Positions 1 to 64,000 of a DNA stretch of 64,000 bases are shown piece by piece. This stretch comes from an uncultured Actinomycetota bacterium. Lineage in GTDB: Bacteria; Actinomycetota; Acidimicrobiia; Spongiisociales; UBA4744. Each line of letters opens with the position of its first letter. Within the stretch, counting starts at the first letter, position 1. The DNA lies in the NCBI GenBank assembly GCA_963707435.1, contig CAVPPF010000005.1, positions 70,832 through 134,831 on the forward strand. The letters run 5' to 3'. The position numbers were made by a program, and so were the translations under genes. Below the pieces are notes generated by a model, which ran no database searches, had not been told where the DNA came from, and saw nothing but the letters and a program-made list of their open reading frames with translations.

Positions 1-499
1 TGGCATCGGAGATCGCCGCCCGGATGTTGCGAGGCGGAAACCGCTTGGGATCCATATCGAGATCGCGCACGCACATCGTGACCAGACGCAAGGAGTCGGC
101 ATCGTCGTAGATCGTGAACGAGGACCGGTACCCGAGCCGGGGGGCTTCCCGCCGCAGAATTCGGGCACAGGCACTGTGGAAGGTCGACACCCACATGGCC
201 CGCACCGCACCGCCGACCAGTCGCTCGACACGCTCCTTCATCTCGTTGGCAGCCTTGTTCGTGAAGGTGATCGCCAGGATCGCGTGGGGCGGAACCCCGA
301 GGTCCCGGATCAGGTGCGCAATCCGGTAGGTCAGGACCCGGGTCTTGCCGGACCCTGCCCCGGCAACAACCAGCACGGGCCCCTCGGTAGCGGCCACCGC
401 CTCCCGCTGGACGGGGTTCAGCGAGTCGAACAGCGGGGACTCGGCCGGATCGACCTCAGCCGCGAACAACGCGTCGTCGGAGGAAGCGAAGGATTGCAT
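1..499 (-). CDS. pcrA: ATP-dependent DNA helicase (UvrD/PcrA family), N-terminal part; the gene continues past the window start
   Basis: Reverse-strand translation from the ATG at 499 gives MQSFASSDDALFAAEVDPAESPLFDSLNPVQREAVAATEGPVLVVAGAGSGKTRVLTYRIAHLI...AITFTNKAANEMKERV, with the UvrD Walker A (GAGSGKT) and motif Ia. It runs off position 1. Confidence 0.75.
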   Translation of the reverse strand, partial: MQSFASSDDALFAAEVDPAESPLFDSLNPVQREAVAATEGPVLVVAGAGSGKTRVLTYRIAHLIRDLGVPPHAILAITFTNKAANEMKERVERLVGGAVRAMWVSTFHSACARILRREAPRLGYRSSFTIYDDADSLRLVTMCVRDLDMDPKRFPPRNIRAAISDA

Positions 500-562
500 G
501 GGTCGATGGTACCCGCCCGCACCGACCTAATCACACGTGTGTAACCGCCGGGCCGGGGCCGC

Positions 563-1441
563 TCAGCGAATGGTGACTTCGACCGACCCGTCCGGCCGCA
601 CAACCCGGCCATCTGCGTCCTCTTCGCCCTCTTCGGGAGCCGAGGTTCTGATCGTGAAGCAGAAGCGGCTGCCCGTCGGAAACCGATGCTCGTACCAGAG
701 ATCGCCACCCATCGCTCGAGCCAGCCGCAGTGCAATGGGGAGACCCAGGCCGATCCCCTTGTCGGATCGCGCGTCGCCCTTGGAAAGCTGCTCGAAGTGC
801 GTGAATACCCGGTCGACATCGGCCTCGGGTATTCCGGGTCCGTTGTCGGACACCACGACGAGGTAGAACTCACCGTACGGACTGCCCTCGACGAGAACCT
901 GGTCACCGCCGTACTTGTGGGCGTTCTCCACCAGGTTGCGCAGAACCTGCTGGACCCTTCGCTGGTCGGCATACACAGAGACCCCACCGGGTATCGCCAC
1001 CGAAGCTTCCCGAGCGGATCCGGGTGGGAGAATCGCATTCGTGACGTCGTGGGCGACGTCGGACAGGTCGAACACTTCCAGATCGAGACGAAGCCGGCCC
1101 GCCTCCAGCCGGGGAATCACGAGAACGTCCTCAACCAGCTCGGAGAGATGCACGGCCTGCTTGTTGATGATCGTCAGAAACTCGTCGACTTCCTCGCTTG
1201 GCAGGTTCTTCCACGACTCGAGGAGCGTGTCCGTGAAACCGGCAATGGAGGTCAGCGGCGTGCGGAGCTCGTGGCTGACCATCGAGACGAACTCGTTCTT
1301 CATCCGCCTGGCCCGATCGGCCGATTGGGTGGCGAACTTCTCTCGCCCCCGGGCCGCCCGCACAGCACGGAGCGCAGCCACGACGGCCGCGACGGCGACC
1401 ACTACGGCGCTTCCACCTATCAGTTCAGGCAGGTGCTCCAT
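563..1441 (-). CDS. Membrane-anchored sensor histidine kinase (single N-terminal TM, HisKA + HATPase_c, no sensor domain)
   Basis: 292 aa. H-box SHELRTPLTSI; N/G boxes NLVENAHKYG, DNGPGIP, GIGLGL. One hydrophobic N-terminal segment. Confidence 0.85.
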   Translation of the reverse strand: MEHLPELIGGSAVVVAVAAVVAALRAVRAARGREKFATQSADRARRMKNEFVSMVSHELRTPLTSIAGFTDTLLESWKNLPSEEVDEFLTIINKQAVHLSELVEDVLVIPRLEAGRLRLDLEVFDLSDVAHDVTNAILPPGSAREASVAIPGGVSVYADQRRVQQVLRNLVENAHKYGGDQVLVEGSPYGEFYLVVVSDNGPGIPEADVDRVFTHFEQLSKGDARSDKGIGLGLPIALRLARAMGGDLWYEHRFPTGSRFCFTIRTSAPEEGEEDADGRVVRPDGSVEVTIR

Positions 1442-1566
1442 TGTGTTTCAGCCTCCAGCTGAGCGGCATGTTTGCCGCACACTGAGCTATCGACACGAAT
1501 CCCGGCGAGGTTGAGGCCTTCCGGATCGGTCTGAGGCCTTGCCGGTCGCGATGGCGGCCGGCTCGA

Positions 1567-2565
1567 TTAGGAATCTGGATCGCCGTAGAGCGAAGACAGG
1601 CTGAGCCGGGCTTCCTGCTCCAGGAGTTTCTGGTGGTGGTAGGCAGAATCGACCACTGCCGCCAGTGGGAACTCCACCATCCGCAACGTGCGGGCTACCT
1701 GGGGAGAGAAGACCCCGGGCCGTCGCGAACCGATGGCCAGGATCCCCAGCACCTGCCCCCGGGAACGCAAGCCCATCGCGAAGAACGAAGGCCATCCTCC
1801 GGCCGAGTCGGTCTCGGAAAACTCCTCGGTTCCCGACCGCCATACGCCCAGTTCCTCGGGGCTCACCGAAATCGATGCGAGCTGCTCGAGATGGCCGGCT
1901 GCCAGGGCACGGAAATGGTCGAATTCGGCCCGGGAAAGGGCCGTATCCATGCGAATCGCCAGGCGCCGTTCGGCGGCCAGTGCTATCCCGGCCAGGTCGT
2001 AGTCCACGAACCGGCGAAGGATCAACAGCGACTCCTGCACGGTCGTCGGCAGGTCCATGGCACGTGTCGCCATCGTGACGATGTCGTTCACGATGGTCGC
2101 GTCGAACAGTTTGCGGTCGAGCAGTTCTGTCACCCGGGCGAGGACGTCGACCTGATCGAGCTGCTGTGGGTCGACCTCGCCCGTCGTCAACTCGGAAAGG
2201 GCCCGGGTGGCCCGGGCACTTCGAATCGCCGCCAGCAGTTCCTCACCAAGCGATTCCTTGGTCAGATACCCGTCCGCTCCCGACTTCTCGGACCAATACC
2301 GGTCTTCGGCAGAGTCGAGCGCCGTCAAGATCAGGATGGGAATGTGGGCAACCGAGAAGTCTTCTTTGATCAGCCGGCATGCGACGTACCCGCTCATGCG
2401 CGGCATCTTGATGTCCAGGAGCACCATGTCCGGCGGCTCTGAGTAGAACTTCTGGATGGCCTCGATCCCGTCTTCGGCGATGACTACCTCGTAGCCCGCA
2501 TTCCGGAGAAGCGAACTCACCGCAGCCCTGACGACCGGGCTGTCGTCGGCGATCAGGATCCTCAC
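1567..2565 (-). CDS. Response regulator with REC domain plus C-terminal GAF-like domain and no DNA-binding output
   Basis: 332 aa. N-terminal MRILIADDSPVVR...VLLDIKMP (CheY-like receiver). C-terminal roughly 200 aa resembles GAF. The 4-bp ATGA overlap with the upstream CheA-like gene implies an operon. Confidence 0.8.
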   Translation of the reverse strand: MRILIADDSPVVRAAVSSLLRNAGYEVVIAEDGIEAIQKFYSEPPDMVLLDIKMPRMSGYVACRLIKEDFSVAHIPILILTALDSAEDRYWSEKSGADGYLTKESLGEELLAAIRSARATRALSELTTGEVDPQQLDQVDVLARVTELLDRKLFDATIVNDIVTMATRAMDLPTTVQESLLILRRFVDYDLAGIALAAERRLAIRMDTALSRAEFDHFRALAAGHLEQLASISVSPEELGVWRSGTEEFSETDSAGGWPSFFAMGLRSRGQVLGILAIGSRRPGVFSPQVARTLRMVEFPLAAVVDSAYHHQKLLEQEARLSLSSLYGDPDS

Positions 2566-4748
2566 CGGTTCACCTCCGTGCGGTCGGCGGGATCAAACCC
2601 GGTGCGCATCTCGAGCAGCGAGTTGAGCGTGGTAGCCAGCAAGCCCTGCCGCAGGTCGGCCTTGTCGAGATAGGCGTTCACGCCGGCCGCCCATGCCCTG
2701 GCCTGGTCCTCTTCGTCGGCAACGGCCGACACCATCACGACCGGGAGCGCCGGGAGGATGTTCCGAACCGACCGAACGAGGTCGACACCGTCAGAACCCG
2801 GCATGGCGTAGTCGACGACCAGAGCATCGAACTGCTCCGACTGGAGCTTGGCCAGACCTTCATCGGCGTCGCCTGCTACCAGGGTCTCAAATCCCAGGCC
2901 GGTGAGCACCGACCCGACCAGCTGGCGCGCCCCCGCCGAATCGTCCACGACGAGAACCCGCGGCCTCGAAACAACCGAATCCGGAACGGAACGCACCCGG
3001 TCACCCAACCGGTTGGGTTCGACGACCACGACGACCTCTCCCCCGCCGAGCACAGCCGCACCGGTCAGATGGGGGGTTCCCGCCAGCACCGGACCGAGGC
3101 CCTTGACGGCGACTTGCCGCCGGCCGACGATCCTGGGCACCGTCACGGCGATCAAACCCGATCGGGTGGCCAGCACGAGAACCTCGTTGACGGGCTCCGT
3201 CTCGGGAAGCCCGACTGCGGTGGCGAAGGATGAGATCGGCAACCGTTGTCCCTGGTGGATCAACTCCATCCGTTCCTTGCCCGGCCGCACCTCAGCACCC
3301 GACAAGGCGAACGCAGCGACGACGGCAGCACCCGGAATGCCCCACTGGCGGTCCTCGGCCGAAAGGAGCAGCATGTCCTGCAGAGCCCACGACGCCGGGA
3401 GCGTCAGCATGACCGACGTGCCGTGCCCCGGACGGGAATCCACGGTGATTCCACCGTTCAGCATTTCCGCGGTCTCGGCGACCAGCGCCAGGCCGGCCCC
3501 ATCGCCGCTCAGATCGGTCGCTTCGATCGACGTCGAGAATCCGCCCCCGTACAGCAAGCGGGTCAGCTCGCCTTCCCCGGGCGTCTCGTCGCCGGTCAGC
3601 AATCCCCGTTCCCAGGCAGAATCGCGAACGGCATCCCAATCGATGCCGCAACCGTCGTCCTCGACGGTGATCACCAGATTGCTCTTGGACACCTGAGCGC
3701 GCACGGCCAGCAACGCCGTGGCCGATTTGCCTGCTGCTTCCCGCACTTCGGGTGTCTCAATACCGTGATCGATGGCGTTCACGAGCAGGTGCCGCAGCGG
3801 TTCGCGGAGATGCTCGATGATCTGACGATCGACCTCGACTTCGTCACCGGCGAGCTCAAAGCGGATCTGTTTTCCGGTTCGACGGCACAGGTAGCGAACG
3901 AATTGATGGAACGTATCGGTGATCTCGGAGAGCGGCGCGGCTACCAGCTGGAGTGCACGCATCTGGAGATCTTCGACGGCCAGATCGAGGGTTTCCACAG
4001 CGGATTCCCAGCTGGTGGCCAGCGAAGCTACCTCACGGGGATTGCTCGAAACGGCGAAGCGCAGCGCGTGGACCGCCCCCGCCAGGGCGGCGGCGTCGAG
4101 TCGAACCTCCGCAGCCCGGTTGATCAACCGGTACAGCCTCGTTGTTTCAACCCGGGTGGCCGGCCCAACCAGACCGGACTCAACCGAAGACAGCAACCCA
4201 CCGAGATCGAGCAGCTCGGGGCCCGCCATTTCGGGAACGGGTCGAGCGGGTGCCGGAGAAGGCGGGGCCGGGGGTGGCACAGGGTTCGCTTCTGCCGGTG
4301 CGGGAGCCGGCGTCGAGCGGACCGGCGGCGCCGGTTCCGGTTCGTCCGCAACTCCCAGGAAGCTCTCCAGCGCCGTCACCGCTGATTGCAGTCCGGCCGG
4401 CCGGCCGTTGGTGCCTTCGTCCATCGCCCCGAGGAACTCGGCCGCGACGGCCTTCAACACCTCGCCGAGTTCCGGGCTCGGCGCCAGGACACCCTCCGAG
4501 ATATCTCGCCATGCTGCCTCCAGCACCCGGGCCGCTTCGCCCATCTCAACGAACCCCATCACACGTGAGGAGCCCTTGATGGTGTGGGCGTCCCGGAACA
4601 AGGTTGAGAACCGGTCGGTATCCAATCGCCCGGCCATCATGGCAGCGGATCCTTCAATCAGATTTGCGGAGCGTTGCGCGACCTCATCGCGGAAAATCGC
4701 CAGGAGCTCTGCATCGTTGCCCAACTCCACGTTGAACCTCTTCTCCAT
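2562..4748 (-). CDS. CheA-like hybrid histidine kinase: Hpt(P1), Pro-rich linker, dimerization, HATPase(P4), CheW-like(P5), C-terminal REC
   Basis: 728 aa. Hpt motif DAHTIKGSSRVMGF. N-box HLLVNAIDHGIE, G1 DDGCGID, G2 GDGAGLA. A CheW-like segment. C-terminal receiver VLVVDDSAGAR...VVDYAMPG. Confidence 0.85.
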   Translation of the reverse strand: MEKRFNVELGNDAELLAIFRDEVAQRSANLIEGSAAMMAGRLDTDRFSTLFRDAHTIKGSSRVMGFVEMGEAARVLEAAWRDISEGVLAPSPELGEVLKAVAAEFLGAMDEGTNGRPAGLQSAVTALESFLGVADEPEPAPPVRSTPAPAPAEANPVPPPAPPSPAPARPVPEMAGPELLDLGGLLSSVESGLVGPATRVETTRLYRLINRAAEVRLDAAALAGAVHALRFAVSSNPREVASLATSWESAVETLDLAVEDLQMRALQLVAAPLSEITDTFHQFVRYLCRRTGKQIRFELAGDEVEVDRQIIEHLREPLRHLLVNAIDHGIETPEVREAAGKSATALLAVRAQVSKSNLVITVEDDGCGIDWDAVRDSAWERGLLTGDETPGEGELTRLLYGGGFSTSIEATDLSGDGAGLALVAETAEMLNGGITVDSRPGHGTSVMLTLPASWALQDMLLLSAEDRQWGIPGAAVVAAFALSGAEVRPGKERMELIHQGQRLPISSFATAVGLPETEPVNEVLVLATRSGLIAVTVPRIVGRRQVAVKGLGPVLAGTPHLTGAAVLGGGEVVVVVEPNRLGDRVRSVPDSVVSRPRVLVVDDSAGARQLVGSVLTGLGFETLVAGDADEGLAKLQSEQFDALVVDYAMPGSDGVDLVRSVRNILPALPVVMVSAVADEEDQARAWAAGVNAYLDKADLRQGLLATTLNSLLEMRTGFDPADRTEVNR

Positions 4749-4806
4749 TGAGCACTCGTCGTTTCAGGAATATCGGACGACCAGCACGGCGACTTGAGAG
4801 AAAGGA

Positions 4807-6378
4807 CTATTCCCACTCAATGGTGGCGGGAGGCTTCGAGGAGACGTCGTAGGCGACGCGGTTGATACCCGTGACCTCGTTGATCACCCGGCTCGAGATG
4901 CGTTCGAGCACCTCATGCGGCAACCGCGCCCAGTCGGCCGTCATCGCGTCCTCGCTCGTCACGGCCCGAACGATCAGCGGATAGGCGTACGTGCGCCCGT
5001 CGCCTTGCACGCCGACCGTCTTGACCGCCGGAAGGACCGCGAACGACTGCCAGAGTTCCCGATAGAGGCCTGCCCGGCGGACCTCCTCGAGAACGATGGT
5101 GTCGGCCGCCGCCAGAATCTCGAGACGTTCCCGGGTGACCTCTCCGATGATGCGCACGGCCAGACCCGGTCCGGGAAACGGCTGCCGCCAGACGATCTCC
5201 TCCGGCAGACCCAACTCGGTTCCGATCGCTCGCACCTCGTCTTTGAAGAGGTCCCGGAGCGGTTCAACCAGCTCGAACGTCATGTCCTCAGGCAGGCCGC
5301 CCACGTTGTGATGGCTCTTGATCCTGGCCGCATCCTTGGTGCCCGACTCGATGATGTCCGGATAGAGGGTCCCCTGCACCAGGAAGTTGGTATCGGTCAG
5401 ATCGACCGCCACCTCTTCGAACACGCGAATGAATGTCTCCCCGATGATCTTCCGTTTCGATTCCGGATCGGTGACACCGGACAATGCATCCAGGAAGCGG
5501 TCTTGAGCCTTGACGTGGATCAGATTGATGCGGAACGTTCGCCGGAACGTCTCCTCGACTTGTTCGGCTTCACCGGCGCGCAGGAGCCCATGATCGATGA
5601 ACACGCACGTCAACTGGTCGCCGACTGCATGGTGAACCAGGGCGGCCGCTACCGACGAGTCGACTCCTCCCGACAGTCCACACATCACTTTTTCGGACCC
5701 GACCTGGCTCCTGATGGCATCAACCGACTGCTCGATGATCGAATGGTGGGTCCAGTTGGGCCGCAGCTGGCACACATCGAAGAGAAAACGCTTGATGATC
5801 TCGGTCCCGCGCGGCGTATGACCAACTTCGGGGTGGAACTGAACCCCGTAACGGCGCCCCTCGCGATGCTCCATCGCAGCTACCGGCGATCCGGACGTGG
5901 ACGCAACGACCCGGAACCCAGGAGGTGCCTCCACCACGGCGTCCCCGTGGCTCATCCACACGTCCTGGGTTTCGGGGAGTTCGGCAAACAGGCCGGAACC
6001 GTCCGCGACGGTGAGCTCCGTCTTGCCGTATTCGGCACTTCCCGTCCGGGCAACCCGGCCACCAAGCCCGTGGGCGAGCAACTGGTGGCCGTAGCAGATC
6101 CCCAGGATCGGCACGTCGAGATCGAAGATGTCCGGATCAATCTCGTAGGCGTCGTCGGCGTAGACCGAGGCAGGCCCTCCCGAGAGAATCAGACCGGACG
6201 GATTGAGGGCCATCACCTCTGCAGCCGTGATGTCCCGGGGAACGATCTCCGAGAGGACATGCGCTTCGCGGACCCGCCGGGCGATCAACTGGGCGTACTG
6301 GGCACCGAGATCGACGACCAGGACGCGATCGAAATCCCCCGTCGACGCCTGACCGAAGGAACCTTCCCGGGTGGTCAC
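4807..6378 (-). CDS. guaA: GMP synthase (glutamine-hydrolyzing)
   Basis: 523 aa. GATase-1 motif GICYGHQ, PP-loop SGGVDSSV, and a conserved C-terminal dimerization domain ending IEWE. Confidence 0.97.
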
Positions 6379-6384
6379 GCCCGC

Positions 6385-7542
6385 CTACCCCATGCCGACG
6401 CGCTGGGAACGCTGCAACGACTTGCCCTCGGTCTGCAGCGACGGGGCAATCATCACTTCGGCCTTCTGAAACTCTTTGACGTCTGCGTAGCCGGTGGTTG
6501 CCATCGACATCCGCAAGCCGCCGAAGAGGTTCCGCCGGCCGTCGTTCTCGTGCGCCGGACCGACCAGGATCTCCTCGAGCGTGCCGAGATCACCCACCTC
6601 GACGCGAGTTCCCCGCGGCAGGGTCGGGTGGAAAGTTGCCATGCCCCAATGAACTCCGCGGCCGGGAGCCTCGGTCGCCGCCGCCAGCGGTGATCCGACC
6701 ATGACGGCATCGGCACCGCAGGCAATAGCTTTGGCAACGTCACCGCCCGTGCGCATGCCACCGTCGGCGATGACGTGCACGTACCGGCCGGTCTCGTCGA
6801 GATACCGGATCCGCGCTCCGGCGGCGTCGGCAATGGCCGTTGCCTGAGGAACCCCCACCCCGAGCACGGCGCGAGTCGTGCAGGCGGCGCCCGGACCCAC
6901 ACCGACGAGGACGCCAACGGCCCCGGTCCGCATCAGGTGGAGGGCGGTCGAGTAGGAGGCACAACCTCCCACGATCACGGGCAGTTCAAACCCGGAAATG
7001 AACTCCTTGAGGTTGAGCGGCTCCGCCCGGGTCGATACGTGCTCGGCCGAGACAACCGTGCCCTGCACGACCAGGATGTCGAGGCCGGCCTTCACCGTGA
7101 GCGGGGCAAGGGACGCAGTTCGCTGCGGCGTCAGACTGCCTGCAACAACAACACCGCTCTCCTTGATCTCTCCGATTCGCCGTTCGATCAATCCTTCTTT
7201 GACGGGCTCCAGGTAGATCTCCTGCATGCGCAGGGTGGCCTTGTCCGCAGGGAGTTCCGCTATCTCCTCGAAGTAGGGCTCCGGGTTCTCGTACCGGGTC
7301 CAGAGCCCTTCCAGGTTGAGCACACCCAGACCACCCAGCTTCCCGATCGCAATCGCCGTTGCCGGGCTGATGGCCGAGTCCATGGCGGAACCCAGCATGG
7401 GCAGGCGAAACCGGAAGGCGTCCATCTGCCATGCAATGTCAACATCGTCGGGATCGCGCGTCCGCCGGCTGGGAACGATGGCGATATCGTCGAAGCCGAA
7501 TGCCTGGCGACCCGACTTGCCGATGCCGATGTCAATTTCCAT
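6385..7542 (-). CDS. guaB3: IMP dehydrogenase-family protein (GuaB3-like, no CBS pair)
   Basis: 385 aa TIM-barrel IMPDH/GMPR-family sequence (GGCASYSTALHL, IADGGMRTGGDVAKA). It lies immediately upstream of guaA, as in mycobacteria. Confidence 0.8.
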   Translation of the reverse strand: MEIDIGIGKSGRQAFGFDDIAIVPSRRTRDPDDVDIAWQMDAFRFRLPMLGSAMDSAISPATAIAIGKLGGLGVLNLEGLWTRYENPEPYFEEIAELPADKATLRMQEIYLEPVKEGLIERRIGEIKESGVVVAGSLTPQRTASLAPLTVKAGLDILVVQGTVVSAEHVSTRAEPLNLKEFISGFELPVIVGGCASYSTALHLMRTGAVGVLVGVGPGAACTTRAVLGVGVPQATAIADAAGARIRYLDETGRYVHVIADGGMRTGGDVAKAIACGADAVMVGSPLAAATEAPGRGVHWGMATFHPTLPRGTRVEVGDLGTLEEILVGPAHENDGRRNLFGGLRMSMATTGYADVKEFQKAEVMIAPSLQTEGKSLQRSQRVGMG

Positions 7543-7600
7543 CAGAATCCTCCGCCAATCAGGAAACCCTCACGGTAGCTCGCCCAGCTCGCAGTGCTAA

Positions 7601-7645
7601 GTCGTCAGACATCAGTTTTCGGTTGTCAGCTATCAATCATCAGAG
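7601..7645. repeat. Heptamer-periodic array (NTCAGNN)x6 in the guaB3 upstream spacer
   Basis: gtcagac atcagtt ttcggtt gtcagct atcaatc atcagag shows 7-nt periodicity. Confidence 0.5.
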
Positions 7646-7720
7646 TCGAACGCCGATTTGCGGGCTGCACAAGCCACACCGACACCTGCGAACGAAGCGC
7701 GAAGCTACGGAAGACTGAAA

Positions 7721-7775
7721 ACTCGAGTACCGAGTACCGAGTACCGAATACTGAGTACTGAATACTGAGTACTCT
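7721..7775. repeat. Tandem heptamer repeat (GAGTACY)x7; contains repeated AGTACT/GGTACC palindromes
   Basis: actcgagtac cgagtac cgagtac cgaatac tgagtac tgaatac tgagtac tc. It ends 8 nt before the CPBP start codon. Confidence 0.9.
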
Positions 7776-7783
7776 TCTCTCCC

Positions 7784-8545
7784 GTGAACCTGCCACCGCT
7801 CTCCGCCCCGCCATCGCATCGCTGGCGTTTCAGCGACTTCCTGTTCGTCTGGTTGGCCGGGTTCGTCGCATCCCTGATAGGCACCGCCGTCGGGATCGCC
7901 CTCGGTATGGGAGGGTCGCTCGAGGACCTGGCAGTCAGCGTTCCGCCCGAGTTGTTGTTCTGGGTAGCCCTCCCTGCCCAGTTCTTCGGGATGTTGCTGG
8001 CCCTGGCCTGGGTGAGTCAGCGGCGCGGATCGGGCAGTTTCGCAACGGATTTCGGATTCTCGATCCGGGTGCAGGACATCGGGTTCCTGTTCCTCGGCAT
8101 GCTGCTGCTTCTGGTCCTGGCGTTCGCGTTGACGCCGCTGGCAGAGCTGTTCGGAGTCGACGAAACCCCTCAAGTAACGACCGAGGCCATCGCCCAGGTC
8201 GTGGATCTCCCGACCCAACTCATGATCGTGCTGGCGGTGGCGATTGTCACGCCGATCGTTGAAGAGTTGACGTTTCGCGGTTTGCTCCTCCGCTTTCTGG
8301 AGGAACGGATGAACCCCCGGCGGGCCCTCGTGATCTCAGCAGTGCTCTTCGGGGCGTTCCACGTGCTGGGGACGAGCGGAACGGCCGGAGCCATCATCGC
8401 CATGGTGCAGACGTTTCTGGCCGGGCTGGTTCTGGCGTACGTGACCCAGAAGTCGGGCAAGCTGAGCCGCGCCATCTTCGTCCACGCCGGCTTCAATCTG
8501 ATCACGATTCTCGTGCTCTTCTTCGTCCCGGATCTGGGGATCTGA
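7784..8545 (+). CDS. CPBP-family intramembrane metalloprotease (CAAX protease / Abi)
   Basis: 253 aa, multi-TM. Conserved EELTFRG and FGAFHV motifs. Confidence 0.8.
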   Translation: MNLPPLSAPPSHRWRFSDFLFVWLAGFVASLIGTAVGIALGMGGSLEDLAVSVPPELLFWVALPAQFFGMLLALAWVSQRRGSGSFATDFGFSIRVQDIGFLFLGMLLLLVLAFALTPLAELFGVDETPQVTTEAIAQVVDLPTQLMIVLAVAIVTPIVEELTFRGLLLRFLEERMNPRRALVISAVLFGAFHVLGTSGTAGAIIAMVQTFLAGLVLAYVTQKSGKLSRAIFVHAGFNLITILVLFFVPDLGI

Positions 8546-8586
8546 GATCGGGCCCTCCCGGCCCTTTGACCTCGAAAGCTGCGCTG

Positions 8587-9594
8587 CTAGGCCCCGCCGG
8601 CAGGGCGGGCATCGAAGCCGAGTTTCTTCCGCACGGAGGCCATCTCGCCCTCCGCCCGCATGCGAGCGTCGAGGGCTCCCTTGACCATGATGTGAGTGAC
8701 TTCTTCATCGTCCAGCGCTTTGAAACCCGTCCGGATCGAACTGAGACCCTCGACCACGGCTTCAGCGACGGTCACCTTGAAGTGTCCATACTGCGTTTCG
8801 TGGTATTCCTCGACCAGGTTGTCGACGGACCGGCCCGTGAAGAGGGAGAGAATATCCAGGAGGTTCGAGATCCCGGGCTTCTTGTCCCGGTCGTAGACGA
8901 TCTCATTACCCGAGTCCGTGACGGCCGATTTGAACCGCTTGCGGATCGTGTCCGGCTCGTCGAGCAAGAGAACCCGGCTGCTCGGGTCTTCGTCGGATTT
9001 CGACATCTTGGACGTCGGATCCTTCAACGACATGATGCGGGCGCCGACCTCCGGCGTGATCTGCTCGGGAAGGGGAAACTCTGCTCCAAATCGGGAATTG
9101 AATCGTTCGGCCAGGTCACGCGCCAGTTCGAGGTGCTGGGTCTGGTCGTCACCGACCGGAACGGCGTGGGCCTTGTGGACCAGGATGTCGGCGGCCATCA
9201 GCACCGGGTAGGCGTACAGACCGAGGTTCCTTCCGGCCTTGTCGGCCTTCTCCTTGAACTGGGTCATTCGATTCAGTGCCCCCAGGGATGTGATCGTGCT
9301 CAGCATCCACGACAGCTCAGCATGCTGAGGGACCTGGCTCTGGAAATACAGCAGCGAACGCCCGGGATCAACCCCGACGGCCAGCAGCAACTTGGCCGTG
9401 TTCAACCGACTCCGGTGAAGTGCCACCGGGTCGTAGGGCACCGTTATCGCGTGCAGGTCAACGACGCAGTAGATCGCGTCGTAGCTCTCCTGGAGCTTCA
9501 CCCAGTTGCGCAGTGCTCCGAGATAGTTGCCGATGTGGATGTCACCGGTCGGCTGAATACCGGAGAACACCGTCTTCTTGTCACTCACCTTCAT
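8587..9594 (-). CDS. trpS: Tryptophan--tRNA ligase
   Basis: MKVSDKKTVFSGIQPTGDIHIGNYLGA (HIGH motif) and KMSKS. Start taken at the ATG at 9594, preceded by GGAGGAG; the longer ORF to 9717 is an upstream extension. Confidence 0.93.
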   Translation of the reverse strand: MKVSDKKTVFSGIQPTGDIHIGNYLGALRNWVKLQESYDAIYCVVDLHAITVPYDPVALHRSRLNTAKLLLAVGVDPGRSLLYFQSQVPQHAELSWMLSTITSLGALNRMTQFKEKADKAGRNLGLYAYPVLMAADILVHKAHAVPVGDDQTQHLELARDLAERFNSRFGAEFPLPEQITPEVGARIMSLKDPTSKMSKSDEDPSSRVLLLDEPDTIRKRFKSAVTDSGNEIVYDRDKKPGISNLLDILSLFTGRSVDNLVEEYHETQYGHFKVTVAEAVVEGLSSIRTGFKALDDEEVTHIMVKGALDARMRAEGEMASVRKKLGFDARPAGGA

Positions 9595-9728
9595 CTCCTC
9601 CGATAGCCCCGGGATGGTACCGCACCGAACGGTGATCGCTTCGAAGACGGATCTTGTGCCGGCGCTCACGTACGGCCGAACGCCCCCATGGTTGACGCCC
9701 GTGCTTCGATCGGTCATACTGCGCCGCC

Positions 9729-9764
9729 ATGTTCATGCCCGTTGCCATCATCATTATCGTGTAG
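9729..9764 (+). CDS. Candidate Ile/Val-rich leader peptide MFMPVAIIIIV
   Basis: atg ttc atg ccc gtt gcc atc atc att atc gtg tag. Four consecutive Ile codons plus Val in an AT-richer 12-codon ORF, 70 nt upstream of citramalate synthase. Confidence 0.5.
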   Translation: MFMPVAIIIIV

Positions 9765-9816
9765 CGCATACGGACAGCCGTGTGCGCCCAACCCTTCGCC
9801 TCGCGAGGGGTTTTTT
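9765..9816 (+). promoter_or_regulatory. Candidate transcription attenuator: 9-bp hairpin (9765-9786) followed by a terminator-like hairpin CCCUUC[GCCUCGC]GAGGGG + U6 (9792-9816)
   Basis: cgcatacgg-acag-ccgtgtgcg stem-loop directly after the leader stop. Then cccttcgcctcgcgagggg tttttt, 17 nt before the cimA SD AGGAGAC. Confidence 0.45.
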
Positions 9817-9833
9817 GTTACCCAGGAGACACC

Positions 9834-11411
9834 ATGAAGACCGAGATCTACGACACAACGCTGCGAGACGGTTCTCAGCAGGAAGGGATTTCGCTGACGG
9901 TCGGCGACAAGCTTCGGATCGCTTCGCTGCTAGATGAACTCGGGGTCGATTACGTAGAGGGAGGATGGCCGGGCGCCAACCCCAAGGACGACGAGTTCTT
10001 CAGCCGGGCTAAGAAGGAACTTGATTTTGGCACTGCGACGCTGGTGGCCTTCGGTTCAACCCGACGGCCGCGCGGGACGGTTGCGACTGATCCTCAGCTG
10101 CAGGCCTTGCTCGCCGCGGAGACCGAAATCATCTGCATCGTCGGCAAGTCATGGGACTACCACGTCCTCGAGGCCCTCCGGACGGATCTCGATGAGGGAG
10201 TCCGCATGGTCGAAGAATCGATCCGCTACCTCCGTGACAAGGACCGGCGCGTCTTCTTCGATGCCGAACACTTCTTCGATGGCTTTCGAACCAACCCCGA
10301 CTACGCGCTCCGGGTACTTCAGGCTGCCACCGATGCGGGTGCGGAACGATTGGTGCTCTGTGACACCAACGGGGGCACCCTGCCGTCCGAAATCCTCACG
10401 ACCATCGGAAAGGTCCAGAACGCCTTCCCGAGCGGTCAGCTCGGGGTCCACTTCCACGACGATGTCGGCTGTGCAGTTGCCAGTTCTCTCGCCGCCGTCG
10501 ATGCGGGAGTCCGCCAGGTGCAGGGATGTATCAACGGGTACGGGGAGCGGACCGGCAACGCCGACCTGTCCACGCTCATCCCGGACCTGGCCCTCAAGAT
10601 GAAGCTTCCGGTCCTCCCCGAAGGACGGCTCGAGTTGCTCAGCCCGGTTGCCCACCACGTAGCCGAAGTGATCAACATCGCCCTCGACCCCCATCATCCG
10701 TACGTCGGAACATCGGCGTTCACGCACAAAGCCGGGCTGCACACATCGGCCTTGGCCCGCCGGTCGGATGCATACGAACACGAAGATCCCGCACAGGTCG
10801 GAAACTCCACCCGGATGGTTGTTTCCGAGTTGGCCGGCCGGGCCAGCGTCCTTTCCGAAGCCAGGAACCTGGGGCTCGAGGTCGACGCGGACACCGCGGT
10901 TCGCATTCTCGAAGAGGTGAAGGATCTCGAACACAAGGGTTACCACTTTGAGGCCGCCGACGGGTCGTTCGAACTGCTGATGCGGAGAGCCCTCGGATGG
11001 ACACCGGACTTCTTCGAGTTGGAGTCCTTCCGGGTCTTCACGGACCGGCGCGCCGACGAAGAGATCGTTGCCGAAGCGACCGTGAAGGTAGTCGTCGCCG
11101 GCGAACGGGTCGTCACGACGGGCGAAGGAGTCGGGCCCGTGCACGCCCTGGACCAGGCTCTTCGTGCCGCCTTGCGCAACGCCTATCCCAACATCGATCG
11201 TCTCCGACTCACCGACTACCGCGTCCGGGTGCTGGATTCTTCGCACGGGACCGGGGCGGTCGTCAGGGTGCTCCTCGAGACATCCGACGGAGACGACACG
11301 TGGGGCACCATCGGGGTGCATGAGAACGTCATCGAGGCATCGTGGGATGCTCTGACGGAAGGCCTCATCGTCGGGCTGCTCCGCCGGCAAGCCGCAGAAC
11401 GTCCCGTATAG
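9834..11411 (+). CDS. cimA: Citramalate synthase (LeuA/HCS family, CimA-type)
   Basis: 525 aa. MKTEIYDTTLRDGSQQEGISLTV...DYVEGGWPGANPKD with a LeuA-dimer-like C-terminal regulatory domain. Start ATG 9834, with SD AGGAGAC. Confidence 0.85.
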   Translation: MKTEIYDTTLRDGSQQEGISLTVGDKLRIASLLDELGVDYVEGGWPGANPKDDEFFSRAKKELDFGTATLVAFGSTRRPRGTVATDPQLQALLAAETEIICIVGKSWDYHVLEALRTDLDEGVRMVEESIRYLRDKDRRVFFDAEHFFDGFRTNPDYALRVLQAATDAGAERLVLCDTNGGTLPSEILTTIGKVQNAFPSGQLGVHFHDDVGCAVASSLAAVDAGVRQVQGCINGYGERTGNADLSTLIPDLALKMKLPVLPEGRLELLSPVAHHVAEVINIALDPHHPYVGTSAFTHKAGLHTSALARRSDAYEHEDPAQVGNSTRMVVSELAGRASVLSEARNLGLEVDADTAVRILEEVKDLEHKGYHFEAADGSFELLMRRALGWTPDFFELESFRVFTDRRADEEIVAEATVKVVVAGERVVTTGEGVGPVHALDQALRAALRNAYPNIDRLRLTDYRVRVLDSSHGTGAVVRVLLETSDGDDTWGTIGVHENVIEASWDALTEGLIVGLLRRQAAERPV

Positions 11412-11455
11412 TCGCCCTGAAGAAGCGAAGGGATCTCTGCGTGGCTGCTCGACAC

Positions 11456-12859
11456 ATGACGCCGGATGAGTTTCGACAGCGCGGCCGGGAGATCATCGAC
11501 TGGATCGCCGGCTACATGGAGCGAGTCGAAGACTATCCCGTGCTTGCGCAGGTCAAACCCGGCGACATCCGCGCCGGTTTGCCCGAACATCCGCCCGCTT
11601 CCGGCGAGGACTTCGAACGTGTGGTTGCCGACCTCGACCGGATCGTCATGCCGGGCATCACCCATTGGCAGTCCCCCAGCTTCTTCGCCTACTTCAATGC
11701 CAATGCTTCTGGACCTGCGATCCTCGGGGACCTCGTCTCGTCCGGGCTGGGGGTTCAGGGCATGCTGTGGGCAACCAGTCCGGCCTGTACGGAACTCGAA
11801 ACCCACGTCATGGATTGGCTGGTGGAGATGCTGGAGTTGCCTCCGGCCTTTCTCTCGTCGGGGTCCGGGGGCGGGGTCATCCAGGATTCCGCCTCCAGTG
11901 CGACCCTCACGGCCATCATCGCCGCTCGAGAGGCCGCCACAGCAGGCGCGAGCAACCGTACGGGGGCTCGCGGCGACCTGGTCGCCTACACCTCAAACCA
12001 GGCACACTCGTCGATCGAGAAGGGCATCCGGATAGCCGGGATCGGCGGCGACAACCTCCGTTCGATCGAGGTCGATACGGCGTTCGCCATGGTGCCGGAG
12101 GCGCTGGAGAGGGCCATTGAGGACGACCTGGCTGCCGGCCTTCGACCCTTCTTTGTGTGTGCCACCGTGGGTACCACCTCGTCGACGGCCATTGATCCGG
12201 TCCGTCGAATCGGTGAGATCTGCCGCCAGTATGGGATCTGGTTGCACGTTGATGCGGCGCTGGCCGGGACGGCAGCCCTGCTCCCGGAAATGCGCTGGAT
12301 CCACGACGGCCTCGAACTGGCAGATAGCTACGTATTCAATCCGCACAAGTGGATGCTGACCAACTTCGATTGCACGGCCTTCTATGTAGCCGACCGAATG
12401 CGCCTCATCGGGGCCCTCTCGGTGCTGCCCGAATACCTGCGAAATGAAGCGTCGGCATCCGGGGCGGTGATCGACTACCGGGATTGGCAGATCCCGCTCG
12501 GCCGCCGTTTCCGGGCTCTGAAGCTCTGGTTCGTGATTCGTCACTACGGGGTCGAGGGTCTGCGTGCCTTCGTTGCCGAGCACCTGCGCCTTGCGGAACT
12601 CTTCGCCTCGTGGGTGGAGGCCGATTCCGATTTCGAGTTGGCTGCTCCAGCGCCCATCAATCTCGTCTGTTTCCGCCACACCGGCGGGGACGCGATCAAC
12701 CAGCGCATCATGGACGGCGTCAACGACTCGGGAAGGATCTTCATCACCCACACCCGGCTCGACGGGAAACTCACCCTGCGCATGGCGATCGGTCAGACCC
12801 ACACTTCCGAGCGACACGTCCGGCAAGCCTGGGAACTCATCCAGGAGGCGGCCGGATAG
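11456..12859 (+). CDS. PLP-dependent group II decarboxylase (aromatic-L-amino-acid / tyrosine decarboxylase-like)
   Basis: 467 aa. PLP lysine context SYVFNPHKWMLTNFDC. Matches the DDC/TyrDC family along its whole length. Confidence 0.85.
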   Translation: MTPDEFRQRGREIIDWIAGYMERVEDYPVLAQVKPGDIRAGLPEHPPASGEDFERVVADLDRIVMPGITHWQSPSFFAYFNANASGPAILGDLVSSGLGVQGMLWATSPACTELETHVMDWLVEMLELPPAFLSSGSGGGVIQDSASSATLTAIIAAREAATAGASNRTGARGDLVAYTSNQAHSSIEKGIRIAGIGGDNLRSIEVDTAFAMVPEALERAIEDDLAAGLRPFFVCATVGTTSSTAIDPVRRIGEICRQYGIWLHVDAALAGTAALLPEMRWIHDGLELADSYVFNPHKWMLTNFDCTAFYVADRMRLIGALSVLPEYLRNEASASGAVIDYRDWQIPLGRRFRALKLWFVIRHYGVEGLRAFVAEHLRLAELFASWVEADSDFELAAPAPINLVCFRHTGGDAINQRIMDGVNDSGRIFITHTRLDGKLTLRMAIGQTHTSERHVRQAWELIQEAAG

Positions 12860-13030
12860 GGCCCTACCGGTCCTGGTGAGTTGAGGCGCAGCTGCGGTTG
12901 CGCAAAGCGCGAAATATCACCAAACGGTGCCACAGTTTTCCTCGAACGGCGGAATAGAATCCGCGCGTTCGGCCGACCGGCCGGACACTGTGTACCGGGC
13001 ACCAACCCGGGAATACCGAAGGAAGGCACC

Positions 13031-13114
13031 GTGGCTGCAAAGAAGCCAGCACCCAAGAAGGCCGCTCCCAAGAAGGCGGCCCCCAAACCTGCCGCAAAAC
13101 CCAAGAAGAGGTAA
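13031..13114 (+). CDS. Small basic protein, 27 aa: (M)AAKKPAPKKAAPKKAAPKPAAKPKKR
   Basis: GTG start 5 nt after a strong SD GAAGGAAGG (13017-13025). Stop TAA 13112-13114. Perfect terminator 17 nt downstream. Lys/Ala/Pro repeats resemble actinobacterial HU (HupB) tails. Confidence 0.55.
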   Translation: MAAKKPAPKKAAPKKAAPKPAAKPKKR

Positions 13115-13130
13115 CGCTCTCAATGCCAGC

Positions 13131-13162
13131 GGTGGGGACCCGGATCCGGGTCCCCACCGTTT
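13131..13162 (+). terminator. Rho-independent terminator (perfect palindrome GGTGGGGACCCGGATCCGGGTCCCCACC + GTTTTG)
   Basis: 14-nt arms are exact reverse complements. Followed by a T-run on the plus strand. Confidence 0.65.
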
Positions 13163-13192
13163 TGTCACCGCCGCCGACTCGACCGGCGGCCT

Positions 13193-13774
13193 CTACGGGT
13201 CGATGAGCTCGCCCGGCGGCATGCGGGTCACCGGTGGCTCCAGCCCTACCAGTTGCCTGACCATGTGGGCCGTTGCCCCCCACAAGACCTCTCCCTCGAG
13301 ATCGAAGAACCAGACCTTATGCTGTCGCCACAACTCAAAACGCCAGCCGTCTGCAGCGGCGAAGATATCAACCGGCGGTTCAAGAATCTTGTCGACCTCA
13401 CGCGGGGACGGTTGGAGCTGAGGGACGCTCTTGATCCACCCGACCACGGGAACAACCAGCAGGGAGTACTCGATGGTGTGTATCGCCGGGAGGAACCCGA
13501 CGACGTCGACCAGCGCCGGGACGAGCCCCACTTCCTCTTCAGCCTCCCGCAGCGCCGTCCCCACGGGACCACCGTCACCATCGTCCGGGCGCCCGCCGGG
13601 AAAGGCCAGGTGCCCGGCGTGGGTGGGCATGGTCATAGGTCGCTTCGTGAGAATGATCCGCGTCACACCTCGCTCGTCGTCGTAGAGCGGAACGAGAACG
13701 GCGGCTTGTGGCAATGGACCGGGCGGCGGGGGTTCGGGTTGGATCCCGGGAAAGCGTCTGGAGAATTCGTTCAC
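13193..13774 (-). CDS. NUDIX hydrolase (CoA pyrophosphatase NudL-like)
   Basis: 193 aa. Nudix box GGRPDDGDGGPVGTALREAEEEVGL. Confidence 0.8.
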   Translation of the reverse strand: MNEFSRRFPGIQPEPPPPGPLPQAAVLVPLYDDERGVTRIILTKRPMTMPTHAGHLAFPGGRPDDGDGGPVGTALREAEEEVGLVPALVDVVGFLPAIHTIEYSLLVVPVVGWIKSVPQLQPSPREVDKILEPPVDIFAAADGWRFELWRQHKVWFFDLEGEVLWGATAHMVRQLVGLEPPVTRMPPGELIDP

Positions 13775-13809
13775 CCGAACATGGTACGACGCCGATAGTC
13801 TGAGCGGAC

Positions 13810-14427
13810 ATGGATGACCTGTCGACCGCTCCCCGATTCTCGCGCCGGTTCATGCTGCGCCCGTTCAAGCGCCGTGACGCCGACGAGATGGCAGAAGCCG
13901 TGGCGGCATCGCAGATGGAGCTCAACGAGTGGCTGCCCTGGGCTCATCTCGGCTATTCGAAAAGCGATGCGATCGGCTACATCCGCGACAGCCTCAAATC
14001 GTGGCGGGAGGAACGAGCCTACGACCTGGCGATTCGCAGGCTCGACGACCCGGACCGCCATATCGGCAACATCTCGGTCTGGTTCGTTTCACGATCGTTC
14101 AAGACGGGAGAAATCGGCTACTGGGTTCGCACCGACGAGACCGCCCAGGGAGTCGCGACCGAGGTTGCGGCCCGGGCGCTCCAGATCGCCTTCGAGGAAC
14201 TCAAGATGCATCGGGTGATCCTCCGGATCGCGGTCGGCAACCGGCCCAGCGAACGCGTTGCGGAGAAGCTCGGGTTCTTCCGCGAGGGAATCCTCAGGGA
14301 GGAGATCAAAGTCCGCGGGACCTGGCTCGATCACTCCGTATGGGGACTGCTCGAACACGAGTACCGCAAGAACCTCGGGTTGTACCGGGGTCTCATCGGA
14401 GCGGGCGAGGAAGTAGTCGAGAAGTAG
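13810..14427 (+). CDS. GNAT family N-acetyltransferase (RimJ/RimL-like)
   Basis: 205 aa. Acetyl-CoA-binding region RVILRIAVGNRPSERVAEKLGF. Confidence 0.8.
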   Translation: MDDLSTAPRFSRRFMLRPFKRRDADEMAEAVAASQMELNEWLPWAHLGYSKSDAIGYIRDSLKSWREERAYDLAIRRLDDPDRHIGNISVWFVSRSFKTGEIGYWVRTDETAQGVATEVAARALQIAFEELKMHRVILRIAVGNRPSERVAEKLGFFREGILREEIKVRGTWLDHSVWGLLEHEYRKNLGLYRGLIGAGEEVVEK

Positions 14428-14460
14428 AGGTCCCGCCACCAGACGAAACGGTAGCCAACG

Positions 14461-14490
14461 AGAAGGGGCCCCCGCAGGGGCCCTTCTCAC
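14461..14490. terminator. GC-rich hairpin between the convergent GNAT and groEL genes (possible bidirectional terminator)
   Basis: agaaggggcc-cccgca-ggggcccttct. A weakly T-rich tract follows on the minus strand. Confidence 0.4.
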
Positions 14491-14507
14491 GTTCAGATGG
14501 TCGGGAC

Positions 14508-16154
<1,647 letters not shown>

Positions 16155-16445
16155 TTAGGCGATGATCGCGAGCAGGTCGCGAGAAGAGAGGATCAGATAC
16201 TCCTGGCCCTCGAACTTGATTTCGGTTCCCCCGTACTTGGAGTAGACGACCGTGTCGCCTTCCTTGACGTCCATAGGGGTGCGTTCTCCTTGGTCGTTGA
16301 CCTCTCCCGGTCCAACGGCCAGCACCTCACCCAACTGCGGCTTTTCCTTGGCCGTATCAGGTATTACCAGACCAGACGGGGTGCGGGCATCTTGATCGTC
16401 CTTGGCCTTGACGACCACACGATCACCCAATGGCTTCAATTTCAT
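16155..16445 (-). CDS. groS: Co-chaperonin GroES
   Basis: 96 aa. [13 protein letters not shown]... Confidence 0.97.
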
Positions 16446-16469
16446 AGCGGAGTCCCTCCTTCACTCGGG

Positions 16470-16526
16470 TTAGCACTCCATGGCTCTGAGTGCCAGATTC
16501 TAGCACTCTCTTTTGCCGAGTGCTAA
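16470..16526. promoter_or_regulatory. Two tandem CIRCE operators (HrcA binding sites) upstream of groES
   Basis: TTAGCACTC-N9-GAGTGCCAG (16470-16496) and CTAGCACTC-N9-GAGTGCTAA (16500-16526). Matches the CIRCE consensus TTAGCACTC-N9-GAGTGCTAA. Confidence 0.8.
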
Positions 16527-16598
16527 CCGCTCTTTCGCGAGCTCGGAAACCAGCGATCAGCGACACTATGGCGGCTGTTCGGAACTGCGAACCGGCAG

Positions 16599-17684
16599 CT
16601 ACGCCTTCGGTCGGTCCGGATCCTCGATCAGCCAATGCATAATCCCTCGCACGGGCGTCGTGGTCACCTGGAAGAGTCCGGCCAGGCCGCGACCAACGAC
16701 CCGATCGACCCTGGGCAACCGTGGCCCGCCGATGAAACCTCGCCGTGAGAAGTACAACCAGAGGCCAATCGCAAAGCAGGCCATGACCCCGAGCAAAGCG
16801 AAGTACGCCCATGGCTTTTTGAGTTCCGGCATGTTCGTGAAGTTCATGCCGTAGATTCCGGCCAGGAGGGAAAGCGGGAGGATGATCGCCGAGAAGACGG
16901 TCAGTACCTTCATGACCTCGTTCATACGTTCGGCCACCGTGCTTCGATACGTTTCTAGTACTGAGGCCAGGAGCGCTCGCGCCATGTCGAGCGACTCGAC
17001 CACCCGGAAACAATCGTCGTACACGCTATCGAGCCGGCGCCTGGCCCGATCGTCGATCCCCGGCATGCCCTCGTGCATGAGACTGCGCACCATGTCGCGC
17101 TCGGGCGCCAGCGCCCGCCGCAACACGATCGCGTCTCGCCGGAAAGCCTGCACCAACCCGACGACGTTTGGATCTCCGGCAACCGAGCGAGACTCGAGAT
17201 CCGATATCTGGGCTTCCAGACCGTCGACGAGTTGGAGCGATCTGCGGGCCGCCGCCTCCAGGATTCCCGCCAGAAGCACATCCGGCCGCAAAGACGAAAG
17301 ATCCTCTGCCTGGAGCACCCGCTCGCGCGTCCACTCCACTCCCGGGATCTGGGCGCGATGAAAGGTGATCAAATACCGGTCCGATAGGAAGCCGTCGAGC
17401 TCGGCAGTTGTCACTCGATCTTCGATGAGCGCCGGGCTATGTGAAGAGAAGAACAGGTGATCGTCGTAGTCGTCGGCCTTGGGGAACTCGGTGATGGCGT
17501 GTACGTCATCGAGGCCCACCCGGTTCAATCTGAACAGACGTCCGATCTCATCCACGACCTCGCTGTCGACCTCGTCAACGTCGAGCCAGAACCAAGCTGC
17601 CCCGCTCACCAGATCTTCAAGCTCGTGCGGCTCGGGTGATGTGAACGAGTGTCCTTCACTGTCAACGGTGATGAGTTGCATCAT
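16599..17684 (-). CDS. corA: Magnesium/cobalt transporter CorA
   Basis: 361 aa. Two C-terminal TM helices with the GMNF signature. Confidence 0.9.
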   Translation of the reverse strand: MMQLITVDSEGHSFTSPEPHELEDLVSGAAWFWLDVDEVDSEVVDEIGRLFRLNRVGLDDVHAITEFPKADDYDDHLFFSSHSPALIEDRVTTAELDGFLSDRYLITFHRAQIPGVEWTRERVLQAEDLSSLRPDVLLAGILEAAARRSLQLVDGLEAQISDLESRSVAGDPNVVGLVQAFRRDAIVLRRALAPERDMVRSLMHEGMPGIDDRARRRLDSVYDDCFRVVESLDMARALLASVLETYRSTVAERMNEVMKVLTVFSAIILPLSLLAGIYGMNFTNMPELKKPWAYFALLGVMACFAIGLWLYFSRRGFIGGPRLPRVDRVVGRGLAGLFQVTTTPVRGIMHWLIEDPDRPKA

Positions 17685-17825
17685 GCACGTCCGATTATCG
17701 GGCCAAAGACCGTTGGAGAAGGGTATTTGGCAGTGACGAGCGAGCGGACGGCAGTCGGCGACGGCGAACTACGGGCTCCGAATCGCCGGCTCCCGTCCTC
17801 AGGATCCAGCCATCGGGTCGAAGAG

Positions 17826-18947
17826 TCAGGAGAGAGATCGCCGCTGCATCCACCGGGCAATATCGCTCGCGGTGACGACGCCGACCAACGTGCCGTCCTC
17901 GACAACCACAACACGCTCGCTGGTGCCGCCCAGCTTGCTCAGAATCTCCTCGGCAGGGGTGTCCGCTCCGACGGCGTCCTCAGGTTCAAGCACCTGCATG
18001 CTGTCGGCAACCTGCACGTCGTTCCACCTCGTACGCGGGACGTCGCCGAGTTGTTTGAGCGAGATGAAACCGCGCACCCTCCCGTCCTGGACGACCGGAA
18101 ACGCAGACACGTTGTTCACCATGAAGTGGTCTTCGAACACCTCCTGCAAGGTGAGGTCGCCGTCGACCGCCAGTGGCGTACGCGTCATCACCTGGGCAGC
18201 CACCACGCCGTGGAGGCCCTCCTGGACGCTGAGCTGGCTGAGCGCCGCTCCGGCTGCCTGGAACAGGAACCAACCGAGCACGATCCACCACAACCCCCCG
18301 AAATCCCCCCGGAAGAACACGCTCAACACGCCGACGGCGATCATTCCACCCGCCACGATCCGGCCGCCGTTGCCGGCTATCTGCGTGGCCCGCCGATAGT
18401 CGCCGGTGGTTCGCCACACGATCGATCGCACCACCCGGCCGCCGTCGAGCGGAAACCCGGGGAGCAGGTTGAAAGCTCCCAGCAGAACATTGATCCATCC
18501 GAGCCTGCCGAACAACTGATCGAAGACCGTTCGATCGCCGGCGAGGGCCGCCAGACCCAGGAACAACGCTCCGAGAACAAACGATGATGCAGGACCGGCA
18601 ATCGTGATCACAAACTCGTCCTGCGGGGTAGCCGCTTCGGATTCGATCTCCGAAACTCCACCGAAGACAAACAGCCGGATCCTCCGCACCTTCGTGCCTC
18701 GTCTGACCGCAACCACCGAGTGGCTCAGCTCGTGCACCAGCACGCTCGAGAAGAAGAGGAGAGCTCCGAAGAGGGAAGCGACCCACAGCGACGTTTCGCC
18801 GAGAGGGTCCATCAACCCTCGACCCTGAGCATCGACCAGATCGGCCCAAAAGAAAAAGACGATCAGGAAGAAGATCACCAGCCAGGAGGTATCGACGACG
18901 ATCGGGATGCCGAACACGCGGCCAACCCGGAGGCCGCCTCCGGTCAT
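17826..18947 (-). CDS. Site-2 protease family (M50) zinc metalloprotease with C-terminal CBS pair
   Basis: 373 aa. HELSH zinc motif, multi-TM core, tandem CBS-like C-terminus. Confidence 0.85.
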
Positions 18948-19960
18948 TGGATGTCGAGCGACAGCGACGGATCAACCTGCCCGTCCCAGGCGGTATACAC
19001 ACCCTCGGACAGCCAATGCGATCCGGCTGCGCCGATCATGGCGGCGTTGTCGGTGCAGAGCAGCGGAGAGGGAAGCAGCAGCCGCACACCCCGACGATCG
19101 GCTTCCTCCTGCATGCGTACCCGCAACCGGCGATTGGCGAGGACTCCCCCACCGCCGCCCACCAACTTGACTCCCGTGTCGTCCACCGCATTGAAGGTCT
19201 TGGTGACGAGCGCATCAACGATGGCTTCCTGGACCGAGGCGGCCACGTCGGCCAGAGGCGGCAGGGTGTTGCCGGCCGCCGACTTCTTGATGAAGGTGAC
19301 GACCGATGTCTTCAGGCCCGAGAACGACAGGTTGTAGCGGTCGTCCGCGAGCGCCCGGGGGAAACGAACAGTTTCGGGATTACCGTTGGTTGAAGCCCGG
19401 TCGATCGCCGGCCCACCCGGATAGCCGAGACCCATGAACCTGGCCAGCTTGTCGAACGCCTCGCCCGAAGCATCATCGATGGTGCGCCCGAGAACCTCGT
19501 AGTCGCCCCAATCCCGCACGTGGACGATCTGGCTGTGCCCTCCCGAGGCCAGGACCACAACCGCCGGGGGCACGAACTCGTCGTCTTCGAGGCGGGGAGC
19601 AAACAAATGGCCTTCCATGTGGTCGACTCCGATGAAGGGGAGTTGCCTGGCCCACGCCGTTGCCTTGCCGAACGAGAAGCCGACCAGCAGAGCTCCAACC
19701 AGCCCCGGCCCCTGCGTGGCGGCTATTCCGTCGAGATCGTCGGGGTGCACACCGGCTTCGCTGATTGCCCGATGGGTGAGGGCGCGGATCGACTCAACAT
19801 GAGCACGGGCCGCGACTTCGGGAACCACGCCCCCGAACCGGGAGTGCATATCGACCTGAGAGGACAGCACATTGGAGAGCGCACGGGTGCCCCGTACAAC
19901 TGCCACAGCGGTTTCGTCGCAGCTGGTTTCAAACGCCAGAACCGTTGGTTCGAGACTCAT
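18944..19960 (-). CDS. tsaD: tRNA N6-adenosine threonylcarbamoyltransferase
   Basis: [22 protein letters not shown]... Start ATG 19960, with a 4-bp ATGA overlap with rimI. Confidence 0.93.
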
Positions 19961-20466
19961 GGCAGGCTGCTCCTGATCGCTTCGATCCGGTCGGCAAAGA
20001 GTGGCTGGTCGATGTCGTGGACCCACATGATGAGGGCATCCTCATCCCCGTAGTAGCTCTTGCGCACTCCCACCGGGGCCATCCCGAAATTGCGATAAAG
20101 CTCCTGAGCGGAATGGTTGGACGAGCGGACTTCGAGCGTGAGATGTTTCGCTCCCCGGTCAAGCGCGGCATCGATGAGGCCGAGCATCAGCCGCGTACCG
20201 AGCTTGCGACCCCGGGCCTCCGGGGTCACGGCAATGGTCGTCACGTGAGCTTCTTCGGCTACGTGGAGCAGACCGGCATATCCGACCACCTCGCCCGACT
20301 CATCCACCGCAACGACGTAGTGACGACCGTTCTGTTCCAGCTCTTCTCGAAACAACGCCTCCGACCATGGTTGCGGGAAGGTTGAGCACTCGAGCCGGTG
20401 AACACCGGGCAGGTCGAGCAACCGCATCGGTCGAATATCGATCACGCCGGCGAGGATTCCGCCCAT
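19957..20466 (-). CDS. rimI: Ribosomal-protein-alanine N-acetyltransferase
   Basis: GNAT fold; its position between tsaB and tsaD is conserved. Alternative start ATG 20427 (MRLLDLPG). Confidence 0.85.
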
Positions 20467-21161
20467 GGCCCCTCCTCCCGGTAGGTCTTCCAGCTGATAT
20501 TGACGTCGGGCTCCCGCAGGTACAGCGGGCGAACCTCGTCCGCGTGAGGGAACTCTTCCTTTTCCACACGGCCGACGGCCAGCTCGAGCATCGCCTCTGC
20601 CGCCGGAAACTGTGGCCTGCCGCTCTTCACCCGATGGAGCCCCTGAAAGAACCCCTCTGGCAGGGAAGCCCAGTCGCCCACAACGAGTGCGTCTTCCGGA
20701 TCAGACTGCAAGATGGCCCGGAATCGCTCGACGGTGACCAATTGGGGAGGACCGTCCTTGACCACGCCACCCGGTAACGGCCGGTAGGACGCTACCGCCA
20801 GTTCGCCGCGGCGCACATCAACGATCGACCAGATGTGCCTGCGGTGCGTGGAGGCCCGCAAGGCGATCACATCCAGCGAACTCAGAGGAACGAGCGGAAC
20901 CCCGAGCGCCGCGGCCAGCCCCTGAGCAGTGGACAGGCCGACCCGGATACCGGTATAGAGGCCGGGACCCACGTCGACCACGATCGCGTCGAGCTCGTGG
21001 GGACGCCAGCCCACCTGGTCAAAGCAGAAGTCGAGCGCCGACACGATGAAGGCCCCATGGCCCCGCCGGTCGACTCGATCGGCTGCCGCGACCACATTGC
21101 GTCCGTTCCCGAGCGCAATAGAACTGGCCGGGGTTGCGGTCTCGATAGCCAGCAGCCTCAT
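20442..21161 (-). CDS. tsaB: tRNA threonylcarbamoyladenosine biosynthesis protein TsaB (YeaZ)
   Basis: MRLLAIETATPASSIALG... Start ATG 21161, overlapping the tsaE stop (ATGA). Confidence 0.85.
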   Translation of the reverse strand: MRLLAIETATPASSIALGNGRNVVAAADRVDRRGHGAFIVSALDFCFDQVGWRPHELDAIVVDVGPGLYTGIRVGLSTAQGLAAALGVPLVPLSSLDVIALRASTHRRHIWSIVDVRRGELAVASYRPLPGGVVKDGPPQLVTVERFRAILQSDPEDALVVGDWASLPEGFFQGLHRVKSGRPQFPAAEAMLELAVGRVEKEEFPHADEVRPLYLREPDVNISWKTYREEGPWAESSPA

Positions 21162-21616
21162 TCGACCATCTCCTTCAGGGACCGCGTCAGCCAGGCGCCG
21201 TGCGGCACGAGCCGCAGGACCCGTTCGTTGGTGCCGGTCACTTCGATTTCCACCGTCAGGTGGTCGTCCGGCATGGCTGAGGCCACGGAATTGCCCCACT
21301 CGACGATGAGCACCCCGTCGCGAGATGCCTCGAAGAGGTCGAGATCATCCAGTTCGTTGAGCGACGCGACCCGGTAGATGTCTGCATGGGTGAGCGGCGT
21401 GAACCCGCCCGCATATCGCCGCACCAGCATGAAGCTGGGACTGATCACCGGCTCTTCGATGCCGAGCCCTTCGGCCAGGCCGCCGGCGAACGCCGTCTTG
21501 CCTGCGCCCAGCTCACCGGCCAGGAGCAGGATGTCGCCCGGCCCCAGGAAGCTGGCGAGACGGCGGCCGATCGCCCGGGTCTCGACCTCGCCGGCGGAGT
21601 GAAGCTCGATCGTCAT
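21158..21616 (-). CDS. tsaE: tRNA threonylcarbamoyladenosine biosynthesis ATPase TsaE (YjeE)
   Basis: 152 aa. P-loop GELGAGKT. Confidence 0.9.
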   Translation of the reverse strand: MTIELHSAGEVETRAIGRRLASFLGPGDILLLAGELGAGKTAFAGGLAEGLGIEEPVISPSFMLVRRYAGGFTPLTHADIYRVASLNELDDLDLFEASRDGVLIVEWGNSVASAMPDDHLTVEIEVTGTNERVLRLVPHGAWLTRSLKEMVE

Positions 21617-22257
21617 CTGAAGAGCCCCAGCTGTTCAAATGCATCATCCGCTAGCGGCCCGGACAGAGGTTCCGGCGATGAACCGGCGCGACCTTCGAGG
21701 GTGGCTTTCACCAGCGCAAAGTCCTCCTGCATTGCGGCGAGGACGGATGGTGAACCCCGCAACGCGGCCGCCGGGTGAAAGGTAGGTATCACCGTCCGGT
21801 TCCACCACGGATAGGCCGTACCCCGCAGCCGGGTGATTCCACGCTCTTCCTTGAGGAGCAGCTTGGTTGCGAAGTTGCCGAGGGTCATCACGACTGCCGG
21901 GTCTATGAGTCGAATCTGACTTGCGAGGAAGTCCTTACACGCGGCGATTTCATCCGGCCGGGGATCCCGGTTGCCGGGAGGCCGACACTTGACAACGTTG
22001 GCGATGTAGACGTCGGACCGCTCCATGCCGATCTCGGCCAGGAGCCGGTTGAGGAGTTGGCCGGCGGCGCCGACGAAGGGGATGCCCTGCAGGTCCTCGT
22101 TGCGGCCGGGCCCTTCGCCGATGAACATCACGTCGGCGGTACTGCTCCCGTCACCAAACACCACGTTGGTGCGTGCTTCGGCCAGCCGACAGGCCGTGCA
22201 GGTCGCAGCCTGCTCGGCCAGGATGTTGAGTTCTCGTGCCGCTGTGGTGTCTGACAT
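21613..22257 (-). CDS. Uracil-DNA glycosylase, family 4
   Basis: MSDTTAARELN... with GEGPGRNED and the 4Fe-4S cysteines (CTACRL...C). Start ATG 22257. Confidence 0.85.
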   Translation of the reverse strand: MSDTTAARELNILAEQAATCTACRLAEARTNVVFGDGSSTADVMFIGEGPGRNEDLQGIPFVGAAGQLLNRLLAEIGMERSDVYIANVVKCRPPGNRDPRPDEIAACKDFLASQIRLIDPAVVMTLGNFATKLLLKEERGITRLRGTAYPWWNRTVIPTFHPAAALRGSPSVLAAMQEDFALVKATLEGRAGSSPEPLSGPLADDAFEQLGLFR

Positions 22258-22261
22258 ACTC

Positions 22262-23158
22262 TTACCCGGGGTCCCGACCTGCCGCCTCCTGCAACGCTGC
22301 CTCGATGGCACGACCCGTTGCGACGAATGCAGCTTCGCCGATGAGATCGACCGAAGCTTGCACGTCGCCGCAGGAGACTGCAAAAGCGGCATCGCCATCA
22401 TATCGAGTGTGACCGGGACGGAGGCATACGGCCAGCGCATCCTGAGTTCGCACCGCGATCCGCAGCAGGTCGTCGCGGGCAAGCCGGGCGTTGGTGGCGA
22501 CCACCACCAGCGTGGTGTTGGTGGCCGGATCCGGGAGGAGAGCCGGGGGTCCGGGTACGAGGGAACCTCCCGTCAAGGCGCGTCCTTCGAGGGTGAAAAC
22601 GTCTCCTACGGCATTGACGACGGCCAGAGCACCAACAACGGCCCCCTCCACTTCGACGGCGGCCGAACCCAGTCCTCCCGGGCTGATTCCAGCAGGACCC
22701 CGCCATCCACCGACGGTGGCGCCTGCGCCGGCGCCGACCCTGCCCATCTCAACCGGGTTGCTCGATGCAGCCCGCACCGCGGCGGATCCCGCGGCCGGCC
22801 CCGGTCGGACGGACGGGTCTCCGACGAACAGATCGAAGATCACCGCGGCCGGAACGATGGGGACCGGCCCGGCGGGTGTCGGGTGACCCCGACCGGCAGC
22901 TTCCAGTTCGGCGACCACCCCGTCGGCGGCGGCCAAACCGAAAGCGCTCCCTCCGGTCAAGAGGATCGCCTGGACCGTTTGTACGCGCATGCCGGGTGCC
23001 AGCAATGCCGTCTCTCGACTGCCCGGAGCAGCACCGCGAATCTCGACCGCCGCAACGTTCGGCTCCGGGAACATGACGACCGTGCAACCGGTCATGGCGA
23101 CCGGATCGGTCCAGTGGCCAACCTCGATTCCAGGGATCGACGTAATGGTCATGGTCAT
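22262..23158 (-). CDS. P1/S58 family peptidase (DmpA-like L-aminopeptidase/D-esterase)
   Basis: MTMTITSIPGIEVGHWTD... matches the DmpA/OAT family. Start overlaps the alr stop (ATGA). Confidence 0.8.
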   Translation of the reverse strand: MTMTITSIPGIEVGHWTDPVAMTGCTVVMFPEPNVAAVEIRGAAPGSRETALLAPGMRVQTVQAILLTGGSAFGLAAADGVVAELEAAGRGHPTPAGPVPIVPAAVIFDLFVGDPSVRPGPAAGSAAVRAASSNPVEMGRVGAGAGATVGGWRGPAGISPGGLGSAAVEVEGAVVGALAVVNAVGDVFTLEGRALTGGSLVPGPPALLPDPATNTTLVVVATNARLARDDLLRIAVRTQDALAVCLRPGHTRYDGDAAFAVSCGDVQASVDLIGEAAFVATGRAIEAALQEAAGRDPG

Positions 23159-24255
23159 GGCACATACCGGCGCGGGAGCCGGGGTCCGATCTGGCAGACA
23201 ATCTCGTAGGAGATGGTGTCGAGATGCTCGGCCCACTGGTCGGCCGTCACCGCTTCGGCTCCCTGGGCACCAAGCAGCACCACTTCATCGCCGACCTCCA
23301 CCGGGTCGTCGCCGACATCGACCATGACCTGGTCCATGGTGACCGTCCCGGCCAGCGGGTGGCGCTTCCCCCTGATGAGAACATCGCCGCCGTGTGCTCC
23401 GAGCGCCCGCGGCAGCCCATCGGCGTACCCGACCGGAACGGTTGCAACGTGAGCATCCGCCGGGAGAGCCTTGCGACGCCCGTACGACGGCCGGGTGCCT
23501 GCGGTGAGGCGCCGCACCATCGAAACGTGGGAGATAACCCGCATCGCCGGCCGGAGATCGAGTTCGGGGACCATGCCGGGAGCAGGACGCTGTCCGTAGA
23601 TACCAATTCCCACGCGAACGAGATCGAGGCGCGCTTCGGGGTAGAGCAGTGTCGCCGCGGTATTGGCTGCATGGCGGATCGGAACGTCGACGCCGACGTT
23701 GTGGAGCTGTTCAATGAAACCAAGGAACGTCTCCAACTGCCTCCTGGTGAACACCACGTCTTCCTCGGCTACGGCGAAGTGGGTCCATACCCCCTCGAGC
23801 TGCAGGTGCGGGTCGGCCACGATCGCGGCCACGAGGTCCTTGGCGTCGGCAACGGTCGCTCCAACCCGATGCATCCCGGTGTCGACCTTCAAGTGAGCCG
23901 GCAGCGGCCGGCGGGCTACCTCACTCAGCGCCTTGATGAATCCGGAGGTGTACACGGTGGGGATGAGATCCCAGGTGATCACTTCCTCGGCCGACCGATC
24001 GGGTGGCTCGGACAGGAGCAGAATCGGTGCGTCGATTCCTGCCTCCCGTAGCCGGACGGCCTCCTCGACCAACGCCACGGCGAGCATGGGCGCCCCCGCT
24101 TCCAGGGCAGCTTCCGCAACGGGGACATCTCCATGCCCGTACGCATCCGCCTTGACCACGGCACAGAGCTGTGCAGGAGCGGCGATACCGGCCAACAACC
24201 GTACGTTGTGTGCGATCGCGTCGAGGTCGATCTCGACCCAGGATGGTCTCACCAT
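23155..24255 (-). CDS. alr: Alanine racemase
   Basis: 366 aa. PLP site VVKADAYGHG. Confidence 0.93.
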   Translation of the reverse strand: MVRPSWVEIDLDAIAHNVRLLAGIAAPAQLCAVVKADAYGHGDVPVAEAALEAGAPMLAVALVEEAVRLREAGIDAPILLLSEPPDRSAEEVITWDLIPTVYTSGFIKALSEVARRPLPAHLKVDTGMHRVGATVADAKDLVAAIVADPHLQLEGVWTHFAVAEEDVVFTRRQLETFLGFIEQLHNVGVDVPIRHAANTAATLLYPEARLDLVRVGIGIYGQRPAPGMVPELDLRPAMRVISHVSMVRRLTAGTRPSYGRRKALPADAHVATVPVGYADGLPRALGAHGGDVLIRGKRHPLAGTVTMDQVMVDVGDDPVEVGDEVVLLGAQGAEAVTADQWAEHLDTISYEIVCQIGPRLPRRYVP

Positions 24256-25658
24256 GCGAATCTCCGGATCTCGGTAGCCAGCGTATCGGCCGTGACCGTG
24301 GCGTTGCGCGCAGAGGCCGAACCTGCCCTCCCGTGCCAGTAGGCGGCCGATCGGCCCGCCTGTTCGGGATCGAGGCCTCGGGCCCAGAGGGCGGCAGCGA
24401 GTCCGGTGAGCACGTCGCCGGTGCCGATGGTGGCGAGTTCAGGTCCTCCGGTGGTAACCGCCCAGAGCTGTTCACCGGCTATGAAGGTCGGCGATCCCTT
24501 CAGGAGCACAACTGCGCCGGTCTCGGAGGCAAGGTTGGCGGCACTTCGATAGGAGGCTTCGGTCCCGGTCAGTCGGCGGAACTCGCCTGCATGCGGTGTG
24601 ATCAGCGTCGGCCCGCTTCTGGCGGCCAGGTCGTCCGGTCGCTCGATGGCATTGAGCCCGTCGGCGTCGATGAGCAGCGGACCGTCCCAGGCCTCCATCA
24701 GCCCGGCTACCAGGCCGCCCTGCCCGGTTCCCAACCCCGGCCCGAGGGCCACGACGTCGTAGCGGGTGGCGGCTTCGATGACCGGGCGCACATCGTCAGC
24801 CGAGAACCGGGTCCCGCTTCCGATCCCGACGGTCATGATTTCTGCGGCCATACCGGCCAGGATTCCCTGGAGTCCACCGGGACAGGCGATGGTGACCGCA
24901 CCGGCCCCGCCGTTGAGGGCGCTGCGAGCGGCCAGGTGAGCAGCCCCGGTGAGGCCGGCAGACCCGCCGACAACCAGGACCGATCCGCTCGACCATTTGT
25001 GGGCGTGGAGATCCCGGGCGGGCCGGACGGCGTCGGCCTCCTCACACAGAAGAAACTCGCCATGTCCTCCGGTGAGTCCGATATCGGATATCTCGATCCT
25101 CCCGCAGAGTCCGGGTCCGCTACCTATGAGATGCCCGACCTTCAGGGCATGAAAGGTGACCGTGCGATCGGCAGCGAAGACGGGTCCGGCCGCCTGTCCG
25201 GTGGCCGCATCCAATCCGCTTGGCACGTCGACCGCAAGCACCGGGGTCTCGTGCCCCGTCCACGGGACCAGGGAATCAGGCAGGACTCCGCGGAATCCGG
25301 CACCGAATACCGCATCGATGATGAGGTCGGTCTCGACCGGGTTGGCAAGATCCTTCACCCGTACTCCGGTCTCGACTGCGAGCCCGTGGGCCCAGGTCGC
25401 CCCTGCCGATCTCGGCGGTGCCACGGCGTGCACCGTGGCTGCCACGCCCCTCCGGGCCAGGTGACGGGCCGCCACGTAGCCGTCCCCTCCGTTGTTGCCG
25501 GGGCCGGCGAGGACGGAGATCCGAGAACCGTAGGTGGCCCCCATGGAAACGGCCGCGAGAGCAACTGCGAGACCGGCGCGCTCCATGAGAACTTCTGGTG
25601 GATCAACGGCAGCGGAGTCCAAGCGCGCCGACTCCTCCGGCGTAATGACAGGTTTCAT
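24249..25658 (-). CDS. nnr: Bifunctional NAD(P)H-hydrate repair enzyme Nnr (epimerase + ADP-dependent dehydratase)
   Basis: YjeF_N (GPGNNGGDGYV) and YjeF_C carbohydrate-kinase domains. Start ATG 25658 (MKPVITPEES). Confidence 0.88.
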   Translation of the reverse strand: MKPVITPEESARLDSAAVDPPEVLMERAGLAVALAAVSMGATYGSRISVLAGPGNNGGDGYVAARHLARRGVAATVHAVAPPRSAGATWAHGLAVETGVRVKDLANPVETDLIIDAVFGAGFRGVLPDSLVPWTGHETPVLAVDVPSGLDAATGQAAGPVFAADRTVTFHALKVGHLIGSGPGLCGRIEISDIGLTGGHGEFLLCEEADAVRPARDLHAHKWSSGSVLVVGGSAGLTGAAHLAARSALNGGAGAVTIACPGGLQGILAGMAAEIMTVGIGSGTRFSADDVRPVIEAATRYDVVALGPGLGTGQGGLVAGLMEAWDGPLLIDADGLNAIERPDDLAARSGPTLITPHAGEFRRLTGTEASYRSAANLASETGAVVLLKGSPTFIAGEQLWAVTTGGPELATIGTGDVLTGLAAALWARGLDPEQAGRSAAYWHGRAGSASARNATVTADTLATEIRRFAW

Positions 25659-25719
25659 GAGAACGAATGCTACCGCCGGAGCCCGCACTTCGAACGGCCA
25701 CACCTACTAGTTTCACCTC

Positions 25720-26451
25720 ATGGACTGGTGGGAACAGTTCTTCGTGGGCGATTGGGTTCAGATCCATGCCAACTTCTGGAGCGAAGAGGAGAGTGCCGCC
25801 CAGGCCGACACCATTGAACGCCATCTGGGCCTCGAACCCGGCGATCGGGTTCTGGACGTGCCGTGCGGCGAAGGACGGATCGCTCGCCAACTGGCCGGGC
25901 GGGGATACCGGGTTACGGGGGTCGATCAATCCGCCCCCCTGCTCGATCTCGCCCGTCGGACTGCAGCCGCAGCAGACCTCGACATCACCTGGGAACAGCG
26001 GGACATGCGCGACCTGCCCTGGGATGGCACGTTCGATGCAGTGGTGTGCTGGTGGGGCAGCTTCGGCTACTTCGACGAGGCGGGCAATGCCTCATTCCTG
26101 GAGGCAACGGCCCGAGTTCTGAAACCGGGTGGACGTTTGATCCTCGACAACCACGTGGTGGAGACGGTGCTGCCGGTTTTCCAAGCTCGCGGATGGGAGA
26201 AGGCCGGCAACGGTTTCACGCTCACGGAGAACCGGTGGGATCACACCACCGGCCGCATCGAGGGAATCTGGACCCTCATCGTCGATGGCAACCAGACCGA
26301 CAAGCAGGCTTCCGTCCGGCTGTACACCTATGCGGAACTGGCCGGACTCGTCAAGAAAGCTGGGTTCTCCAGCGTGCGGGCCGTCGACCCGGCCACCGAT
26401 GCCGAGTTTCAACTGGGTTCACGCCGGCTGGTGCTGATCGCCGAGAAGTAG
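25720..26451 (+). CDS. Class I SAM-dependent methyltransferase
   Basis: 243 aa. Motif I VLDVPCGEGRIA. Confidence 0.8.
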   Translation: MDWWEQFFVGDWVQIHANFWSEEESAAQADTIERHLGLEPGDRVLDVPCGEGRIARQLAGRGYRVTGVDQSAPLLDLARRTAAAADLDITWEQRDMRDLPWDGTFDAVVCWWGSFGYFDEAGNASFLEATARVLKPGGRLILDNHVVETVLPVFQARGWEKAGNGFTLTENRWDHTTGRIEGIWTLIVDGNQTDKQASVRLYTYAELAGLVKKAGFSSVRAVDPATDAEFQLGSRRLVLIAEK

Positions 26452-26492
26452 AAAACGGAACGCAGCTGCCGCAGTCTCGGGCTGCACCCTCG

Positions 26493-26873
26493 CTACGCGT
26501 CGTGCTCGCCGACGGCAACGGCGAACACCATCGCCGTCACATCCGTGTGCGTGATGGTGACGAGCACTTCGGTCACGCCAAGCTGATCGGCCCTCGCCCG
26601 TGCCGTCCCGAAGAGATTGACCCGCGGAGCGCCGCCACCGGTTATCTCGATGTCCTGCCAGCGGATCTGCCGCCACCCTGTTCCCATGCTCTTCATGACC
26701 GCCTCCTTGCCGGCAAACCGGGCGGCGTATCGGCGCGCCGGGTGGGCAAACCGGGAGGCGTAGGCTCGTTCGTGATCGGTGAACACCCGTTCGGGGAAGC
26801 GTTCGTATTTTTCGAGCAGAGCCTGAACCCGATCGATCTCGGCCAGGTCGACGCCCAATCCAATGATCCGCAT
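26493..26873 (-). CDS. acpS: Holo-[acyl-carrier-protein] synthase
   Basis: 126 aa. MRIIGLGVDLAEIDRV...FAGKEAVMKS. Confidence 0.9.
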   Translation of the reverse strand: MRIIGLGVDLAEIDRVQALLEKYERFPERVFTDHERAYASRFAHPARRYAARFAGKEAVMKSMGTGWRQIRWQDIEITGGGAPRVNLFGTARARADQLGVTEVLVTITHTDVTAMVFAVAVGEHDA

Positions 26874-27003
26874 GGCGCCACGCTACCTGCCCGAACCCCG
26901 CTGCGGGGTTGATCTGTGCGGTTGTAGGTGCAATGTCCGGGGCCTTACCGGGCCGGGGACGCTAGCGTCCACACATTGACCGAAGGCTGAGGAGGCAAAC
27001 CTT

Positions 27004-28254
27004 TTGAACCATCTCGATGTTGTGGTCATCGGCGGCGGACAGGCCGGTCTGGGTATCGGTTACTACCTTCGAGCAGCCGAGAAGAAATTCGTCATCTTGG
27101 AGCGCGGCCGGATTGGCGAAACCTGGCGCGGTCAGCGCTGGGACTCGTTTGCAGTCAACACGCCGAACTGGGCCAACAGGCTTCCCGGCGACCCGTACGA
27201 AGGTGAAGAACCCGACGGCTTCTATCAGCGCGACGAACTCATCGACTACTTCGAGAACTACGCCGCCAAATTTGCGCTTCCGGTAATTGAGGGAGTCACG
27301 GTTACCGGCGTGGACGCCGTCGGTGCCGACTTTCGGGTGACCTACGAAGACACAGCCGGCACTATCGACACCGCGACGGCTACGAACATTGTCGTCGCAT
27401 CCGGGATGATGCAGGCACCCAAGATTCCGGGGATTCGCCGGCAGTTCCCCCAGTCGCTACTCCAGCTTCACGCCTCCGACTATCGCTCGGCAGAGAACTT
27501 GCCGCCGGGGGCGGTCGTCGTCATCGGCGCAGGACAGTCGGGATGCCAGATCTCCATGGACCTTATCCACGCCGGAAGAGACGTCTTCCTCTGCACCAGC
27601 AAGGTGGGACGGGTCCGCCGGAGGTATCGACAACGTGATGTTGTGGACTGGTGGGAGGACATGGGGTTCTGGGATGTCCCCGTCGAAGAGCTTCCGGATC
27701 CGGCGATGCAGTTCGCCGCCCAGCCGCAAGTGTCGGGGGTGGGACGGTATGGGAGCACCCTCAGCCTGCAGTCAATGGCCCGGAACGGAGTACGTCTGAT
27801 GGGCCGCCTCAGCGGCGTGGAACACGGTGTGTTGAAGACGGACGACTCCCTGGCGGAGCACATCGCCTTCGCCGACGAGCGCTCAGCGGATTTCACCAGA
27901 ATGATCGAGGATTGGATCTCCTCCAACGGCGTCAACGTTGAGCCGGTCGAGGAGGATCCCAACGATGAACCCGCCGGCCCGGAAGTCGCCCGGTCGGGGA
28001 TCACAGAACTGGACCTCAGGGCAGCCGGTGTCGGATCGGTCATCTGGTGCACCGGATTCACGGCCAACTTCGACTGGATCCATGCCCGCGTCACCGACGA
28101 CAACGGACGGCCGCTCCACCACAGAGGGGTCTCCCCCATTCCCGGGATCTATTTCGTCGGTTTTCCGTGGCTGCACTCGCGCAAATCGGGGATCCTTCAC
28201 GGCATCGACGAAGATTCCCGTTTCGTAGCAGAAGCCATCGCCGCCAGGGCCTGA
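27004..28254 (+). CDS. FAD/NAD(P)-binding oxidoreductase (flavin-containing monooxygenase / CzcO-like)
   Basis: 416 aa. Two dinucleotide-binding motifs (VVVIGGGQAG and VVVIGAGQSG). TTG start after SD GAGGAGG. Confidence 0.8.
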   Translation: MNHLDVVVIGGGQAGLGIGYYLRAAEKKFVILERGRIGETWRGQRWDSFAVNTPNWANRLPGDPYEGEEPDGFYQRDELIDYFENYAAKFALPVIEGVTVTGVDAVGADFRVTYEDTAGTIDTATATNIVVASGMMQAPKIPGIRRQFPQSLLQLHASDYRSAENLPPGAVVVIGAGQSGCQISMDLIHAGRDVFLCTSKVGRVRRRYRQRDVVDWWEDMGFWDVPVEELPDPAMQFAAQPQVSGVGRYGSTLSLQSMARNGVRLMGRLSGVEHGVLKTDDSLAEHIAFADERSADFTRMIEDWISSNGVNVEPVEEDPNDEPAGPEVARSGITELDLRAAGVGSVIWCTGFTANFDWIHARVTDDNGRPLHHRGVSPIPGIYFVGFPWLHSRKSGILHGIDEDSRFVAEAIAARA

Positions 28255-28363
28255 CGGAGACACCGCGGTGCGGGCCCCTGCCAATGCACTGAATCGGGGG
28301 CGGCTATCGGGGTGGGCAGACGTCCGCCCGGTACCTCACGCTTCGATCTCTCCGGCCCAACCG

Positions 28364-30190
28364 CTACTCGACCGTCACGCTCTTGGCCAGGTTGCGGGGC
28401 ATGTCGATGTCGTGGCCGAGTTCCTTGGCCACGTGGTAGGCAAGGAGTTGCAGCGGGATAATCGACAGGACCGGGCTGAGGAAATCGACGGTGCGCGGAA
28501 TGCGCAGCACATGGTCGGCGTACTTGGCAACCGCAATGTCGTCCTCGTAGGCAACGGCCACCACGCTGGCACCGCGGGCCTTCACCTCCTGCAAACCGGA
28601 GATCGTTTTGTCGTAGAGATGCGACTGCGTCAGCACGACGACGACCGGCGTACCTTCCGTGATCAAGGCCAGGGTCCCATGCTTCAGCTCCCCGGCGGGC
28701 ATCGCCTCCGAGTGCATGTAGGAGATCTCCTTCAGCTTCAAGGAACCCTCGGTCGCCACGGCATAGTCCAGGCCCCGCCCGATGAAGTAGATATCGTCGA
28801 TTCCGGCTATCCGGCGGGCGATATCGGCTATATCGGCATCCATATCCAGTACCCGCTTTGCTTTCCCGGGCAGACTCCGGAGCTCAGCGGAGAGTTCGGC
28901 CGCCTGCTCAGCAGCAATCGTTCCCCGATCGACGCCCAGACGGAGCGCGAGAAGGTAGGTGCCGATCAACATCGCCGTGTACGCCTTGGTGGAGGCGACC
29001 GCTATCTCCGGACCGGCGCGGGTGTAGAGGATGTCTGCGGCATCACGGCTGAGCGTGCTACCCACCACGTTGGTGATGGCCAGCATGCGGGACCCGAGCT
29101 CTGTTGCGAGACGGGCGGCGGCCAGCGTATCGGCCGTCTCGCCGGACTGACTGATCGCGATCGTCATGGTGCCGGGGAGAATCAACGGATCCCGGTAGCG
29201 CAACTCGTGTGCGTAGTCGATCTCGATCGGGATCCGCAATGCCTTCTCGAGCACATCACGACCGACCAGGCCGGCGTGGTAGGCCGTCCCGCACGCCGTT
29301 ATCCAGATCTTCTCGAGATTCGCCACAAATCCGTCCGGGAAATCGACTCCCTCGAGCACAACGGAGCCGTCCGGCTGCAAACGTCCTCGCAGTGTCTCTT
29401 CGATCACGTCTGGCTGCTCGTAGATCTCTTTCAGCATGAAGTGCGGGTACCCGCCCTTTTCCGCCTGACCGGCGTCCCAGGTCACCTCCATGGGGGCGCG
29501 CTCAACCGGCGTTCCATCGATGGTCTGTACCGTCGCTCCGTCCACGGTGATATCGACCATCTCACCGTCCTCGATCACAAGGACGGAGCGGGTGTAGGGA
29601 AGGATCGCCGGGATGTCGGAAGCCAGGAAGGTCTCCCCCTCACCGAACCCGACGACCAGAGGGCTGATCATCCGGGCGGCGACAATCCGCCCCGGCTCGC
29701 GAGAACTCATGACCACGACCGCATATGCCCCCGTCGCCCGGCCGATAGCCCGGCGGACCGCCTCGAGAAGGTCCCCGTCGTACTCATCGGCCACGAGGTG
29801 CACCAGCACTTCCGTATCGGTATCGGAAAGGAAGCGGTGACCGGCTTCGATCAGAGCTTCTTTGAGCGGGAGGAAGTTCTCGATGATCCCGTTGTGAACG
29901 AGCACGAAATCCCCGGACGGGTCGGTATGCGGGTGAGCGTTCACATCGTTGGGTACCCCGTGGGTAGCCCACCGGGTGTGTCCGATACCGGCCGTTCCGC
30001 CGATCGGTCGGTGCTCGAGCAGTTCGTCGAGACGCTGCATCTTCCCGGCCGCTTTGCGCACCTCAATGCGACCGTTGTCGGCGATCGCGATTCCTGCTGA
30101 GTCGTATCCCCGGTACTCGAGTCGCCGCAGGGACGAAACGAGCAGGTCCTGGGCGTCGCGCGAACCGACGTAACCCACTATGCCGCACAT
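28364..30190 (-). CDS. glmS: Glutamine--fructose-6-phosphate aminotransferase (isomerizing)
   Basis: MCGIVGYVG... with tandem SIS domains, ending VTVE. Start ATG 30190. Confidence 0.96.
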   Translation of the reverse strand: MCGIVGYVGSRDAQDLLVSSLRRLEYRGYDSAGIAIADNGRIEVRKAAGKMQRLDELLEHRPIGGTAGIGHTRWATHGVPNDVNAHPHTDPSGDFVLVHNGIIENFLPLKEALIEAGHRFLSDTDTEVLVHLVADEYDGDLLEAVRRAIGRATGAYAVVVMSSREPGRIVAARMISPLVVGFGEGETFLASDIPAILPYTRSVLVIEDGEMVDITVDGATVQTIDGTPVERAPMEVTWDAGQAEKGGYPHFMLKEIYEQPDVIEETLRGRLQPDGSVVLEGVDFPDGFVANLEKIWITACGTAYHAGLVGRDVLEKALRIPIEIDYAHELRYRDPLILPGTMTIAISQSGETADTLAAARLATELGSRMLAITNVVGSTLSRDAADILYTRAGPEIAVASTKAYTAMLIGTYLLALRLGVDRGTIAAEQAAELSAELRSLPGKAKRVLDMDADIADIARRIAGIDDIYFIGRGLDYAVATEGSLKLKEISYMHSEAMPAGELKHGTLALITEGTPVVVVLTQSHLYDKTISGLQEVKARGASVVAVAYEDDIAVAKYADHVLRIPRTVDFLSPVLSIIPLQLLAYHVAKELGHDIDMPRNLAKSVTVE

Positions 30191-30231
30191 GGCAGTCTCC
30201 TTTGCCTGGTGATGGAGACCGGAAGGAACTA

Positions 30232-30406
30232 CGGGTCCGCGTACGGTCCCGTCCACTCCGATGTGGCCTCTGTCACCGGGGTCACCCCCGGGCTTTGCTC
30301 CACACCGTCACGACCGTGGTCGCCGAGAGGGCATCCGCCGAAACTCGATACTCCCTCTTCCTCGTCACCCGCACCGCCTGTAAAGGGGCGCGGGCCGGGC
30401 GCTGCT
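30232..30406 (-). ncRNA. glmS ribozyme: glmS ribozyme (GlcN6P-activated self-cleaving riboswitch) in the glmS 5' UTR
   Basis: The minus-strand transcript reads ...AGCGCCCGG...GGGUGACGAGGAAGAGGGAGUAUCGAGUUUCGGCGGAUGCCCUCUCGGC...AAGCCCGGGGGUGACCCCGG. This matches the conserved core GACGAGGA-GGAG-UAUCGA-UUUCGGCGGAUGCC-UC-CGGC and the P4 stem of the glmS ribozyme family. Confidence 0.85.
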
Positions 30407-30509
30407 TGATGTGTCCGTTCCCGGTCACTTTGTCCAGCGAAGACTAGCGCTGCACGTGACGTTCACAACCGTGAATGCTCTGCGGCGGCCGGCGGGTCGA
30501 CTTCCCCGG

Positions 30510-31859
30510 TCACTCGTCGCCGACGGCTCCAAGCTCACCACGACTGATCTCGACCAATTCGTCGGCGATCGCGGCGGCTTCCGTGCCGGAAGAAGCTTCA
30601 ACCATGACCCGCACCAGCGACTCGGTTCCCGACGCCCGAACCAGAATGCGTCCCTCGTTCTGGAGGCGGGCCTCGGCATCGCGTACGGCCGCCCAGAGAA
30701 GCTCCGCCCCGTCGAGCTTGTGCTTGTCGGCAACATGAACATTGCGCAACACCTGGGGGTACTCGGTAATGGTTTCCTTGCGCAGCTCGCGAAGCTCTCT
30801 GCCACTCGACGCCATGACTTCGAGCAACCGCACCGCCGTGAGCAACCCGTCCCCGGTGCTGGCTCGATCGGCGAGAATGACGTGTCCGGACTGCTCTCCT
30901 CCGAGAACGGCCTTGTGCTCACGCATTGCTTCGAGCACGTACCGGTCACCTACCTGGGTCTCGACAACATCGATCTCGAGGCGCTCCATGGCCCTTCGGA
31001 AACCCAGGTTGGCCATCACCGTCGAGACGACGATGTTGTTCTTCAGTCGGCCCGCTTCTTTCATGTGCCGGGCGATGATGGCCATGATGACATCCCCGTT
31101 GGCAACCGCTCCGTCCTCATCTACCGCGATCAAGCGATCGGCGTCTCCATCGAATGAAAACCCGAGCCGGCCTTTGGCCCGGTCGGACAGATAGCGCGGG
31201 TGGGTGGCGCCGCATCCGGCGTTGATGTTCGTCCCATCGGGTTCCGCCGCAAACACCTCGACTTCGGCCTTGAGCCTGCGGAAGAGTTCGGGTGCGGTGC
31301 GATAGGCCGCCCCATTTGCGCAGTCCAGAGCGATGGAGATCCCCCGCAGGGTGTACGGCATCGACTCGCGGAGATGAGCCAGATAGCGGTCGTCGGCTTC
31401 TGCCATCCGGAAGGTGGTGCCGATTCCGTCGTCGATGGCGACTTTCCAGGGCGGCCCGCGCCGGATGCGCTGGTCGATACGGTCTTCCTCGTCATCGGAG
31501 AGCTTCGATCCATTCCGCCCGAGCAGCTTGATGCCGTTGTCCGCGGCCGGGTTGTGCGAGGCGGAAACCACCACGCCCAATGCCGAACGGGTATCGGAAG
31601 TGAGGAAGGCGATGCCGCCGGCGGGCAGTACGCCCACGTCGATCGTATCGATGCCGACCGATTGAAAACCGGCCTGGAGCGCGCTCGAGAGCATCTCACC
31701 GGATCGTCGGGTATCCCGGCCGACGAGAACCTGCCCGCCCGGTATGAATTCGCCTGCGGCGCGGCCAACGGCCATTGCGAGGTCCGCCGTCAATTCGACG
31801 TTGGCGCGGCCGCGGATCCCATCGGTTCCAAAGAGCCTGCGGCCTTCTGCCGGGAGCAT
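30510..31859 (-). CDS. glmM: Phosphoglucosamine mutase
   Basis: 449 aa. GTDGIRG start; phosphoserine loop SASHNP. Confidence 0.95.
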   Translation of the reverse strand: MLPAEGRRLFGTDGIRGRANVELTADLAMAVGRAAGEFIPGGQVLVGRDTRRSGEMLSSALQAGFQSVGIDTIDVGVLPAGGIAFLTSDTRSALGVVVSASHNPAADNGIKLLGRNGSKLSDDEEDRIDQRIRRGPPWKVAIDDGIGTTFRMAEADDRYLAHLRESMPYTLRGISIALDCANGAAYRTAPELFRRLKAEVEVFAAEPDGTNINAGCGATHPRYLSDRAKGRLGFSFDGDADRLIAVDEDGAVANGDVIMAIIARHMKEAGRLKNNIVVSTVMANLGFRRAMERLEIDVVETQVGDRYVLEAMREHKAVLGGEQSGHVILADRASTGDGLLTAVRLLEVMASSGRELRELRKETITEYPQVLRNVHVADKHKLDGAELLWAAVRDAEARLQNEGRILVRASGTESLVRVMVEASSGTEAAAIADELVEISRGELGAVGDE

Positions 31860-31861
31860 CC

Positions 31862-32254
31862 CTAGCGCTTGGTGTACTGCGGCGCCCGGCGAGCCTTGCG
31901 GAGCCCGTACTTCTTGCGTTCCACCCGCCGAGCATCGCGCCGCAGGAAGCCGGAGCGTTTCAGCAGGGGACGAAGGTCGGGGTCGATCGTGATCAGCGCC
32001 CGGGCAATGCCAAGCCGAAGAGCATCCGACTGGCCCGTCGTGCCGCCCCCGTGGAGGGTGGCGTGGATGTCGTAGCGGCCCTCGAGGGAGGCGACCCGGA
32101 CCGGCTCGAGTACACGGAGTCGCTGCGCCATTGCGGGGAAATAGTCCTCGAGTGTTTTGCCGTTGAGAACGACACTGCCGGTTCCGTCGTACAAGCGGAC
32201 ACGAGCGACCGACTCCTTGCGGCGACCGGTTGCCTGAACGAGCGGAGCTGTCAT
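31862..32254 (-). CDS. rpsI: 30S ribosomal protein S9
   Basis: 130 aa, ending RRAPQYTKR. Confidence 0.97.
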
Positions 32255-32712
32255 TGCGTTTCCACCTTTCGAATCTTCAAATCGAGGGGTTGGGGCGATT
32301 GGGCTCTATGAGGATGCTCGGGCCCGGCGTTGACCTTGAGCTTGCGCAGCATCTGCCTTCCCAAACGGTTCTTGGGGAGCATTCCGCGCACCGCCCGTTC
32401 GATGATCGTCTCCGGCCGGCGTTCCCGCAACGACTCGAAGCTCTCGGCTCGGAGGCCGCCCGGGTATCCGGAGTGCCGGTAGTAGATCTTGCCCTGGCTC
32501 TTGTCGGAGGTGACCGCCACCTTCTCGGCGTTGATCACAACGACGAAGTCTCCCGTATCCACATGAGGCGCCACGATCGGCTTGTGCTTGCCCCTGAGGA
32601 TCTGGGCGACTTCGGAGGCCAGGCGGCCGAGGGGTAGGTCGGTGGCATCGACCACGAACCAGGCGCGCTCGATGTCATCCGTTTTGGGCGAAAAAGTCTT
32701 TTGCAGCCGCAT
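32251..32712 (-). CDS. rplM: 50S ribosomal protein L13
   Basis: [23 protein letters not shown]... Start ATG 32712. Confidence 0.95.
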
Positions 32713-32868
32713 CTGAACCTCGCGAAGAAAGGAGCCCCGGGATGCCGGAGCGGCCATATGGTAGGCGCGGAACCGTCCTTGTGGCAATTCGGTCCTGCGC
32801 CTCGTGTTAGGCGAAGAGCCGATTTCGCCCGGAAGCGCGGGCCAACCCCGGAAGCCGGACGCAGCTTG

Positions 32869-33552
32869 CTACGGGAGCAGTCCGGTCAGCTCCGCGATGT
32901 TCTTGATCGACAGCTGCCCCGGTGGTGCCAATTCCAGCGGGTCGATCAGGACGGCTGCAGCCAATCCGGCGGCTTGAGCGCCACCGACGTCGTGGTAATA
33001 GGAGTCGCCCACATACCAGGCGCGATCTGGTGACACCGCCAGTTCCCCAAGTGCCAGATCGAAGATCCCCGGGTCGGGTTTCGATATTCCAACGGTTGTC
33101 GAGTCGATCACGAGCTCGAACAGGTCCCCAAAACCGGCCCGTTCGAGGGCCGCGGCGACGGTCCCGTCGGAGTTGGAGACCACTGCAACCCGATACCCGC
33201 CGGCGATGAGGCTGCGAACGGTCTCCTGCGCTCCCGGAATGGGGTGATGCCACATGTTCGTACCGCCTCCGAACGCATCTGCCATCTCGTTGGTGAGAGA
33301 AACTTCGGCCAGCTCAAAGAAGCGGTTCACCCACCAGCGAAACTCCGATGCCGCTCCGCTCCGGAGCCGGTCGGCATAGTCCGACATCGCCCGGAAGTGA
33401 GCTCCGACGAGACGGTCCGGTTGCACGGCCGGTCGATCCCAATCGGCCAGGAAACGATTGAACCGGTCGGGATGGATCAAGACCAGGGTTCCGCCTGCAT
33501 CGAAGAGCACCAGTTCGGGCCGGAACCCGGGTATCGAGGGCTCAGGTTTCAT
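32869..33552 (-). CDS. HAD-superfamily hydrolase
   Basis: Motif I LVLFDAGGTL; motif IV YVGDSYYHDVGGA. Confidence 0.75.
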   Translation of the reverse strand: MKPEPSIPGFRPELVLFDAGGTLVLIHPDRFNRFLADWDRPAVQPDRLVGAHFRAMSDYADRLRSGAASEFRWWVNRFFELAEVSLTNEMADAFGGGTNMWHHPIPGAQETVRSLIAGGYRVAVVSNSDGTVAAALERAGFGDLFELVIDSTTVGISKPDPGIFDLALGELAVSPDRAWYVGDSYYHDVGGAQAAGLAAAVLIDPLELAPPGQLSIKNIAELTGLLP

Positions 33553-34282
33553 ACTCCACCTCCCAGAGGGTCAAGCCCTGAGGTGGTGCAGCGCCGCACG
33601 ATTGATTCCGATCCCGGGCCGACAGGATGTCCGGAACTGTTTCGGGATGAAGCCTCCTCCGCCCGGCCTCGACGCACAGAGCTACCAGCGATCGCACCAT
33701 ATGGCGACAGAACGAAGACGCCGTGATCTCGAATACCAGGTGGCCGTCTGCGAGATCTCTCGCCCAGTCGACACTCAGAACGGTGCGCTCCGTCGAGCGC
33801 CCGTCGGCTCTGCGGCAGAACGATGCAAAATCGTGCAGACCTAAGAAGTAGGCGGCGGCCGCGTTCATCAGGGAGAGGTCGAGCTGGTAGCCGACGTGCC
33901 AGACCATGTGGCGGATGAGGGGATCGAGCAACGGGACGTTCGCCAACCGGTACCGGTAGGTGCGCGAGATCGCCGAGAACCGGGCGTTGAAGTTGTCGGG
34001 AACCTGGCGGCATCCCCAGATGACGATTTCGTCTCGGACCATCTTGTTCAACGACCGGGCGGTGCGGCCCGCATCGAGGTCCCCGGAGGTCGCAAAGCTG
34101 ACGACCTGGCCGCGGGCGTGAACGCCGGCATCGGTCCTCCCGGCGACGGTGGTTTCGAGCGGACCGGTGATCCGGAACAGGGCCTCTTCCAGAACCTCTT
34201 GAACGGTACGAACACCCTTCTGCTTTGCGTAGCCGGAGAACCCGGAGCCGTCGTAGCCGAGGTCCAGGCGATAGGTCGGCAC
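33542..34282 (-). CDS. truA: tRNA pseudouridine(38-40) synthase
   Basis: YRLDLGYDGSGFSGYAKQ...GRTDAGVHARGQV. Start GTG 34282, just after the upstream gene's stop. Confidence 0.88.
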   Translation of the reverse strand: MPTYRLDLGYDGSGFSGYAKQKGVRTVQEVLEEALFRITGPLETTVAGRTDAGVHARGQVVSFATSGDLDAGRTARSLNKMVRDEIVIWGCRQVPDNFNARFSAISRTYRYRLANVPLLDPLIRHMVWHVGYQLDLSLMNAAAAYFLGLHDFASFCRRADGRSTERTVLSVDWARDLADGHLVFEITASSFCRHMVRSLVALCVEAGRRRLHPETVPDILSARDRNQSCGAAPPQGLTLWEVEYET

Positions 34283-34286
34283 GGGT

Positions 34287-34823
34287 CTAGAAGAACCGGA
34301 AGATCTGGGCGAGATCCCCGCCGATGCCGATGAGCTGAAGTACCCACCAGAGGGCGATGGCCAGCAAAGCCGAGAGCGACGCCTGCCGGAGGTCGAGATC
34401 GAACAGGGCCCGCGCGGCGACCGCCAGCGTGGCTCCAAACCACACCAGGGCAACGAGGATGATCACTTGCACAAAGGCCGAAGGGACGAAGAAAGCAACC
34501 GTGAGCAAGAGCAGCGGCGTGTGCGAGAAGCCGGTCAAACGGACTGCGGTAGCGCCGGTGCCGTGGCCGTTGAACACCTTGGTGCCTGCCAGCCACAACC
34601 CTCCGCCGACAACCAGCCAGCCGACCACGCCGCCGAGCATGAACCAGAGCGCGCCGATCAGGTCGAACTTCACACTCGTGCCGGTGATGAGCCCGACGAA
34701 GATGACGCCGTACACGAGCACCACCGCGAGTACCGAGTTGCCGGCTGCATAGCTGTCGAAGAACAGCTCCGTATAGAGCTTCTTGTCGAGCCGGGCGGCG
34801 CGGAGCATCTGGTTGATGAGCAT
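34287..34823 (-). CDS. Yip1-family integral membrane protein
   Basis: Five predicted TM helices. MLINQMLRAARLDKKLYTELFFDSY... Alternative GTG start at 34880. Confidence 0.7.
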   Translation of the reverse strand: MLINQMLRAARLDKKLYTELFFDSYAAGNSVLAVVLVYGVIFVGLITGTSVKFDLIGALWFMLGGVVGWLVVGGGLWLAGTKVFNGHGTGATAVRLTGFSHTPLLLLTVAFFVPSAFVQVIILVALVWFGATLAVAARALFDLDLRQASLSALLAIALWWVLQLIGIGGDLAQIFRFF

Positions 34824-34935
34824 CGGGCTCCTTTCGCCAATCGAGGGTAGTCGGAAACCAGCGGCCGGTAGCCGGCACACGATCCTCGCGACCCGGCACC
34901 CGGCACCCGGTACCTGGAAACTGGGAAACGGCGAC

Positions 34936-35487
34936 TCAGTTGCGAGGAACGAGCAGCTTGCCGGCCGGCCGGCTCAGACTCGGGCGGTCCTTCCATGCGG
35001 CCACTTCTTCCAGGGCGAACCACCGGACCCCGGTCGTTCCATCACCGGCCGTTGCGTTCGGCGAGCCGGCGATGAACCCGAAACGGACGTCGAGGTGGTC
35101 GTGGGCAGGACCGTCCTCTCGTGACGGGAACCGGTGCACGTCGAGATCGAGAAGGCCGAATGCTTGCAGTTCCTCGAGTCCGGTTTCCTCGACCACCTCG
35201 CGGCGGGCCGCTGTCTCGAGATCCGTATCGCCCGGCTCGACATGCCCGCCCGGTTGCAGCCATTCTTTGAGCTTCGTGTGGTGTACCAGGAGCAGAGAAC
35301 GCCGGTCCGGCGAGACCACGAACCCGCTGGCGGTGAAGTGGCCGGGATTGAAGTGGAACCGCGAGAGAGCAGCACCGGACGTGTCCAGGAGAGCCAGCAT
35401 CGCATCGAGATAGCCGGACTCGAGATCGTCCAAGGGTTGGTGAGCAGCGAGCAGCGATCGAAGCGAAGCCAGACGTGGATCAGTCAT
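34936..35487 (-). CDS. NUDIX hydrolase
   Basis: Nudix box GGHVEPGDTDLETAARREVVEETG. Confidence 0.8.
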   Translation of the reverse strand: MTDPRLASLRSLLAAHQPLDDLESGYLDAMLALLDTSGAALSRFHFNPGHFTASGFVVSPDRRSLLLVHHTKLKEWLQPGGHVEPGDTDLETAARREVVEETGLEELQAFGLLDLDVHRFPSREDGPAHDHLDVRFGFIAGSPNATAGDGTTGVRWFALEEVAAWKDRPSLSRPAGKLLVPRN

Positions 35488-35526
35488 CAGTCATCAGCCG
35501 TGGTTCTCCTACCTCAGCCCGAATAC

Positions 35527-35596
35527 CGAAGAGGAAGGGCCGGCCGCAGGCCGGCGAGTGAGACCGAAGAACGAAAGGGCGGCCCGCAGGCCGCCC
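35527..35596 (-). terminator. Two tandem GC hairpins downstream of rplQ (end of the alpha operon). The first is followed by a T-rich tract
   Basis: GGGCGGCC-ugcg-GGCCGCCC then UUUCGUUCUU. Second GCCGGCC-ugc-GGCCGGC. Confidence 0.6.
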
Positions 35597-35622
35597 GACC
35601 GACAACTGCTTGCGCAACGAGC

Positions 35623-35973
35623 TCAGACGAGTTCGATCATTGCCATTTCGGCGCTGTCGCCCCGGCGCGGACCGATCCGAACGATCCGGGTGTAGCCCCC
35701 CTGGCGATCGGTGTAGCGGGGTGCGATGTCGTCGAAGAGCTTCGTGACGATCTCGGCGTCCTCGATCACTTTCAGGATCTCGCGACGAGCGTGCAGATCG
35801 CCCTTGCGTGCCTTGGTGATCAGCTTCTCGGCCAGCGGCCGCACCGACTTGGCGCGGGTGACCGTGGTCGTGATCTGCTCTTCCCAGAAAAGCGAACCGG
35901 CGAGGTTCGCCATCATGGCCTTCTCCTGAGAGGGGCCTCCTCCCAGGCGAGTGCCTTTGCGAGGGCGGGGCAT
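35623..35973 (-). CDS. rplQ: 50S ribosomal protein L17
   Basis: 116 aa. [12 protein letters not shown]... Confidence 0.96.
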
Positions 35974-36920
35974 TACTCGGTCTCCTCGTCCTGAACTGAA
36001 TGGAGGCTGAGGCCGAGCTCGTCGAGCTTGGCGGTTACCTCTTCCAGGCTCTTCTGGCCGAAGTTGGTGATGTTGAGGAGATCGTCGGGGCTCTTGACGA
36101 CCAGCTCGCCCACCGTCTTGATCTGGGCGCGTCGCAGGCAGTTGCGGGGACGCTCGGAAAGGTCGAGTGCCTCGATGGGGAGATCAAGGTCGGGGGACGA
36201 CGACTCGGTCACGGCCACGTCACCCAGCTCCAGCCCGACGCCCTCGCCCATATCAGCAAAGAGACCGAGGAGCTCGCGCAGGGTCTTGCCTGCGGACGAG
36301 ACCGCCTCAGCCGGTTCAACGGAACCGTTCGTGTCGACATCGAGCACCAGGCGGTCGAAGTTGGTCATCTGGCCGACCTGGGTGCTCTCGACCCGGTAGG
36401 CGACCTTGCGGACCGGGGAGAAGATCGAATCGATCGGGAGTACCCCGATCACGTCGCCGGCCTTGTTCTTCTCAGCGGTGCGATATCCGACCCCGCGCTC
36501 GACGGTCATCTCGACTTCGAGCTGGCCACCCGCCGACAGTGTGGCAAGGTGCAGACCGGGGTTGACGATCTCAACCCCCGCAGGCGTCTTGATGTCACCG
36601 GCCTTCACTTCTCCCGATCCTTTGGCGGACAGGTACAGGGTCTGGGGTTCTAGTTCCTCGGTTCTGACCACGACCTGCTTCATATTGAGAATGATGTCGA
36701 CCACATCCTCAACCACGCCTTCGATGGTGGTGAACTCGTGCTGCACGCCCTCGATCTGGAGGGAGGTGATGGCGGCGCCGGGAATCCGGGCCAGCAACGT
36801 GCGGCGGAGCGTATTGCCGAGCGTATAGCCGAAGCCCGGCTCGAGTGGTTCGACGACGAACCTCGAACGATGCTCGGCTACCGGCTGTTCTTCTATCTGT
36901 GGGCGTTGGACGATCAACAC
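35973..36920 (-). CDS. rpoA: DNA-directed RNA polymerase subunit alpha
   Basis: 315 aa. [11 protein letters not shown]... with alpha-CTD. Confidence 0.97.
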
Positions 36921-36950
36921 TCTGGGTTTCCCCTTCTTCTTTTGTGAGAG

Positions 36951-37556
36951 CTACTTCGAGTAGAGCTCGACGATGAGCTGTTCTTGAATCGGGGTGTCGA
37001 TCTGTGCTCGGTTCGGCAACGCGAGGACCGCAATCCTGCGATCGTCGGCGTTGACGTCGAGCCATTCCGGGAGGGCGTGATCGAGCGTGTCTACGGAATG
37101 CTGCACGATGATCAGATCACGGCTGCGCTCTTTGAGCGTGACCACATCACCTTCCCGTACCTGAAACGACGGAATATCGACTTTCTTGCCGTTGACCTGG
37201 AAGTGGCCATGGTTGACCAGTTGGCGGGCCTGCGGCCGGGTCGCGGCGAGACCCGAGCGGTAGACAACGTTGTCGAGACGGCTTTCGAGAATCCGCAAGA
37301 GATTGTCGCCGGTGATCCCGACCTGCTGGGCAGCCTGCTTGTAGTAGCGGCGGAACTGGCGCTCGAGGACTCCGTACATCGCACGGAGCTTCTGCTTTTC
37401 CCGAAGCTGGATGAGGTAGTCGCTCTCCCGCACACGGCCGCGGCCGTGTTCGCCCGGCGGATAGGGACGCTTATCGGCTGCGCACTTCTTCGACTGGCAG
37501 AGCGGTTGCCGTGCCCGACGACACTGCTTGTGAGTTGGTCCGGTATAGCGTGCCAT
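36951..37556 (-). CDS. rpsD: 30S ribosomal protein S4
   Basis: 201 aa. MARYTGP... Confidence 0.97.
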   Translation of the reverse strand: MARYTGPTHKQCRRARQPLCQSKKCAADKRPYPPGEHGRGRVRESDYLIQLREKQKLRAMYGVLERQFRRYYKQAAQQVGITGDNLLRILESRLDNVVYRSGLAATRPQARQLVNHGHFQVNGKKVDIPSFQVREGDVVTLKERSRDLIIVQHSVDTLDHALPEWLDVNADDRRIAVLALPNRAQIDTPIQEQLIVELYSK

Positions 37557-37557
37557 C

Positions 37558-37956
37558 TCAACCCCTCCGGCGTTTCTTGAGGCGAACGCCGTTGTGCGGT
37601 ATCGGCGTGATATCTCGAATCCCGGAAATCTCCATACCCATGTTCTGGAGGGTCCGGACCGCGGTCTCTCGACCGCCCCCGTTGCCGGAGACGATCACGT
37701 CGAGCTTGCGAACGCCGTGCTCACCGGCCCGGCGGGCAGCCTCTTCCGCGGCCACCTGGGCGGCGTACGGCGTCGACTTGCGGGAACCCTTGAAACCGAC
37801 CGATCCACCGGAGGTCCACACGATCGTGTTTCCTCCGACATCGGTGATATTGATGATGGTGTTATTGAAGCTGGCCGTGATGTGCGCCTGCCCGTGGCTG
37901 ATGTTCTTTCGCTCGCGGCGGCGGACCCGCTTCTGTTGTTGTTCTGCCAACTTCAA
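37558..37956 (-). CDS. rpsK: 30S ribosomal protein S11
   Basis: [18 protein letters not shown] start. Confidence 0.95.
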
Positions 37957-37959
37957 CCC

Positions 37960-38337
37960 CTACTTCGTGACCTTTTTCTTGCCGGCAATCGCCATCCGGC
38001 GACCCTTGCGAGTCCGGGCGTTGGTGTGGGTGCGCTGCCCGCGCACGGGAAGCCCGCGACGGTGGCGCACACCCTGATAGGAACCAATCTCCACTTTCCG
38101 CTTGATGTTCTGGGCGACTTCGCGACGAAGGTCACCCTCGATCTGAAAGTTCTGCTCGAGGAACCGCCGGATGCGAACGACCTCATCGTCGGTGAGGTCT
38201 CGCACTTTGGTCCCGCGGTCGATGTCGATGTTGTCGCAAATCTGGTGTGCCCGGGTCTGGCCGATTCCATAGATGTACGTGAGGGCGATTTCCAGTCTCT
38301 TCTCCCGGGGAAGATCAACACCTGCAATACGAGCCAT
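37960..38337 (-). CDS. rpsM: 30S ribosomal protein S13
   Basis: 125 aa. [10 protein letters not shown]... Confidence 0.96.
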
Positions 38338-38341
38338 CCAA

Positions 38342-38455
38342 CTACCCCTGACGCTGCTTGTGACGCGGATTCGAGCAGATCACCCAAACGCGACCATGTC
38401 GCCGGATGATTCGGCACTTCTCACACATCTTCTTTGTCGAAGGACGAACCTTCAT
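38342..38455 (-). CDS. rpmJ: 50S ribosomal protein L36
   Basis: [37 protein letters not shown] (37 aa, Zn-ribbon). ATG at 38455. Confidence 0.9.
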
Positions 38456-38644
38456 GACGTTCTCCAACTCGTGCTCGACCGACCAGGCCGAACGCCCTCT
38501 TTTCAGGGGGTTCCGGTCCGCCATCCAACCCGCCCAGAACCATTTCCGGGACGCAGTGAGATGATGGATTCCGCATCGCGATCGCGCAAGCGCTCTTCGA
38601 CACGGGCACCCTGAGATCGGCCCAAGCGGACCGAGTACACAAGA

Positions 38645-39433
38645 CTAGCCATGTGGGGGCGCTACGGCCAAATCGTCCTCTGCGCCGCTCAGCAGCGTCA
38701 TGATCCGGGGTCCATCGCCGGTGATAGCGATGGTGTGCTCGAAGTGCACCGAGACGCTCCCATCCGCGGTGACAACGGTCCAGCCGTCCGGTTCAACGGC
38801 GGTTTCGTGACCGCCGAGGTTGAACATCGGCTCGATACAGATGGCCATCCCTTTCTTGAGCTTGGCCCCGGTTCCGGGTTTTCCATAGTTGGGTACCTGG
38901 GGGTCTTCATGCATCTGCCTGCCAATGCCGTGCCCCACGTACTCCCGGACGACACCAAAGCCGTGCCGGGCTGCTTCGCTTTCCACGGCATGGCCGATAT
39001 CGCCCAGCCGGGCGCCGGCTTTCACCTGGGCTATTCCGGCGGCAAGGGCTCGCTCGGTTGTGTCGATGAGGAGTTGAATCTCCGGCGATACTTCTCCGAT
39101 CGGAAAGGTGATCGCCGCGTCGCCGTGGAACCCTTCGAAAATGGCGCCCGCGTCGATGGACAGGACGTCACCCGATTTCAACCGATAGTCGGAAGGAATC
39201 CCGTGCACAATCACGTTGTTGGGCGAGGTGCAAATGTTCGCCGGGTAGCCGTGGTAGCCGAGGAAGGAGGGAGTGCAGCCACGAGACCGAATCACCTCGG
39301 CAGCTATGGCATCCAGTTCGAGCAGCGAAACACCCGGTGCCGCCGCCTGCTTCACCGTCGTGAGTACTGCGGCCACGGTCCGACCGGCCACCGCCATTTT
39401 CTCGAACTCTTTGCGGCTCTTGATGGTGATCAC
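38645..39433 (-). CDS. map: Methionine aminopeptidase, type I
   Basis: 262 aa. Metal ligands in DAGAIFEGFHGD...HGIG...EPM. Confidence 0.95.
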   Translation of the reverse strand: MITIKSRKEFEKMAVAGRTVAAVLTTVKQAAAPGVSLLELDAIAAEVIRSRGCTPSFLGYHGYPANICTSPNNVIVHGIPSDYRLKSGDVLSIDAGAIFEGFHGDAAITFPIGEVSPEIQLLIDTTERALAAGIAQVKAGARLGDIGHAVESEAARHGFGVVREYVGHGIGRQMHEDPQVPNYGKPGTGAKLKKGMAICIEPMFNLGGHETAVEPDGWTVVTADGSVSVHFEHTIAITGDGPRIMTLLSGAEDDLAVAPPHG

Positions 39434-40062
39434 GCGCGGACGGCTTCCAGAATCTGCTCGGTGATCTCCGGGATCGATCCCAGGGCCTTGATCTCAACAA
39501 TGAGATCCCGCTCCTCGTAGAAGGCGATCAACGGTTCGGTCTCGAGCCGGTAAACCGCCAGCCGGTTCCTGATGACTGCTTCAGCGTCGTCCGCCCGCTG
39601 CTCGAGAGGCTCGCCGTCCACATCACACACCCCGGGCCGGGCAGGCGGACGATCATCAACGTGGTACGTGTGACCGTAGGCGCAACCCCGGCGGCCGCCG
39701 ATGCGCCTGACGACCTCATCCTCGTCAACGACGAACACCGCAACCCGGTCGATCCTTCCGGCCGGCGATGACTCCAGGGCGTGAGCCTGCGTCAGGTTCC
39801 GGGGGAATCCGTCCAGGATGAAACCGGCGGCAGCATCTTCGGCGGCGATCCGCTCGGTGAGCATCGCGACGACGAGCTCATCGGGGACGAGATTGCCGGC
39901 ATCCATGCGCCTCGAGGCCTTTTCCCCGAGTTCCGTGCCCGCCGCAATCTGCACGCGCAACATGTCCCCGGTGGAGATATGGGGCACATGGAGAGCCTCG
40001 GCGACCCGTTTGGCCTGCGTACCCTTGCCCGCTCCTGGTGGTCCGAGAAAGATGAGTCTCAC
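39430..40062 (-). CDS. adk: Adenylate kinase
   Basis: MRLIFLGPPGAGKGTQA... Confidence 0.96.
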   Translation of the reverse strand: MRLIFLGPPGAGKGTQAKRVAEALHVPHISTGDMLRVQIAAGTELGEKASRRMDAGNLVPDELVVAMLTERIAAEDAAAGFILDGFPRNLTQAHALESSPAGRIDRVAVFVVDEDEVVRRIGGRRGCAYGHTYHVDDRPPARPGVCDVDGEPLEQRADDAEAVIRNRLAVYRLETEPLIAFYEERDLIVEIKALGSIPEITEQILEAVRA

Positions 40063-40084
40063 AGAAGGTGTCCCGCTTCACTCG

Positions 40085-40150
40085 ACACGTACTACGTACC
40101 TCGTACCTCGTACCTGGTACCCACGACGAAGCACGGAATACGAAGTACGT
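40085..40150. repeat. Heptamer-periodic array (NNNGTAC)x about 9 in the adk-secY spacer
   Basis: cacgtac tacgtac ctcgtac ctcgtac ctggtac ccacgac gaagcac ggaatac gaagtac. Confidence 0.85.
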
Positions 40151-40159
40151 GGAGTGGGC

Positions 40160-41488
40160 TCACGTCAGGAAGCCTTCGTAGTTGCGCATCGTCAGCTGGC
40201 TCTCGATCTGTTTCATCGTCTCGAGGGCGACCCCGACCACGATGAGGATCGAGACGCCACCGAACCCAACACTGACGTCCCAAATGGCGCCGCCGATGGA
40301 GGGCAGGATGGACACAAGACCGAGGAACAGGGCCCCCGGCAGGGTGATCCGGTTGAGGATGTGCTCCAGGTGGCGGGCCGTCTGGCTGCCGGGACGCACG
40401 CCGGGAACGAACCCTCCTTGACGCTGGATCATCTCCGCCTGCCGGACCGGGTCGAACTGGATTGCCGTATAGAAATACGTGAAGAAGATGATCAAGGTGA
40501 ACAACAAGAAGATATAGAACGTGCTGACACCCTGACTGTTGCCGATGTTGATGTCGATCCAGTTGCGAACACTGGTCATGAAGCCGCCGCCATCGGATGG
40601 GATGGCCGTCGCCACTAGGACCGGGAAATACATCATGCTGGTGGCGAAGATGACCGGAATCACCCCGGCCGTGTTGACCTTCAGCGGGATATACGTGCTC
40701 TGACCGCCCATGACCCGACGACCGCGAACCCGTTTGGCGAACTGGATTGGGATTCTTCGTTGCCCCTGTTCGACGTAGATGATGCCGACGATCATCGTCA
40801 GGAACATTACGACGAAGACCAGGAAGATGGCCACCGCTCCCGGCCGGCCGGCGGTGATCGTCCCGGCATAGATCAGGGCAAAGCTGGACGGCAGCTGGCT
40901 CACGATCGAAACGAAGATCACGAGGGACATTCCGTTCCCGACACCTCGCTGCGTAATCAGCTCACCGATCCACATGATGAACGCCGTACCCGCCGTCATG
41001 GTGAGCACAATGAGCGCTACGCGTGGAGTCGTGTAGTCCTCCGGGGAAATGAGGAGAATGCCACCCGTGAGCGAGCCCCGGCTGAACAGATAGGTGATGC
41101 CGGTCGATTGCAGCAGAGCCAGAACCACCGTGAGGTAGCGAGTCCATTGGGTAATGACCTTCCGGCCCGATTCACCCTCGTCCTGGAGACGCTGCAGACG
41201 GGGGATGACGACCGCCAGCAGCTGCATGATGATGCTCGAAGTGATGTAGGGCATGATGCCGAGGCTGAAAACCGAGAATCTCTCGAGTGCTCCACCGGAG
41301 AACAGGTTGAGGAGGCCGACAATCCCGGCAGACTCCTGCTGTGCCGCCAGTTCCTGCACCTGGTTGAGGTCGACGCCCGGGACCGGGATGGCGGTCCCGA
41401 GCCGGTAGACGGCGAACATGGCAAGGGTGAACAGGATCTTCCGGCGTAGGTCCGGAATCTTGAACATGTAGCGGTAGATGGAAAGCAT
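40160..41488 (-). CDS. secY: Preprotein translocase subunit SecY
   Basis: 442 aa, 10 TM helices, conserved SecY signature. Confidence 0.97.
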   Translation of the reverse strand: MLSIYRYMFKIPDLRRKILFTLAMFAVYRLGTAIPVPGVDLNQVQELAAQQESAGIVGLLNLFSGGALERFSVFSLGIMPYITSSIIMQLLAVVIPRLQRLQDEGESGRKVITQWTRYLTVVLALLQSTGITYLFSRGSLTGGILLISPEDYTTPRVALIVLTMTAGTAFIMWIGELITQRGVGNGMSLVIFVSIVSQLPSSFALIYAGTITAGRPGAVAIFLVFVVMFLTMIVGIIYVEQGQRRIPIQFAKRVRGRRVMGGQSTYIPLKVNTAGVIPVIFATSMMYFPVLVATAIPSDGGGFMTSVRNWIDINIGNSQGVSTFYIFLLFTLIIFFTYFYTAIQFDPVRQAEMIQRQGGFVPGVRPGSQTARHLEHILNRITLPGALFLGLVSILPSIGGAIWDVSVGFGGVSILIVVGVALETMKQIESQLTMRNYEGFLT

Positions 41489-41491
41489 TGA

Positions 41492-41596
41492 CTCTCAGTT
41501 CTCAGTTGTACGTTCTTCGTTCTCGTTCTTCAATCTCGGTTTCAGCTACCGGTAGCAGGCTACTGAGTACTGAGTACTGGATACTAAGTACACCTA
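41492..41596. repeat. Heptamer-periodic array in the secY-rplO spacer: (TCTCAGT-like)x8 then (TACTGAG)x4
   Basis: ctctcagt tctcagt tgtacgt tcttcgt tctcgtt cttcaat ctcggtt ... ctactgag tactgag tactgga tactaag tacacc tactcg. Confidence 0.85.
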
Positions 41597-42061
41597 CTCG
41601 ATGACCTCCGCCGTCCCGCCGGCTTCTTCGATCTTGGCAACGGCCTCTTTGCTGAAGGCGTGCGCCTGCACGGTCAGCGCTTTGGTCAGGCTGCCTTCGG
41701 CCAGGACCTTGACCCGGCCGCGCTTTTTGACCAGGCCACGTTCCCGCAGAACATCGGGCGTGATCGTGGACTTCGCGATGAACTCGTTCAACCGGTCGAC
41801 GTTGACCACCGCGAAATACTCCTTGTTCGGATTGGTGAATCCCCGCAGTTTCGGCAAGCGGCGCGCCAGCGGCGTTTGCCCGCCCTCAAATCCGGGCCGC
41901 AGTTTGCTGCGGGCGTTCAATCCTTTGGTGCCACGCCCCGCCGTCTTTCCGCGCCGACCGCCTTCACCACGCCCGACCCGGATCCTGGCCTTCTTCGAAC
42001 CGGGGGCCGGTTTGAGATGGTGAAGCTGCAGCTTGTTGGTCTTGGTCTGTTCGTCTGCCAT
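41594..42061 (-). CDS. rplO: 50S ribosomal protein L15
   Basis: 155 aa. Confidence 0.96.
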
Positions 42062-42070
42062 ATCGTCCCT

Positions 42071-42109
42071 TACTCGTACTGAATACTGAGTACTGAGTAC
42101 TGAGTACTA
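42071..42109. repeat. Tandem heptamer repeat (TACTGAR)x5 in the rplO-rpmD spacer, running into the rpmD stop codon
   Basis: tactcg tactgaa tactgag tactgag tactgag tactac. The last unit supplies the rpmD stop (CTA on plus = TAG). Confidence 0.9.
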
Positions 42110-42298
42110 CTTCGTCTTCTCTTCCACCTTGACCAGGTGGGCAACTTTGTGGAGCATGCCTCGAACATCGGGAGTGTCCTGATGTTCGACCGTCTGCTGC
42201 ATCCGGCGCAAGCCGAGGCTGCGCACGGTAGCCCGCGTCTTGGGCTTTTGACCGATGATGCTCTTGACGAGCGTTACGGTGAGGGTCTTGTCGGCCAT
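42107..42298 (-). CDS. rpmD: 50S ribosomal protein L30
   Basis: 63 aa. [20 protein letters not shown]... Confidence 0.93.
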
Positions 42299-42300
42299 GG

Positions 42301-42852
42301 TTATCTCTCTTCGCCAACCTGGGTGCGCAACAACTCGGTCGAGCGGTACGCAGCCAGCAAACCGGGTGGGGTGACCTCTTCGGGTCGCTTCCCCCGCAAC
42401 CTGGCAACGTCTTCCGGGCGACGCTGAGCCATCAATCCCTGCATGGTGGCCCGCGCCACGTTGAGGTGGGTTGGTGACCCGAGAGATTTTGCAAGAGCAT
42501 CACGGACCCCTGCCGCTTCGAGGATCTGGCGAACAGCCCCACCGGCAATGACGCCGGTACCGGGAGCTGCGGGCTTCAGGAGCACGCGGGAGGCCCCGTG
42601 GACTCCCACTACCTCGTGGATCAGCGTGGTCCCGGCCATGGGGACGGGCGCCATCGCCTTGCGGCCGGCTTCCATGCCCTTCTGAATCGCTGCCGGAACT
42701 TCCTTGGCCTTGCCGTATCCGATCCCGACGTTGCCGCGACCGTCGCCGACGACCACCAACGCGGTGAACGAGAACCTCCGGCCGCCCTTGACGACCTTGG
42801 CGACCCGGTTGATTTGGACGACTCGCTCATCCAGTTGTTGCATCTCGGCCAT
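42301..42852 (-). CDS. rpsE: 30S ribosomal protein S5
   Basis: 183 aa. Confidence 0.97.
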
Positions 42853-42861
42853 CGATAACTC

Positions 42862-43215
42862 CTAAAACTTCAGACCGGATTCACGCGCGGACTCCGCCAG
42901 CGCCTTCACCCGGCCATGGAACGGGTATCCGCCCCGGTCGAATACCACTTCTGTGATCCCGGCGGCTGCGGCGCGTTCGCCGAGCAGCTTCCCAACCTCC
43001 GTTGCCGTGGCAACGGTGAGGGTCTTGGCACGCATGGCCGCTTCTTGCGAGGACGCTGCCGCCAGGGTGCGGCCTGCGTCGTCGTCGATGATCTGCGCGG
43101 AGATGTATCGATTGCTGCGAAACACCGCCAGACGGGGACGGGTCGCCGTTCCGTAGAGCTTCTTGCGGACCCGAACGTGCCGACGCCGCCGGGCTTGTGT
43201 GCGTGACCCCTTCAT
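42862..43215 (-). CDS. rplR: 50S ribosomal protein L18
   Basis: 117 aa. Confidence 0.96.
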
Positions 43216-43754
43216 CTGGCCACCCCTGCCTTTCCTGCCTTGCGCCGTACATACTCGTTCACGTAGCGAATGCCCTTGCCCTTGTAGGGCTCGGGCGGAC
43301 GTACCTGTCTGATGTCCGCGGCTACCTGGCCGACCAATTCCTTGTCGATCCCGCTCACAATGATGCGGGTTTGGTCGGGTACTTCAAAGGTGATGCCGTC
43401 GGGTGCCTTGATTTCCACCGGGTGGCTGTATCCAACCAGCAACTCGATGTCCTTGCCTTTCAGCGATGCCCGGTAGCCGACGCCGACGATGCTCAGTTCT
43501 TTCGTGAATCCCTGGGAGACACCCTCGACCATGTTGGCGAGCAGAGCCCTGGACAGGCCGTGCAGAGCACGGGTCTGCCGGTCTTCGTCGTTGCGGGTGA
43601 CGCGCGCTTCGCCCTCGTCAACCACGACGGTGATGCGCTCGTGGAAGGTTCGTTCGAGGGTTCCCTTCGGTCCTTTCACGGTGACCCCTTGCCCGGCGAC
43701 CTTGATGTCGACGCCCGGGGCGATCGGAACCGGGCTTTTTCCAATTCGGCTCAT
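43212..43754 (-). CDS. rplF: 50S ribosomal protein L6
   Basis: [19 protein letters not shown]... Start ATG 43754. Confidence 0.95.
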
Positions 43755-43755
43755 G

Positions 43756-44151
43756 TCACCACACCTCGCAGATGATCTCGCCGCCGAGACGCCGCCGGCG
43801 GGCTTCCCGGTCGGGAAGCAGACCCTGGGACGTGGAGACGACGATGACGCCGAGTCCGCCCTGGGACCGGGGAAGATCGGAAGCTCCCCGATAGACACGG
43901 TGCCCGGGTGAAGAAACACGGCGGATCCCCTGGATGACTCTCGTCCGTCCGGGCGCGTACTTCATCTTGACGGTCAACTCGTGGGCAGGGCCTTTCGGCT
44001 TGACTTCAAAGCCTTCGATGAAGCCTTCCGCAGCAAGGATCTTGGCGACTTCTGCCTTGACTTTTGACGAGGGCATCGCCACGGTCCTTTTCACGGCCTG
44101 ATTGCCGTTCCGGATTCTCGTCAACATGTCCGCAATGGGATCAGTGTTCAT
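43756..44151 (-). CDS. rpsH: 30S ribosomal protein S8
   Basis: 131 aa. [15 protein letters not shown]... Confidence 0.97.
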   Translation of the reverse strand: MNTDPIADMLTRIRNGNQAVKRTVAMPSSKVKAEVAKILAAEGFIEGFEVKPKGPAHELTVKMKYAPGRTRVIQGIRRVSSPGHRVYRGASDLPRSQGGLGVIVVSTSQGLLPDREARRRRLGGEIICEVW

Positions 44152-44336
44152 TACCAGGACGCCTTTCTGATCCCGGGAAGCTCACCACGTGAAGCCAGCT
44201 CTCTCACGCAAATGCGGCACATGCCGAACTTGCGCAGGTAGGCGCGCGACCGACCGCACCGCTTGCAGCGGTTGTAGGCGCGCACCTGGAACTTTGGTTT
44301 CCGTTGTGACTTCGCAATCAAACTCTTCTTTGCCAT
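44151..44336 (-). CDS. rpsZ: 30S ribosomal protein S14 type Z (zinc-binding, 61 aa)
   Basis: [46 protein letters not shown]... ATG 44336. Confidence 0.93.
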
Positions 44337-44349
44337 ACCAACCCTCGTT

Positions 44350-44907
44350 TCACGCCCTGGCTTCAGTTCTGCGGAACGGAAAGCCGAACGCTTCGAGCAG
44401 CGCTTTGGCATGCCCGTCAGAGCCGGCAGTCGTGCAGATGGTGATATCCATCCCCCGCACCGCGGTGACTTTGTCGTAGTCGATCTCCGGAAATATCAGT
44501 TGCTCGGTGACTCCGAAGCTGTAGTTGCCCCGTCCGTCGAACGACTTGGGATTGAGGCCACGAAAGTCCCGAACGCGGGGTATGGCAACCGCAACCAGGC
44601 GATCGAAGAACTCCCACATCCGGTCGCCCCGCATCGTCACGGAAACGCCAACGGCATTCCCCTGCCGGAGCTTGAAGTTGGCGATCGATTTCCTGGCCCG
44701 GTTGAGACGGGGCTTCTGACCGGTGATGATGGCGAGCTCTTCCATCGCCGCTTCGATCTGCTTCGGCTCGGAGACGCCCTCGCCGATTCCCATGTTCACC
44801 ACGATCTTCTCCATACGGGGAATCTGCATCGCGTTGTCGAGAGCGAGCTGCTCCTTCAGGGCCGGAGCCACCTCGGTCCGGTACTTCTCCTTGAGGCGAG
44901 GGATCAC
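44350..44907 (-). CDS. rplE: 50S ribosomal protein L5
   Basis: 185 aa. Confidence 0.97.
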
Positions 44908-45209
44908 AGGTCACCTCCGCACTTCACGCAAGTCCGGTGCTTGACACCGTCGGCGTCGATCCGGTGTCCGACCCTGGTCGGTCCGCAGTCGGGGCAGACA
45001 ATCATCACGTTGGAGGAATGAATCGGCATGTCTTTGTCGATGATGCCTCCCTGCATCGTTTGGCCGCGGGGAGCCTGATGCTTCTTGGCCGTGTTGACGC
45101 CTTCCACGATCAGCTTGTTCGTCTTCGGCATCACTCGGACCACGCGCGACTCTTTGCCGGCGTCCTTGCCGGAAATGACCTTGACCTTGTCTCCTTCGCG
45201 CAAACGCAT
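44904..45209 (-). CDS. rplX: 50S ribosomal protein L24 with a C-terminal C4 zinc-ribbon extension
   Basis: 101 aa. KOW motif; C-terminal CPDC...CVKC. Confidence 0.95.
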
Positions 45210-45577
45210 CAGATGACCTCCGGGGCAAGCGAGACGATCCGCATGAACTTCTTGTCTCGCAGTTCTCGAGCCACGGGACCGAAGATGCGGGTGCCACGCG
45301 GCTGCTGGTTCTGGTCGATGATCACGCAGGCGTTGTCATCGAATCGGATGTACGTGCCGTCGGGACGCCGGTACTCCTTGGCGGTCCGCACCACGACTGC
45401 CTTGACGACTTCGCCGCGTTTGACGGTGCCACCGGGAATGGCGTCCTTGACGGTGCCGACGATGATATCGCCCAGCCCGGCGTAGCGTCGGCGAGATCCA
45501 CCCAACACCCGAATGCAGAGCAGTTCACGGGCGCCGCTGTTGTCGGCGACCTTGAGCCGCGATTCCTGCTGGATCAT
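45209..45577 (-). CDS. rplN: 50S ribosomal protein L14
   Basis: 122 aa. Confidence 0.97.
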
Positions 45578-45837
45578 CGGGCACGCTCCACAACTTCAAT
45601 GACCCGCCAGCGCTTGGTCTTGGACAAAGGCCGCGTTTCGACGATCCGGACGGTATCGCCCAGCTTGGCGTCGTTGGCTTCGTCGTGGACGTGGAATTGC
45701 TTCCTGGATCTCACAACCTTGTCGTAACGCGGGTGACGCATCGACTGCGTGATCTCGACGGTGATCGTCTTGTCACGGGCGTCGGAAACCACCACGCCGA
45801 CTCTCGTCTTGCGTGTGGCACGCTCCTCGACCATCAC
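45574..45837 (-). CDS. rpsQ: 30S ribosomal protein S17
   Basis: 87 aa. Confidence 0.96.
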
Positions 45838-46067
45838 GTACCTTCCTTTTCCAGGGCCTGCTGCTGCGCAGCCCAGGCCTCGAGTTCCTGCTCCCGGATC
45901 AGCGTTGCGAGCCGGGCAATGTCCTTGCGCAACTCACCGAGGCGGGCTGTGTTGTCCAGTTGATTGGTTGCGAGCTGGAAACGAAGATTGAAGAGTTCTT
46001 CTTTCGACTCTTCCAATCGCTCCTGCAGTTCTTGCGCAGTGAGTTCGCGCAGATCTTCGGCTTTCAC
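45834..46067 (-). CDS. rpmC: 50S ribosomal protein L29
   Basis: (V)[38 protein letters not shown]... GTG start at 46067, directly after the rplP stop. Confidence 0.9.
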
Positions 46068-46477
46068 GTTTCCTCCCGCGTCACAAACTTGGTCTTGATG
46101 GGAAGCTTGTGTCCGGCGCGGCGCATCGCTTCGCGAGCCATGTCCTCCGGTACTCCGGACAGCTCGAACATGACCCGTCCCGGCTTCACCACTGCAACCC
46201 AGAACTCCGGGTTGCCCTTGCCGGAACCCATGCGCGTCTCGGCGGGTTTCTGAGTGACCGGTTTGTCGGGGAAGATGGTTATCCAAACCTTCCCGCCACG
46301 CTTGACGGTTCTCGTGATCGCCACGCGAGCGGATTCGATCTGTCGAGCCGTGATCCAGCCCTCTTCCAGAGCCTTGATCCCGTACTCGCCGAAGGAGACC
46401 CTGGTTCCGCCTTTGGCATTGCCACGCCGGCGACCCCGGTGCATCTTCCGGTACTTGGTTCGTTTTGGCATGAGCAT
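46064..46477 (-). CDS. rplP: 50S ribosomal protein L16
   Basis: 137 aa. [11 protein letters not shown]... Confidence 0.97.
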
Positions 46478-47637
46478 TAGGCATCACCGCCCTTGCCGTT
46501 CGACGGGTCGGCCGCGCCATCCTCAACCGCAGCTTCTTCAGCGGCATCGGCGGCAACCGGTTCCTCGGTCGCTTCGGTTACGGCCGGCTCGGCGATGGTC
46601 CCGGCAGCCACGACCTCTTTGGTCTCTACGTCGGCGGTGGGCTCCTCGACGAGTTCGTCGGGAGCGCCGGCAACCGGGCCGTCGACCTCTACGATCTCTT
46701 CGAAATCCTCGGCCGCAATGTCCGGTGCGCCTACTTCATCGACCGCTACCGTCTCGACCTCATCCTCGTACTCGCTCTTCGCCAGTTCGGGAGCAATCCG
46801 CTTGCCGCCCCCCGCCTCGATGAGGCGCTTGCCGTCTCGCTTGCCGCCACCGGCTTCGATGAGGCGCTTGCCGCCGCCGGCTTCGATCACCTTGGAACCC
46901 CGCTCGCCTCCCACGGCGTGCTCGGCTCGTGCCTTGGCAGGCGCCACGCGGCCCGGTGCACCGGAGGCGAGGGCAGCCTCAGCGGCAACTTTCTCGCGGG
47001 TGACCTTCAACGAGGTGACGACGTCGCCCTTGTAGACCCAAACCTTGATCCCGATGGCACCGACGGTGGTGCGAGCGGTGGCAGTCCCGAAATCGATGTC
47101 GGCCCGCAACGTATGCAACGGTACGCGACCTTCGCGGTACCACTCACGACGGCCCATGTCGGAACCGCCCAGGCGGCCGTTGGACTCGACGCGAACTCCT
47201 TCCGCTCCCGCTTTCATGGCAGTGGCAACTGCTCGTTTCATGGCGCGACGGAACGAGACGCGGTTCTCGAGTTGATCTGCGATGCCGCGAGCCAGCAGCT
47301 GCGCATCGGTCTCCGGATCCCGAACCTCGATGATGTTGAGCTTCACCCGGCGGCCGCTGAGTTTCTCCAGCCCGGCGCGGAGCCGATCGGCCTCCGACCC
47401 TTTCCGTCCGATGACGACACCCGGGCGGGCGGTGTGGATCTCGACGACGACTTTGTCGCGGGTTCGCTCGATCTCGATACGGGACACGGCGCCGCGGGTC
47501 AGCTCCTTCTGGAGATAGTCGCGGATCTGCCAGTCTTCATTGACGAGCTCTGTGTATTCCTTGTCGCTGTACCAGCGGGACTTCCAGTCCGTCACTATCC
47601 CGAGACGGAATACGTACGGGTGTACTTTCTGGCCCAT
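46477..47637 (-). CDS. rpsC: 30S ribosomal protein S3 with a long acidic C-terminal extension of about 150 aa carrying three LIEAGGGKR repeats
   Basis: 386 aa. Canonical S3 through about residue 230, then [32 protein letters not shown] and a Glu/Ala/Val/Asp-rich tail. Confidence 0.95.
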
Positions 47638-47978
47638 TACGCCTCATCCTCCTCGGAAACCACAATCGTGATGTGGCTGGTTCGTTTGCGGATTCTCGTT
47701 GCCCGGCCGCGCGCCCTGGGCCGCCAGCGCTTGAGGGTGGGACCCTCGTCGGCGAAGGCCTCGACGACGACCAGTTCCCCGGCGTCGAGAGCGAAGTTGT
47801 GCTCGGCGTTGGCCACGGCCGAATTCAGCACCTTGACCACCGGGTCGGCTGCGCGGCGGTCGGTGAAGGCCAGCACGTGGCGGGCCTCCTCGACCGGGAG
47901 TCCCCGGACCAGGTCGAGCACCCGCCGTACCTTGTACGGCGACTGTCGAATGTGTTTTGCGTGGGCGCGCACCTTCAT
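47637..47978 (-). CDS. rplV: 50S ribosomal protein L22
   Basis: 113 aa. Confidence 0.96.
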
Positions 47979-48259
47979 CCTCGCCTCGCTGCCTTATCTC
48001 GTGCTCCCGCATGGCCGCGGAAGGTTCTCGTCGGAGCAAACTCACCGAGCTTGTGACCGACCATCGATTCTGTGATGTACACGGGGACGTGCTTGCGCCC
48101 GTCGTGCACAGCAATGGTATGCCCGACCATCTCGGGGATGATCGTGGACCGCCGACTCCAGGTCTTGATGACCCGCTTCTCACCCTTGCGGTTGAGTTCG
48201 TCGACCTTCTTGACGAGATGATCGTCGATGAAGGGTCCCTTTTTCAAACTGCGAGCCAT
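47975..48259 (-). CDS. rpsS: 30S ribosomal protein S19
   Basis: 94 aa. [10 protein letters not shown]... Confidence 0.97.
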
Positions 48260-48307
48260 CGACTTACCTCCGACCCTTCATGAAGCCTGCAACGGGAGTC
48301 CGCATCT

Positions 48308-49141
48308 TCAGCGCCTCCCCTTCTTCGAGCGCCGACGCACAATGTCCTTGTCGCTGGCTTTGTTCTTCTTCCTGGTCCGGCCTTCCGGCTTGCCCCACGG
48401 GCTCACCGGGTGGCGGCCGCCGGACGACTTGCCCTCTCCTCCACCGAGCGGATGGTCCACCGGGTTCATTGCCACGCCCCGGGTCTGCGGACGGACGCCC
48501 TTCCACCGGGACCGTCCTGCCTTGCCGGTCTTCACCAGTTCCGACTCCGGATTCCCGACCTCGCCAACCGTTGCCCTGCAGTCGAGCTCAACGTTGCGCA
48601 TCTCGCCGGAGGGCAGGCGAAGTAAAGCCTTGTTTCCTTCTTTGCTCATCAGCTGGACCGCGGCGCCTGCGGAACGAGCGATTTTGGCACCGCCACCGGG
48701 ACGCATCTCGATGGCGTGCACGGTCGTCCCGGCCGGGATGTTTCGCAGAGGAAGAGCGTTGCCGGGTCGAATCTCGGCACCCGAGCCGGACTCGAGGACG
48801 GCTCCCGGCTTGATGCCGAGCGGAGCAAGGATGTAGGTCTTTTCGCCATCGGCATAGTGCAGAAGCGCCAGGCGGGCATTCCGGTTCGGGTCGTACTCAA
48901 TGGCAGCGACCTTGGCAGGAATCCCATCCTTGGTGCGGCGGAAATCGACGATGCGGTAGCGCTGCTTGTGACCACCGCCTCGATGCCGGGAGGTGATACG
49001 ACCGTGCACGTTGCGACCGCCGGTTGAGCTCTTCTTGTCGATCAGGCCCTTCTCCGGCTTCTTCTTGGTGATCTCCGAGAAGTCCGAGATCGTCTGGAAG
49101 CGCCGGCCCGGCGATGTTGGTTTCAGTTTCCTTACAGCCAT
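48308..49141 (-). CDS. rplB: 50S ribosomal protein L2
   Basis: 277 aa. Confidence 0.97.
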
Positions 49142-49149
49142 AACAAGTC

Positions 49150-49226
49150 CTCAGTTATCAGTTCACAGTTCTCAGTACCAGCCAAGCCGTCTGCCGACGA
49201 CCGATAACTGACAACTGATAACTCGC
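49150..49226. repeat. Inverted repeat built from CAGTTAT-type heptamers in the rplB-rplW spacer; predicted long RNA hairpin
   Basis: tcagttatcagttcacagttctcagta...N25...cgataactgacaactgataactcg. The 11-bp core AGTTATCAGTT is mirrored by AACTGATAACT. Confidence 0.75.
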
Positions 49227-49240
49227 GATACGTCTTCATC

Positions 49241-49528
49241 TCACACACCAAATATGTCGATCGAGTCGCCGGGGGCCAGGGTCACGAGGGCACGCTTGGT
49301 GTCTCCGCGTTTGCCGACGACCCATCCCGTCCTTTTCAGCTTGCCCTTGCGGTTCATCGTGTTCACCTTCAGGACCTCCACGTCGAACACGCGTGAAACG
49401 GCCTGGCGGATCTCGGTCTTGTTCGCCCGCCGATCGACCACGAAGGTGTACGTATTCAGATCCTCGATCAGGTCGTACGATTTCTCCGAGACGACCGGGG
49501 CGAGGATGACGTCACGAGGGTCTTTCAT
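49241..49528 (-). CDS. rplW: 50S ribosomal protein L23
   Basis: 95 aa. Confidence 0.96.
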
Positions 49529-50331
49529 GACTTCTCCCCTTCCTTCTCGAAGTCTTCTTCTGAATCAGCCCCAGCTGACGAAGCGGTGCCCTTGGGCGCC
49601 GGTTCGTCCAACGGCTCCGGCGCAGCCGGAGACGCAGCTTCGTCCAACGCCTTCGACTCCGTCGAAGGCGCCTCCATAACGAAGTCCTTCTCCGACACGT
49701 CGTAGGAGCCGGCCGCAGCCGAACCGAGCGTATCGGTCGTGAACAGCACCGTGTCCGCCCACAGCACGTCGTATGCGGACAGCTGCCCGGAACGTGTGAG
49801 CATCACGTGGGGAAGATTACGGAACGAGCGTTCCGCGACCCGATCCGCCGGCCCGAGCACGATCAAAGCCTTGCGGGTGGCACCGACGGCTGCGAGGAGG
49901 GCGCTCGCCTTCTTCGTCTTGGGCTCGGCCCAATCGAGTGTTTCCACGACTTTGATGCTCCCCTCGGATGCTCTCGCCGAAAGTGCACTCCGGAGTGCCA
50001 GCTTCTTCATCTTCTTCGGGGTTCGCTGGCTGTAGTCACGCGGATGAGGACCGAACACGACGCCACCGCCGACCCACTGGGGGGATCGGATGGAACCGTG
50101 GCGGGCTCGCCCGAGTCCCTTCTGGCGCCATGGTTTCCGGCCGCCACCCCGAACTTCACTGCGGGTCTTGGTGCTGGCCGTGCCGGACCGGGCCGCGGCG
50201 CGCTGAGCGTTCACGACCTGGTGCATGACCGGTATGTTGGGTTCGATCCCGAATACGGCAGGGTCAAGGGGAACGTCGCCCTTCGGCGTGCCGTCACTCG
50301 CGAACAGCGGAGCTTGGACTACCTCAGGCAT
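49525..50331 (-). CDS. rplD: 50S ribosomal protein L4 with an acidic C-terminal extension of about 55 aa
   Basis: 268 aa. Core L4, then ...[49 protein letters not shown]. Confidence 0.95.
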
Positions 50332-50962
50332 TGGCCTTCACCGCCTCCCGAACGAGCACGACCGAACCGGAAGGTCCGGGAACGGATCCTCCCAGCATCA
50401 GGATCCCGCGCTGGGCATCGACATCGACAATCTCCACATTGAGGGTGGTCACCCGTTCGCCACCCATCCGGCCCGGCATCTTCTTGCCCTTGAAGACGCG
50501 GGCAGGCGTTGCACAAGCGCCGATCGAACCAGGCGCCCGGTGCACCTTGTGCACGCCATGACTGGCTCCCTGGCCGGAGAAGTTGTGGCGTTTCATGACG
50601 CCCTGGAATCCTTTTCCCTTTGAGATGCCGGCGACGTCGGCCTTCCCACCCTTGACCAGCACATCGGCGACCGTGATCTCCTGCCCTACCTTGTAGTCCT
50701 CCGGGTTGTCGACCCGGATTTCAACCAGGTGGCGGCTCGGCGCTACCCCGGCAGCGGCATAGTGGCCGGCCATGGGTTTGTTCACCTTGCGAGCGGGCAA
50801 CTCCCGGAACGAGATTTGAATGGCCGAATAGCCGTCGGCCTTTTCCGTCTTGATCTGCGTGACGAAGCACGGACCGGCCTTGATGACCGTGACGGGGATG
50901 GCCCTGGCCTCATCGTCGAACACCTGGGTCATTCCGAGCTTCTCGCCGAGAATCGCCTTCAC
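50324..50962 (-). CDS. rplC: 50S ribosomal protein L3
   Basis: 212 aa. Confidence 0.97.
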
Positions 50963-51273
50963 AGCTTGATCTCCACTTCTACACCGGCGGGAAGGTCGAG
51001 ACGCATGAGCGAGTCAACCGTCTTGGGAGTCGGCTCGAGTATGTCGATGAGCCGCTTGTGGATGCGCATCTCGAAGTGCTCCCGCGAGTCCTTGTCGACA
51101 TGGGGCGATCGGATGACGCAGTAGCGGTGAATCTCCGTTGGGAGCGGCACCGGGCCCTTGATCTTCGCCTGGGTGCGCACCACCGTCTCGGCGATTTTCC
51201 GCGCGGACTCGTCGACCACTTCGTGGTCGTAAGCCTTCAGTCTGATGCGGATCTTCTGTCCTTGGTCTGCCAT
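50959..51273 (-). CDS. rpsJ: 30S ribosomal protein S10
   Basis: 104 aa. Confidence 0.97.
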
Positions 51274-51281
51274 GTTCGCTC

Positions 51282-51336
51282 AACTCTGTTTCGTTCACGT
51301 ACTCAGTACTGAGTACTAGGTACTGGGTACTCGGTA

Positions 51337-51339
<3 letters not shown>
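51282..51339. repeat. Heptamer-periodic array (CTNNGTA)x about 8 in the tuf-rpsJ spacer, overlapping the tuf stop codon
   Basis: caactct gtttcgt tcacgta ctcagta ctgagta ctaggta ctgggta ctcggta ctag. The final GGTACTAG supplies the tuf stop TAG. Confidence 0.9.
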
Positions 51340-52527
<1,188 letters not shown>

Positions 52528-52542
52528 GGGATAGCCTCCTGG

Positions 52543-54660
52543 TTACTCGCCGCGCACCCGGGCGACGATCTCCTGGGAGATCGAATCGGGCACGTCCTGG
52601 TAGGAATGGAATTGCATTGTGTGGGTCGCACGGCCCTGAGTACGTGACCTCAGGTCGGTGGCATACCCGAACATCTCGGCCAGCGGCACCTGGGCGGTGA
52701 CCACCCGGGCGTTGCCCCGCTGCCCCATCTCGTCGATTTTTCCGCGCCGGGAAGACAAATCCCCGATCACGTCGCCCATGTACTCTTCCGGAACCACGAC
52801 TTCGACAGCCATAACCGGCTCGAGCAGCTTCACGCCGGCCCGCTTGGCAGCATCCTGCAAAGCTATGGACCCGGCAATCCGGAAAGCCATCTCCGAGGAG
52901 TCGACATCGTGGTACGACCCGTCGGTGAGGATTGCCCGGACATCCACCAGCGGATATCCGGCCAGGATGCCCTGATCGAGGGCCTCCTCGATACCGGCGT
53001 CTACCGATGGGATGTACTCGCGAGGGACGTTGCCGCCCTTGATCTGATCAACGAACTCATAACCGCCGCCGGGACCCGTCGGCTCGAGGTCGATGACCAC
53101 GTGCCCGTATTGTCCGCGCCCACCCGACTGGCGGACGTACTTGGCGACGACTTTGCTCACCGGACCCTTGATGGTCTCCCGGTAGGCAACCTGGGGCCGG
53201 CCAACATTGGCGCCGACCTTGAATTCACGGATCAGCCGGTCGACGAGCACGTCGAGGTGCAGTTCGCCCATGCCGGCGATGATGGTCTGGCCGGTCTCTT
53301 CGTCGGTACGCACCAGGAACGTCGGGTCTTCTTCCGAGAGACGGTGCAGGGCATCGCCCAGCTTGTCCTGGTCCGACTTGGTCTTCGGTTCGATCGCAAC
53401 CGAGATGACCGGGGCGGGAAAGGTCATCGACTCCAGCTGGATCGGATGGGCGGCATCGCAGAGGGTGTCGCCGGTGGTCGTCATCTTCAACCCGATCGTG
53501 GCGACGATGTCGCCGGTATGGATCGTTTCGAGATCCTCACGGTGGTTGGCGTGCATCCGTAGCAAACGGCCGATGCGCTCTTTCTTGGCCGAGGTCGCGT
53601 TGTAGATCTGGTCGCCCTTGGTGGCCTGACCCGAATACACGCGGAAGTAGGTGAGCTTGCCGACATGCGGGTCGCTCATGATCTTGAAAGCCAGAGCAGT
53701 GAAGGGCTCGGTGTCGTCGGCGGCCCGCTCGAGGACGATGTCTTCCTCGCCCGGTTTGAAGCCCTGCACCGGGGGCAGGTCGGCCGGGCTGGGCAGGTAG
53801 TGGATGACCGCATCGAGCAGAGGCTGCACACCCTTGTTCTTGAAGGCCGAGCCGCAGAAGACGGGTGTGAAGTGACGCTTCAGCGTGGCGGTCCGCACCG
53901 CGGCATGCACCTCGGACGGCGAGATCTCGACTTCTTCCAGGAACTTCTCGAGCAGCTTCTCATCTACGTCGGCGCAGGCCTCGAGCAGCTTGCCCTCCCA
54001 CATACGGGCTTGTTCCTGGTACTCGGCGGGGATCTCGATGGTCTCCCAGTGCTTGCCGTCGTCGCCGCTCCAGATGTGGGCCTTCATCTCGACGAGGTCG
54101 ATGACGCCCTGAAACTCGGCTTCGGCGCCGATGGGCAACTGGACGGGAACCGGGTTGCCCTCCAGCCGATCACGAATGCTGTCGACGGCCGCAAAGTAAT
54201 CGGCCCCGATCCGGTCCATCTTGTTGATGAAGCAGATGCGGGGAACCTTGTAGCGGTCGGCCTGACGCCATACGGTCTCGGATTGAGGCTCAACGCCGGC
54301 AACCGCGTCGAAGACGGCAACAGCGCCGTCGAGTACCCGGAGGCTGCGCTCGACCTCCACCGTGAAGTCGACGTGCCCGGGGGTGTCGATGATGTTGATC
54401 CAGTGATCGCGCCATCCGGCGGTGGTAGCGGCTGAGGTGATGGTGATGCCGCGCTCCTGCTCTTGCGCCATCCAGTCCATCACGGCGGCGCCTTCATGGA
54501 CTTCACCGAGCTTGTAGGTCTTGCCGGTGTAGTACAGGATACGTTCGGTGAGCGTCGTTTTGCCCGCGTCGATATGCGCCATGATCCCGATATTCCGGGT
54601 CCGGCTGAGCGGGTACTGACGCAGGTGCGTCAGTGCATCGTTGCTCTTTCCGTTGCTCAT
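52543..54660 (-). CDS. fusA: Elongation factor G
   Basis: 705 aa. AHIDAGKTT... Confidence 0.98.
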
Positions 54661-54698
54661 CTCTTCCTCAGTCGCTATGCGGTTGTCAGGCGGTCGTA

Positions 54699-55166
54699 CT
54701 ACCAGCGGTAGTGGGCAAAAGCCTTGTTTGATTCGGCCATCTTGTGGATGTCTTCGCGGCGCTTCACGGCGGAGCCGGTATTGTTGCTCGCATCGAGAAT
54801 CTCGTTGGCCAATCGCTCGGCCATGGCGTTTTCCTTGCGCTTGCGAGCGAAGTTGACCAACCAGCGGATCGCCAGCGAGTTGGCACGGCGGGGTCGAACA
54901 TCCACCGGCACCTGGTAGGACGAACCGCCGACCCGGCGAGAACGAACCTCAACTTGCGGCCGGATGTTGTCCACGGCTCGCTTCAGCACCGTGAGAGGAT
55001 CCTGGCCGACGCGTCGTTCCACGATCTCGAGAGCGCCGTACACGATCGACCGGGCGGTCTCTTTCTTGCCGTCGAGCAGGACCTTGTTGATGATCTGGCT
55101 GACCAGAAGGCTCCGGTAGACGGGATCCGGGTCGATGTGCCTTTTTGGCGCAGGTCCACGTCGCAT
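54699..55166 (-). CDS. rpsG: 30S ribosomal protein S7
   Basis: 155 aa. Confidence 0.97.
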
Positions 55167-55537
55167 TACGACTCCCTCTTCGTTCCGTAGCGGGAACGTG
55201 CTTGCCGGCGGCCCGATACCGCCGCAGCATCGAGCGTGCCGCGAATGACCTTGTAGCGAACTCCCGGCAGATCCTTCACCCGGCCACCACGGACCAGAAC
55301 GATGGAGTGCTCCTGGAGGTTGTGCCCTTCACCGGGGATGTAGGCGGTGACCTCAACCCCGGAGGAGAGACGAATACGCGCTACCTTGCGCAAGGCCGAG
55401 TTGGGCTTCTTGGGCGTCACGGTATAGACACGGGTACAAACCCCGCGTCGCTGCGGCGCCCCGGCCAGACCGGGCGTCTTTTCCTTCTTGGGCTTCGGCT
55501 TCCGACCCTGACGGATCAGCTGCTGAACGGTCGGCAC
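55166..55537 (-). CDS. rpsL: 30S ribosomal protein S12
   Basis: 123 aa. [12 protein letters not shown]... Confidence 0.97.
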
Positions 55538-55753
55538 AGACCCTTCTCTCTTCTCTTCGGCACACCCCGACCCAAATGTGGGAACGGGTATTTACAGACG
55601 GAACAGCGCGTTCGCCGGGGCGAAAGCACCGATCCAGCCACTTCATCGCCCACAGGCCGCCGTGGCGACCTCAGGACACGCGGAAACGTGGCGGGAAAAC
55701 CGAGACGGAAGTATATGCGCGACCGGGAGATGTTGCAAAAGGCGCACTTGGGG

Positions 55754-55820
55754 CGTACTCGGTACTCAGTACTAGGTACTAGGTACTAGGTACTAGGTAC
55801 TCGGTACTCGGTACTTACTA
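55754..55820. repeat. Tandem heptamer repeat (GTACTNG)x about 10: GGTACTA x4 flanked by GGTACTC units
   Basis: cgtactc ggtactc agtacta ggtacta ggtacta ggtacta ggtactc ggtactc ggtactt actacc. It ends 12 nt before the start codon of the plus-strand gene at 55833 and lies about 220 nt upstream of rpsL. Confidence 0.9.
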
Positions 55821-55832
55821 CCCTCGCGTCCG

Positions 55833-56453
55833 ATGTTCATCACCGTTCCCCGCCCCGAGCTGCGCAGGCGGCTCCCTCAACTGATGATCGGTCTCGTCGT
55901 CGTTGGTGTTGGGTTTGCCTTGATGGTCGAATCCGACCTGGGCCTCGGCCCGTGGGAGGTCCTCCACCAGGGGATTTCGAATCGAGTCGGCATCCCCATC
56001 GGGACGGTCGGCATCTTCGTCGGGTTGCTCGTGCTGGGCGCCTGGATTCCCTTGCGCCAGCGACTGGGGGTCGGCACGGTGCTCAACGTCATCACCATCG
56101 GCATCGTGATCGATCTCACGATGCTGGCCATTCCTGATCTGAGCTCTCTCCTGATCCGCGGGCCGGCGCTGCTCGGTGGCTTGCTCCTGGTCGGAATCGG
56201 AGGAGGCCTCTATATCGGGGCGGGCCTGGGACCCGGCCCCCGGGACGGACTGATGACCGGCATGGCCGCTCGGGGCTGGTTCTCGATTCGGACCGCCCGC
56301 ACGCTCCTCGAGGTCACCGCGTTGACCGCCGGGTGGTTGCTGGGTGGAACCGTCGGCGTCGGCACCCTTCTCTTCGCCGGAGGGATCGGTCCGCTCGTGC
56401 AGATGTTCCTGGGCAGGCTGGCGATCGGCGAAAACATCTCTGTTCCGCCCTGA
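55833..56453 (+). CDS. YczE/YitT-family (DUF161-like) integral membrane protein
   Basis: 206 aa. Gly-rich TM helices with the GLGPWEVL motif. Confidence 0.6.
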   Translation: MFITVPRPELRRRLPQLMIGLVVVGVGFALMVESDLGLGPWEVLHQGISNRVGIPIGTVGIFVGLLVLGAWIPLRQRLGVGTVLNVITIGIVIDLTMLAIPDLSSLLIRGPALLGGLLLVGIGGGLYIGAGLGPGPRDGLMTGMAARGWFSIRTARTLLEVTALTAGWLLGGTVGVGTLLFAGGIGPLVQMFLGRLAIGENISVPP

Positions 56454-56524
56454 ACCATCAGGGAAGCCCTCCAAGCAGTCGCCGGCTACGTCCCACCAAC
56501 GTCGCGGATCCTGGATTCGAAGAT

Positions 56525-57532
56525 CTATCCTGAATATGCGTCGACCTTGGTAATGAACTCGGCCTTCTCTGCATCCGAGAGCCACGTGGCGAGGAATGAG
56601 TTCCTGGCCAACTGAGTTATCTGGCTCTTTGTGAATCCTCCGGTCTCGACCAATTCGAAGAGATTCTCGTTTAGGTAGGCCTGCATGTAAGACGGGTCAT
56701 CGGAATTGATCATCACCCGCATGCCCCTATCGAGCATGGTCTTGATTTCATCGACAGTCAGGCTCCCGGTGACGTATCGATTCGAGACAGGACATACCGT
56801 CAAGGCAAGCCCGCGCGCGTTGATCTCCTCGATGAGTGCCTCGTCCTCAAGGGAGTTCACACCATGGTCGATCCGTTCAACGCCGATCTCATCAAGGGCT
56901 TGCCAGATGTGTTGAATTGAATCGTCTTGGTTCACGTCGCAGTGCATCGTGAGCCGGTATCCCTCTTGACGAGCACGAGCAAAGACCTCCTTGAATTTCG
57001 TAGGGGGATTGCCTCGTTCGTCGGAATCAAGCCCTACCCCAATAATCCACTCCTTGAATGGCAGGGAGGCTTCGAGAGTCTCCATCGCCGACTCGGCCGA
57101 CATATCGCGGAAGAAGCACATGATGAGCTGGGTCCTGACGCCAAGCTTGCTCTCGGCATCTACCTGTGCACGATGGATTCCGGTGACGATAGCTTCGAAA
57201 GGAACGCCCCTCGAGGTGTGCGCCTGGGGATCGAAGAACGGCTCGGCGTAGAGGATGTTCTGTTCGTGAGCCTTGCGGAAGTAGGCCATGGCCAGATCGT
57301 AGAAATCCTGTTCCTTCAGCAAGACCTTCATGCCGTCGTAGTACCCAACGAGAAACGACGTCAGATCGTGGAAGACGTAGCTCGCCTTGACATCTTCAAC
57401 GGTCTCGAAAGGGATCTCCACACCATTGCGCTCGGCCAACTCGAACCTGAGTTCAGGCTCGAGGGTACCCTCCAAATGAAGATGGAGCTCAGCTTTTGGC
57501 AGTCCTTCAACGAACGATCTCATGTCGGTCAC
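56525..57532 (-). CDS. add: Adenosine deaminase
   Basis: 335 aa. LPKAELHLHLEGTL... with HxH and ...MHCDVN...SDDP metal ligands. Lower GC than the neighbouring genes. Confidence 0.92.
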   Translation of the reverse strand: MTDMRSFVEGLPKAELHLHLEGTLEPELRFELAERNGVEIPFETVEDVKASYVFHDLTSFLVGYYDGMKVLLKEQDFYDLAMAYFRKAHEQNILYAEPFFDPQAHTSRGVPFEAIVTGIHRAQVDAESKLGVRTQLIMCFFRDMSAESAMETLEASLPFKEWIIGVGLDSDERGNPPTKFKEVFARARQEGYRLTMHCDVNQDDSIQHIWQALDEIGVERIDHGVNSLEDEALIEEINARGLALTVCPVSNRYVTGSLTVDEIKTMLDRGMRVMINSDDPSYMQAYLNENLFELVETGGFTKSQITQLARNSFLATWLSDAEKAEFITKVDAYSG

Positions 57533-57708
57533 CGACAGTCTCCCTTCCTGGTTACCGTGCCTTCGAGGTTACCACCGCACGAAACCCGAAGGCTCGGGAC
57601 ATTCGTCCGCTCCTTCGGGCTTAACGGCCCTTCAGAACGGCCTAGAGTGCTGACATCATCGAAGCGTAAATGCAGAATTGCTTCGACGCACCGAAGGAGG
57701 GATCAACC

Positions 57709-58995
57709 GTGCGAAAGCGCATAAGTACATCTCGATTCTTGCTCGTAATAATGGTGTTGGCGCTCATCGCCGCAGCGTGTGCTGGGGACGAGACCACAGA
57801 AACGACCACCACCACGGCTGCCGGTTCCGAGACCACAGCTACTACTACGGGTGGCGACGAAACAACTACGACGGCCGCGACGCCTGACGAGCCGTTTGTG
57901 TTTGGTCTGATCTTGGTAGGTCCGTACAACGACAGCGGGTGGAGTCAGGCTCACTACGAAGCAGGACAGTACGTCGAAGACAAAACCGGCGCCAAGATGA
58001 TCTACCTGGACAAAGTCAACGTTGCCGACCTTCCGGACAAGGGCGTCGATCAGGTAGCCCAGGACATGATCGACCAGGGCGCTCAAATGGTCTTCGCCAC
58101 GTCCGATGACATGAAAGACGGAATCCTGCTGGCCGCTGCGGCCAACCCCGATACCCCAATGATATGGGTTTCGGGTGACAGCGCCTGGCAAGAAGGCAAA
58201 GACTTTGCAGGACTCGACAACCTCGGCAACGTCATGACGAAGTTGGAATACGGGAAGATGATTGCGGGTTGCGCCGCCGCACTCACCACCCAGACCGGGT
58301 CCATCGGGTACCTCGGTCCTCTGATCAACGACGAGACGCGCCGCTTCGTGAACTCGGCCTATCTGGGCGCCAAGTATTGCTGGGAGGAATACCGGGGTGA
58401 GACAGACCCGCTCGAATTTGAAGTCACTTGGATCGGGTTCTGGTTCAACATTCCGGGCGTCACCCTCGATCCAACCCAAGTAGCAAACGGCTTCTTTGAT
58501 GCAGGCGCCGATGTTGTGATTTCCGGAACCGACACAACGGAGGGATTGATCGTTGCGGGACAACGGCACGACGCCGGCGAAGAGGTGTGGAACGTCGCCT
58601 ATGACTATTACGGGGCTTGCGACGAGAAGCCGGAGGTGTGCCTGGGGGTGCCCTATTTCAATTGGGGTCCGTCTTACCTCGATCTCGTTACCGCCGCCAT
58701 CAACGGCTCATTCGAAGCCACGTTTGACTGGGTTGAACCCAACTGGAATGACCTGACCGACCGAGAAGATGGAGGGGTCGGATGGGTCAACGGCCCGGCT
58801 CTGTCGTCTGAGAATGCCGACACTCTGGCCGACTTCATCGCAGGCCTGGCAGGCGGTGACATCGATTTGTTTGTCGGTCCGCTCAGCTTCCAGGACGGTT
58901 CTCCATATCTCGGGGACGGCGAGAAAGCGACCGATCTTCAGATTTGGTACACACCGCAACTTCTGGACGGTATCAAAGGAGCAAGCAACCCGTAG
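57709..58995 (+). CDS. BMP-family (PnrA-like) ABC transporter substrate-binding lipoprotein, probable nucleoside binder
   Basis: GTG start after SD GAAGGAGGG. Signal peptide ending LIAAACAG (lipobox), then a Thr/Glu-rich linker, then the Bmp domain. Confidence 0.88.
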   Translation: MRKRISTSRFLLVIMVLALIAAACAGDETTETTTTTAAGSETTATTTGGDETTTTAATPDEPFVFGLILVGPYNDSGWSQAHYEAGQYVEDKTGAKMIYLDKVNVADLPDKGVDQVAQDMIDQGAQMVFATSDDMKDGILLAAAANPDTPMIWVSGDSAWQEGKDFAGLDNLGNVMTKLEYGKMIAGCAAALTTQTGSIGYLGPLINDETRRFVNSAYLGAKYCWEEYRGETDPLEFEVTWIGFWFNIPGVTLDPTQVANGFFDAGADVVISGTDTTEGLIVAGQRHDAGEEVWNVAYDYYGACDEKPEVCLGVPYFNWGPSYLDLVTAAINGSFEATFDWVEPNWNDLTDREDGGVGWVNGPALSSENADTLADFIAGLAGGDIDLFVGPLSFQDGSPYLGDGEKATDLQIWYTPQLLDGIKGASNP

Positions 58996-59010
58996 AGGTA
59001 GCTGCTGTCA

Positions 59011-59043
59011 GATGGGGAGGGAATCGCGAGATCCCTCCCCATC
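59011..59043 (+). promoter_or_regulatory. Intercistronic stem-loop (12-bp perfect stem) between the binding-protein and ATPase genes
   Basis: GATGGGGAGGGA-aucgcgaga-UCCCUCCCCAUC. Confidence 0.45.
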
Positions 59044-59077
59044 TCGCACCCCGACAATCATCTAACCTGCTTCAACG

Positions 59078-60550
59078 ATGAGCCTCGAACTCCGGGACAT
59101 CCACAAACACTTCGGCCCTGTACGCGCTAATGACGGGATATCGTTGACCGTCGAAGCAGGTGCTCTTCACGGCCTTCTGGGTGAGAACGGGGCCGGGAAG
59201 TCGACCCTGATGAAGATCCTGTCTGGATTCTATGCCCCGGATGCAGGAGAGATTGTTCTCGACGGCGAGCACATCCAACCCTCTTCTCCCAGAGATGCGA
59301 TAGCGCACGGAATCGGTATGCTCCACCAGGATCCCCTAGTTTTTCTGCCCCTATCCGTAGTTGACAACCTGCTGCTCGCCAGTCCAGGAAGTTTCAGAAT
59401 TGATCGGCGATCCGCGTACCGCGAACTGACACAGATGTGTGAGCGGTTTGGGTTCGACCTCGATCCAGACTCGCTGGTCCGAACTCTCACCGTTGGTGAA
59501 CGCCAGCAGCTTGAGATAGTGCGATTGCTATGGCTCGGTGCTCGGGTTCTCGTCCTCGACGAACCAACCACAGGTATCTCTGCGCCGCAACGCGTGAAGC
59601 TGTTCGAGACACTCCGAGTCCTGGCTGCCGATGGTATGAGTGTGATCTTTGTCTCCCACAAGTTGGAAGAAGTCGAGGACTTGTGCCAGCGCGTAACTGT
59701 GATGCGTAGCGGTCGAGTAGTCGGACATCTCGAAATGCCGAGCCCAGCTGAGCAAATGGTTGAAATGATGTTCGGCGAACCTGTCGCTATCGAAGGCCGA
59801 TCATCGATCGACCTCGGAGAGACGCTGCTATCGATTCAACATCTCACGGCCCATGAGCGGCTGCTTTCCATCGAAGATCTGAGCTTGGAGGTCAACGCGG
59901 CAGAGGTCATCGGTCTGGCCGGATTGGAGGGCAGCGGCCAGCGCACACTGCTGAGGGCGTGCGCAGGGCTTCAGCCAGCTTCCCGCGGGTTGATCTTGCT
60001 TGACGGTCGAGACATAACCGGTTCGTCCTATGCGCATCGGCTCGAGAGTGGCCTGCAATACCTTCCGGCGGGTCGGCTCGAAGAGGGGCTCGTTACCGGA
60101 CTGACCCTGACCGAACACCTCATCTTGAGCCAGCCGGACACTCAGTTTTTCGTCAACTGGGACGAAGAAGAGAGCAAGGCATCTACGACCATTGCGCAGA
60201 ACTCCATCAAGGGTCGACCATCATCGACGGCCGATGAACTCTCCGGCGGGAATCAGCAACGCTTGCTGCTGGCAATGTTGCGCCCGAATCTTCGACTTCT
60301 GCTCATGGAACATCCCACCCGCGGATTGGATATCGAGTCAGCAAACTGGGTGTGGAGCCAACTTCTCGCCCGTCGTGAGCACGGGACGGCAATCATGTTC
60401 GCATCGGCCGACCTAGATGAACTACTACGTTATTGCAACCGGATATCAGTGTTCTTCGGAGGAAGGGTTATCGCGGAATTGAAAGCCGAGGAAACTGACG
60501 TTGAAGACCTGGGCTTCCTGATCGGTGGCAAATTCAAGGACCCGGTATGA
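59078..60550 (+). CDS. ABC transporter ATP-binding protein with duplicated ABC domains (BMP / sugar-nucleoside type)
   Basis: 490 aa. Two Walker A (GENGAGKST; GLEGSGQRT) and LSGG signatures. Confidence 0.92.
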   Translation: MSLELRDIHKHFGPVRANDGISLTVEAGALHGLLGENGAGKSTLMKILSGFYAPDAGEIVLDGEHIQPSSPRDAIAHGIGMLHQDPLVFLPLSVVDNLLLASPGSFRIDRRSAYRELTQMCERFGFDLDPDSLVRTLTVGERQQLEIVRLLWLGARVLVLDEPTTGISAPQRVKLFETLRVLAADGMSVIFVSHKLEEVEDLCQRVTVMRSGRVVGHLEMPSPAEQMVEMMFGEPVAIEGRSSIDLGETLLSIQHLTAHERLLSIEDLSLEVNAAEVIGLAGLEGSGQRTLLRACAGLQPASRGLILLDGRDITGSSYAHRLESGLQYLPAGRLEEGLVTGLTLTEHLILSQPDTQFFVNWDEEESKASTTIAQNSIKGRPSSTADELSGGNQQRLLLAMLRPNLRLLLMEHPTRGLDIESANWVWSQLLARREHGTAIMFASADLDELLRYCNRISVFFGGRVIAELKAEETDVEDLGFLIGGKFKDPV

Positions 60551-61599
60551 AGTTCTTCCGGCCGGTCATCCGTTTGGTTGTGCCCATTTTCGGGGCATTC
60601 GTATTTGCAGTTCTCCTCTTGGTGCTGGTCGGCGAATCGCCTGGAGAAGCCCTCAAAGCACTGGTGGGAGGAGCGCTGGGAAGTCCGGCCCGCATCGGCG
60701 ACACCATTACCGCCTGGACGACGTTGTCGCTGGCAGCAGCCGGCCTTGCCGTCACCTTCACAGCCGGTCTATGGAACATCGGCGTCGAAGGCCAGATGAT
60801 CGCCGGAGCTATCGCCGCATCATTCGTAGCCCGGGAAGTCGACGCCCCCCGTGCGATCATGATCCTGCTCATACTCCTAGCCGGATTCGCTGGAGGCGCA
60901 ATATGGGCAGCGCTGGCCGGTTTGTTGAAGGTCAGAGGCAAAGTCAACGAGATATTCGGGGGTCTCGGCCTGACTTTCGTGGCGATCAGCCTTTCCACCT
61001 ACCTGATCATTGGGCCGTGGCAAAGAGCGGGGGCTGCTTCCACCGGGGGAACCGACCCATTTCCCGATAACGCATGGCTCCCGACCCTGGGAGATCTCAG
61101 AGTGTCGCTAGTTTCGATCATTGTGACGGTGCTGGCGCTCGTCATCGTCTACGTCCTACTTCGCGGAACCCGTTTTGGGCTTCGACTGAAGGCAGTTGGA
61201 CAGAACCTCCAGAGTTCTGCCCTATTCGGCATAGCAAATACCCGGTATCTCCTTACGGCATTCGCGCTCGGTGGAGGCCTTGCGGGTATCGCCGGTGCGT
61301 TCCGTGTGACAGGCTTCTATCACAAGCTCGTACCGGGGCCAGGCGGAGGTCACGGGTACCTCGGCATCCTCATCGTCCTCTTGGCAGCCTACAAAGCCAA
61401 ATGGATCGCACCCCTGGCGTTCTTCTTCGCCATAGTGGCCGTCGGCGCATCCCAGCTGCCTCTTCAGCTGGGACTTGACGCTTCGGTGGGCGGCATTCTG
61501 CGGAGCGTTCTGGTCCTGTTCGTGCTCCTCGCCGGTGGATGGCAGGCCCGTAGAAGCACAAAAGCGGGAGCAACAACGAGCAAGGAGGCATCAGCGTGA
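60547..61599 (+). CDS. ABC transporter permease (BMP-type)
   Basis: 350 aa, multi-TM. 4-bp overlap with the ATPase gene. Confidence 0.88.
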   Translation: MKFFRPVIRLVVPIFGAFVFAVLLLVLVGESPGEALKALVGGALGSPARIGDTITAWTTLSLAAAGLAVTFTAGLWNIGVEGQMIAGAIAASFVAREVDAPRAIMILLILLAGFAGGAIWAALAGLLKVRGKVNEIFGGLGLTFVAISLSTYLIIGPWQRAGAASTGGTDPFPDNAWLPTLGDLRVSLVSIIVTVLALVIVYVLLRGTRFGLRLKAVGQNLQSSALFGIANTRYLLTAFALGGGLAGIAGAFRVTGFYHKLVPGPGGGHGYLGILIVLLAAYKAKWIAPLAFFFAIVAVGASQLPLQLGLDASVGGILRSVLVLFVLLAGGWQARRSTKAGATTSKEASA

Positions 61600-62534
61600 A
61601 CGAGCTGGGTTCACTCATTGCTGCGGCAGCTCCTCTCGTGTTCGCAGTTGTCGGCGAGACCATCACCGAAAAAGCCGGCATCATCAACCTGTCCTTGGAA
61701 GGCAGCCTGATGCTGGCTGCGATGACCGGCTTCGCTGTATCGTTCGAAACCAACAGCCTCCTCCTGGGATTCCTCGCCGCTGCCATTGTTGGGATGCTGG
61801 TTGCGTTGCTCGTCGCTTTCTCCAGCATTTCCCTCAAGCTCAACCAGGTCGCCGTTGGATTTGTGCTGTTCCAGTTGTGCACTGACCTGAGCACGTTCCT
61901 TGGTCAGGCTTACGTTCGAATCCCGGGACCTTCGGTGCAAGCCCTCCCCATTCCACTGCTCGAAGATATCCCAATATTGGGCCCGCTGGTATTCGATCAA
62001 AACCTGGTTGTGTATGCCAGTTTCGTCGTAGTTATCGCGGCCTACTACTTCATGTTCCGCACACGGCCGGGCCTCGAGCTACAGGGCGTAGGTGAGCGGC
62101 CCGAAGCCGCACACGCCCGAGGCATTCCCGTCAATCGTCTCCGCTATCTGTATACGGCAATCGGAGGATCCCTGATTGGTGTGGCCGGAGCTTCTTACTC
62201 ACTAGCCGTCAAGCTCGGTTGGTCTTTTCAACACACGAGAAACCTCGGCTGGATTGCACTTGCCATCGTTATTTTCGGAGGGTGGCAACCCATCCGAGCG
62301 GCGGCCGGGGCCTATCTCTTTGCAGGACTGCTAACCCTGGCTCAACTGCTCCAGGAGTCCTTGCCGGGGATCGCCCAAATCCTTCCCACCATTCCGTTCC
62401 CGCTCATGATCTTCACTCTCGTCATTGTGTACAGCGATTGGCTGCGGAATTTGACCGACAGGTTCCCAGCCCTACGAACAGTATTTGCAAGCGAACCCCC
62501 CACCGCCATCGGCACAGTGTTCGAGGCGGACTGA
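61596..62534 (+). CDS. ABC transporter permease (BMP-type)
   Basis: 312 aa, multi-TM. 4-bp overlap with the previous permease. Confidence 0.88.
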   Translation: MNELGSLIAAAAPLVFAVVGETITEKAGIINLSLEGSLMLAAMTGFAVSFETNSLLLGFLAAAIVGMLVALLVAFSSISLKLNQVAVGFVLFQLCTDLSTFLGQAYVRIPGPSVQALPIPLLEDIPILGPLVFDQNLVVYASFVVVIAAYYFMFRTRPGLELQGVGERPEAAHARGIPVNRLRYLYTAIGGSLIGVAGASYSLAVKLGWSFQHTRNLGWIALAIVIFGGWQPIRAAAGAYLFAGLLTLAQLLQESLPGIAQILPTIPFPLMIFTLVIVYSDWLRNLTDRFPALRTVFASEPPTAIGTVFEAD

Positions 62535-62549
62535 GTACTCAGTACTCAG
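62531..62549. repeat. Short heptamer repeat (ACTGAGT/ACTCAGT) overlapping the permease stop codon
   Basis: ctgagtactcagtactcagg. The TGA stop lies inside the first unit. Confidence 0.7.
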
Positions 62550-62563
62550 GACCTGGCACTTCG

Positions 62564-63505
62564 CTATCTGCTTTCCCGGTCGTAGGGAATCGCCAGTGCC
62601 GCGGGGGCCCCGAAGAGCCGGGCACGCTTGCCGCTGGTCGTGGCGATCAGAATGACGATGGTGGCGACGAAGGGGATCATCGACAGGAACTGGGCGGGTA
62701 TCTCGAGTCCCAGCACCTGCAGCGTGAAACCCAGTTTGACCATGCCGCCGAACAGGTAACCGGCCAGCAAGGCCCGCCACGGGCGCCACGCAGCGATGAT
62801 CACCAGCGCAATTGCGATCCAGCCCAGATTGGTTGCGTCGTCCGCCCAGGACGGGTTCAGAGCTAGGGGGATGTACGCGCCGGCCACCCCGGACAGTCCC
62901 CCACCGATCAGCACGTGGACGTAGCGGATCCGGTTGACGTTGAGCCCGGCCGAGTCGGCCGCCGCCGGGTTCTCGCCGACACTCCGCAACGACAGCCCTG
63001 CCCGGGTGTGGAAGAGGTAGTAGCTGGCTGCCGCCACGACGACCCAGGAAACGTACACCATGGCGTCGTGCCCGAAGATCAGGGGTCCGACGATGGGCAG
63101 ATCGGCGAGATTGTCTCCGAACAGCTGCTTGAACTGTGCCTTGGAAGGCTCGCCGACGAGAGGAGGCGAGGTGGTCCGCCCGATGAAGTTGGCCAGGCCT
63201 CGCCCGAAGATGGCCAGCGCCAGGCCGGAGACAATCTGATTGACCCGCAGCGTCACCGACGTGAACGCATGGATGGTGGAGAACACGGCACCGGCGACCA
63301 GACCCGCCAGCACCCCGAGCGTGAGGCTGCTCGTGGCGAACGTGGCCCAGAATCCGGAAATCGCCCCAACCAGCATCATCCCGTTCACGCCGAGGTTGAG
63401 CACCCCCGATCTCTCGGTGAGCAGCTCACCAACGGACGCGAACACGAGCGGGGTGCCGGCCAGAATCGCCGCCTGAATGATCTGGATGATCTGAGCGTCG
63501 TTCAT
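62564..63505 (-). CDS. ABC transporter permease (BMP-type, second system, native GC)
   Basis: MNDAQIIQIIQAAILAGTPLVFASVGELLTERSG... ATG 63505, 4-bp overlap with the upstream permease. Confidence 0.85.
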   Translation of the reverse strand: MNDAQIIQIIQAAILAGTPLVFASVGELLTERSGVLNLGVNGMMLVGAISGFWATFATSSLTLGVLAGLVAGAVFSTIHAFTSVTLRVNQIVSGLALAIFGRGLANFIGRTTSPPLVGEPSKAQFKQLFGDNLADLPIVGPLIFGHDAMVYVSWVVVAAASYYLFHTRAGLSLRSVGENPAAADSAGLNVNRIRYVHVLIGGGLSGVAGAYIPLALNPSWADDATNLGWIAIALVIIAAWRPWRALLAGYLFGGMVKLGFTLQVLGLEIPAQFLSMIPFVATIVILIATTSGKRARLFGAPAALAIPYDRESR

Positions 63506-64000
63506 GCCGGCTGGCCTTCCGTTGTTGTTTCGTCCACTCGCCCCATCGTGAACTGGTTGCGGAGCAGCCACTCACCGGATACCGCAAAGATGAAGATGGC
63601 GCCCTGCAGGATGATCACCGTCGAGTCCGGTACTCCGGCGATCTGCAATGCCGACCGGGAGTTGGTGAGCGCCCCGATGAACAGCGCCACCGGTATCACG
63701 GCCGCCGCATTCAGACGGGCCAAAGCTGCAACGATGATGCCGGTGAATCCGAGGCCCAGCTGCAGCGAGCGCGGTTCCATGGCTCCGACGACCCCGTCGA
63801 CCAGAACCGCGCCGGCCAGACCTGCCATCGCTCCCGAGAGCAGGAAGACCGACAGGATCTTCCTCTTCACCCTGATGCCGCCGTACTCTGCAACCCGTGC
63901 CGAGTCGCCGGCAACCCTCACTTCGTACCCCCACCGGGTCGACTTCACCAGCCACCACACCACCAGGGCCACGATGACGGCGATGATCAGACCGATATCC
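63502..64000 (-). CDS. ABC transporter permease, partial; the gene continues past the window end
   Basis: Multi-TM open frame. ...LAGAVLVDGVVGAMEPRSLQLGLGFTGIIVAALARLNAAAVIP... runs to the edge. Confidence 0.8.
   Translation of the reverse strand, partial: DIGLIIAVIVALVVWWLVKSTRWGYEVRVAGDSARVAEYGGIRVKRKILSVFLLSGAMAGLAGAVLVDGVVGAMEPRSLQLGLGFTGIIVAALARLNAAAVIPVALFIGALTNSRSALQIAGVPDSTVIILQGAIFIFAVSGEWLLRNQFTMGRVDETTTEGQPA

Follow-up and report, generated by a model that had tools for sequence, protein, structure and literature searches.

The window, that is, the whole 64-kb stretch of DNA that was analysed, has a G+C content of 58–67% and is a core chromosomal region, in which Pfam identified a ribosomal-protein cluster together with rpoA, secY, guaA/guaB, alr, tsaB/D/E, groEL and acpS. 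The minus strand carries rplM, rpsI, glmM and glmS, the last of these being the regulated gene of the locus (Table 1). This gene context, with glmS, glmM and rplM-rpsI close together, had been described in a sequence-only reading of the same DNA and was confirmed by Pfam. The glmM-glmS order is kept in all 11 contigs obtained through protein look-up, and in Bacillus subtilis, too, glmM lies just upstream of glmS. No RNase J was found among the window ORFs scanned against Pfam. Public databases contain a protein identical to the GlmS of the window (P0001). In a search of one genome per species, covering 185,579 species, the best GlmS matches came from Acidimicrobiia MAGs (64–76% identity), and relatives at 86–98% identity were Acidimicrobiia wherever they were labelled. 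The genome had been called Actinobacteria-like from its sequence, which is right at the phylum level; the closest GlmS proteins, those of Acidimicrobiia MAGs, give the class as Acidimicrobiia.

Between glmM and glmS, on the same strand and ending 59 nt before the glmS ATG, lies an element that matches the glmS ribozyme family (RF00234) at 30414..30250 (-) with 90.4 bits, where the gathering score is 37 (E 1.4e-19). The alignment spans model positions 1–167 of 167 and is untruncated, and a cmscan with all 4227 Rfam families returned no other match above gathering score in the 64 kb. A covariance model built here (R1) scores the same ribozyme at 134.8 bits. The sequence-only reading had proposed a glmS ribozyme in this place, with a cmsearch as the check; the full-length match upstream of glmS, at 2.4 times the gathering threshold, bears it out, and the minus strand has both of the strings that it quoted (GGGUGACGAGGAAGAGGGAGUAUCGAGUUUCGGCGGAUGCC at 30370..30330 and GGGGGUGACCCC at 30289..30278). 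Its placement of the element at 30232–30406 gave the right location but missed the ends by a few bases, as the ribozyme itself extends from the cleavage site to about 30250 and a separate hairpin (30252..30231) accounts for the additional 18 nt on the 3' side. At the place of this hairpin, GC-rich relatives have a hairpin of other sequence, as judged by eye. From family membership we reasonably infer that the RNA would be cleaved at A30403|G30402 in a manner dependent on glucosamine-6-phosphate (GlcN6P), and that this would leave the 2',3'-cyclic phosphate and 5'-OH ends typical of glmS ribozymes.

Table 1. Positions of genes and of observed or predicted RNA and promoter features at the glmS locus
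Feature	Position in the window	Strand	Details
rplM	32251-32787	(-)	Pfam
rpsI	31862-32254	(-)	Pfam
glmM, phosphoglucosamine mutase	30510-31859	(-)	Pfam PGM_PMM I-IV; directly upstream of the ribozyme and glmS
glmS, glutamine--fructose-6-phosphate aminotransferase	28364-30190	(-)	608 aa; Pfam GATase_6/7 and two SIS domains; MCGIVG N-terminus; ATG at 30190
Putative dedicated glmS promoter	30441..30468	(-)	-35-like TTGTGA 30468..30463, 16-nt spacer, -10-like TAGTCT 30446..30441
P0 5' strand (leader)	30417..30426	(-)	GACCGGGA(AC); 15 nt upstream of the cleavage site; in the helix, GACCGGGAAC (30426..30417) pairs with GUUCcuuCCGGUC (30229..30217)
Predicted self-cleavage site	30402..30403	(-)	A(-1) 30403 / G(+1) 30402, in invariant AGCGCC; from RF00234 alignment position
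glmS ribozyme	30250..30403	(-)	RF00234, 90.4 bits; 42/42 standard pairs
P2.2	30401-30398/30339-30336	(-)	4 bp; CGCC after the cleavage site with GGCG
P1	30395-30387/30375-30367	(-)	9 bp
P2.1	30364-30363/30347-30346	(-)	2 bp; CG of GACGAGG with CG of AUCGA
P2	30358-30353/30331-30326	(-)	6 bp
P3	30325-30322/30314-30311	(-)	4 bp
P3.1	30319-30316/30256-30253	(-)	CCAC with GUGG
P4	30306-30300/30266-30260	(-)	7 bp
P4.1	30291-30286/30281-30276	(-)	6 bp; GNRA loop GUGA at 30285-30282
Hairpin directly 3' of the ribozyme	30231..30252	(-)	ACGGGaCCG-UACG-CGGaCCCGU; MFE and centroid folds
P0 3' strand (linker)	30217..30229	(-)	GUUC-cuu-CCGGUC; contiguous part UUCCGGUC at 30224..30217
Candidate anti-SD	30214..30221	(-)	CGGUCUCC; 8-bp helix with GGAGACUG
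Anti-SD partner	30200..30193	(-)	GGAGACUG, in the ribosome-binding region (30193..30202)
SD	30202..30197	(-)	AAGGAG; 6 nt before the ATG at 30190

Fold and covariation of the ribozyme

With helices defined as in the B. subtilis ribozyme (PMC11602151), all eight form in the window, and 42 of 42 pairs are standard. The ability to form the P1/P2/P2.1 pseudoknot core, on which the sequence-only reading had made its claim depend, is present, as P1, P2, P2.1 and P2.2 all form with standard pairs. The conserved core is likewise kept (A|GCGCC, GACGAGG, AUCGA and CGGCGGAUG). In an alignment of 24 ribozymes, 18 of Acidimicrobiia type and 6 others, the residues A1 G2 C3 G4 C5, G38-G44, A55-A59 and C64/G66-G69 are invariant, and 88.1% of cells are paired, compared with 39–47% when the partners are slid by 1–3 columns. 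Both sides change in 32 of the 42 pairs, and none of 500 shuffles reached the observed values. Both-side changes are found in 6/6 pairs of P2 (91.7% paired), 6/7 of P4 and 6/6 of P4.1, and P3.1 covaries as CCAC/GUGG, CUCAC/GUGAG and CUGC/GCAG. The pairs of P2.1 (100% paired) and P2.2 (96.9%) are nearly invariant, hence uninformative for covariation; both helices are described as invariant in the literature on the glmS ribozyme family. Some members of the Acidimicrobiia clade (L001, L002 and L164) have a shortened P1, a 4-bp UUCG hairpin. Judged by its sequence and predicted fold, the element is almost certainly a glmS ribozyme.

Distribution of the ribozyme

The family RF00234 already includes some Actinobacteria. 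We compared 20 Acidimicrobiia-type glmS loci, namely the window, five GTDB species genomes, two Candidatus Actinomarina genomes, one metagenome contig and the 11 contigs obtained through protein look-up (GlmS identity 68–95%), and the ribozyme scored above the gathering score in all of them. The metagenome scan yielded just one more close relative with upstream DNA (L081). When model R1 was run on the loci that the genome and metagenome scans had supplied, 160 in all, it located the ribozyme in 29, which belong to Acidimicrobiia, Actinomarina, Firmicutes, one Deinococcales and unlabelled metagenome contigs. The loci of Acidobacteriota, Nitrospirota, Armatimonadota and similar groups, which form the majority of the 160, gave no match. 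A pattern scan of viral contigs gave two matches, both due to chance and within coding DNA. Our literature search found no mention of a glmS ribozyme in Acidimicrobiia. In this material, the ribozyme is fixed in the Acidimicrobiia clade, yet it is not exclusive to it. The suggestion that it gives a lineage marker therefore stands as far as its presence in 20/20 Acidimicrobiia-type loci is concerned, and fails in that Firmicutes and Deinococcales loci carry it too.

A helix between leader and linker

In all 20 Acidimicrobiia-type leaders, a segment 4–25 nt upstream of the cleavage site can pair with the linker about 20–28 nt before the start codon, forming a helix that we named P0. Its 5' strand lies on the side of the predicted cut that the mRNA would lose. 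The sequence of P0 varies by sub-lineage while complementarity is preserved, and seven subgroups (A–G) were distinguished (Table 2). The best contiguous leader/linker helix is found at the same relative place in 18 of the 20 sequences, the exceptions being L170 and L171, where it lies further upstream.

Table 2. Strands of the P0 helix in the subgroups of Acidimicrobiia-type leaders
Subgroup	Members	Leader strand / linker strand	Remarks
A	window, L161-L163	GACCGGGA / UUCCGGUC	distal GAAC/GUUC becomes GGAC/GUCC in L163
B	L001, L002, L164	GAGAUCGGCAC / GUGCCGGUCUC	
C	L003	GAGACCGGG / CCCGGUCUC	
C	L168 (L169 similar)	GGAGACCG+ACGGC / GCCGU+CGGUUUCC	
D	L004, L007, L081	GACCGGAG / CUCCGGUC	
E	L165-L167	(A)ACCGAGAGC / GCUCUCGGU(U)	
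F	Actinomarina	UAACGAGCA / UGCUCGUUG	AT-rich, ~41% G+C
G	L170, L171	GAGACCGGG(A) / (U)CCCGGUCUC	~55 nt further upstream, behind an inserted 11-12 bp hairpin

For comparison, we used 18 glmS ribozymes from Firmicutes, Deinococcales and other sources, of which 13 remained after dereplication for the Fisher test. With the contiguous-helix statistic, the median shuffle p is 0.038 in the Acidimicrobiia-type leaders versus 0.75 in the 18 comparison ribozymes (Mann-Whitney 1.2e-5). The Fisher combined p over the seven subgroup medians is 1.8e-7, versus 0.97 in the 13 dereplicated comparison ribozymes; the 20 leaders are related, and subgroups A–D and G share a CCGG core by descent, so these p-values overstate independence. 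No leader/linker helix was thus detected in the 18 Firmicutes, Deinococcales and other leaders (p 0.97). Among the 15 sequences with the CCGG core, 81% of P0 cells are paired in the fixed register and 29–53% when it is slid. Running RNAduplex on 43-nt leaders also gives a signal, blurred by promoter sequence and multi-segment duplexes. We judge P0 to be real above all because the helix sequence is wholly replaced in groups E and F, and on these sequence comparisons it is very probably a conserved helix. Present in 20/20 Acidimicrobiia-type leaders and 0/18 others, P0 is, as far as these leaders indicate, a better lineage marker than the ribozyme.

Two other roles for P0 were considered and rejected. 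A terminator or antiterminator does not fit, as there is no U-tract and no minus-strand terminator, and at 8–13 bp the helix is too short for an RNase III processing stem.

In 16 of the 20 relatives, the leader strand is preceded, at a distance of 5–24 nt, by a TANNNT hexamer, which points to a dedicated promoter and to a cleaved-off 5' fragment of ~12–35 nt. The leader strand would accordingly lie near the 5' end of the transcript, since the -10-like hexamer is just upstream of it, and in the window transcription would start near G30434. A generic sigma-70 scan called no promoter for this leader.

Predicted sequestration of the SD

The SD of the window can be paired with an anti-SD in the linker, in a hairpin that appears in the MFE and centroid folds. 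Neither this hairpin nor P0 figures in the sequence-only reading. The helix has a shuffle p of 0.02–0.03 in the window and is 8–9 bp long in the window clade (p 0.007–0.03); its stems are conserved around a variable 13-nt loop among the window, L161, L162 and L163. A sequestering helix is also clear in L002, L169 and L171; L007 and groups E and F show a weak or ambiguous one. As a group, the Acidimicrobiia-type leaders differ in this respect from the other ribozymes (Mann-Whitney 7e-5): the 18 comparison leaders, with linkers of 21–269 nt, showed no significant SD-sequestering helix, and their SD is relatively open.

The anti-SD and the 3' strand of P0 overlap. They share 5 nt (CGGUC) in the window and 4–6 nt in 15 of the 20 sequences (groups A, B, C, D and G); in groups E (L165-L167) and F (Actinomarina), the candidate anti-SD has no overlap with P0, and the two helices could coexist there as a pseudoknot. 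The leader strand of groups B, C, D and G itself contains an SD motif (GGAG or GAGAC). As the leader strand copies the SD in these groups, leader and SD would compete for the same pyrimidine stretch.

To model SD accessibility, the ribozyme was replaced by an inert hairpin surrogate and the leaders were trimmed to start 2 nt before P0, because in 35-nt leaders untranscribed -10 boxes (e.g. TATCCT) paired with the SD. Under this surrogate model, predicted P(SD free) is higher with the leader than without it in 19/20 sequences, with a median of ~49-fold (26-fold in the window), against ~1-fold in the comparison ribozymes (Mann-Whitney 4.8e-5). Over the clade as a whole, this thermodynamic proxy favours a cleavage-dependent switch. 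The modelled post-cleavage SD has a median P(SD free) of 10^-5.4 versus 10^-2.6 in the comparison leaders, and much of this gap from Firmicutes leaders could stem from G+C content.

Unconstrained folding of the native window gave another picture: the predicted structures have the SD hairpin before as well as after cleavage and lack P0. P0 can be imposed at a cost of 3.3 kcal/mol, and self-folding of the leader is an alternative (GUGaCCG-GGAA-CGGaCAC). P0 comes within 1 kcal/mol of the optimum in only 10/20 sequences, in nested folds that are imperfect in that they are unable to represent the P2.2 pseudoknot and let G1-C5 mispair. Thermodynamic support for a switch in the window itself thus appears weak or equivocal; because the native equilibrium folds lack P0, a switch there would need a kinetic, co-transcriptional form.

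Proposed mechanism and alternatives

Taken alone, the ribozyme contributes little. The sequence-only reading interpreted it correctly; it is a routine member, with a high score, of a known family that has been curated for two decades, and any Rfam-based annotation would detect it. The weight lies in the surrounding architecture, in which a conserved helix would link the cleaved-off leader to the anti-SD. We propose that the pre-folded RNA in the glmS 5' leader binds GlcN6P as a cofactor, and that the self-cut between A30403 and G30402 lowers GlmS synthesis when the product is high. The leader, transcribed first, would occupy the anti-SD through P0, so that the SD is open and glmS is translated. 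Cleavage would sever the 20–30 nt leader from the mRNA; the SD would displace the cut leader, which would be lost, and the anti-SD would close on the SD, stopping translation. Release of the leader must rely on such strand displacement by the SD, since a GC-rich duplex of 8–12 bp would not dissociate quickly. The untranslated mRNA would probably be degraded afterwards, and the translational block may operate alongside, or in place of, RNase J attack on the 5'-OH product.

A functional ribozyme combined with P0, with cleavage shutting off translation through the anti-SD, is overall the best explanation that we have, and we lean moderately towards it. That P0 acts specifically as a cleavage-released anti-anti-SD is, from the sequences, a close call that falls slightly on the doubtful side. 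With somewhat more reserve, we suggest that Acidimicrobiia glmS ribozymes may carry an undescribed expression platform, in which their own 5' leader would be a cis 'GlmZ' that is amputated by GlcN6P-triggered cleavage. Taken as a whole, the sequence features make the locus probably a glmS ribozyme with a translational expression platform.

The element could instead be a canonical ribozyme with mRNA decay as its sole output, as in B. subtilis, where RNase J degrades the 5'-OH end, and to this we assign a substantial minority chance. P0 would then be real but structural: a closing clamp that insulates the ribozyme from its GC-rich flanks and aids folding, or a paired 5' end that shields the uncleaved mRNA from 5'-end-dependent RNases until it is cut, while the SD hairpin would merely set a low basal translation. 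The closing-stem-like position of P0, which encloses the entire ribozyme and the following hairpin, fits a clamp, and RNase J1 decay is the sole mechanism established for the glmS ribozyme family; the persistence of the window SD hairpin in both predicted states, with P0 outside the thermodynamic optimum, and the separate anti-SD and P0 strands of groups E and F point the same way. Yet a pure clamp need not hit the anti-SD, as P0 does in 15/20 sequences, nor would it call for a leader strand that copies the SD in groups B, C, D and G. Moreover, the 18 other glmS ribozymes fold with no clamp of this kind, and the predicted SD accessibility depends on the leader in all but one of the 20 sequences.

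It is very unlikely that the complementarity is non-functional, a product of shared ancestry and chance in GC-rich sequence with selection on the ribozyme alone. Individual shuffle p-values for P0 are modest (0.001–0.24), the CCGG core common to A–D and G is palindrome-like, with both-side changes in just 3/11 P0 pairs of this supergroup, and P0 is missing from half of the unconstrained folds. However, groups E and F have entirely different sequences at the same relative position, and in Actinomarina p is 0.004–0.006 despite ~41% G+C. Leaders from another supergroup do not fit either, as cognate leader/linker combinations reach a mean score of 22.4 versus 14.8 when swapped across supergroups. 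Where one side alone changes in the core, a wobble pair remains possible (C to U opposite G), and the flanking pairs covary, appearing as AU, GC, CG and GU; the combined Fisher value, far below that of the comparison ribozymes, likewise argues against chance. More improbable again is that the ribozyme has become a relic, matching the Rfam model but no longer active: our literature search found no activity data for any Acidimicrobiia glmS ribozyme, but all alignment-invariant residues are intact (including AGCGC, GACGAGG, AUCGA and CGGCGG) and the helices all pair and covary across lineages whose GlmS proteins are only 68–76% identical, which demands continued selection on the fold.

The link between P0 and the anti-SD offers a concrete, testable answer to how a glmS ribozyme could regulate where RNases ignore 5'-OH ends. 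If the proposed translational switch is true, direct control of the translation machinery, and not via RNase J, would be a first for a glmS ribozyme and possibly for any natural self-cleaving ribozyme. Such a switch would also explain ribozyme regulation in lineages without the 5'-OH end as a decay signal, and would provide a natural counterpart of engineered ribozyme-SD switches and a cis parallel to the enterobacterial GlmZ sRNA circuit.

Comparison with known systems

The glmS ribozymes of Firmicutes (B. subtilis, B. anthracis and Thermoanaerobacter tengcongensis; RF00234) have the same core (A|GCGCC, GACGAGG, AUCGA and UCGGCGGAUG), the same helices P1, P2, P2.1, P2.2, P3, P3.1, P4 and P4.1 with the GNRA loop, and the same site directly upstream of glmS. 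For these ribozymes, the established outcome is that RNase J1 degrades the 5'-OH product. The difference lies in the leader, as the 18 leaders from Firmicutes, Deinococcales and others are without P0 and without a significant SD helix, whereas P0 is found throughout the Acidimicrobiia-type set. In the literature within reach of our search, which did not extend to variant-catalogue papers, no paper was found that ties a glmS ribozyme to an anti-SD or that reports the combination of P0 and anti-SD seen here.

GlmZ of Escherichia coli acts by opening an SD-sequestering hairpin of glmS. The GlmY/GlmZ-RapZ-RNase E system shares both its gene and its signal, GlcN6P, with the locus described here, and if the proposed model holds it would follow the same logic, in which a pairing partner activates glmS translation and an endonucleolytic cut inactivates that partner when GlcN6P is plentiful. 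According to the abstract of PMC4737144, GlmZ acts through base-pairing as an activator of the glmS mRNA, and RNase E cuts its pairing sequence when it is unneeded. In E. coli the partner is a trans-acting, Hfq-dependent sRNA, cut by a protein enzyme that RapZ recruits, whereas here the 5' leader of the mRNA itself would be the partner and the ribozyme would make the cut; there is no sequence relationship, and the resemblance is in the working only.

In engineered ribozyme-SD devices, cleavage usually frees the SD and turns expression on. The element described here is natural, and its cleavage would turn expression off by removing an anti-anti-SD. Synthetic hammerhead and twister switches, in which self-cleavage alters SD accessibility (PMC5052635), are engineered. 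Classical translational riboswitches with an anti-SD and an anti-anti-SD likewise have three mutually exclusive elements between sensor and start codon. In those riboswitches, the ligand shifts a reversible equilibrium, whereas the anti-anti-SD proposed here lies 5' of the sensor and would be irreversibly removed by scission.

Long-range pairing in the glmS leader

In the window, the leader segment 5' of the predicted ribozyme cleavage site pairs with the linker immediately ahead of the glmS Shine-Dalgarno (SD) sequence, forming a long-range helix that we call P0. It was seen in all 20 Acidimicrobiia-type leaders (the window and loci L001–L004, L007, L075, L076, L081 and L161–L171 from other genomes), where the sequences that form it are of at least three unrelated kinds, and it was not found in the 18 other glmS ribozymes of the comparison set. 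The 3' strand of P0 in the window shares 5 nt with a predicted SD-sequestering hairpin, whose loop is variable and whose stems are kept among close relatives of the window. In unconstrained folds of the window, part of the leader also folds on itself, and this hairpin would compete with P0.

Features of the window
Feature	Position	Strand	Remark
P0 strands	30417-30426 with 30217-30229	-	leader pairing with linker
SD-sequestering hairpin CGGUCUCC...GGAGACUG	30193-30221	-	predicted
Leader self-fold GUGaCCG-GGAA-CGGaCAC	30411-30428	-	unconstrained folds
-35-like TTGTGA and -10-like TAGTCT	30441-30468	-	between glmM and ribozyme
Flavin-monooxygenase-like gene	27004-28254	+	between glmS and acpS
acpS	26493-26873	-	separated from glmS by flavin-monooxygenase-like gene
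CheA-like hybrid kinase	2562-4748	-	Hpt, HATPase, CheW and REC domains
REC-domain protein	1567-2565	-	adjoins CheA-like kinase
HisKA kinase	563-1441	-	same stretch as CheA-like kinase and REC-domain protein
groEL	14508-16133	-	opposite strand to 865-aa ORF
NUDIX hydrolase gene, first	13193-13774	-	
NUDIX hydrolase gene, second	34936-35487	-	between truA region and rpoA

Putative promoter and gene neighbourhood

Although glmS lies directly 3' of glmM, the pair of -35-like and -10-like hexamers in the window, together with a TANNNT hexamer at the matching relative position in 16 of 20 relatives, suggests from sequence that glmS has its own promoter. Downstream, the flavin-monooxygenase-like gene looks like a local insertion in the window, given that acpS directly follows glmS in four relatives (L162, L164, L168 and L169).

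Among the other genes, either NUDIX hydrolase, if it were an RppH-like RNA pyrophosphohydrolase, would bear on 5'-end-dependent decay. An 865-aa ORF on the plus strand (13929-16526) has no Pfam matches and is a shadow of minus-strand groEL.

Ribozyme presence and variation among loci

In L012, L030, L032 and other Firmicutes-labelled loci, the 3 kb 5' of the GlmS homologue gave no glmS ribozyme; Firmicutes loci related to these do have one. The ribozyme-less homologues may be second copies or be regulated differently.

The ribozyme of L092, a GC-rich metagenome contig with a GlmS identity of 58%, lies at 1078-1231 of that locus, has G rather than A at position -1 (GGCGCC) and is followed by a 269-nt linker ahead of glmS. 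That of L171 carries an insertion of ~45 nt in the P4/P4.1 region (about 560-610 of the locus) and nonetheless scores 73 bits. Both L170 and L171 have an additional hairpin of 11–12 bp that separates the cleavage site from the 5' strand of P0 and lies about 50–60 nt 5' of that site. P1, the helix in which the receptor for the L4 tetraloop has been placed (PMC11602151), is shrunk in the sub-lineage of L001, L002 and L164 to a stem of 4 bp, closed by a UUCG tetraloop (GCCC-UUCG-GGGU).

Follow-up and report, generated by a model that had tools for sequence, protein, structure and literature searches.

The DNA analysed here, a 64-kb window from an uncultured member of the Acidimicrobiia, carries tandem arrays of 7-nt units in 11 intergenic spacers, many of them between the genes of ribosomal-protein operons, and these arrays are a new example of a described, still unexplained repeat class found in cyanobacteria, Xanthomonas, and sulfur bacteria. 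They very probably belong to the heptanucleotide SSR arrays of the STRR/long-SSR/TAACTGA class. Many of the spacers are predicted to fold into long hairpins, for which an RNA-level role is tentatively proposed. Taken jointly, repeat-class membership and an RNA-level hairpin role are given a probability of roughly 0.55. The preference of bacteria for intergenic 7-nt tandem repeats is treated as unexplained in the literature (PMC4679880, PMC4692102), a question that has stood since the description of the cyanobacterial STRR sequences.

Occurrence and Period of the Arrays

As shown in Table 1, the arrays consist of head-to-tail 7-nt units, with 2.7–8.7 copies per array according to TRF, which also reports periods of 14 and 21. 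The ten spacers listed in the first-pass annotation all proved to be period-7 arrays, with coordinates exact or off by a few bases (TRF and sequence reading), and the array at 34885-34924 is added to them. In a lag self-match scan of the window over periods 2–14, strong windows were found only at 7 and its multiple 14, while period 15 gave weak windows only. A stricter detector called eight arrays of period 7 and none of periods 4–6 and 8–12; all eight fall in non-coding DNA, which makes up 9.3% of the window (probability by chance about 0.093^8). Dinucleotide shuffles of the whole window (n = 30) contained no arrays, and shuffles of the non-coding part (n = 100) contained 0.02 on average. In 126 kb from relatives, the same search found 25 period-7 arrays and none of periods 4–6, 8–13, or 15. 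Identical or related arrays occur in independent metagenome assemblies, with the 105-nt rplO–secY spacer being 100% identical in contigs L127, L129, and L130 from three independent samples and the rpmD–rplO array of L131 being longer by exactly one unit; the arrays are therefore not assembly artefacts. Scans of sequence collections with (ACTGNNN)4ACTG and (GTACNNN)4GTAC had at least 120 matches listed against about 1 expected by chance, and period-6 and period-8 control scans in viral contigs likewise had at least 120 matches listed; the scans thus establish a wide distribution of such arrays but no special status of period 7 in those collections.

Table 1. Heptad arrays and adjoining features in the 64-kb window; sequences of arms are given in the mRNA sense.
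Position	Strand	Feature	Basis	Context
7601-7645	(-)	Degenerate heptad array, (CTGANNN)-type units on the minus sense	Sequence reading	About 58 nt upstream of IMPDH-family gene 6385-7542(-) (PF00478)
7714-7775	(+)	(GAGTACC)3 then (GAATACT/GAGTACT)4	TRF period 7, 7 copies	8-nt gap to start of Rce1-like gene 7784-8545(+); no obvious Shine-Dalgarno between
34885-34924	(-)	NUDIX–Yip1 spacer array	Lag-7 scan; Pfam for the genes	Not in the first-pass list; abuts Yip1 start (34880); arrays at this junction also in L005, L132, L133
35479-35497	(-)	(CTGATGA) array, 2.7 units	TRF	NUDIX start codon 35487 inside
40079-40156	(-)	secY–adk intercistronic hairpin (predicted)	TRF and RNA fold	Start-proximal arm 40085-40124, (AGGTACG)n; stop-proximal arm 40125-40156, (NCGTAYT)n
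41493-41540	(-)	rplO–secY start-proximal array, GAAGAAC/GAGAACT-type units (mRNA sense)	TRF	4 nt short of secY start
41558-41591	(-)	rplO–secY stop-proximal array, (CAGTACT)n (mRNA sense)	TRF	
42071-42109	(-)	rpmD–rplO array, TAC(TCAGTAC)4	TRF	Begins inside rpmD stop codon; 14 nt short of rplO ATG, immediately before AAGGGA Shine-Dalgarno
49143-49226	(-)	rplW–rplB hairpin (predicted), two inverted heptad arrays	Inverted-repeat search and fold	Arm 49200-49226, (CAGTTNT)n; arm 49146-49178, (AACTGNN)n, covering rplB Shine-Dalgarno GAGGA
51296-51343	(-)	tuf–rpsJ array, GTACYNA units	TRF	Begins inside tuf stop codon
55710-55739	(-)	Sigma-70-like hexamer pair	Consensus match only	Adjoins array 55754-55821
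55754-55821	(+)	(GTACTNG)9, longest array	TRF 8.7 copies, 92% matches	Divergent region between rpsL (minus) and ORF 55833-56453 (plus), about 12 nt before that ORF
62530-62549	(.)	Short palindromic heptad array ACTCAGT, 2.9 units	TRF	Between two convergent permease genes, both PF02653

The composition of the arrays follows the first-pass annotation in part. The GC content of the window was measured at 62.7% rather than the 65% given for the genome, and the arrays are AT-richer as claimed (GC 39–55%) with the exception of 34885-34924, which has a GC content of 72%. As for the self-complementary hexamers said to characterize the units, AGTACT is strongly concentrated, with 12 of its 15 copies in arrays, but GGTACC is not (2 of 16). 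The tetramer GTAC has 38 of its 190 window copies in the 587 array bases, and a repeat search between spacers connects the arrays at 40088, 41545, 42075, 51298, and 55754 into one family, D1.

The location of arrays inside polycistronic ribosomal-protein units is supported; the identities of tuf, rpsJ, rplW, rplB, rpmD, rplO, secY, and adk rest on Pfam labels on collinear orthologous loci. The arrays at 7601-7775 and at 55754-55821 are the only ones in divergent promoter regions. These two cases bear on a possible role at the level of DNA, in which the arrays would determine how promoters are spaced or phased, or would bind a nucleoid protein, and the number of units would tune transcription in a manner resembling phase variation. 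The sigma-70-like hexamer pair that directly adjoins one of them fits such a role, as do the match of three units (21 bp) to two turns of the helix and the TRF periods of 14 and 21. However, most arrays are intercistronic and extend from a stop codon to the next Shine-Dalgarno sequence within housekeeping operons, promoter-like sites number 4 against 3.2 expected, without excess, and the G.U-dependent pairing at rplW–rplB suits RNA rather than DNA; a DNA-level role is accordingly considered very improbable. A promoter and terminator scan found no enrichment.

Core–Linker Architecture and Predicted Hairpins

Each array consists of a near-invariant core of 4–5 nt and 2–3 variable linker positions, the cores found being GTAC, CAGT/ACTG, CAGC/GCTG, CAAG/CTTG, and CGAG/CTCG. 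The best 4-nt windows contain 11 mismatches compared with 28.6 ± 3.0 expected (P < 5e-5). A core that is conserved between variable linkers and recurs strictly every 7 nt would suit periodic landing platforms of a protein that binds single-stranded nucleic acid and covers about 7 nt (a cold-shock-domain or S1-like protein, for example), the platforms together forming a post-transcriptional regulon; such a proposal was made for (TAACTGA)n by MacGregor (PMC4679880). The arrays also lie directly beside or across start codons and Shine-Dalgarno sequences, the array-preceded genes at 7784 and 55833 are without an obvious Shine-Dalgarno, and exact (TAACTGA)n runs across the NUDIX start in L006. But a single sequence-specific binder is insufficient for at least five different cores in one lineage, and even in one genome, and the many arrays that form complementary pairs would be double-stranded, so that a landing platform appears improbable. 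Another idea, that the arrays supply stop codons in three frames through ACTGA, was rejected for the window since several arrays read (CAGTACT)n in the mRNA sense, which has no stop codon.

At many junctions, the core is palindromic or two inverted arrays carry complementary 4–5-nt cores, and the spacer can thus form a long imperfect hairpin. The long imperfect hairpins anticipated from the sequence were recovered in predicted folds at rplW–rplB and secY–adk. The rplW–rplB spacer folds at −42.5 kcal/mol (z −5.4) with 8 G.U pairs, compared with only −23.6 kcal/mol for the antisense, while secY–adk reaches −55.9 kcal/mol (z −3.9) with flanks and −48.1 kcal/mol (z −4.5) without them. The tuf–rpsJ fold has z −1.8 to −2.0, and the rplO–secY spacer folds no better than its shuffles (z +0.4 and −0.8). 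Over 30 spacers, mean z is −1.8; z is below −2 in 12, and in the other 18 the structure is not significant against shuffles. Single-spacer values go down to z −6.1 for the spacer alone and to −4.8 in the other fold run. In silico, heptad SSRs supply an arm of the long hairpins predicted in the leader at rplW–rplB, secY–adk, and in several relatives, with z at or below −3.4. The largest folded domain starts at a median of 4 nt past the stop codon and ends at a median of 9 nt before the start codon, and the main hairpin covers 0.82 of the spacer compared with 0.72 in shuffles (shuffle maximum 0.80), a modest excess. Sense and antisense folding are equal overall (Wilcoxon p = 0.17), and selection on RNA is therefore not demonstrated by folding.

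Covariation by alignment cannot be relied on, since the repeats fit several alignment registers, and only the equal-length pair of the window and L005 is usable. In this pair, each of the four substitutions at paired positions of rplW–rplB retains pairing via G.U, and 42 nt of the start-proximal arm are unchanged while the flanking genes are about 85% identical. A search of the whole window against Rfam 15, including the ribosomal-protein leaders, found only glmS at the gathering score, outside the spacers, and a permissive search of 39500-56500 returned only mir-1537 on the rplW–rplB hairpin at chance level (E = 0.55); the Rfam comparison suggested in the first-pass annotation thus yielded no family for any spacer at either threshold. 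In addition, 118 ACTG-core arrays from many phyla were inspected for the start of a long ORF at most 40 nt downstream, which was found for 30 in the forward and 14 in the reverse orientation; this test is weak since a random-position control already gives 22%.

Variation among Relatives

Arrays occupy the same gene junctions across relatives with 74–98% L15 identity. The comparison of copy number proposed earlier revealed whole-unit differences at rpmD–rplO, with four units in the window, five in L131, and two in L133, and the tuf–rpsJ junction of L256 carries (GTACYGG)n. At rplW–rplB, secY–adk, tuf–rpsJ, and rpmD–rplO, the inverted arms remain complementary despite lineage-specific cores. The elements are dispensable, since L255, with 75% L15 identity, is without the spacers: its rplW–rplB and rplO–secY junctions measure 2 nt and 7 nt, respectively, and secY and adk overlap. 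Unexpectedly, between strains whose flanking genes are 96–98% identical the spacers can be entirely different alleles (A and B), each of which is common to far more distant relatives. The replaced tract runs into the flanking codons, which fits homologous recombination, and no terminal repeats or target duplications were found at the replacement boundaries.

This cassette-like replacement between near-identical strains, together with the intergenic location within operons and the hairpin potential, might suggest REP/BIME-like or miniature mobile elements inserting at intergenic sites. It is hardly credible here, because the shared unit is never longer than the heptads, the boundaries are free of terminal repeats and target duplications, the replaced tract reaches flanking codons as it would in homologous recombination, and there is no Rfam family match.

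The arrays may also be a neutral by-product, a slippage-prone filler wherever spacers tolerate it, in a lineage whose replication machinery favours 7-nt slippage and without any function; the hairpins and matched arms would then result from template switching or gene conversion. Slippage combined with template switching could indeed yield inverted, homogenised arms without selection. The complete lack of spacers in L255, the wholesale replacement of spacers between strains that are 96–98% identical, the equal folding of sense and antisense, and hairpin coverage that barely exceeds that of shuffles are all consistent with this, and a polymerase-slippage hypothesis for heptamers has been published (Mrazek 2007, in the account given in PMC4679880 and PMC4692102). 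However, uniform mutation after slippage does not predict variation confined to 2–3 linker positions around a near-invariant 4-nt core; nor does neutrality readily account for arrays at the same junctions over 74–98% L15 identity, or for a start-proximal rplW–rplB arm that is unchanged over 42 nt while the changes in the other arm are wobble-compatible. A neutral origin is on balance rather unlikely.

Proposed RNA-Level Role and Significance

With regard to the RNA-level hairpin role, the arrays would grow and shrink through replication slippage and would be carried within the operon transcript. The predicted hairpin occupies approximately the interval between the stop codon of one gene and the Shine-Dalgarno sequence of the following one, and it may act in cis on the downstream cistron, possibly through control of ribosome access or of coupling, or as a processing or stabilising stem-loop. 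A much broader and speculative extension, to which a low probability is assigned, is that heptad arrays with a 4–5-nt core are cis elements of a widespread post-transcriptional system in Acidimicrobiia, cyanobacteria, Beggiatoaceae, Chloroflexota, Acidobacteriota, and Planctomycetota, where they would be read by a putative RNA-binding factor with a 7-nt footprint or by the ribosome itself. The A and B alleles would then be functional variants rather than drift, and the swapping of spacer alleles between species would retune the stoichiometry of ribosomal-protein operons.

To our knowledge, the Haemophilus hmw1A locus is the only heptad-array locus with a demonstrated mechanism (PMC12721329). 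The present lineage offers a clean natural comparison, since a given essential-gene junction may carry arrays in one genome, different arrays in another, and none at all in a third (L255), and the comparison is further aided by arm complementarity kept through sequence change and by discrete spacer alleles in near-identical strains. If the hairpins are functional, they would represent a simple, evolvable means of tuning single cistrons inside the most conserved operons of bacteria; if they are neutral, a strong 7-nt slippage bias is documented that needs a mechanistic explanation. In practice, the arrays are places where short-read assembly and operon annotation may err.

Comparison with Known Repeat Systems

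REP elements have a 20–40-nt palindromic consensus unit and an associated RAYT (Y1) transposase. The resemblance to REP/BIME noted in the first-pass annotation extends to the intergenic, frequently intra-operon location and the hairpin-forming capacity known from enterobacteria and pseudomonads, but it does not hold for the unit: there is no common 20–40-nt palindrome, and REP-like elements were rejected since the window spacers share only 7-nt heptads. MIRU are actinobacterial tandem repeats of variable copy number in intercistronic operon spacers, in which respects they are similar to the present arrays; their units measure about 40–100 bp and may carry short ORFs overlapping the flanking genes, and MIRU were excluded because the unit here is 7 nt.

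Cyanobacterial STRR heptanucleotides, reportedly described by Mazel in 1990, are likewise tandem heptanucleotides dispersed over many intergenic loci, and some STRR units include CAGT (CCCCAGT, CAACAGT). The present arrays differ from STRR and long SSR sequences in occurring in another phylum (Acidimicrobiia, about 62% GC) with other units and in their concentration in operon-internal spacers, which is documented here. The view that they form an undescribed repeat family has to be abandoned, as heptanucleotide repeats have already been published (PMC4679880, PMC4692102), and, as these two papers relay from Mrazek 2007, heptanucleotides outnumber every other class of long SSR in many prokaryotes.

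It has been reported that (TAACTGA)n occurs in marine Beggiatoaceae, cyanobacteria, and Bacteroidetes (MacGregor 2015, PMC4679880), directly upstream of start codons and, in Beggiatoaceae, also within ribosomal-protein operons (fusA, L3, S4, S1) (PMC4679880). Both systems have 7-nt tandem units with an ACTG core in 2–6 or more copies, intergenic and mostly just before start codons. Exact TAACTGA is present once in the rplB-proximal arm 49146-49178, and the orthologous NUDIX site of L006 (16590-16640) consists of (TAACTGA)n/(TGACTGA)n, with exact units over the start. The start-proximal arrays of rplB, secY, and NUDIX (AACTGNN, GAGAACT, and CTGATGA, respectively, in the mRNA sense) share the forward orientation of (TAACTGA)n, and 0–10 nt separate their ends from the start codon or the Shine-Dalgarno sequence. 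In contrast to (TAACTGA)n, most window units are GTACTNN, several other cores occur in the Acidimicrobiia lineage, and the arrays are often paired with an inverted complement; here the array is usually followed by a Shine-Dalgarno sequence, which most of the BOGUAY repeat regions lack (PMC4679880).

The GGGAATC/GGGGAYT heptads of Xanthomonas and Nostoc (Rehm 2015, PMC4692102) are similar in combining conserved and degenerate positions in intergenic arrays with some inverted pairs, and they too are found at the same junctions in related species with extensive variation in length and sequence; for GGGAATC in Xanthomonas, the conserved core, inverted pairs, and length variation between species are on record (PMC4692102). 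Those repeats are G-rich and form G-quadruplexes (PMC4692102), while the window arrays are AT-richer, have no G-tracts, and have duplex hairpins as their predicted structure.

By analogy, the closest demonstrated precedent is the (ATCTTTC)n hairpin in the hmw1A 5′-UTR of Haemophilus influenzae, whose processing by RNase III was shown experimentally (PMC12721329). Unlike the junctions described here, hmw1A is a single phase-variable adhesin locus in which the other arm is a non-repeat G-rich segment (PMC12721329), whereas in the window and its relatives many housekeeping junctions are concerned and both arms are often repeats. What the two cases have in common is a long hairpin immediately ahead of a coding sequence with a heptameric SSR as one of its arms, the hairpins of the present lineage being predicted ones.

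Period-7 Arrays in the Intergenic Spacers

Tandem Repeats Finder returned period-7 arrays at every locus listed by the first-pass annotation, and the sequences were read on both strands; the clearest are tabulated below with a further array missing from that list. Over periods 2–14, a lag self-match scan of the window gave strong windows only at 7 and its multiple 14, and period 15 gave nothing but weak ones; a stricter detector found eight arrays, all of period 7, and none at periods 4–6 and 8–12. All eight fell within the non-coding 9.3% of the window (gene map built from GC3) and dinucleotide shuffles gave none. The palindrome GTAC is the common core of the window arrays and is concentrated about 22-fold in them; of the two hexamers of which most units were said to contain one or the other, AGTACT lies largely inside arrays (12 of 15 copies), whereas GGTACC is not concentrated there. 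Window GC is 62.7%, rather than the 65% first given. The arrays can be assigned with high confidence to a known class, that of heptanucleotide SSR arrays, and what is new is their documentation in Acidimicrobiia.

Coordinates of the arrays and other features (window positions unless a contig is named)
Feature	Position	Strand
Period-7 array	7725-7773	
Period-7 array	40095-40121	
Period-7 array	41493-41591	
Period-7 array	42076-42108	
Period-7 array	49146-49176	
Period-7 array	51299-51338	
Period-7 array	55755-55815	
Period-7 array	62530-62549	
Further array	34885-34924	
Heptad array over NUDIX start	35479-35497	
Spacer compared among relatives	42062-42106	
Spacer compared among relatives	41489-41593	
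Spacer compared among relatives	40063-40159	
77-aa ORF	12881-13114	+
15-nt tandem repeat in 77-aa ORF	13040-13086	
630-aa ORF	28364-30256	-
glmS ribozyme	30250-30414	-
uS3	46477-47637	-
39-nt tandem repeat in uS3	46799-46873	
mir-1537 match	49151-49225	-
Sigma-70-like hexamer pair	55710-55739	-
(TAACTGA)n	L006 16590-16640	
Long ACTG-core array	L036 5739-5924	
Long ACTG-core array	L036 6892-7007	
Long ACTG-core array	L066 9-138	
Long ACTG-core array	L029 47-141	

The minus-strand operon includes, in order, rpsL, rpsG, fusA, tuf, rpsJ, rplW, rplB, rpmD, rplO, secY, adk, map, rpoA and rplQ, gene identities being backed by collinear loci carrying Pfam labels; metagenome proteins match uL15 at 98% identity, and the named relatives are Acidimicrobiia MAGs. 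Outside the superoperon, arrays neighbour IMPDH-family, Rce1-like, NUDIX and Yip1 genes, an unannotated ORF beside rpsL and two convergent permease genes; the NUDIX start codon falls within an array.

Several other features were recorded in the window. Upstream of rpsL, a sigma-70-like hexamer pair (TTTGCA, 18-nt spacer, TATACT; consensus match only) directly adjoins a (GTACTNG)9 array. Ribosomal protein uS3 (386 aa; 368–424 aa in relatives) has a long C-terminal extension past its KH_2 and S3_C domains, containing a 39-nt tandem repeat. A full-length glmS ribozyme (RF00234, 90 bits) lies directly upstream of the 630-aa ORF. In the 77-aa ORF, a 15-nt tandem repeat encodes the terminal basic tail, rich in Lys, Ala and Pro (AAKKPAPKKAAPKKAAPKPAAKPKKR).

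Variation and Probable Exchange Among Relatives

Relatives at 74–98% uL15 identity carry heptad arrays, often of different sequence, at the same junctions as the window (tuf/rpsJ, rplW/rplB, rpmD/rplO, rplO/secY, secY/adk, rplQ/NUDIX and NUDIX/Yip1), and in 126 kb from relatives 25 arrays have period 7, with none at 4–6, 8–13 or 15. Assembly artefact is dismissed by the 105-nt rplO/secY spacer, identical across contigs of three independent samples, and by the rpmD/rplO array, which recurs in the relatives' contigs L131 and L133; copy number does differ, this array having exactly one unit more than the window in L131 and two units in all in L133. At many junctions two inverted arrays have complementary cores despite lineage-specific core sequence: CAGTT/AACTG in the window and L005, CCAGC/GCTGG in L132 and L006, CAAGY/GCTTG in L133, and CGAG/CTCG at tuf/rpsJ of L132. 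Units of an array differ mainly at 2–3 linker positions and hardly at all in a 4-nt core, where 11 mismatches were counted and 28.6 ± 3.0 expected. In L255 (uL15 75%), the operon is compact, without heptad spacers at rplW/rplB, rplO/secY and secY/adk (a 2-nt gap, a 7-nt gap and one overlap, against 45–105-nt spacers in the window); therefore, the elements are dispensable and the spacers are lineage-specific additions.

Flanking genes are 96–98% identical in nucleotides between the window and L127, L129, L130, L128 and L001, and in all five the rpmD/rplO spacer is wholly replaced by an unrelated allele; the rplO/secY spacer is likewise replaced in L001 and L128, and secY/adk in L001, the L128 contig ending before it. 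This type B allele, a GC hairpin plus GGAACTG units, is also present in L005 and L132, just 80–86% identical to the window; the window's type-A spacers are collinear in L131 (83.5% identity) and L133 (78.6%). Three haplotypes occur: A+A, B+A (in three independent samples) and B+B. Matching codon indels, in the last rpmD and first rplO codons, belong to the type-A tract, a pattern that points to homologous exchange; the sequences suggest that the tract exchanged was slightly bigger than the spacer, rather than that the spacers diverged in place.

Predicted RNA Hairpins

Single-sequence RNA folds predict long imperfect hairpins, with 5–6-bp helices between small internal loops. Of 30 spacers, 12 had z < −2 against shuffles. 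In the window, rplW/rplB folds at −42.5 kcal/mol (z −5.4) and secY/adk at −48.1 kcal/mol (z −4.5); z was −6.1 at rpmD/rplO of L005 and −2.8 to −4.1 at tuf/rpsJ of L132. In the median case the main folded domain starts 4 nt past the upstream stop codon and leaves 9 nt between its end and the downstream start codon. Its coverage of the spacer, 82%, modestly exceeds the 72% seen in shuffles. Between the window and L005, the rplW/rplB spacers show no difference over 42 nt of the start-proximal arm, Shine-Dalgarno sequence included, and the four substitutions that fall on paired positions of the other arm all still pair via G·U; alignment-based covariation is ambiguous because the repeats align in several registers. 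No curated Rfam family matches the arrays. The sole sub-threshold match in the operon region is to a model of a plant microRNA precursor, mir-1537 (E = 0.55), and is no more than a reflection of the long imperfect hairpin at rplW/rplB.

It is proposed, with moderate confidence, that the arrays are transcribed within operons and that their hairpins have a cis effect on the cistron that follows. The predicted hairpin would run from the stop codon to the Shine-Dalgarno sequence, drawing both together, and may influence ribosome access or translational coupling, or provide processing or stabilising stems. Overall, the antisense strands fold as well as the sense strands (p = 0.17), which counts against RNA-level selection. 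The main rival holds that the arrays are neutral products of slippage and that template switching produced their matching arms. Two other readings are less likely: a periodic platform for protein binding and a promoter role at the DNA level.

Comparison with Known Heptad Systems

The arrays had not been recognised as a described family and had been likened by position to REP/BIME elements; comparison of repeats between spacers shows that they are not such elements, and the heptad class is already in the literature (PMC4679880, PMC4692102). According to Mrazek (2007), as cited in PMC4679880, heptanucleotides are the commonest long SSR class in most examined genomes, possibly from polymerase slippage. 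A scan for five ACTG cores spaced 7 nt apart gave at least 120 matches in species-representative genomes against about 1 expected by chance, those listed including Chloroflexota, Cyanobacteria, Acidobacteriota, Bacteroidota, Planctomycetota, Beggiatoaceae and others, and GTAC-core arrays gave at least 120 in metagenomes; controls at periods 6 and 8 (viral contigs) also reached at least 120, so these scans establish that such arrays occur widely but do not single out period 7 in those collections. Contigs L036, L066 and L029, from Planctomycetaceae, Daejeonella and Acidobacteria MAGs, carry very long ACTG-core arrays of 14–27 units, in which the spacer triplets drift along the array.

Xanthomonas GGGAATC heptads have conserved core positions and inverted pairs, and vary in length and sequence between species at the same junctions (Rehm et al., PMC4692102). 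In Haemophilus, RNase III cuts a 5'-UTR hairpin in which transcribed (ATCTTTC)n is one of the arms (PMC12721329), and a Nostoc preprint describes heptamer repeats close to start codons. One Beggiatoaceae genome has 169 sets of (TAACTGA)n, mostly forward and directly 5' of start codons, ribosomal-protein operons included, for which MacGregor proposed a putative RNA-binding regulator (PMC4679880). Exact TAACTGA occurs in the rplB-proximal arm of the window, and an exact (TAACTGA)n array lies over the NUDIX start in L006.

Follow-up and report, generated by a model that had tools for sequence, protein, structure and literature searches.

The heptamer arrays that touch gene ends in this stretch of DNA, a chromosome segment of 64,000 nucleotides with about 62% G+C (hereafter, the window), are best regarded as heptanucleotide simple-sequence repeats that have proliferated in one Acidimicrobiia-like lineage, with their overlap of stop codons as a by-product, a reading to which we give a probability of about 0.7. 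They form a new lineage of known, poorly understood heptameric repeats, such as the STRR of cyanobacteria, the GGGAATC repeats of Xanthomonas and the TAACTGA repeats of Beggiatoaceae. A first-pass annotation of the window had claimed that repeat units supply the stop codons of three upstream genes: tuf, rpmD and the gene of an ABC permease. The overlap itself is exact, each stop lying in register within the first unit of an array (TAG 51339..51337 in tuf, TAG 42109..42107 in rpmD and TGA 62532-62534 in the permease gene). As an account of where these stops come from, the claim fails, since the stops predate the arrays and their positions have not moved among orthologues. The more interesting question is posed by the hairpins of paired arrays rather than by the stop overlap.

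Heptamer arrays in and around a ribosomal-protein operon

The str/S10/spc ribosomal-protein operon occupies the minus strand of the window, with rpsL (55166-55537), tuf, rpsJ, rplB, rpmD, rplO and secY, then adk and map, and an L2-centred search of 185,579 species genomes gave uncultured Acidimicrobiia MAGs as the best matches, at 75-81% identity. Tandem Repeats Finder detects period-7 arrays at about ten places in the 64 kb, with 2.9-8.7 copies each. They are far above chance expectation, as illustrated by GTACTNNGTACT, which occurs 24 times in the window versus none in 100 shuffles. The commonest unit on the mRNA strand is NAGTACY, that is, the palindrome AGTACT plus one variable base. Elsewhere, the rplW-rplB spacer combines CAGTTAT and GAACTGA, the secY-adk spacer combines CGTACTT and AGGTACG, and ACTGA-type units stand ahead of secY and in the 5′ region of an IMPDH-like gene. 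All of these arrays are in spacers, whether within the operon, between divergent genes or between convergent genes. As in other heptamer simple-sequence repeats, 7-nt units follow each other head to tail in at least three copies and beyond chance length, they occupy non-coding positions at many loci per genome, and their copy number and sequence differ among related genomes at one and the same locus. An assembly artefact was dismissed because the arrays recur in independent short-read and long-read assemblies. The main features are the following:

51298..51339, minus strand: tuf array, six units in the 5′ part of the tuf-rpsJ spacer, TAGTACC GAGTACC CAGTACC TAGTACT CAGTACT GAGTACG
51274..51297, minus strand: non-repeat rpsJ leader, TGAACGAAACAGAGTTGAGCGAAC, then ATG; related to the CGAACGAGCGAAGCGAGTGAGC leader conserved in relatives
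42075..42109, minus strand: rpmD array, five units in the 45-nt rpmD-rplO spacer, TAGTACT CAGTACT CAGTACT CAGTATT CAGTACG, preceded by the codon AAG
62528..62552, plus strand: permease array, three units between convergent genes, GGAC TGAGTAC TCAGTAC TCAGGAC
41559..41596, minus strand: rplO stop (TAG 41596..41594) and its array, TAG then GTGTACT TAGTATC CAGTACT CAGTACT CAGTAGC
41489..41531, minus strand: purine-rich ACTGA-type heptamers before the secY ATG (41488), GAAGAAC ... GTACAAC TGAGAAC TGAGAGTCA
40087..40149, minus strand: inverted array pair of the secY-adk spacer, 5′ arm of CGTACTT type (40149..40122) and 3′ arm of AGGTACG type (40121..40087)
49142..49224, minus strand: inverted array pair of the rplW-rplB spacer, 5′ arm 49224..49197 (GAGTTAT CAGTTGT CAGTTAT CGGTCGT) and 3′ arm 49178..49151 (GTACTGA GAACTGT GAACTGA TAACTGA, then GGACTTGTT with a GAGGA ribosome-binding site)
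55755..55815, strand unassigned: 8.7 GTACTNG units flanked by two divergent genes, rpsL (minus) and a DUF6198 gene (55833-56453, plus), ending 17 nt before the plus-strand ATG
7714..7773, plus strand: about seven units GAGTACC / GAATACT / GAGTACT, with the array end 10 nt upstream of the GTG that starts a CAAX-protease-like gene (7784-8545)

Pfam identifies the products of the three genes with overlapped stops as EF-Tu (tuf, 51337-52527, minus), L30 (rpmD, 42107-42298, minus) and BPD_transp_2 (the permease, 61596-62534, plus). The tuf gene ends AAA ATC ATC GCC TAG, with a second in-frame TAG 21 nt downstream of the stop; the rpmD array runs into a Shine-Dalgarno-like AAGGGA ahead of the rplO ATG (42061); and the permease gene ends GAC TGA, with the units TGAGTAC TCAGTAC TCAGGAC at 62532-62552, in an array that forms an 8-bp palindrome. 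The rplO gene is a fourth, near case, where the TAG lies within AGTAG, one base off the register of the following NAGTAYY array. From the window alone, the stop overlap is not significant, as it is seen in three of the six arrays with an upstream gene end versus 1.3 expected under uniform placement in the spacer (P ~0.10), and any argument that the arrays are flush by constraint therefore rests on the relatives. The arrays at 7714-7773 and 55755-55815 abut start codons and touch no stop codon.

Several other elements occur in these surroundings. The IMPDH-like gene (6385-7542, minus) has in its 5′ region a degenerate CAGTTNT / CTGAYNA array (7590-7640), distinct from the one at 7714-7773. The rpsG-fusA spacer (54661-54698, minus) carries no array and reads TAG TACGACC ... 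GACTGAGGAAGAG ATG; its one TAGTAC unit at the stop and its ACTGAGG at the ribosome-binding site are motifs repeated elsewhere, and such single motifs could be array seeds. A promoter-like TTGCAA-17-TATACT (55738..55710, minus) stands just downstream of the 55755-55815 array, on the rpsL side. An open reading frame at 55818-56585 (minus), whose TAG adjoins the same array, was dismissed as an additional case of stop overlap; we consider it spurious because it has no Pfam match and an antisense-type composition, and the opposite strand encodes the DUF6198 membrane protein, which is conserved in relatives. Ribosomal protein S3 (46477-47637, minus) is unusually long, with 386 aa in the window and 377-412 aa in most relatives with intact gene calls, and its C-terminal extension holds a 39-nt tandem repeat (46799-46873).

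Stop positions and unit turnover among relatives

According to the first-pass annotation, an identical stop position in orthologues lacking the repeats, with unrelated flanking sequence, would refute its claim, and this is what the aligned 3′ ends gave for tuf, rpmD and the permease gene. EF-Tu stops at residue 396 (..TKI[IL]K/A) in about 30 orthologues, with arrays present or absent, most of them reading TAG and then unrelated downstream sequence; tuf genes without these repeats, with the same stop position and an unrelated flank, were found in L201, L210 and more than 20 other Acidimicrobiia. A finer series consisted of 20 contigs encoding an identical S10 or L14 protein, with 80-87% nucleotide identity; an exact-sequence look-up of the window L30 returned no record, and L14 served in its place to reach relatives. 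At tuf-rpsJ, an AGTACY array of 5-6 units with point differences lies flush with the TAG in the window and in L203, L205, L207, L208 and L209, whereas the same place holds TAG TCACGAG TCACGAG.. plus an inverted CTCGAGA array in L204, a TAA, a small hairpin and then a CAGTTAT/AACTGAG pair in L201 and L202, and a TAG, a GC hairpin and then a GCTATCC/GGACAGC pair in L210. At rpmD-rplO, L213 has the homologous TAG without an array and a 17-nt spacer (AAG TAG tcggactgagggacacc ATG), L214, L215 and L218-L220 have TAG TACTCAG in 4-5 copies, an array as in the window, and L211, L216 and L217 have other units. The L30 protein is 63 aa long in the window (..VEEKTK) versus 62 aa in relatives (..VEEKK), and the extra residue comes from an in-frame ACG codon (KTK vs KK), not from the array. 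Among the matches listed, the permease measures 312 aa in 34 orthologues at 77-95% identity and in two more distant ones; the nearest (95% identity) reads GAC TAA and then unrelated sequence, and others GAG TAG. In the relatives L221-L230, all with 312 aa, a TAA or TAG is followed by unrelated sequence, except for the syntenic L228, which reads GAC TGA, a GC hairpin and then a GTACTGA array.

On the evidence of these alignments, the stops of tuf, rpmD and the permease gene are ancestral: the repeats neither made nor shifted them, and a pre-existing stop serves as the first unit of the array or as its boundary. The suggestion that repeats had expanded up to or into the 3′ ends of genes can be kept in its first half, and is to be abandoned in its second for these three genes, where array-less orthologues have the same stop positions. 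A genuine case of expansion into a gene does exist in L202, where a CAGTTNT array in the dispensable acidic tail of L4 leads to ..RRQFSVISCQF plus a new TGA, with the old ..EAEGDES end left out of frame; in the relatives, arrays within coding sequence are limited to this tail (L202, L206 and L210). The two versions of the tail in L201 (7610-7720) and L202 (7610-7700) differ completely over about 100 nt between flanks that are 100% identical, the L202 version having the heptamer array and premature TGA, and 247 aa versus 264 aa, within a range of 223-277 aa for L4 across the clade. As a separate observation, positions 499-1753 of L203 match window positions 51270-52527, that is tuf and the tuf-rpsJ spacer, at 95-100% identity, whereas the adjacent genes rpsJ to rpsQ reach only 80-88%; L203 either carries a tract exchanged by recombination or is a chimeric metagenome contig.

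The long spacers themselves are a property of one clade. In other Acidimicrobiia they are minimal, with rplW-rplB spacers of about 1-20 nt in most of some 76 other loci, rpmD and rplO abutting or overlapping, and tuf-rpsJ spacers of 5-40 nt; about 70 more distant actinobacterial loci have almost no arrays. Spacers of 45-140 nt are found only in the clade of the window (window, L001, L002, L005 and L201-L220), where the extra length consists of heptamer arrays. The rplW-rplB spacer measures 67-138 nt in the window, L001, L002 and L005 and 118-135 nt in L201-L210; across relatives, tuf-rpsJ takes 57-125 nt, with 5-6 AGTACY units or with quite different units, and rpmD-rplO 17-81 nt. In the clade, arrays lie flush with the stop on one side and with the conserved leader or ribosome-binding region of the next gene on the other; in the tuf-rpsJ spacer of the window and relatives, they always stand between the tuf stop and the rpsJ leader. 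The overlap with the stop recurs in relatives with other units, as in tuf of L005 (TGA GTACTTAGTACC), L008 (TAG GCACCAGGCACC) and L204 (TAG TCACGAGTCACG), in rplB of L001 (TGA GTCACCAGTCACC), and also at rpmD of L217 and L211.

A single spacer may hold different units in species with identical S10 or L14 proteins (80-87% nucleotide identity). Three distinct tuf arrays start in the same TAG (AGTACC, AGTCACG and AGGCACC), and so do at least three distinct rpmD arrays (TACTCAG, TAGCCAG and CCAGTCA), and the stop-to-GTAC register is one base apart between the window (TA-GTAC) and L005 (TGA-GTAC). The copy number is fairly stable, at 4-6 units, across species about 85% identical at the nucleotide level, which would not be expected of a neutral repeat that slips freely, and the near-identical contig pairs L205/L208, L215/L219 and L218/L220 have the same arrays within each pair. 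Judging from this comparison, the arrays are clade-specific, and their units change from species to species.

This turnover bears on the alternative left by the first-pass annotation, where the stop context would be part of a functional element coupled to ribosome release. The idea found no support: the register is shifted in L005, units differ by species, the folding of the three stop-overlapping arrays is weak (z −1.0 to −2.3), and there are no compensatory changes. In a more explicit version, a terminating ribosome, release factors or an RNA-binding protein that forms oligomers would recognise the NAG-N4 periodicity, with one of UAG, CAG or GAG recurring at 7-nt intervals, and termination or re-initiation would be tuned as a result. 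HutP binds UAG triplets spaced by 4 nt, and this protein, or the S1/Csp/CsrA-type proteins proposed for TAACTGA repeats, would be candidate binders by analogy. Units that follow TAG stops have a common beginning, (N)AGT (AGTACC, AGTCAC, AGTTAT), tuf has its second in-frame TAG, and ACTGA-type units directly precede start codons, as TAACTGA does in Beggiatoaceae ribosomal-protein operons, all of which would suit such a reader. However, close species have unrelated units at one spacer (CCAGCCG, GCTATCC, AGGCACC, AGACGGC), both array orientations occur, the rpmD array has no further stop triplets, no binding protein was identified from the window, and the stop-to-GTAC register of L005 is one base off that of the window. 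We regard this version as highly improbable.

Growth of the repeats within spacers, which is the reading we favour, could proceed as follows. Units of 7 nt would arise by local tandem duplication or replication slippage, of which slippage is our conjecture, and arrays would survive only outside coding sequence because a 7-nt unit shifts the reading frame. In a tight ribosomal-protein operon, the free room would be reduced to the few bases between a stop codon and the next ribosome-binding region; arrays arising there may stretch a spacer of about 1-20 nt to 45-140 nt, bounded by the stop and the ribosome-binding region, and they would touch both because they fill the room between these. A tandem duplication can include the stop codon since its first copy still ends the protein, and the stop would thus become the first in-register unit (TAG-TACC, TAG-TCAC, T-AGGCACC, TGA-GTAC), with later copies drifting freely to CAG or GAG. 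A duplication of this kind would account for different arrays that start in the same TAG and for the register shift of one base between the window and L005. As the stops are ancestral, their overlap with arrays would follow as a by-product. Moreover, we infer that the operon would tolerate only arrays that fold back, either through self-complementary AGUACU units or as paired inverted arrays, which would keep the stop and the next start close in the folded mRNA.

Alternatively, the array hairpins could be mobile or copy-pasted modules (MITE-, REP- or REPIN-like, or spread by gene conversion) that insert beside stops instead of growing in place. The same pairs do appear at different loci. The secY-adk pair of the window, CGTACTT/AGGTACG, occupies rplW-rplB in L206, L207 and L209, and the rplW-rplB pair of the window, CAGTTAT/AACTGAG, occupies tuf-rpsJ in L201 and L202. 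Each genome also has its preferred few units, which recur at numerous loci (AGTACT for the window, GACGG/CCGTC for L005), and the L4 tails of L201 and L202 differ by a whole cassette of about 100 nt. Nonetheless, the 64-kb window has no terminal inverted repeats, target-site duplications, transposase, shared loop or shared flank, one position (T vs C) consistently sets one arm of a pair apart from the other, as expected if they were homogenised separately, and L205, L207, L209 and the window differ in copy number and at single positions in a way that resembles evolution in place. We take insertion of ready-made modules to be a very improbable source.

Paired arrays and the folding of the spacers

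The strongest folds belong to inverted array pairs. The secY-adk spacer is predicted to form an mRNA hairpin of −50 kcal/mol (z −3.6) versus −38 for the antisense strand, and the rplW-rplB spacer one of −44 kcal/mol (z −4.4) versus −24, the antisense strands being weaker owing to the G.U pairs between the arms of the mRNA. The latter hairpin has the GAGGA ribosome-binding site of rplB in its 3′ arm. Across the clade, the sense strand is the more stable one in 28 of 41 spacers (Wilcoxon P = 0.04, from data that are not independent). The rplW-rplB fold lies between −42 and −65 kcal/mol in nearly all clade members (about −20 in L005, which has a single array), and persists across at least five different unit pairs. 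An inverted-complement partner is present within 120 nt for 38 of 67 clade arrays, with matched copy numbers, and a direct partner for 10 of 67, near chance (~9% per comparison). The stable copy number, the inverted partners and the sense-strand G.U stability would therefore call for selection on structure or for a concerted generating mechanism, beyond plain slippage. We also calculated where the hairpin bases fall with respect to stop and start codons; these positions are not counted as evidence, because folding an excised spacer alone biases its ends towards pairing.

These data could fit a reading where the arrays are selected RNA modules, with hairpins that bridge the distance between a stop and the following ribosome-binding site. 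Such hairpins might couple translation through RNA unfolding, be processed by RNase III or protect against 3′ exonucleases, and the stop would stand at the stem base by design. The two strong hairpins with their much weaker antisense strands, the sense-strand preference in the clade, the persistence of the rplW-rplB fold through unit replacement, the excess of inverted over direct partners with matched arms and the enclosed rplB ribosome-binding site all agree with it, and for long-spacer gene pairs, rpmI-rplT among them, coupling by RNA unfolding is an established mechanism (PMC12548453). On the other hand, the tuf, rpmD and permease arrays, where the stop is overlapped, are the weakest folders, with no strand asymmetry. 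A consensus fold of five AGTACY tuf-rpsJ spacers gave no informative covariation (term +0.6) and no compensatory changes. Array-less relatives cope with spacers of 1-20 nt, arrays occur outside operons too (7714-7773 and 55755-55815), and a structure directly after the stop codon has been reported to lower coupling (PMC12548453). No array matches an Rfam 15 family at gathering thresholds. No intrinsic terminator (a GC-rich stem-loop plus T run) coincides with an array, with 16 sites in the window versus 12.8 expected, and a promoter and terminator scan of the window found no above-chance association with arrays. All considered, we judge it rather unlikely that the arrays as a whole are modules of this kind.

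Rfam gave a single match for the window, a full-length glmS ribozyme (RF00234, 90 bits) at 30250-30414 on the minus strand, upstream of a glmS-like gene (28364-30256).

For the repeats that we take to have grown within spacers, arrays that fold away may be tolerated or selected within the operon, and the hairpins may have an RNA-structural role. A narrower proposal, to which we likewise give a minor share of our belief, is that the paired inverted arrays are undescribed cis-acting intercistronic mRNA hairpins, where position, arm balance and sense-strand G.U stability would be under selection while the unit is replaced repeatedly. If that were true, inverted-pair hairpins would fold long spacers away and bring stop and next start together, so that coupling is preserved, or would provide processing sites in the ribosomal-protein operon, and replacement of the unit would possibly go through a genome-specific copying mechanism.

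Known repeats and the meaning of the new lineage

The arrays share some traits with tandem and palindromic elements of other bacteria. MIRU units measure about 46-100 bp and carry small coupling ORFs, unlike the units of 7 nt without ORF found here. These elements, which Supply et al. reportedly described in 1997, are actinobacterial tandem repeats in the spacers of polycistronic operons that overlap the flanking stop and start codons, and the location in operon spacers and the overlap of stop codons are common to both. Enterobacterial REP/BIME sequences are likewise intergenic palindromic elements of operon spacers that form mRNA hairpins, which are predicted ones in our case. REPs are conserved palindromes of about 35 nt spread by RAYT transposases, and how far they lie from the stop codon can affect translation: Liang, Rudd and Deutscher are said to have found in 2015 that ribosomes stall when a REP lies no more than 15 nt from a stop codon. 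The elements of the window differ from them in being tandem heptamers, not conserved palindromes of about 35 nt.

Closer relationships are found among heptamers, which according to Mrazek (2007), as quoted in PMC4679880 and PMC4692102, are the commonest long simple-sequence repeat in bacteria and are ascribed to polymerase slippage. In Xanthomonas, GGGAATC arrays lie near or overlap stop codons and form 70-75 inverted pairs (Rehm et al. 2015, PMC4692102). Like the cyanobacterial STRR and the GGGAATC/GGGGAYT repeats of Xanthomonas and Nostoc (PMC4692102), ours are head-to-tail arrays of 7 nt in 3-10 copies, almost wholly intergenic and present at many loci, near or over the stop of the upstream gene, frequently in convergent pairs, and kept in position among related species while length and sequence vary. 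They differ in their host, an uncultured Acidimicrobiia-like clade, in having several unit families per genome and spacers whose unit is replaced between species, and in their concentration in the str/S10/spc operon, where they create spacers absent in other Acidimicrobiia. In addition, unlike the GGGAATC type, the units AGTACY, CAGTTAT/AACTGAG and CGTACTT/AGGTACG are not G-rich, and therefore have no quadruplex potential.

Direct TAACTGA repeats are described from marine Beggiatoaceae, cyanobacteria and Bacteroidetes, and those of Beggiatoaceae precede start codons in ribosomal-protein operons (MacGregor 2015, PMC4679880). The window holds members of the same sequence family, CAACTGA GAACTGA before the secY ATG and GTACTGA GAACTGT GAACTGA TAACTGA before the rplB ATG (compare PMC4679880). 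Their placement is also the same, a few bases from start codons inside ribosomal-protein operons, as the ACTGA-type arrays leave 9 nt to the ATG of rplB and about 9 nt to that of secY. In both systems the forward orientation carries stop triplets, which limits the overlap with coding ends, to at most 18 nt for forward TAACTGA repeats (PMC4679880). The unit itself departs from that family, which has 2-6 direct copies, as there is one exact TAACTGA among GTACTGA, GAACTGT, GAACTGA, TAACTGA and CAACTGA. Moreover, the ACTGA arrays here are usually the 3′ arm of a hairpin, whereas those of Beggiatoaceae are essentially all direct and without predicted structure, and Actinomycetota are not among the reported taxa (PMC4679880). 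Our literature searches found no paper on heptamer repeats in Acidimicrobiia.

Unrelated metagenome contigs scanned for three GTACT units yielded 120 loci with 26-69% G+C. In the high-GC loci, with crude gene calls, the distance between array and gene end is at most 10 nt in 45 of 116 pairs, and in 13 the array touches or overlaps the stop; among the examples are arrays that follow HslU, MreB and an ATP-synthase subunit at their natural ends. As a side observation, four unrelated environmental contigs (L113, L127, L097 and L181) carry 6-20 heptamer arrays each, of many units and often in inverted pairs, and heptamer-rich genomes therefore seem widespread beyond the taxa in the literature.

For the annotation of this clade, a stop codon within a repeat should be taken as the true ancestral stop, and the spacers of 50-140 nt in the ribosomal-protein operon as repeat arrays, and not as missed genes or promoters. 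In terms of genome evolution, the most conserved operon of bacteria has been inflated by 7-nt repeats in one lineage. A clade where the unit is turned over at about 85% identity thus offers a compact natural series on why heptamers proliferate, a question that dates from 2007, and the same series bears on whether the array hairpins are tolerated junk or selected RNA structure.
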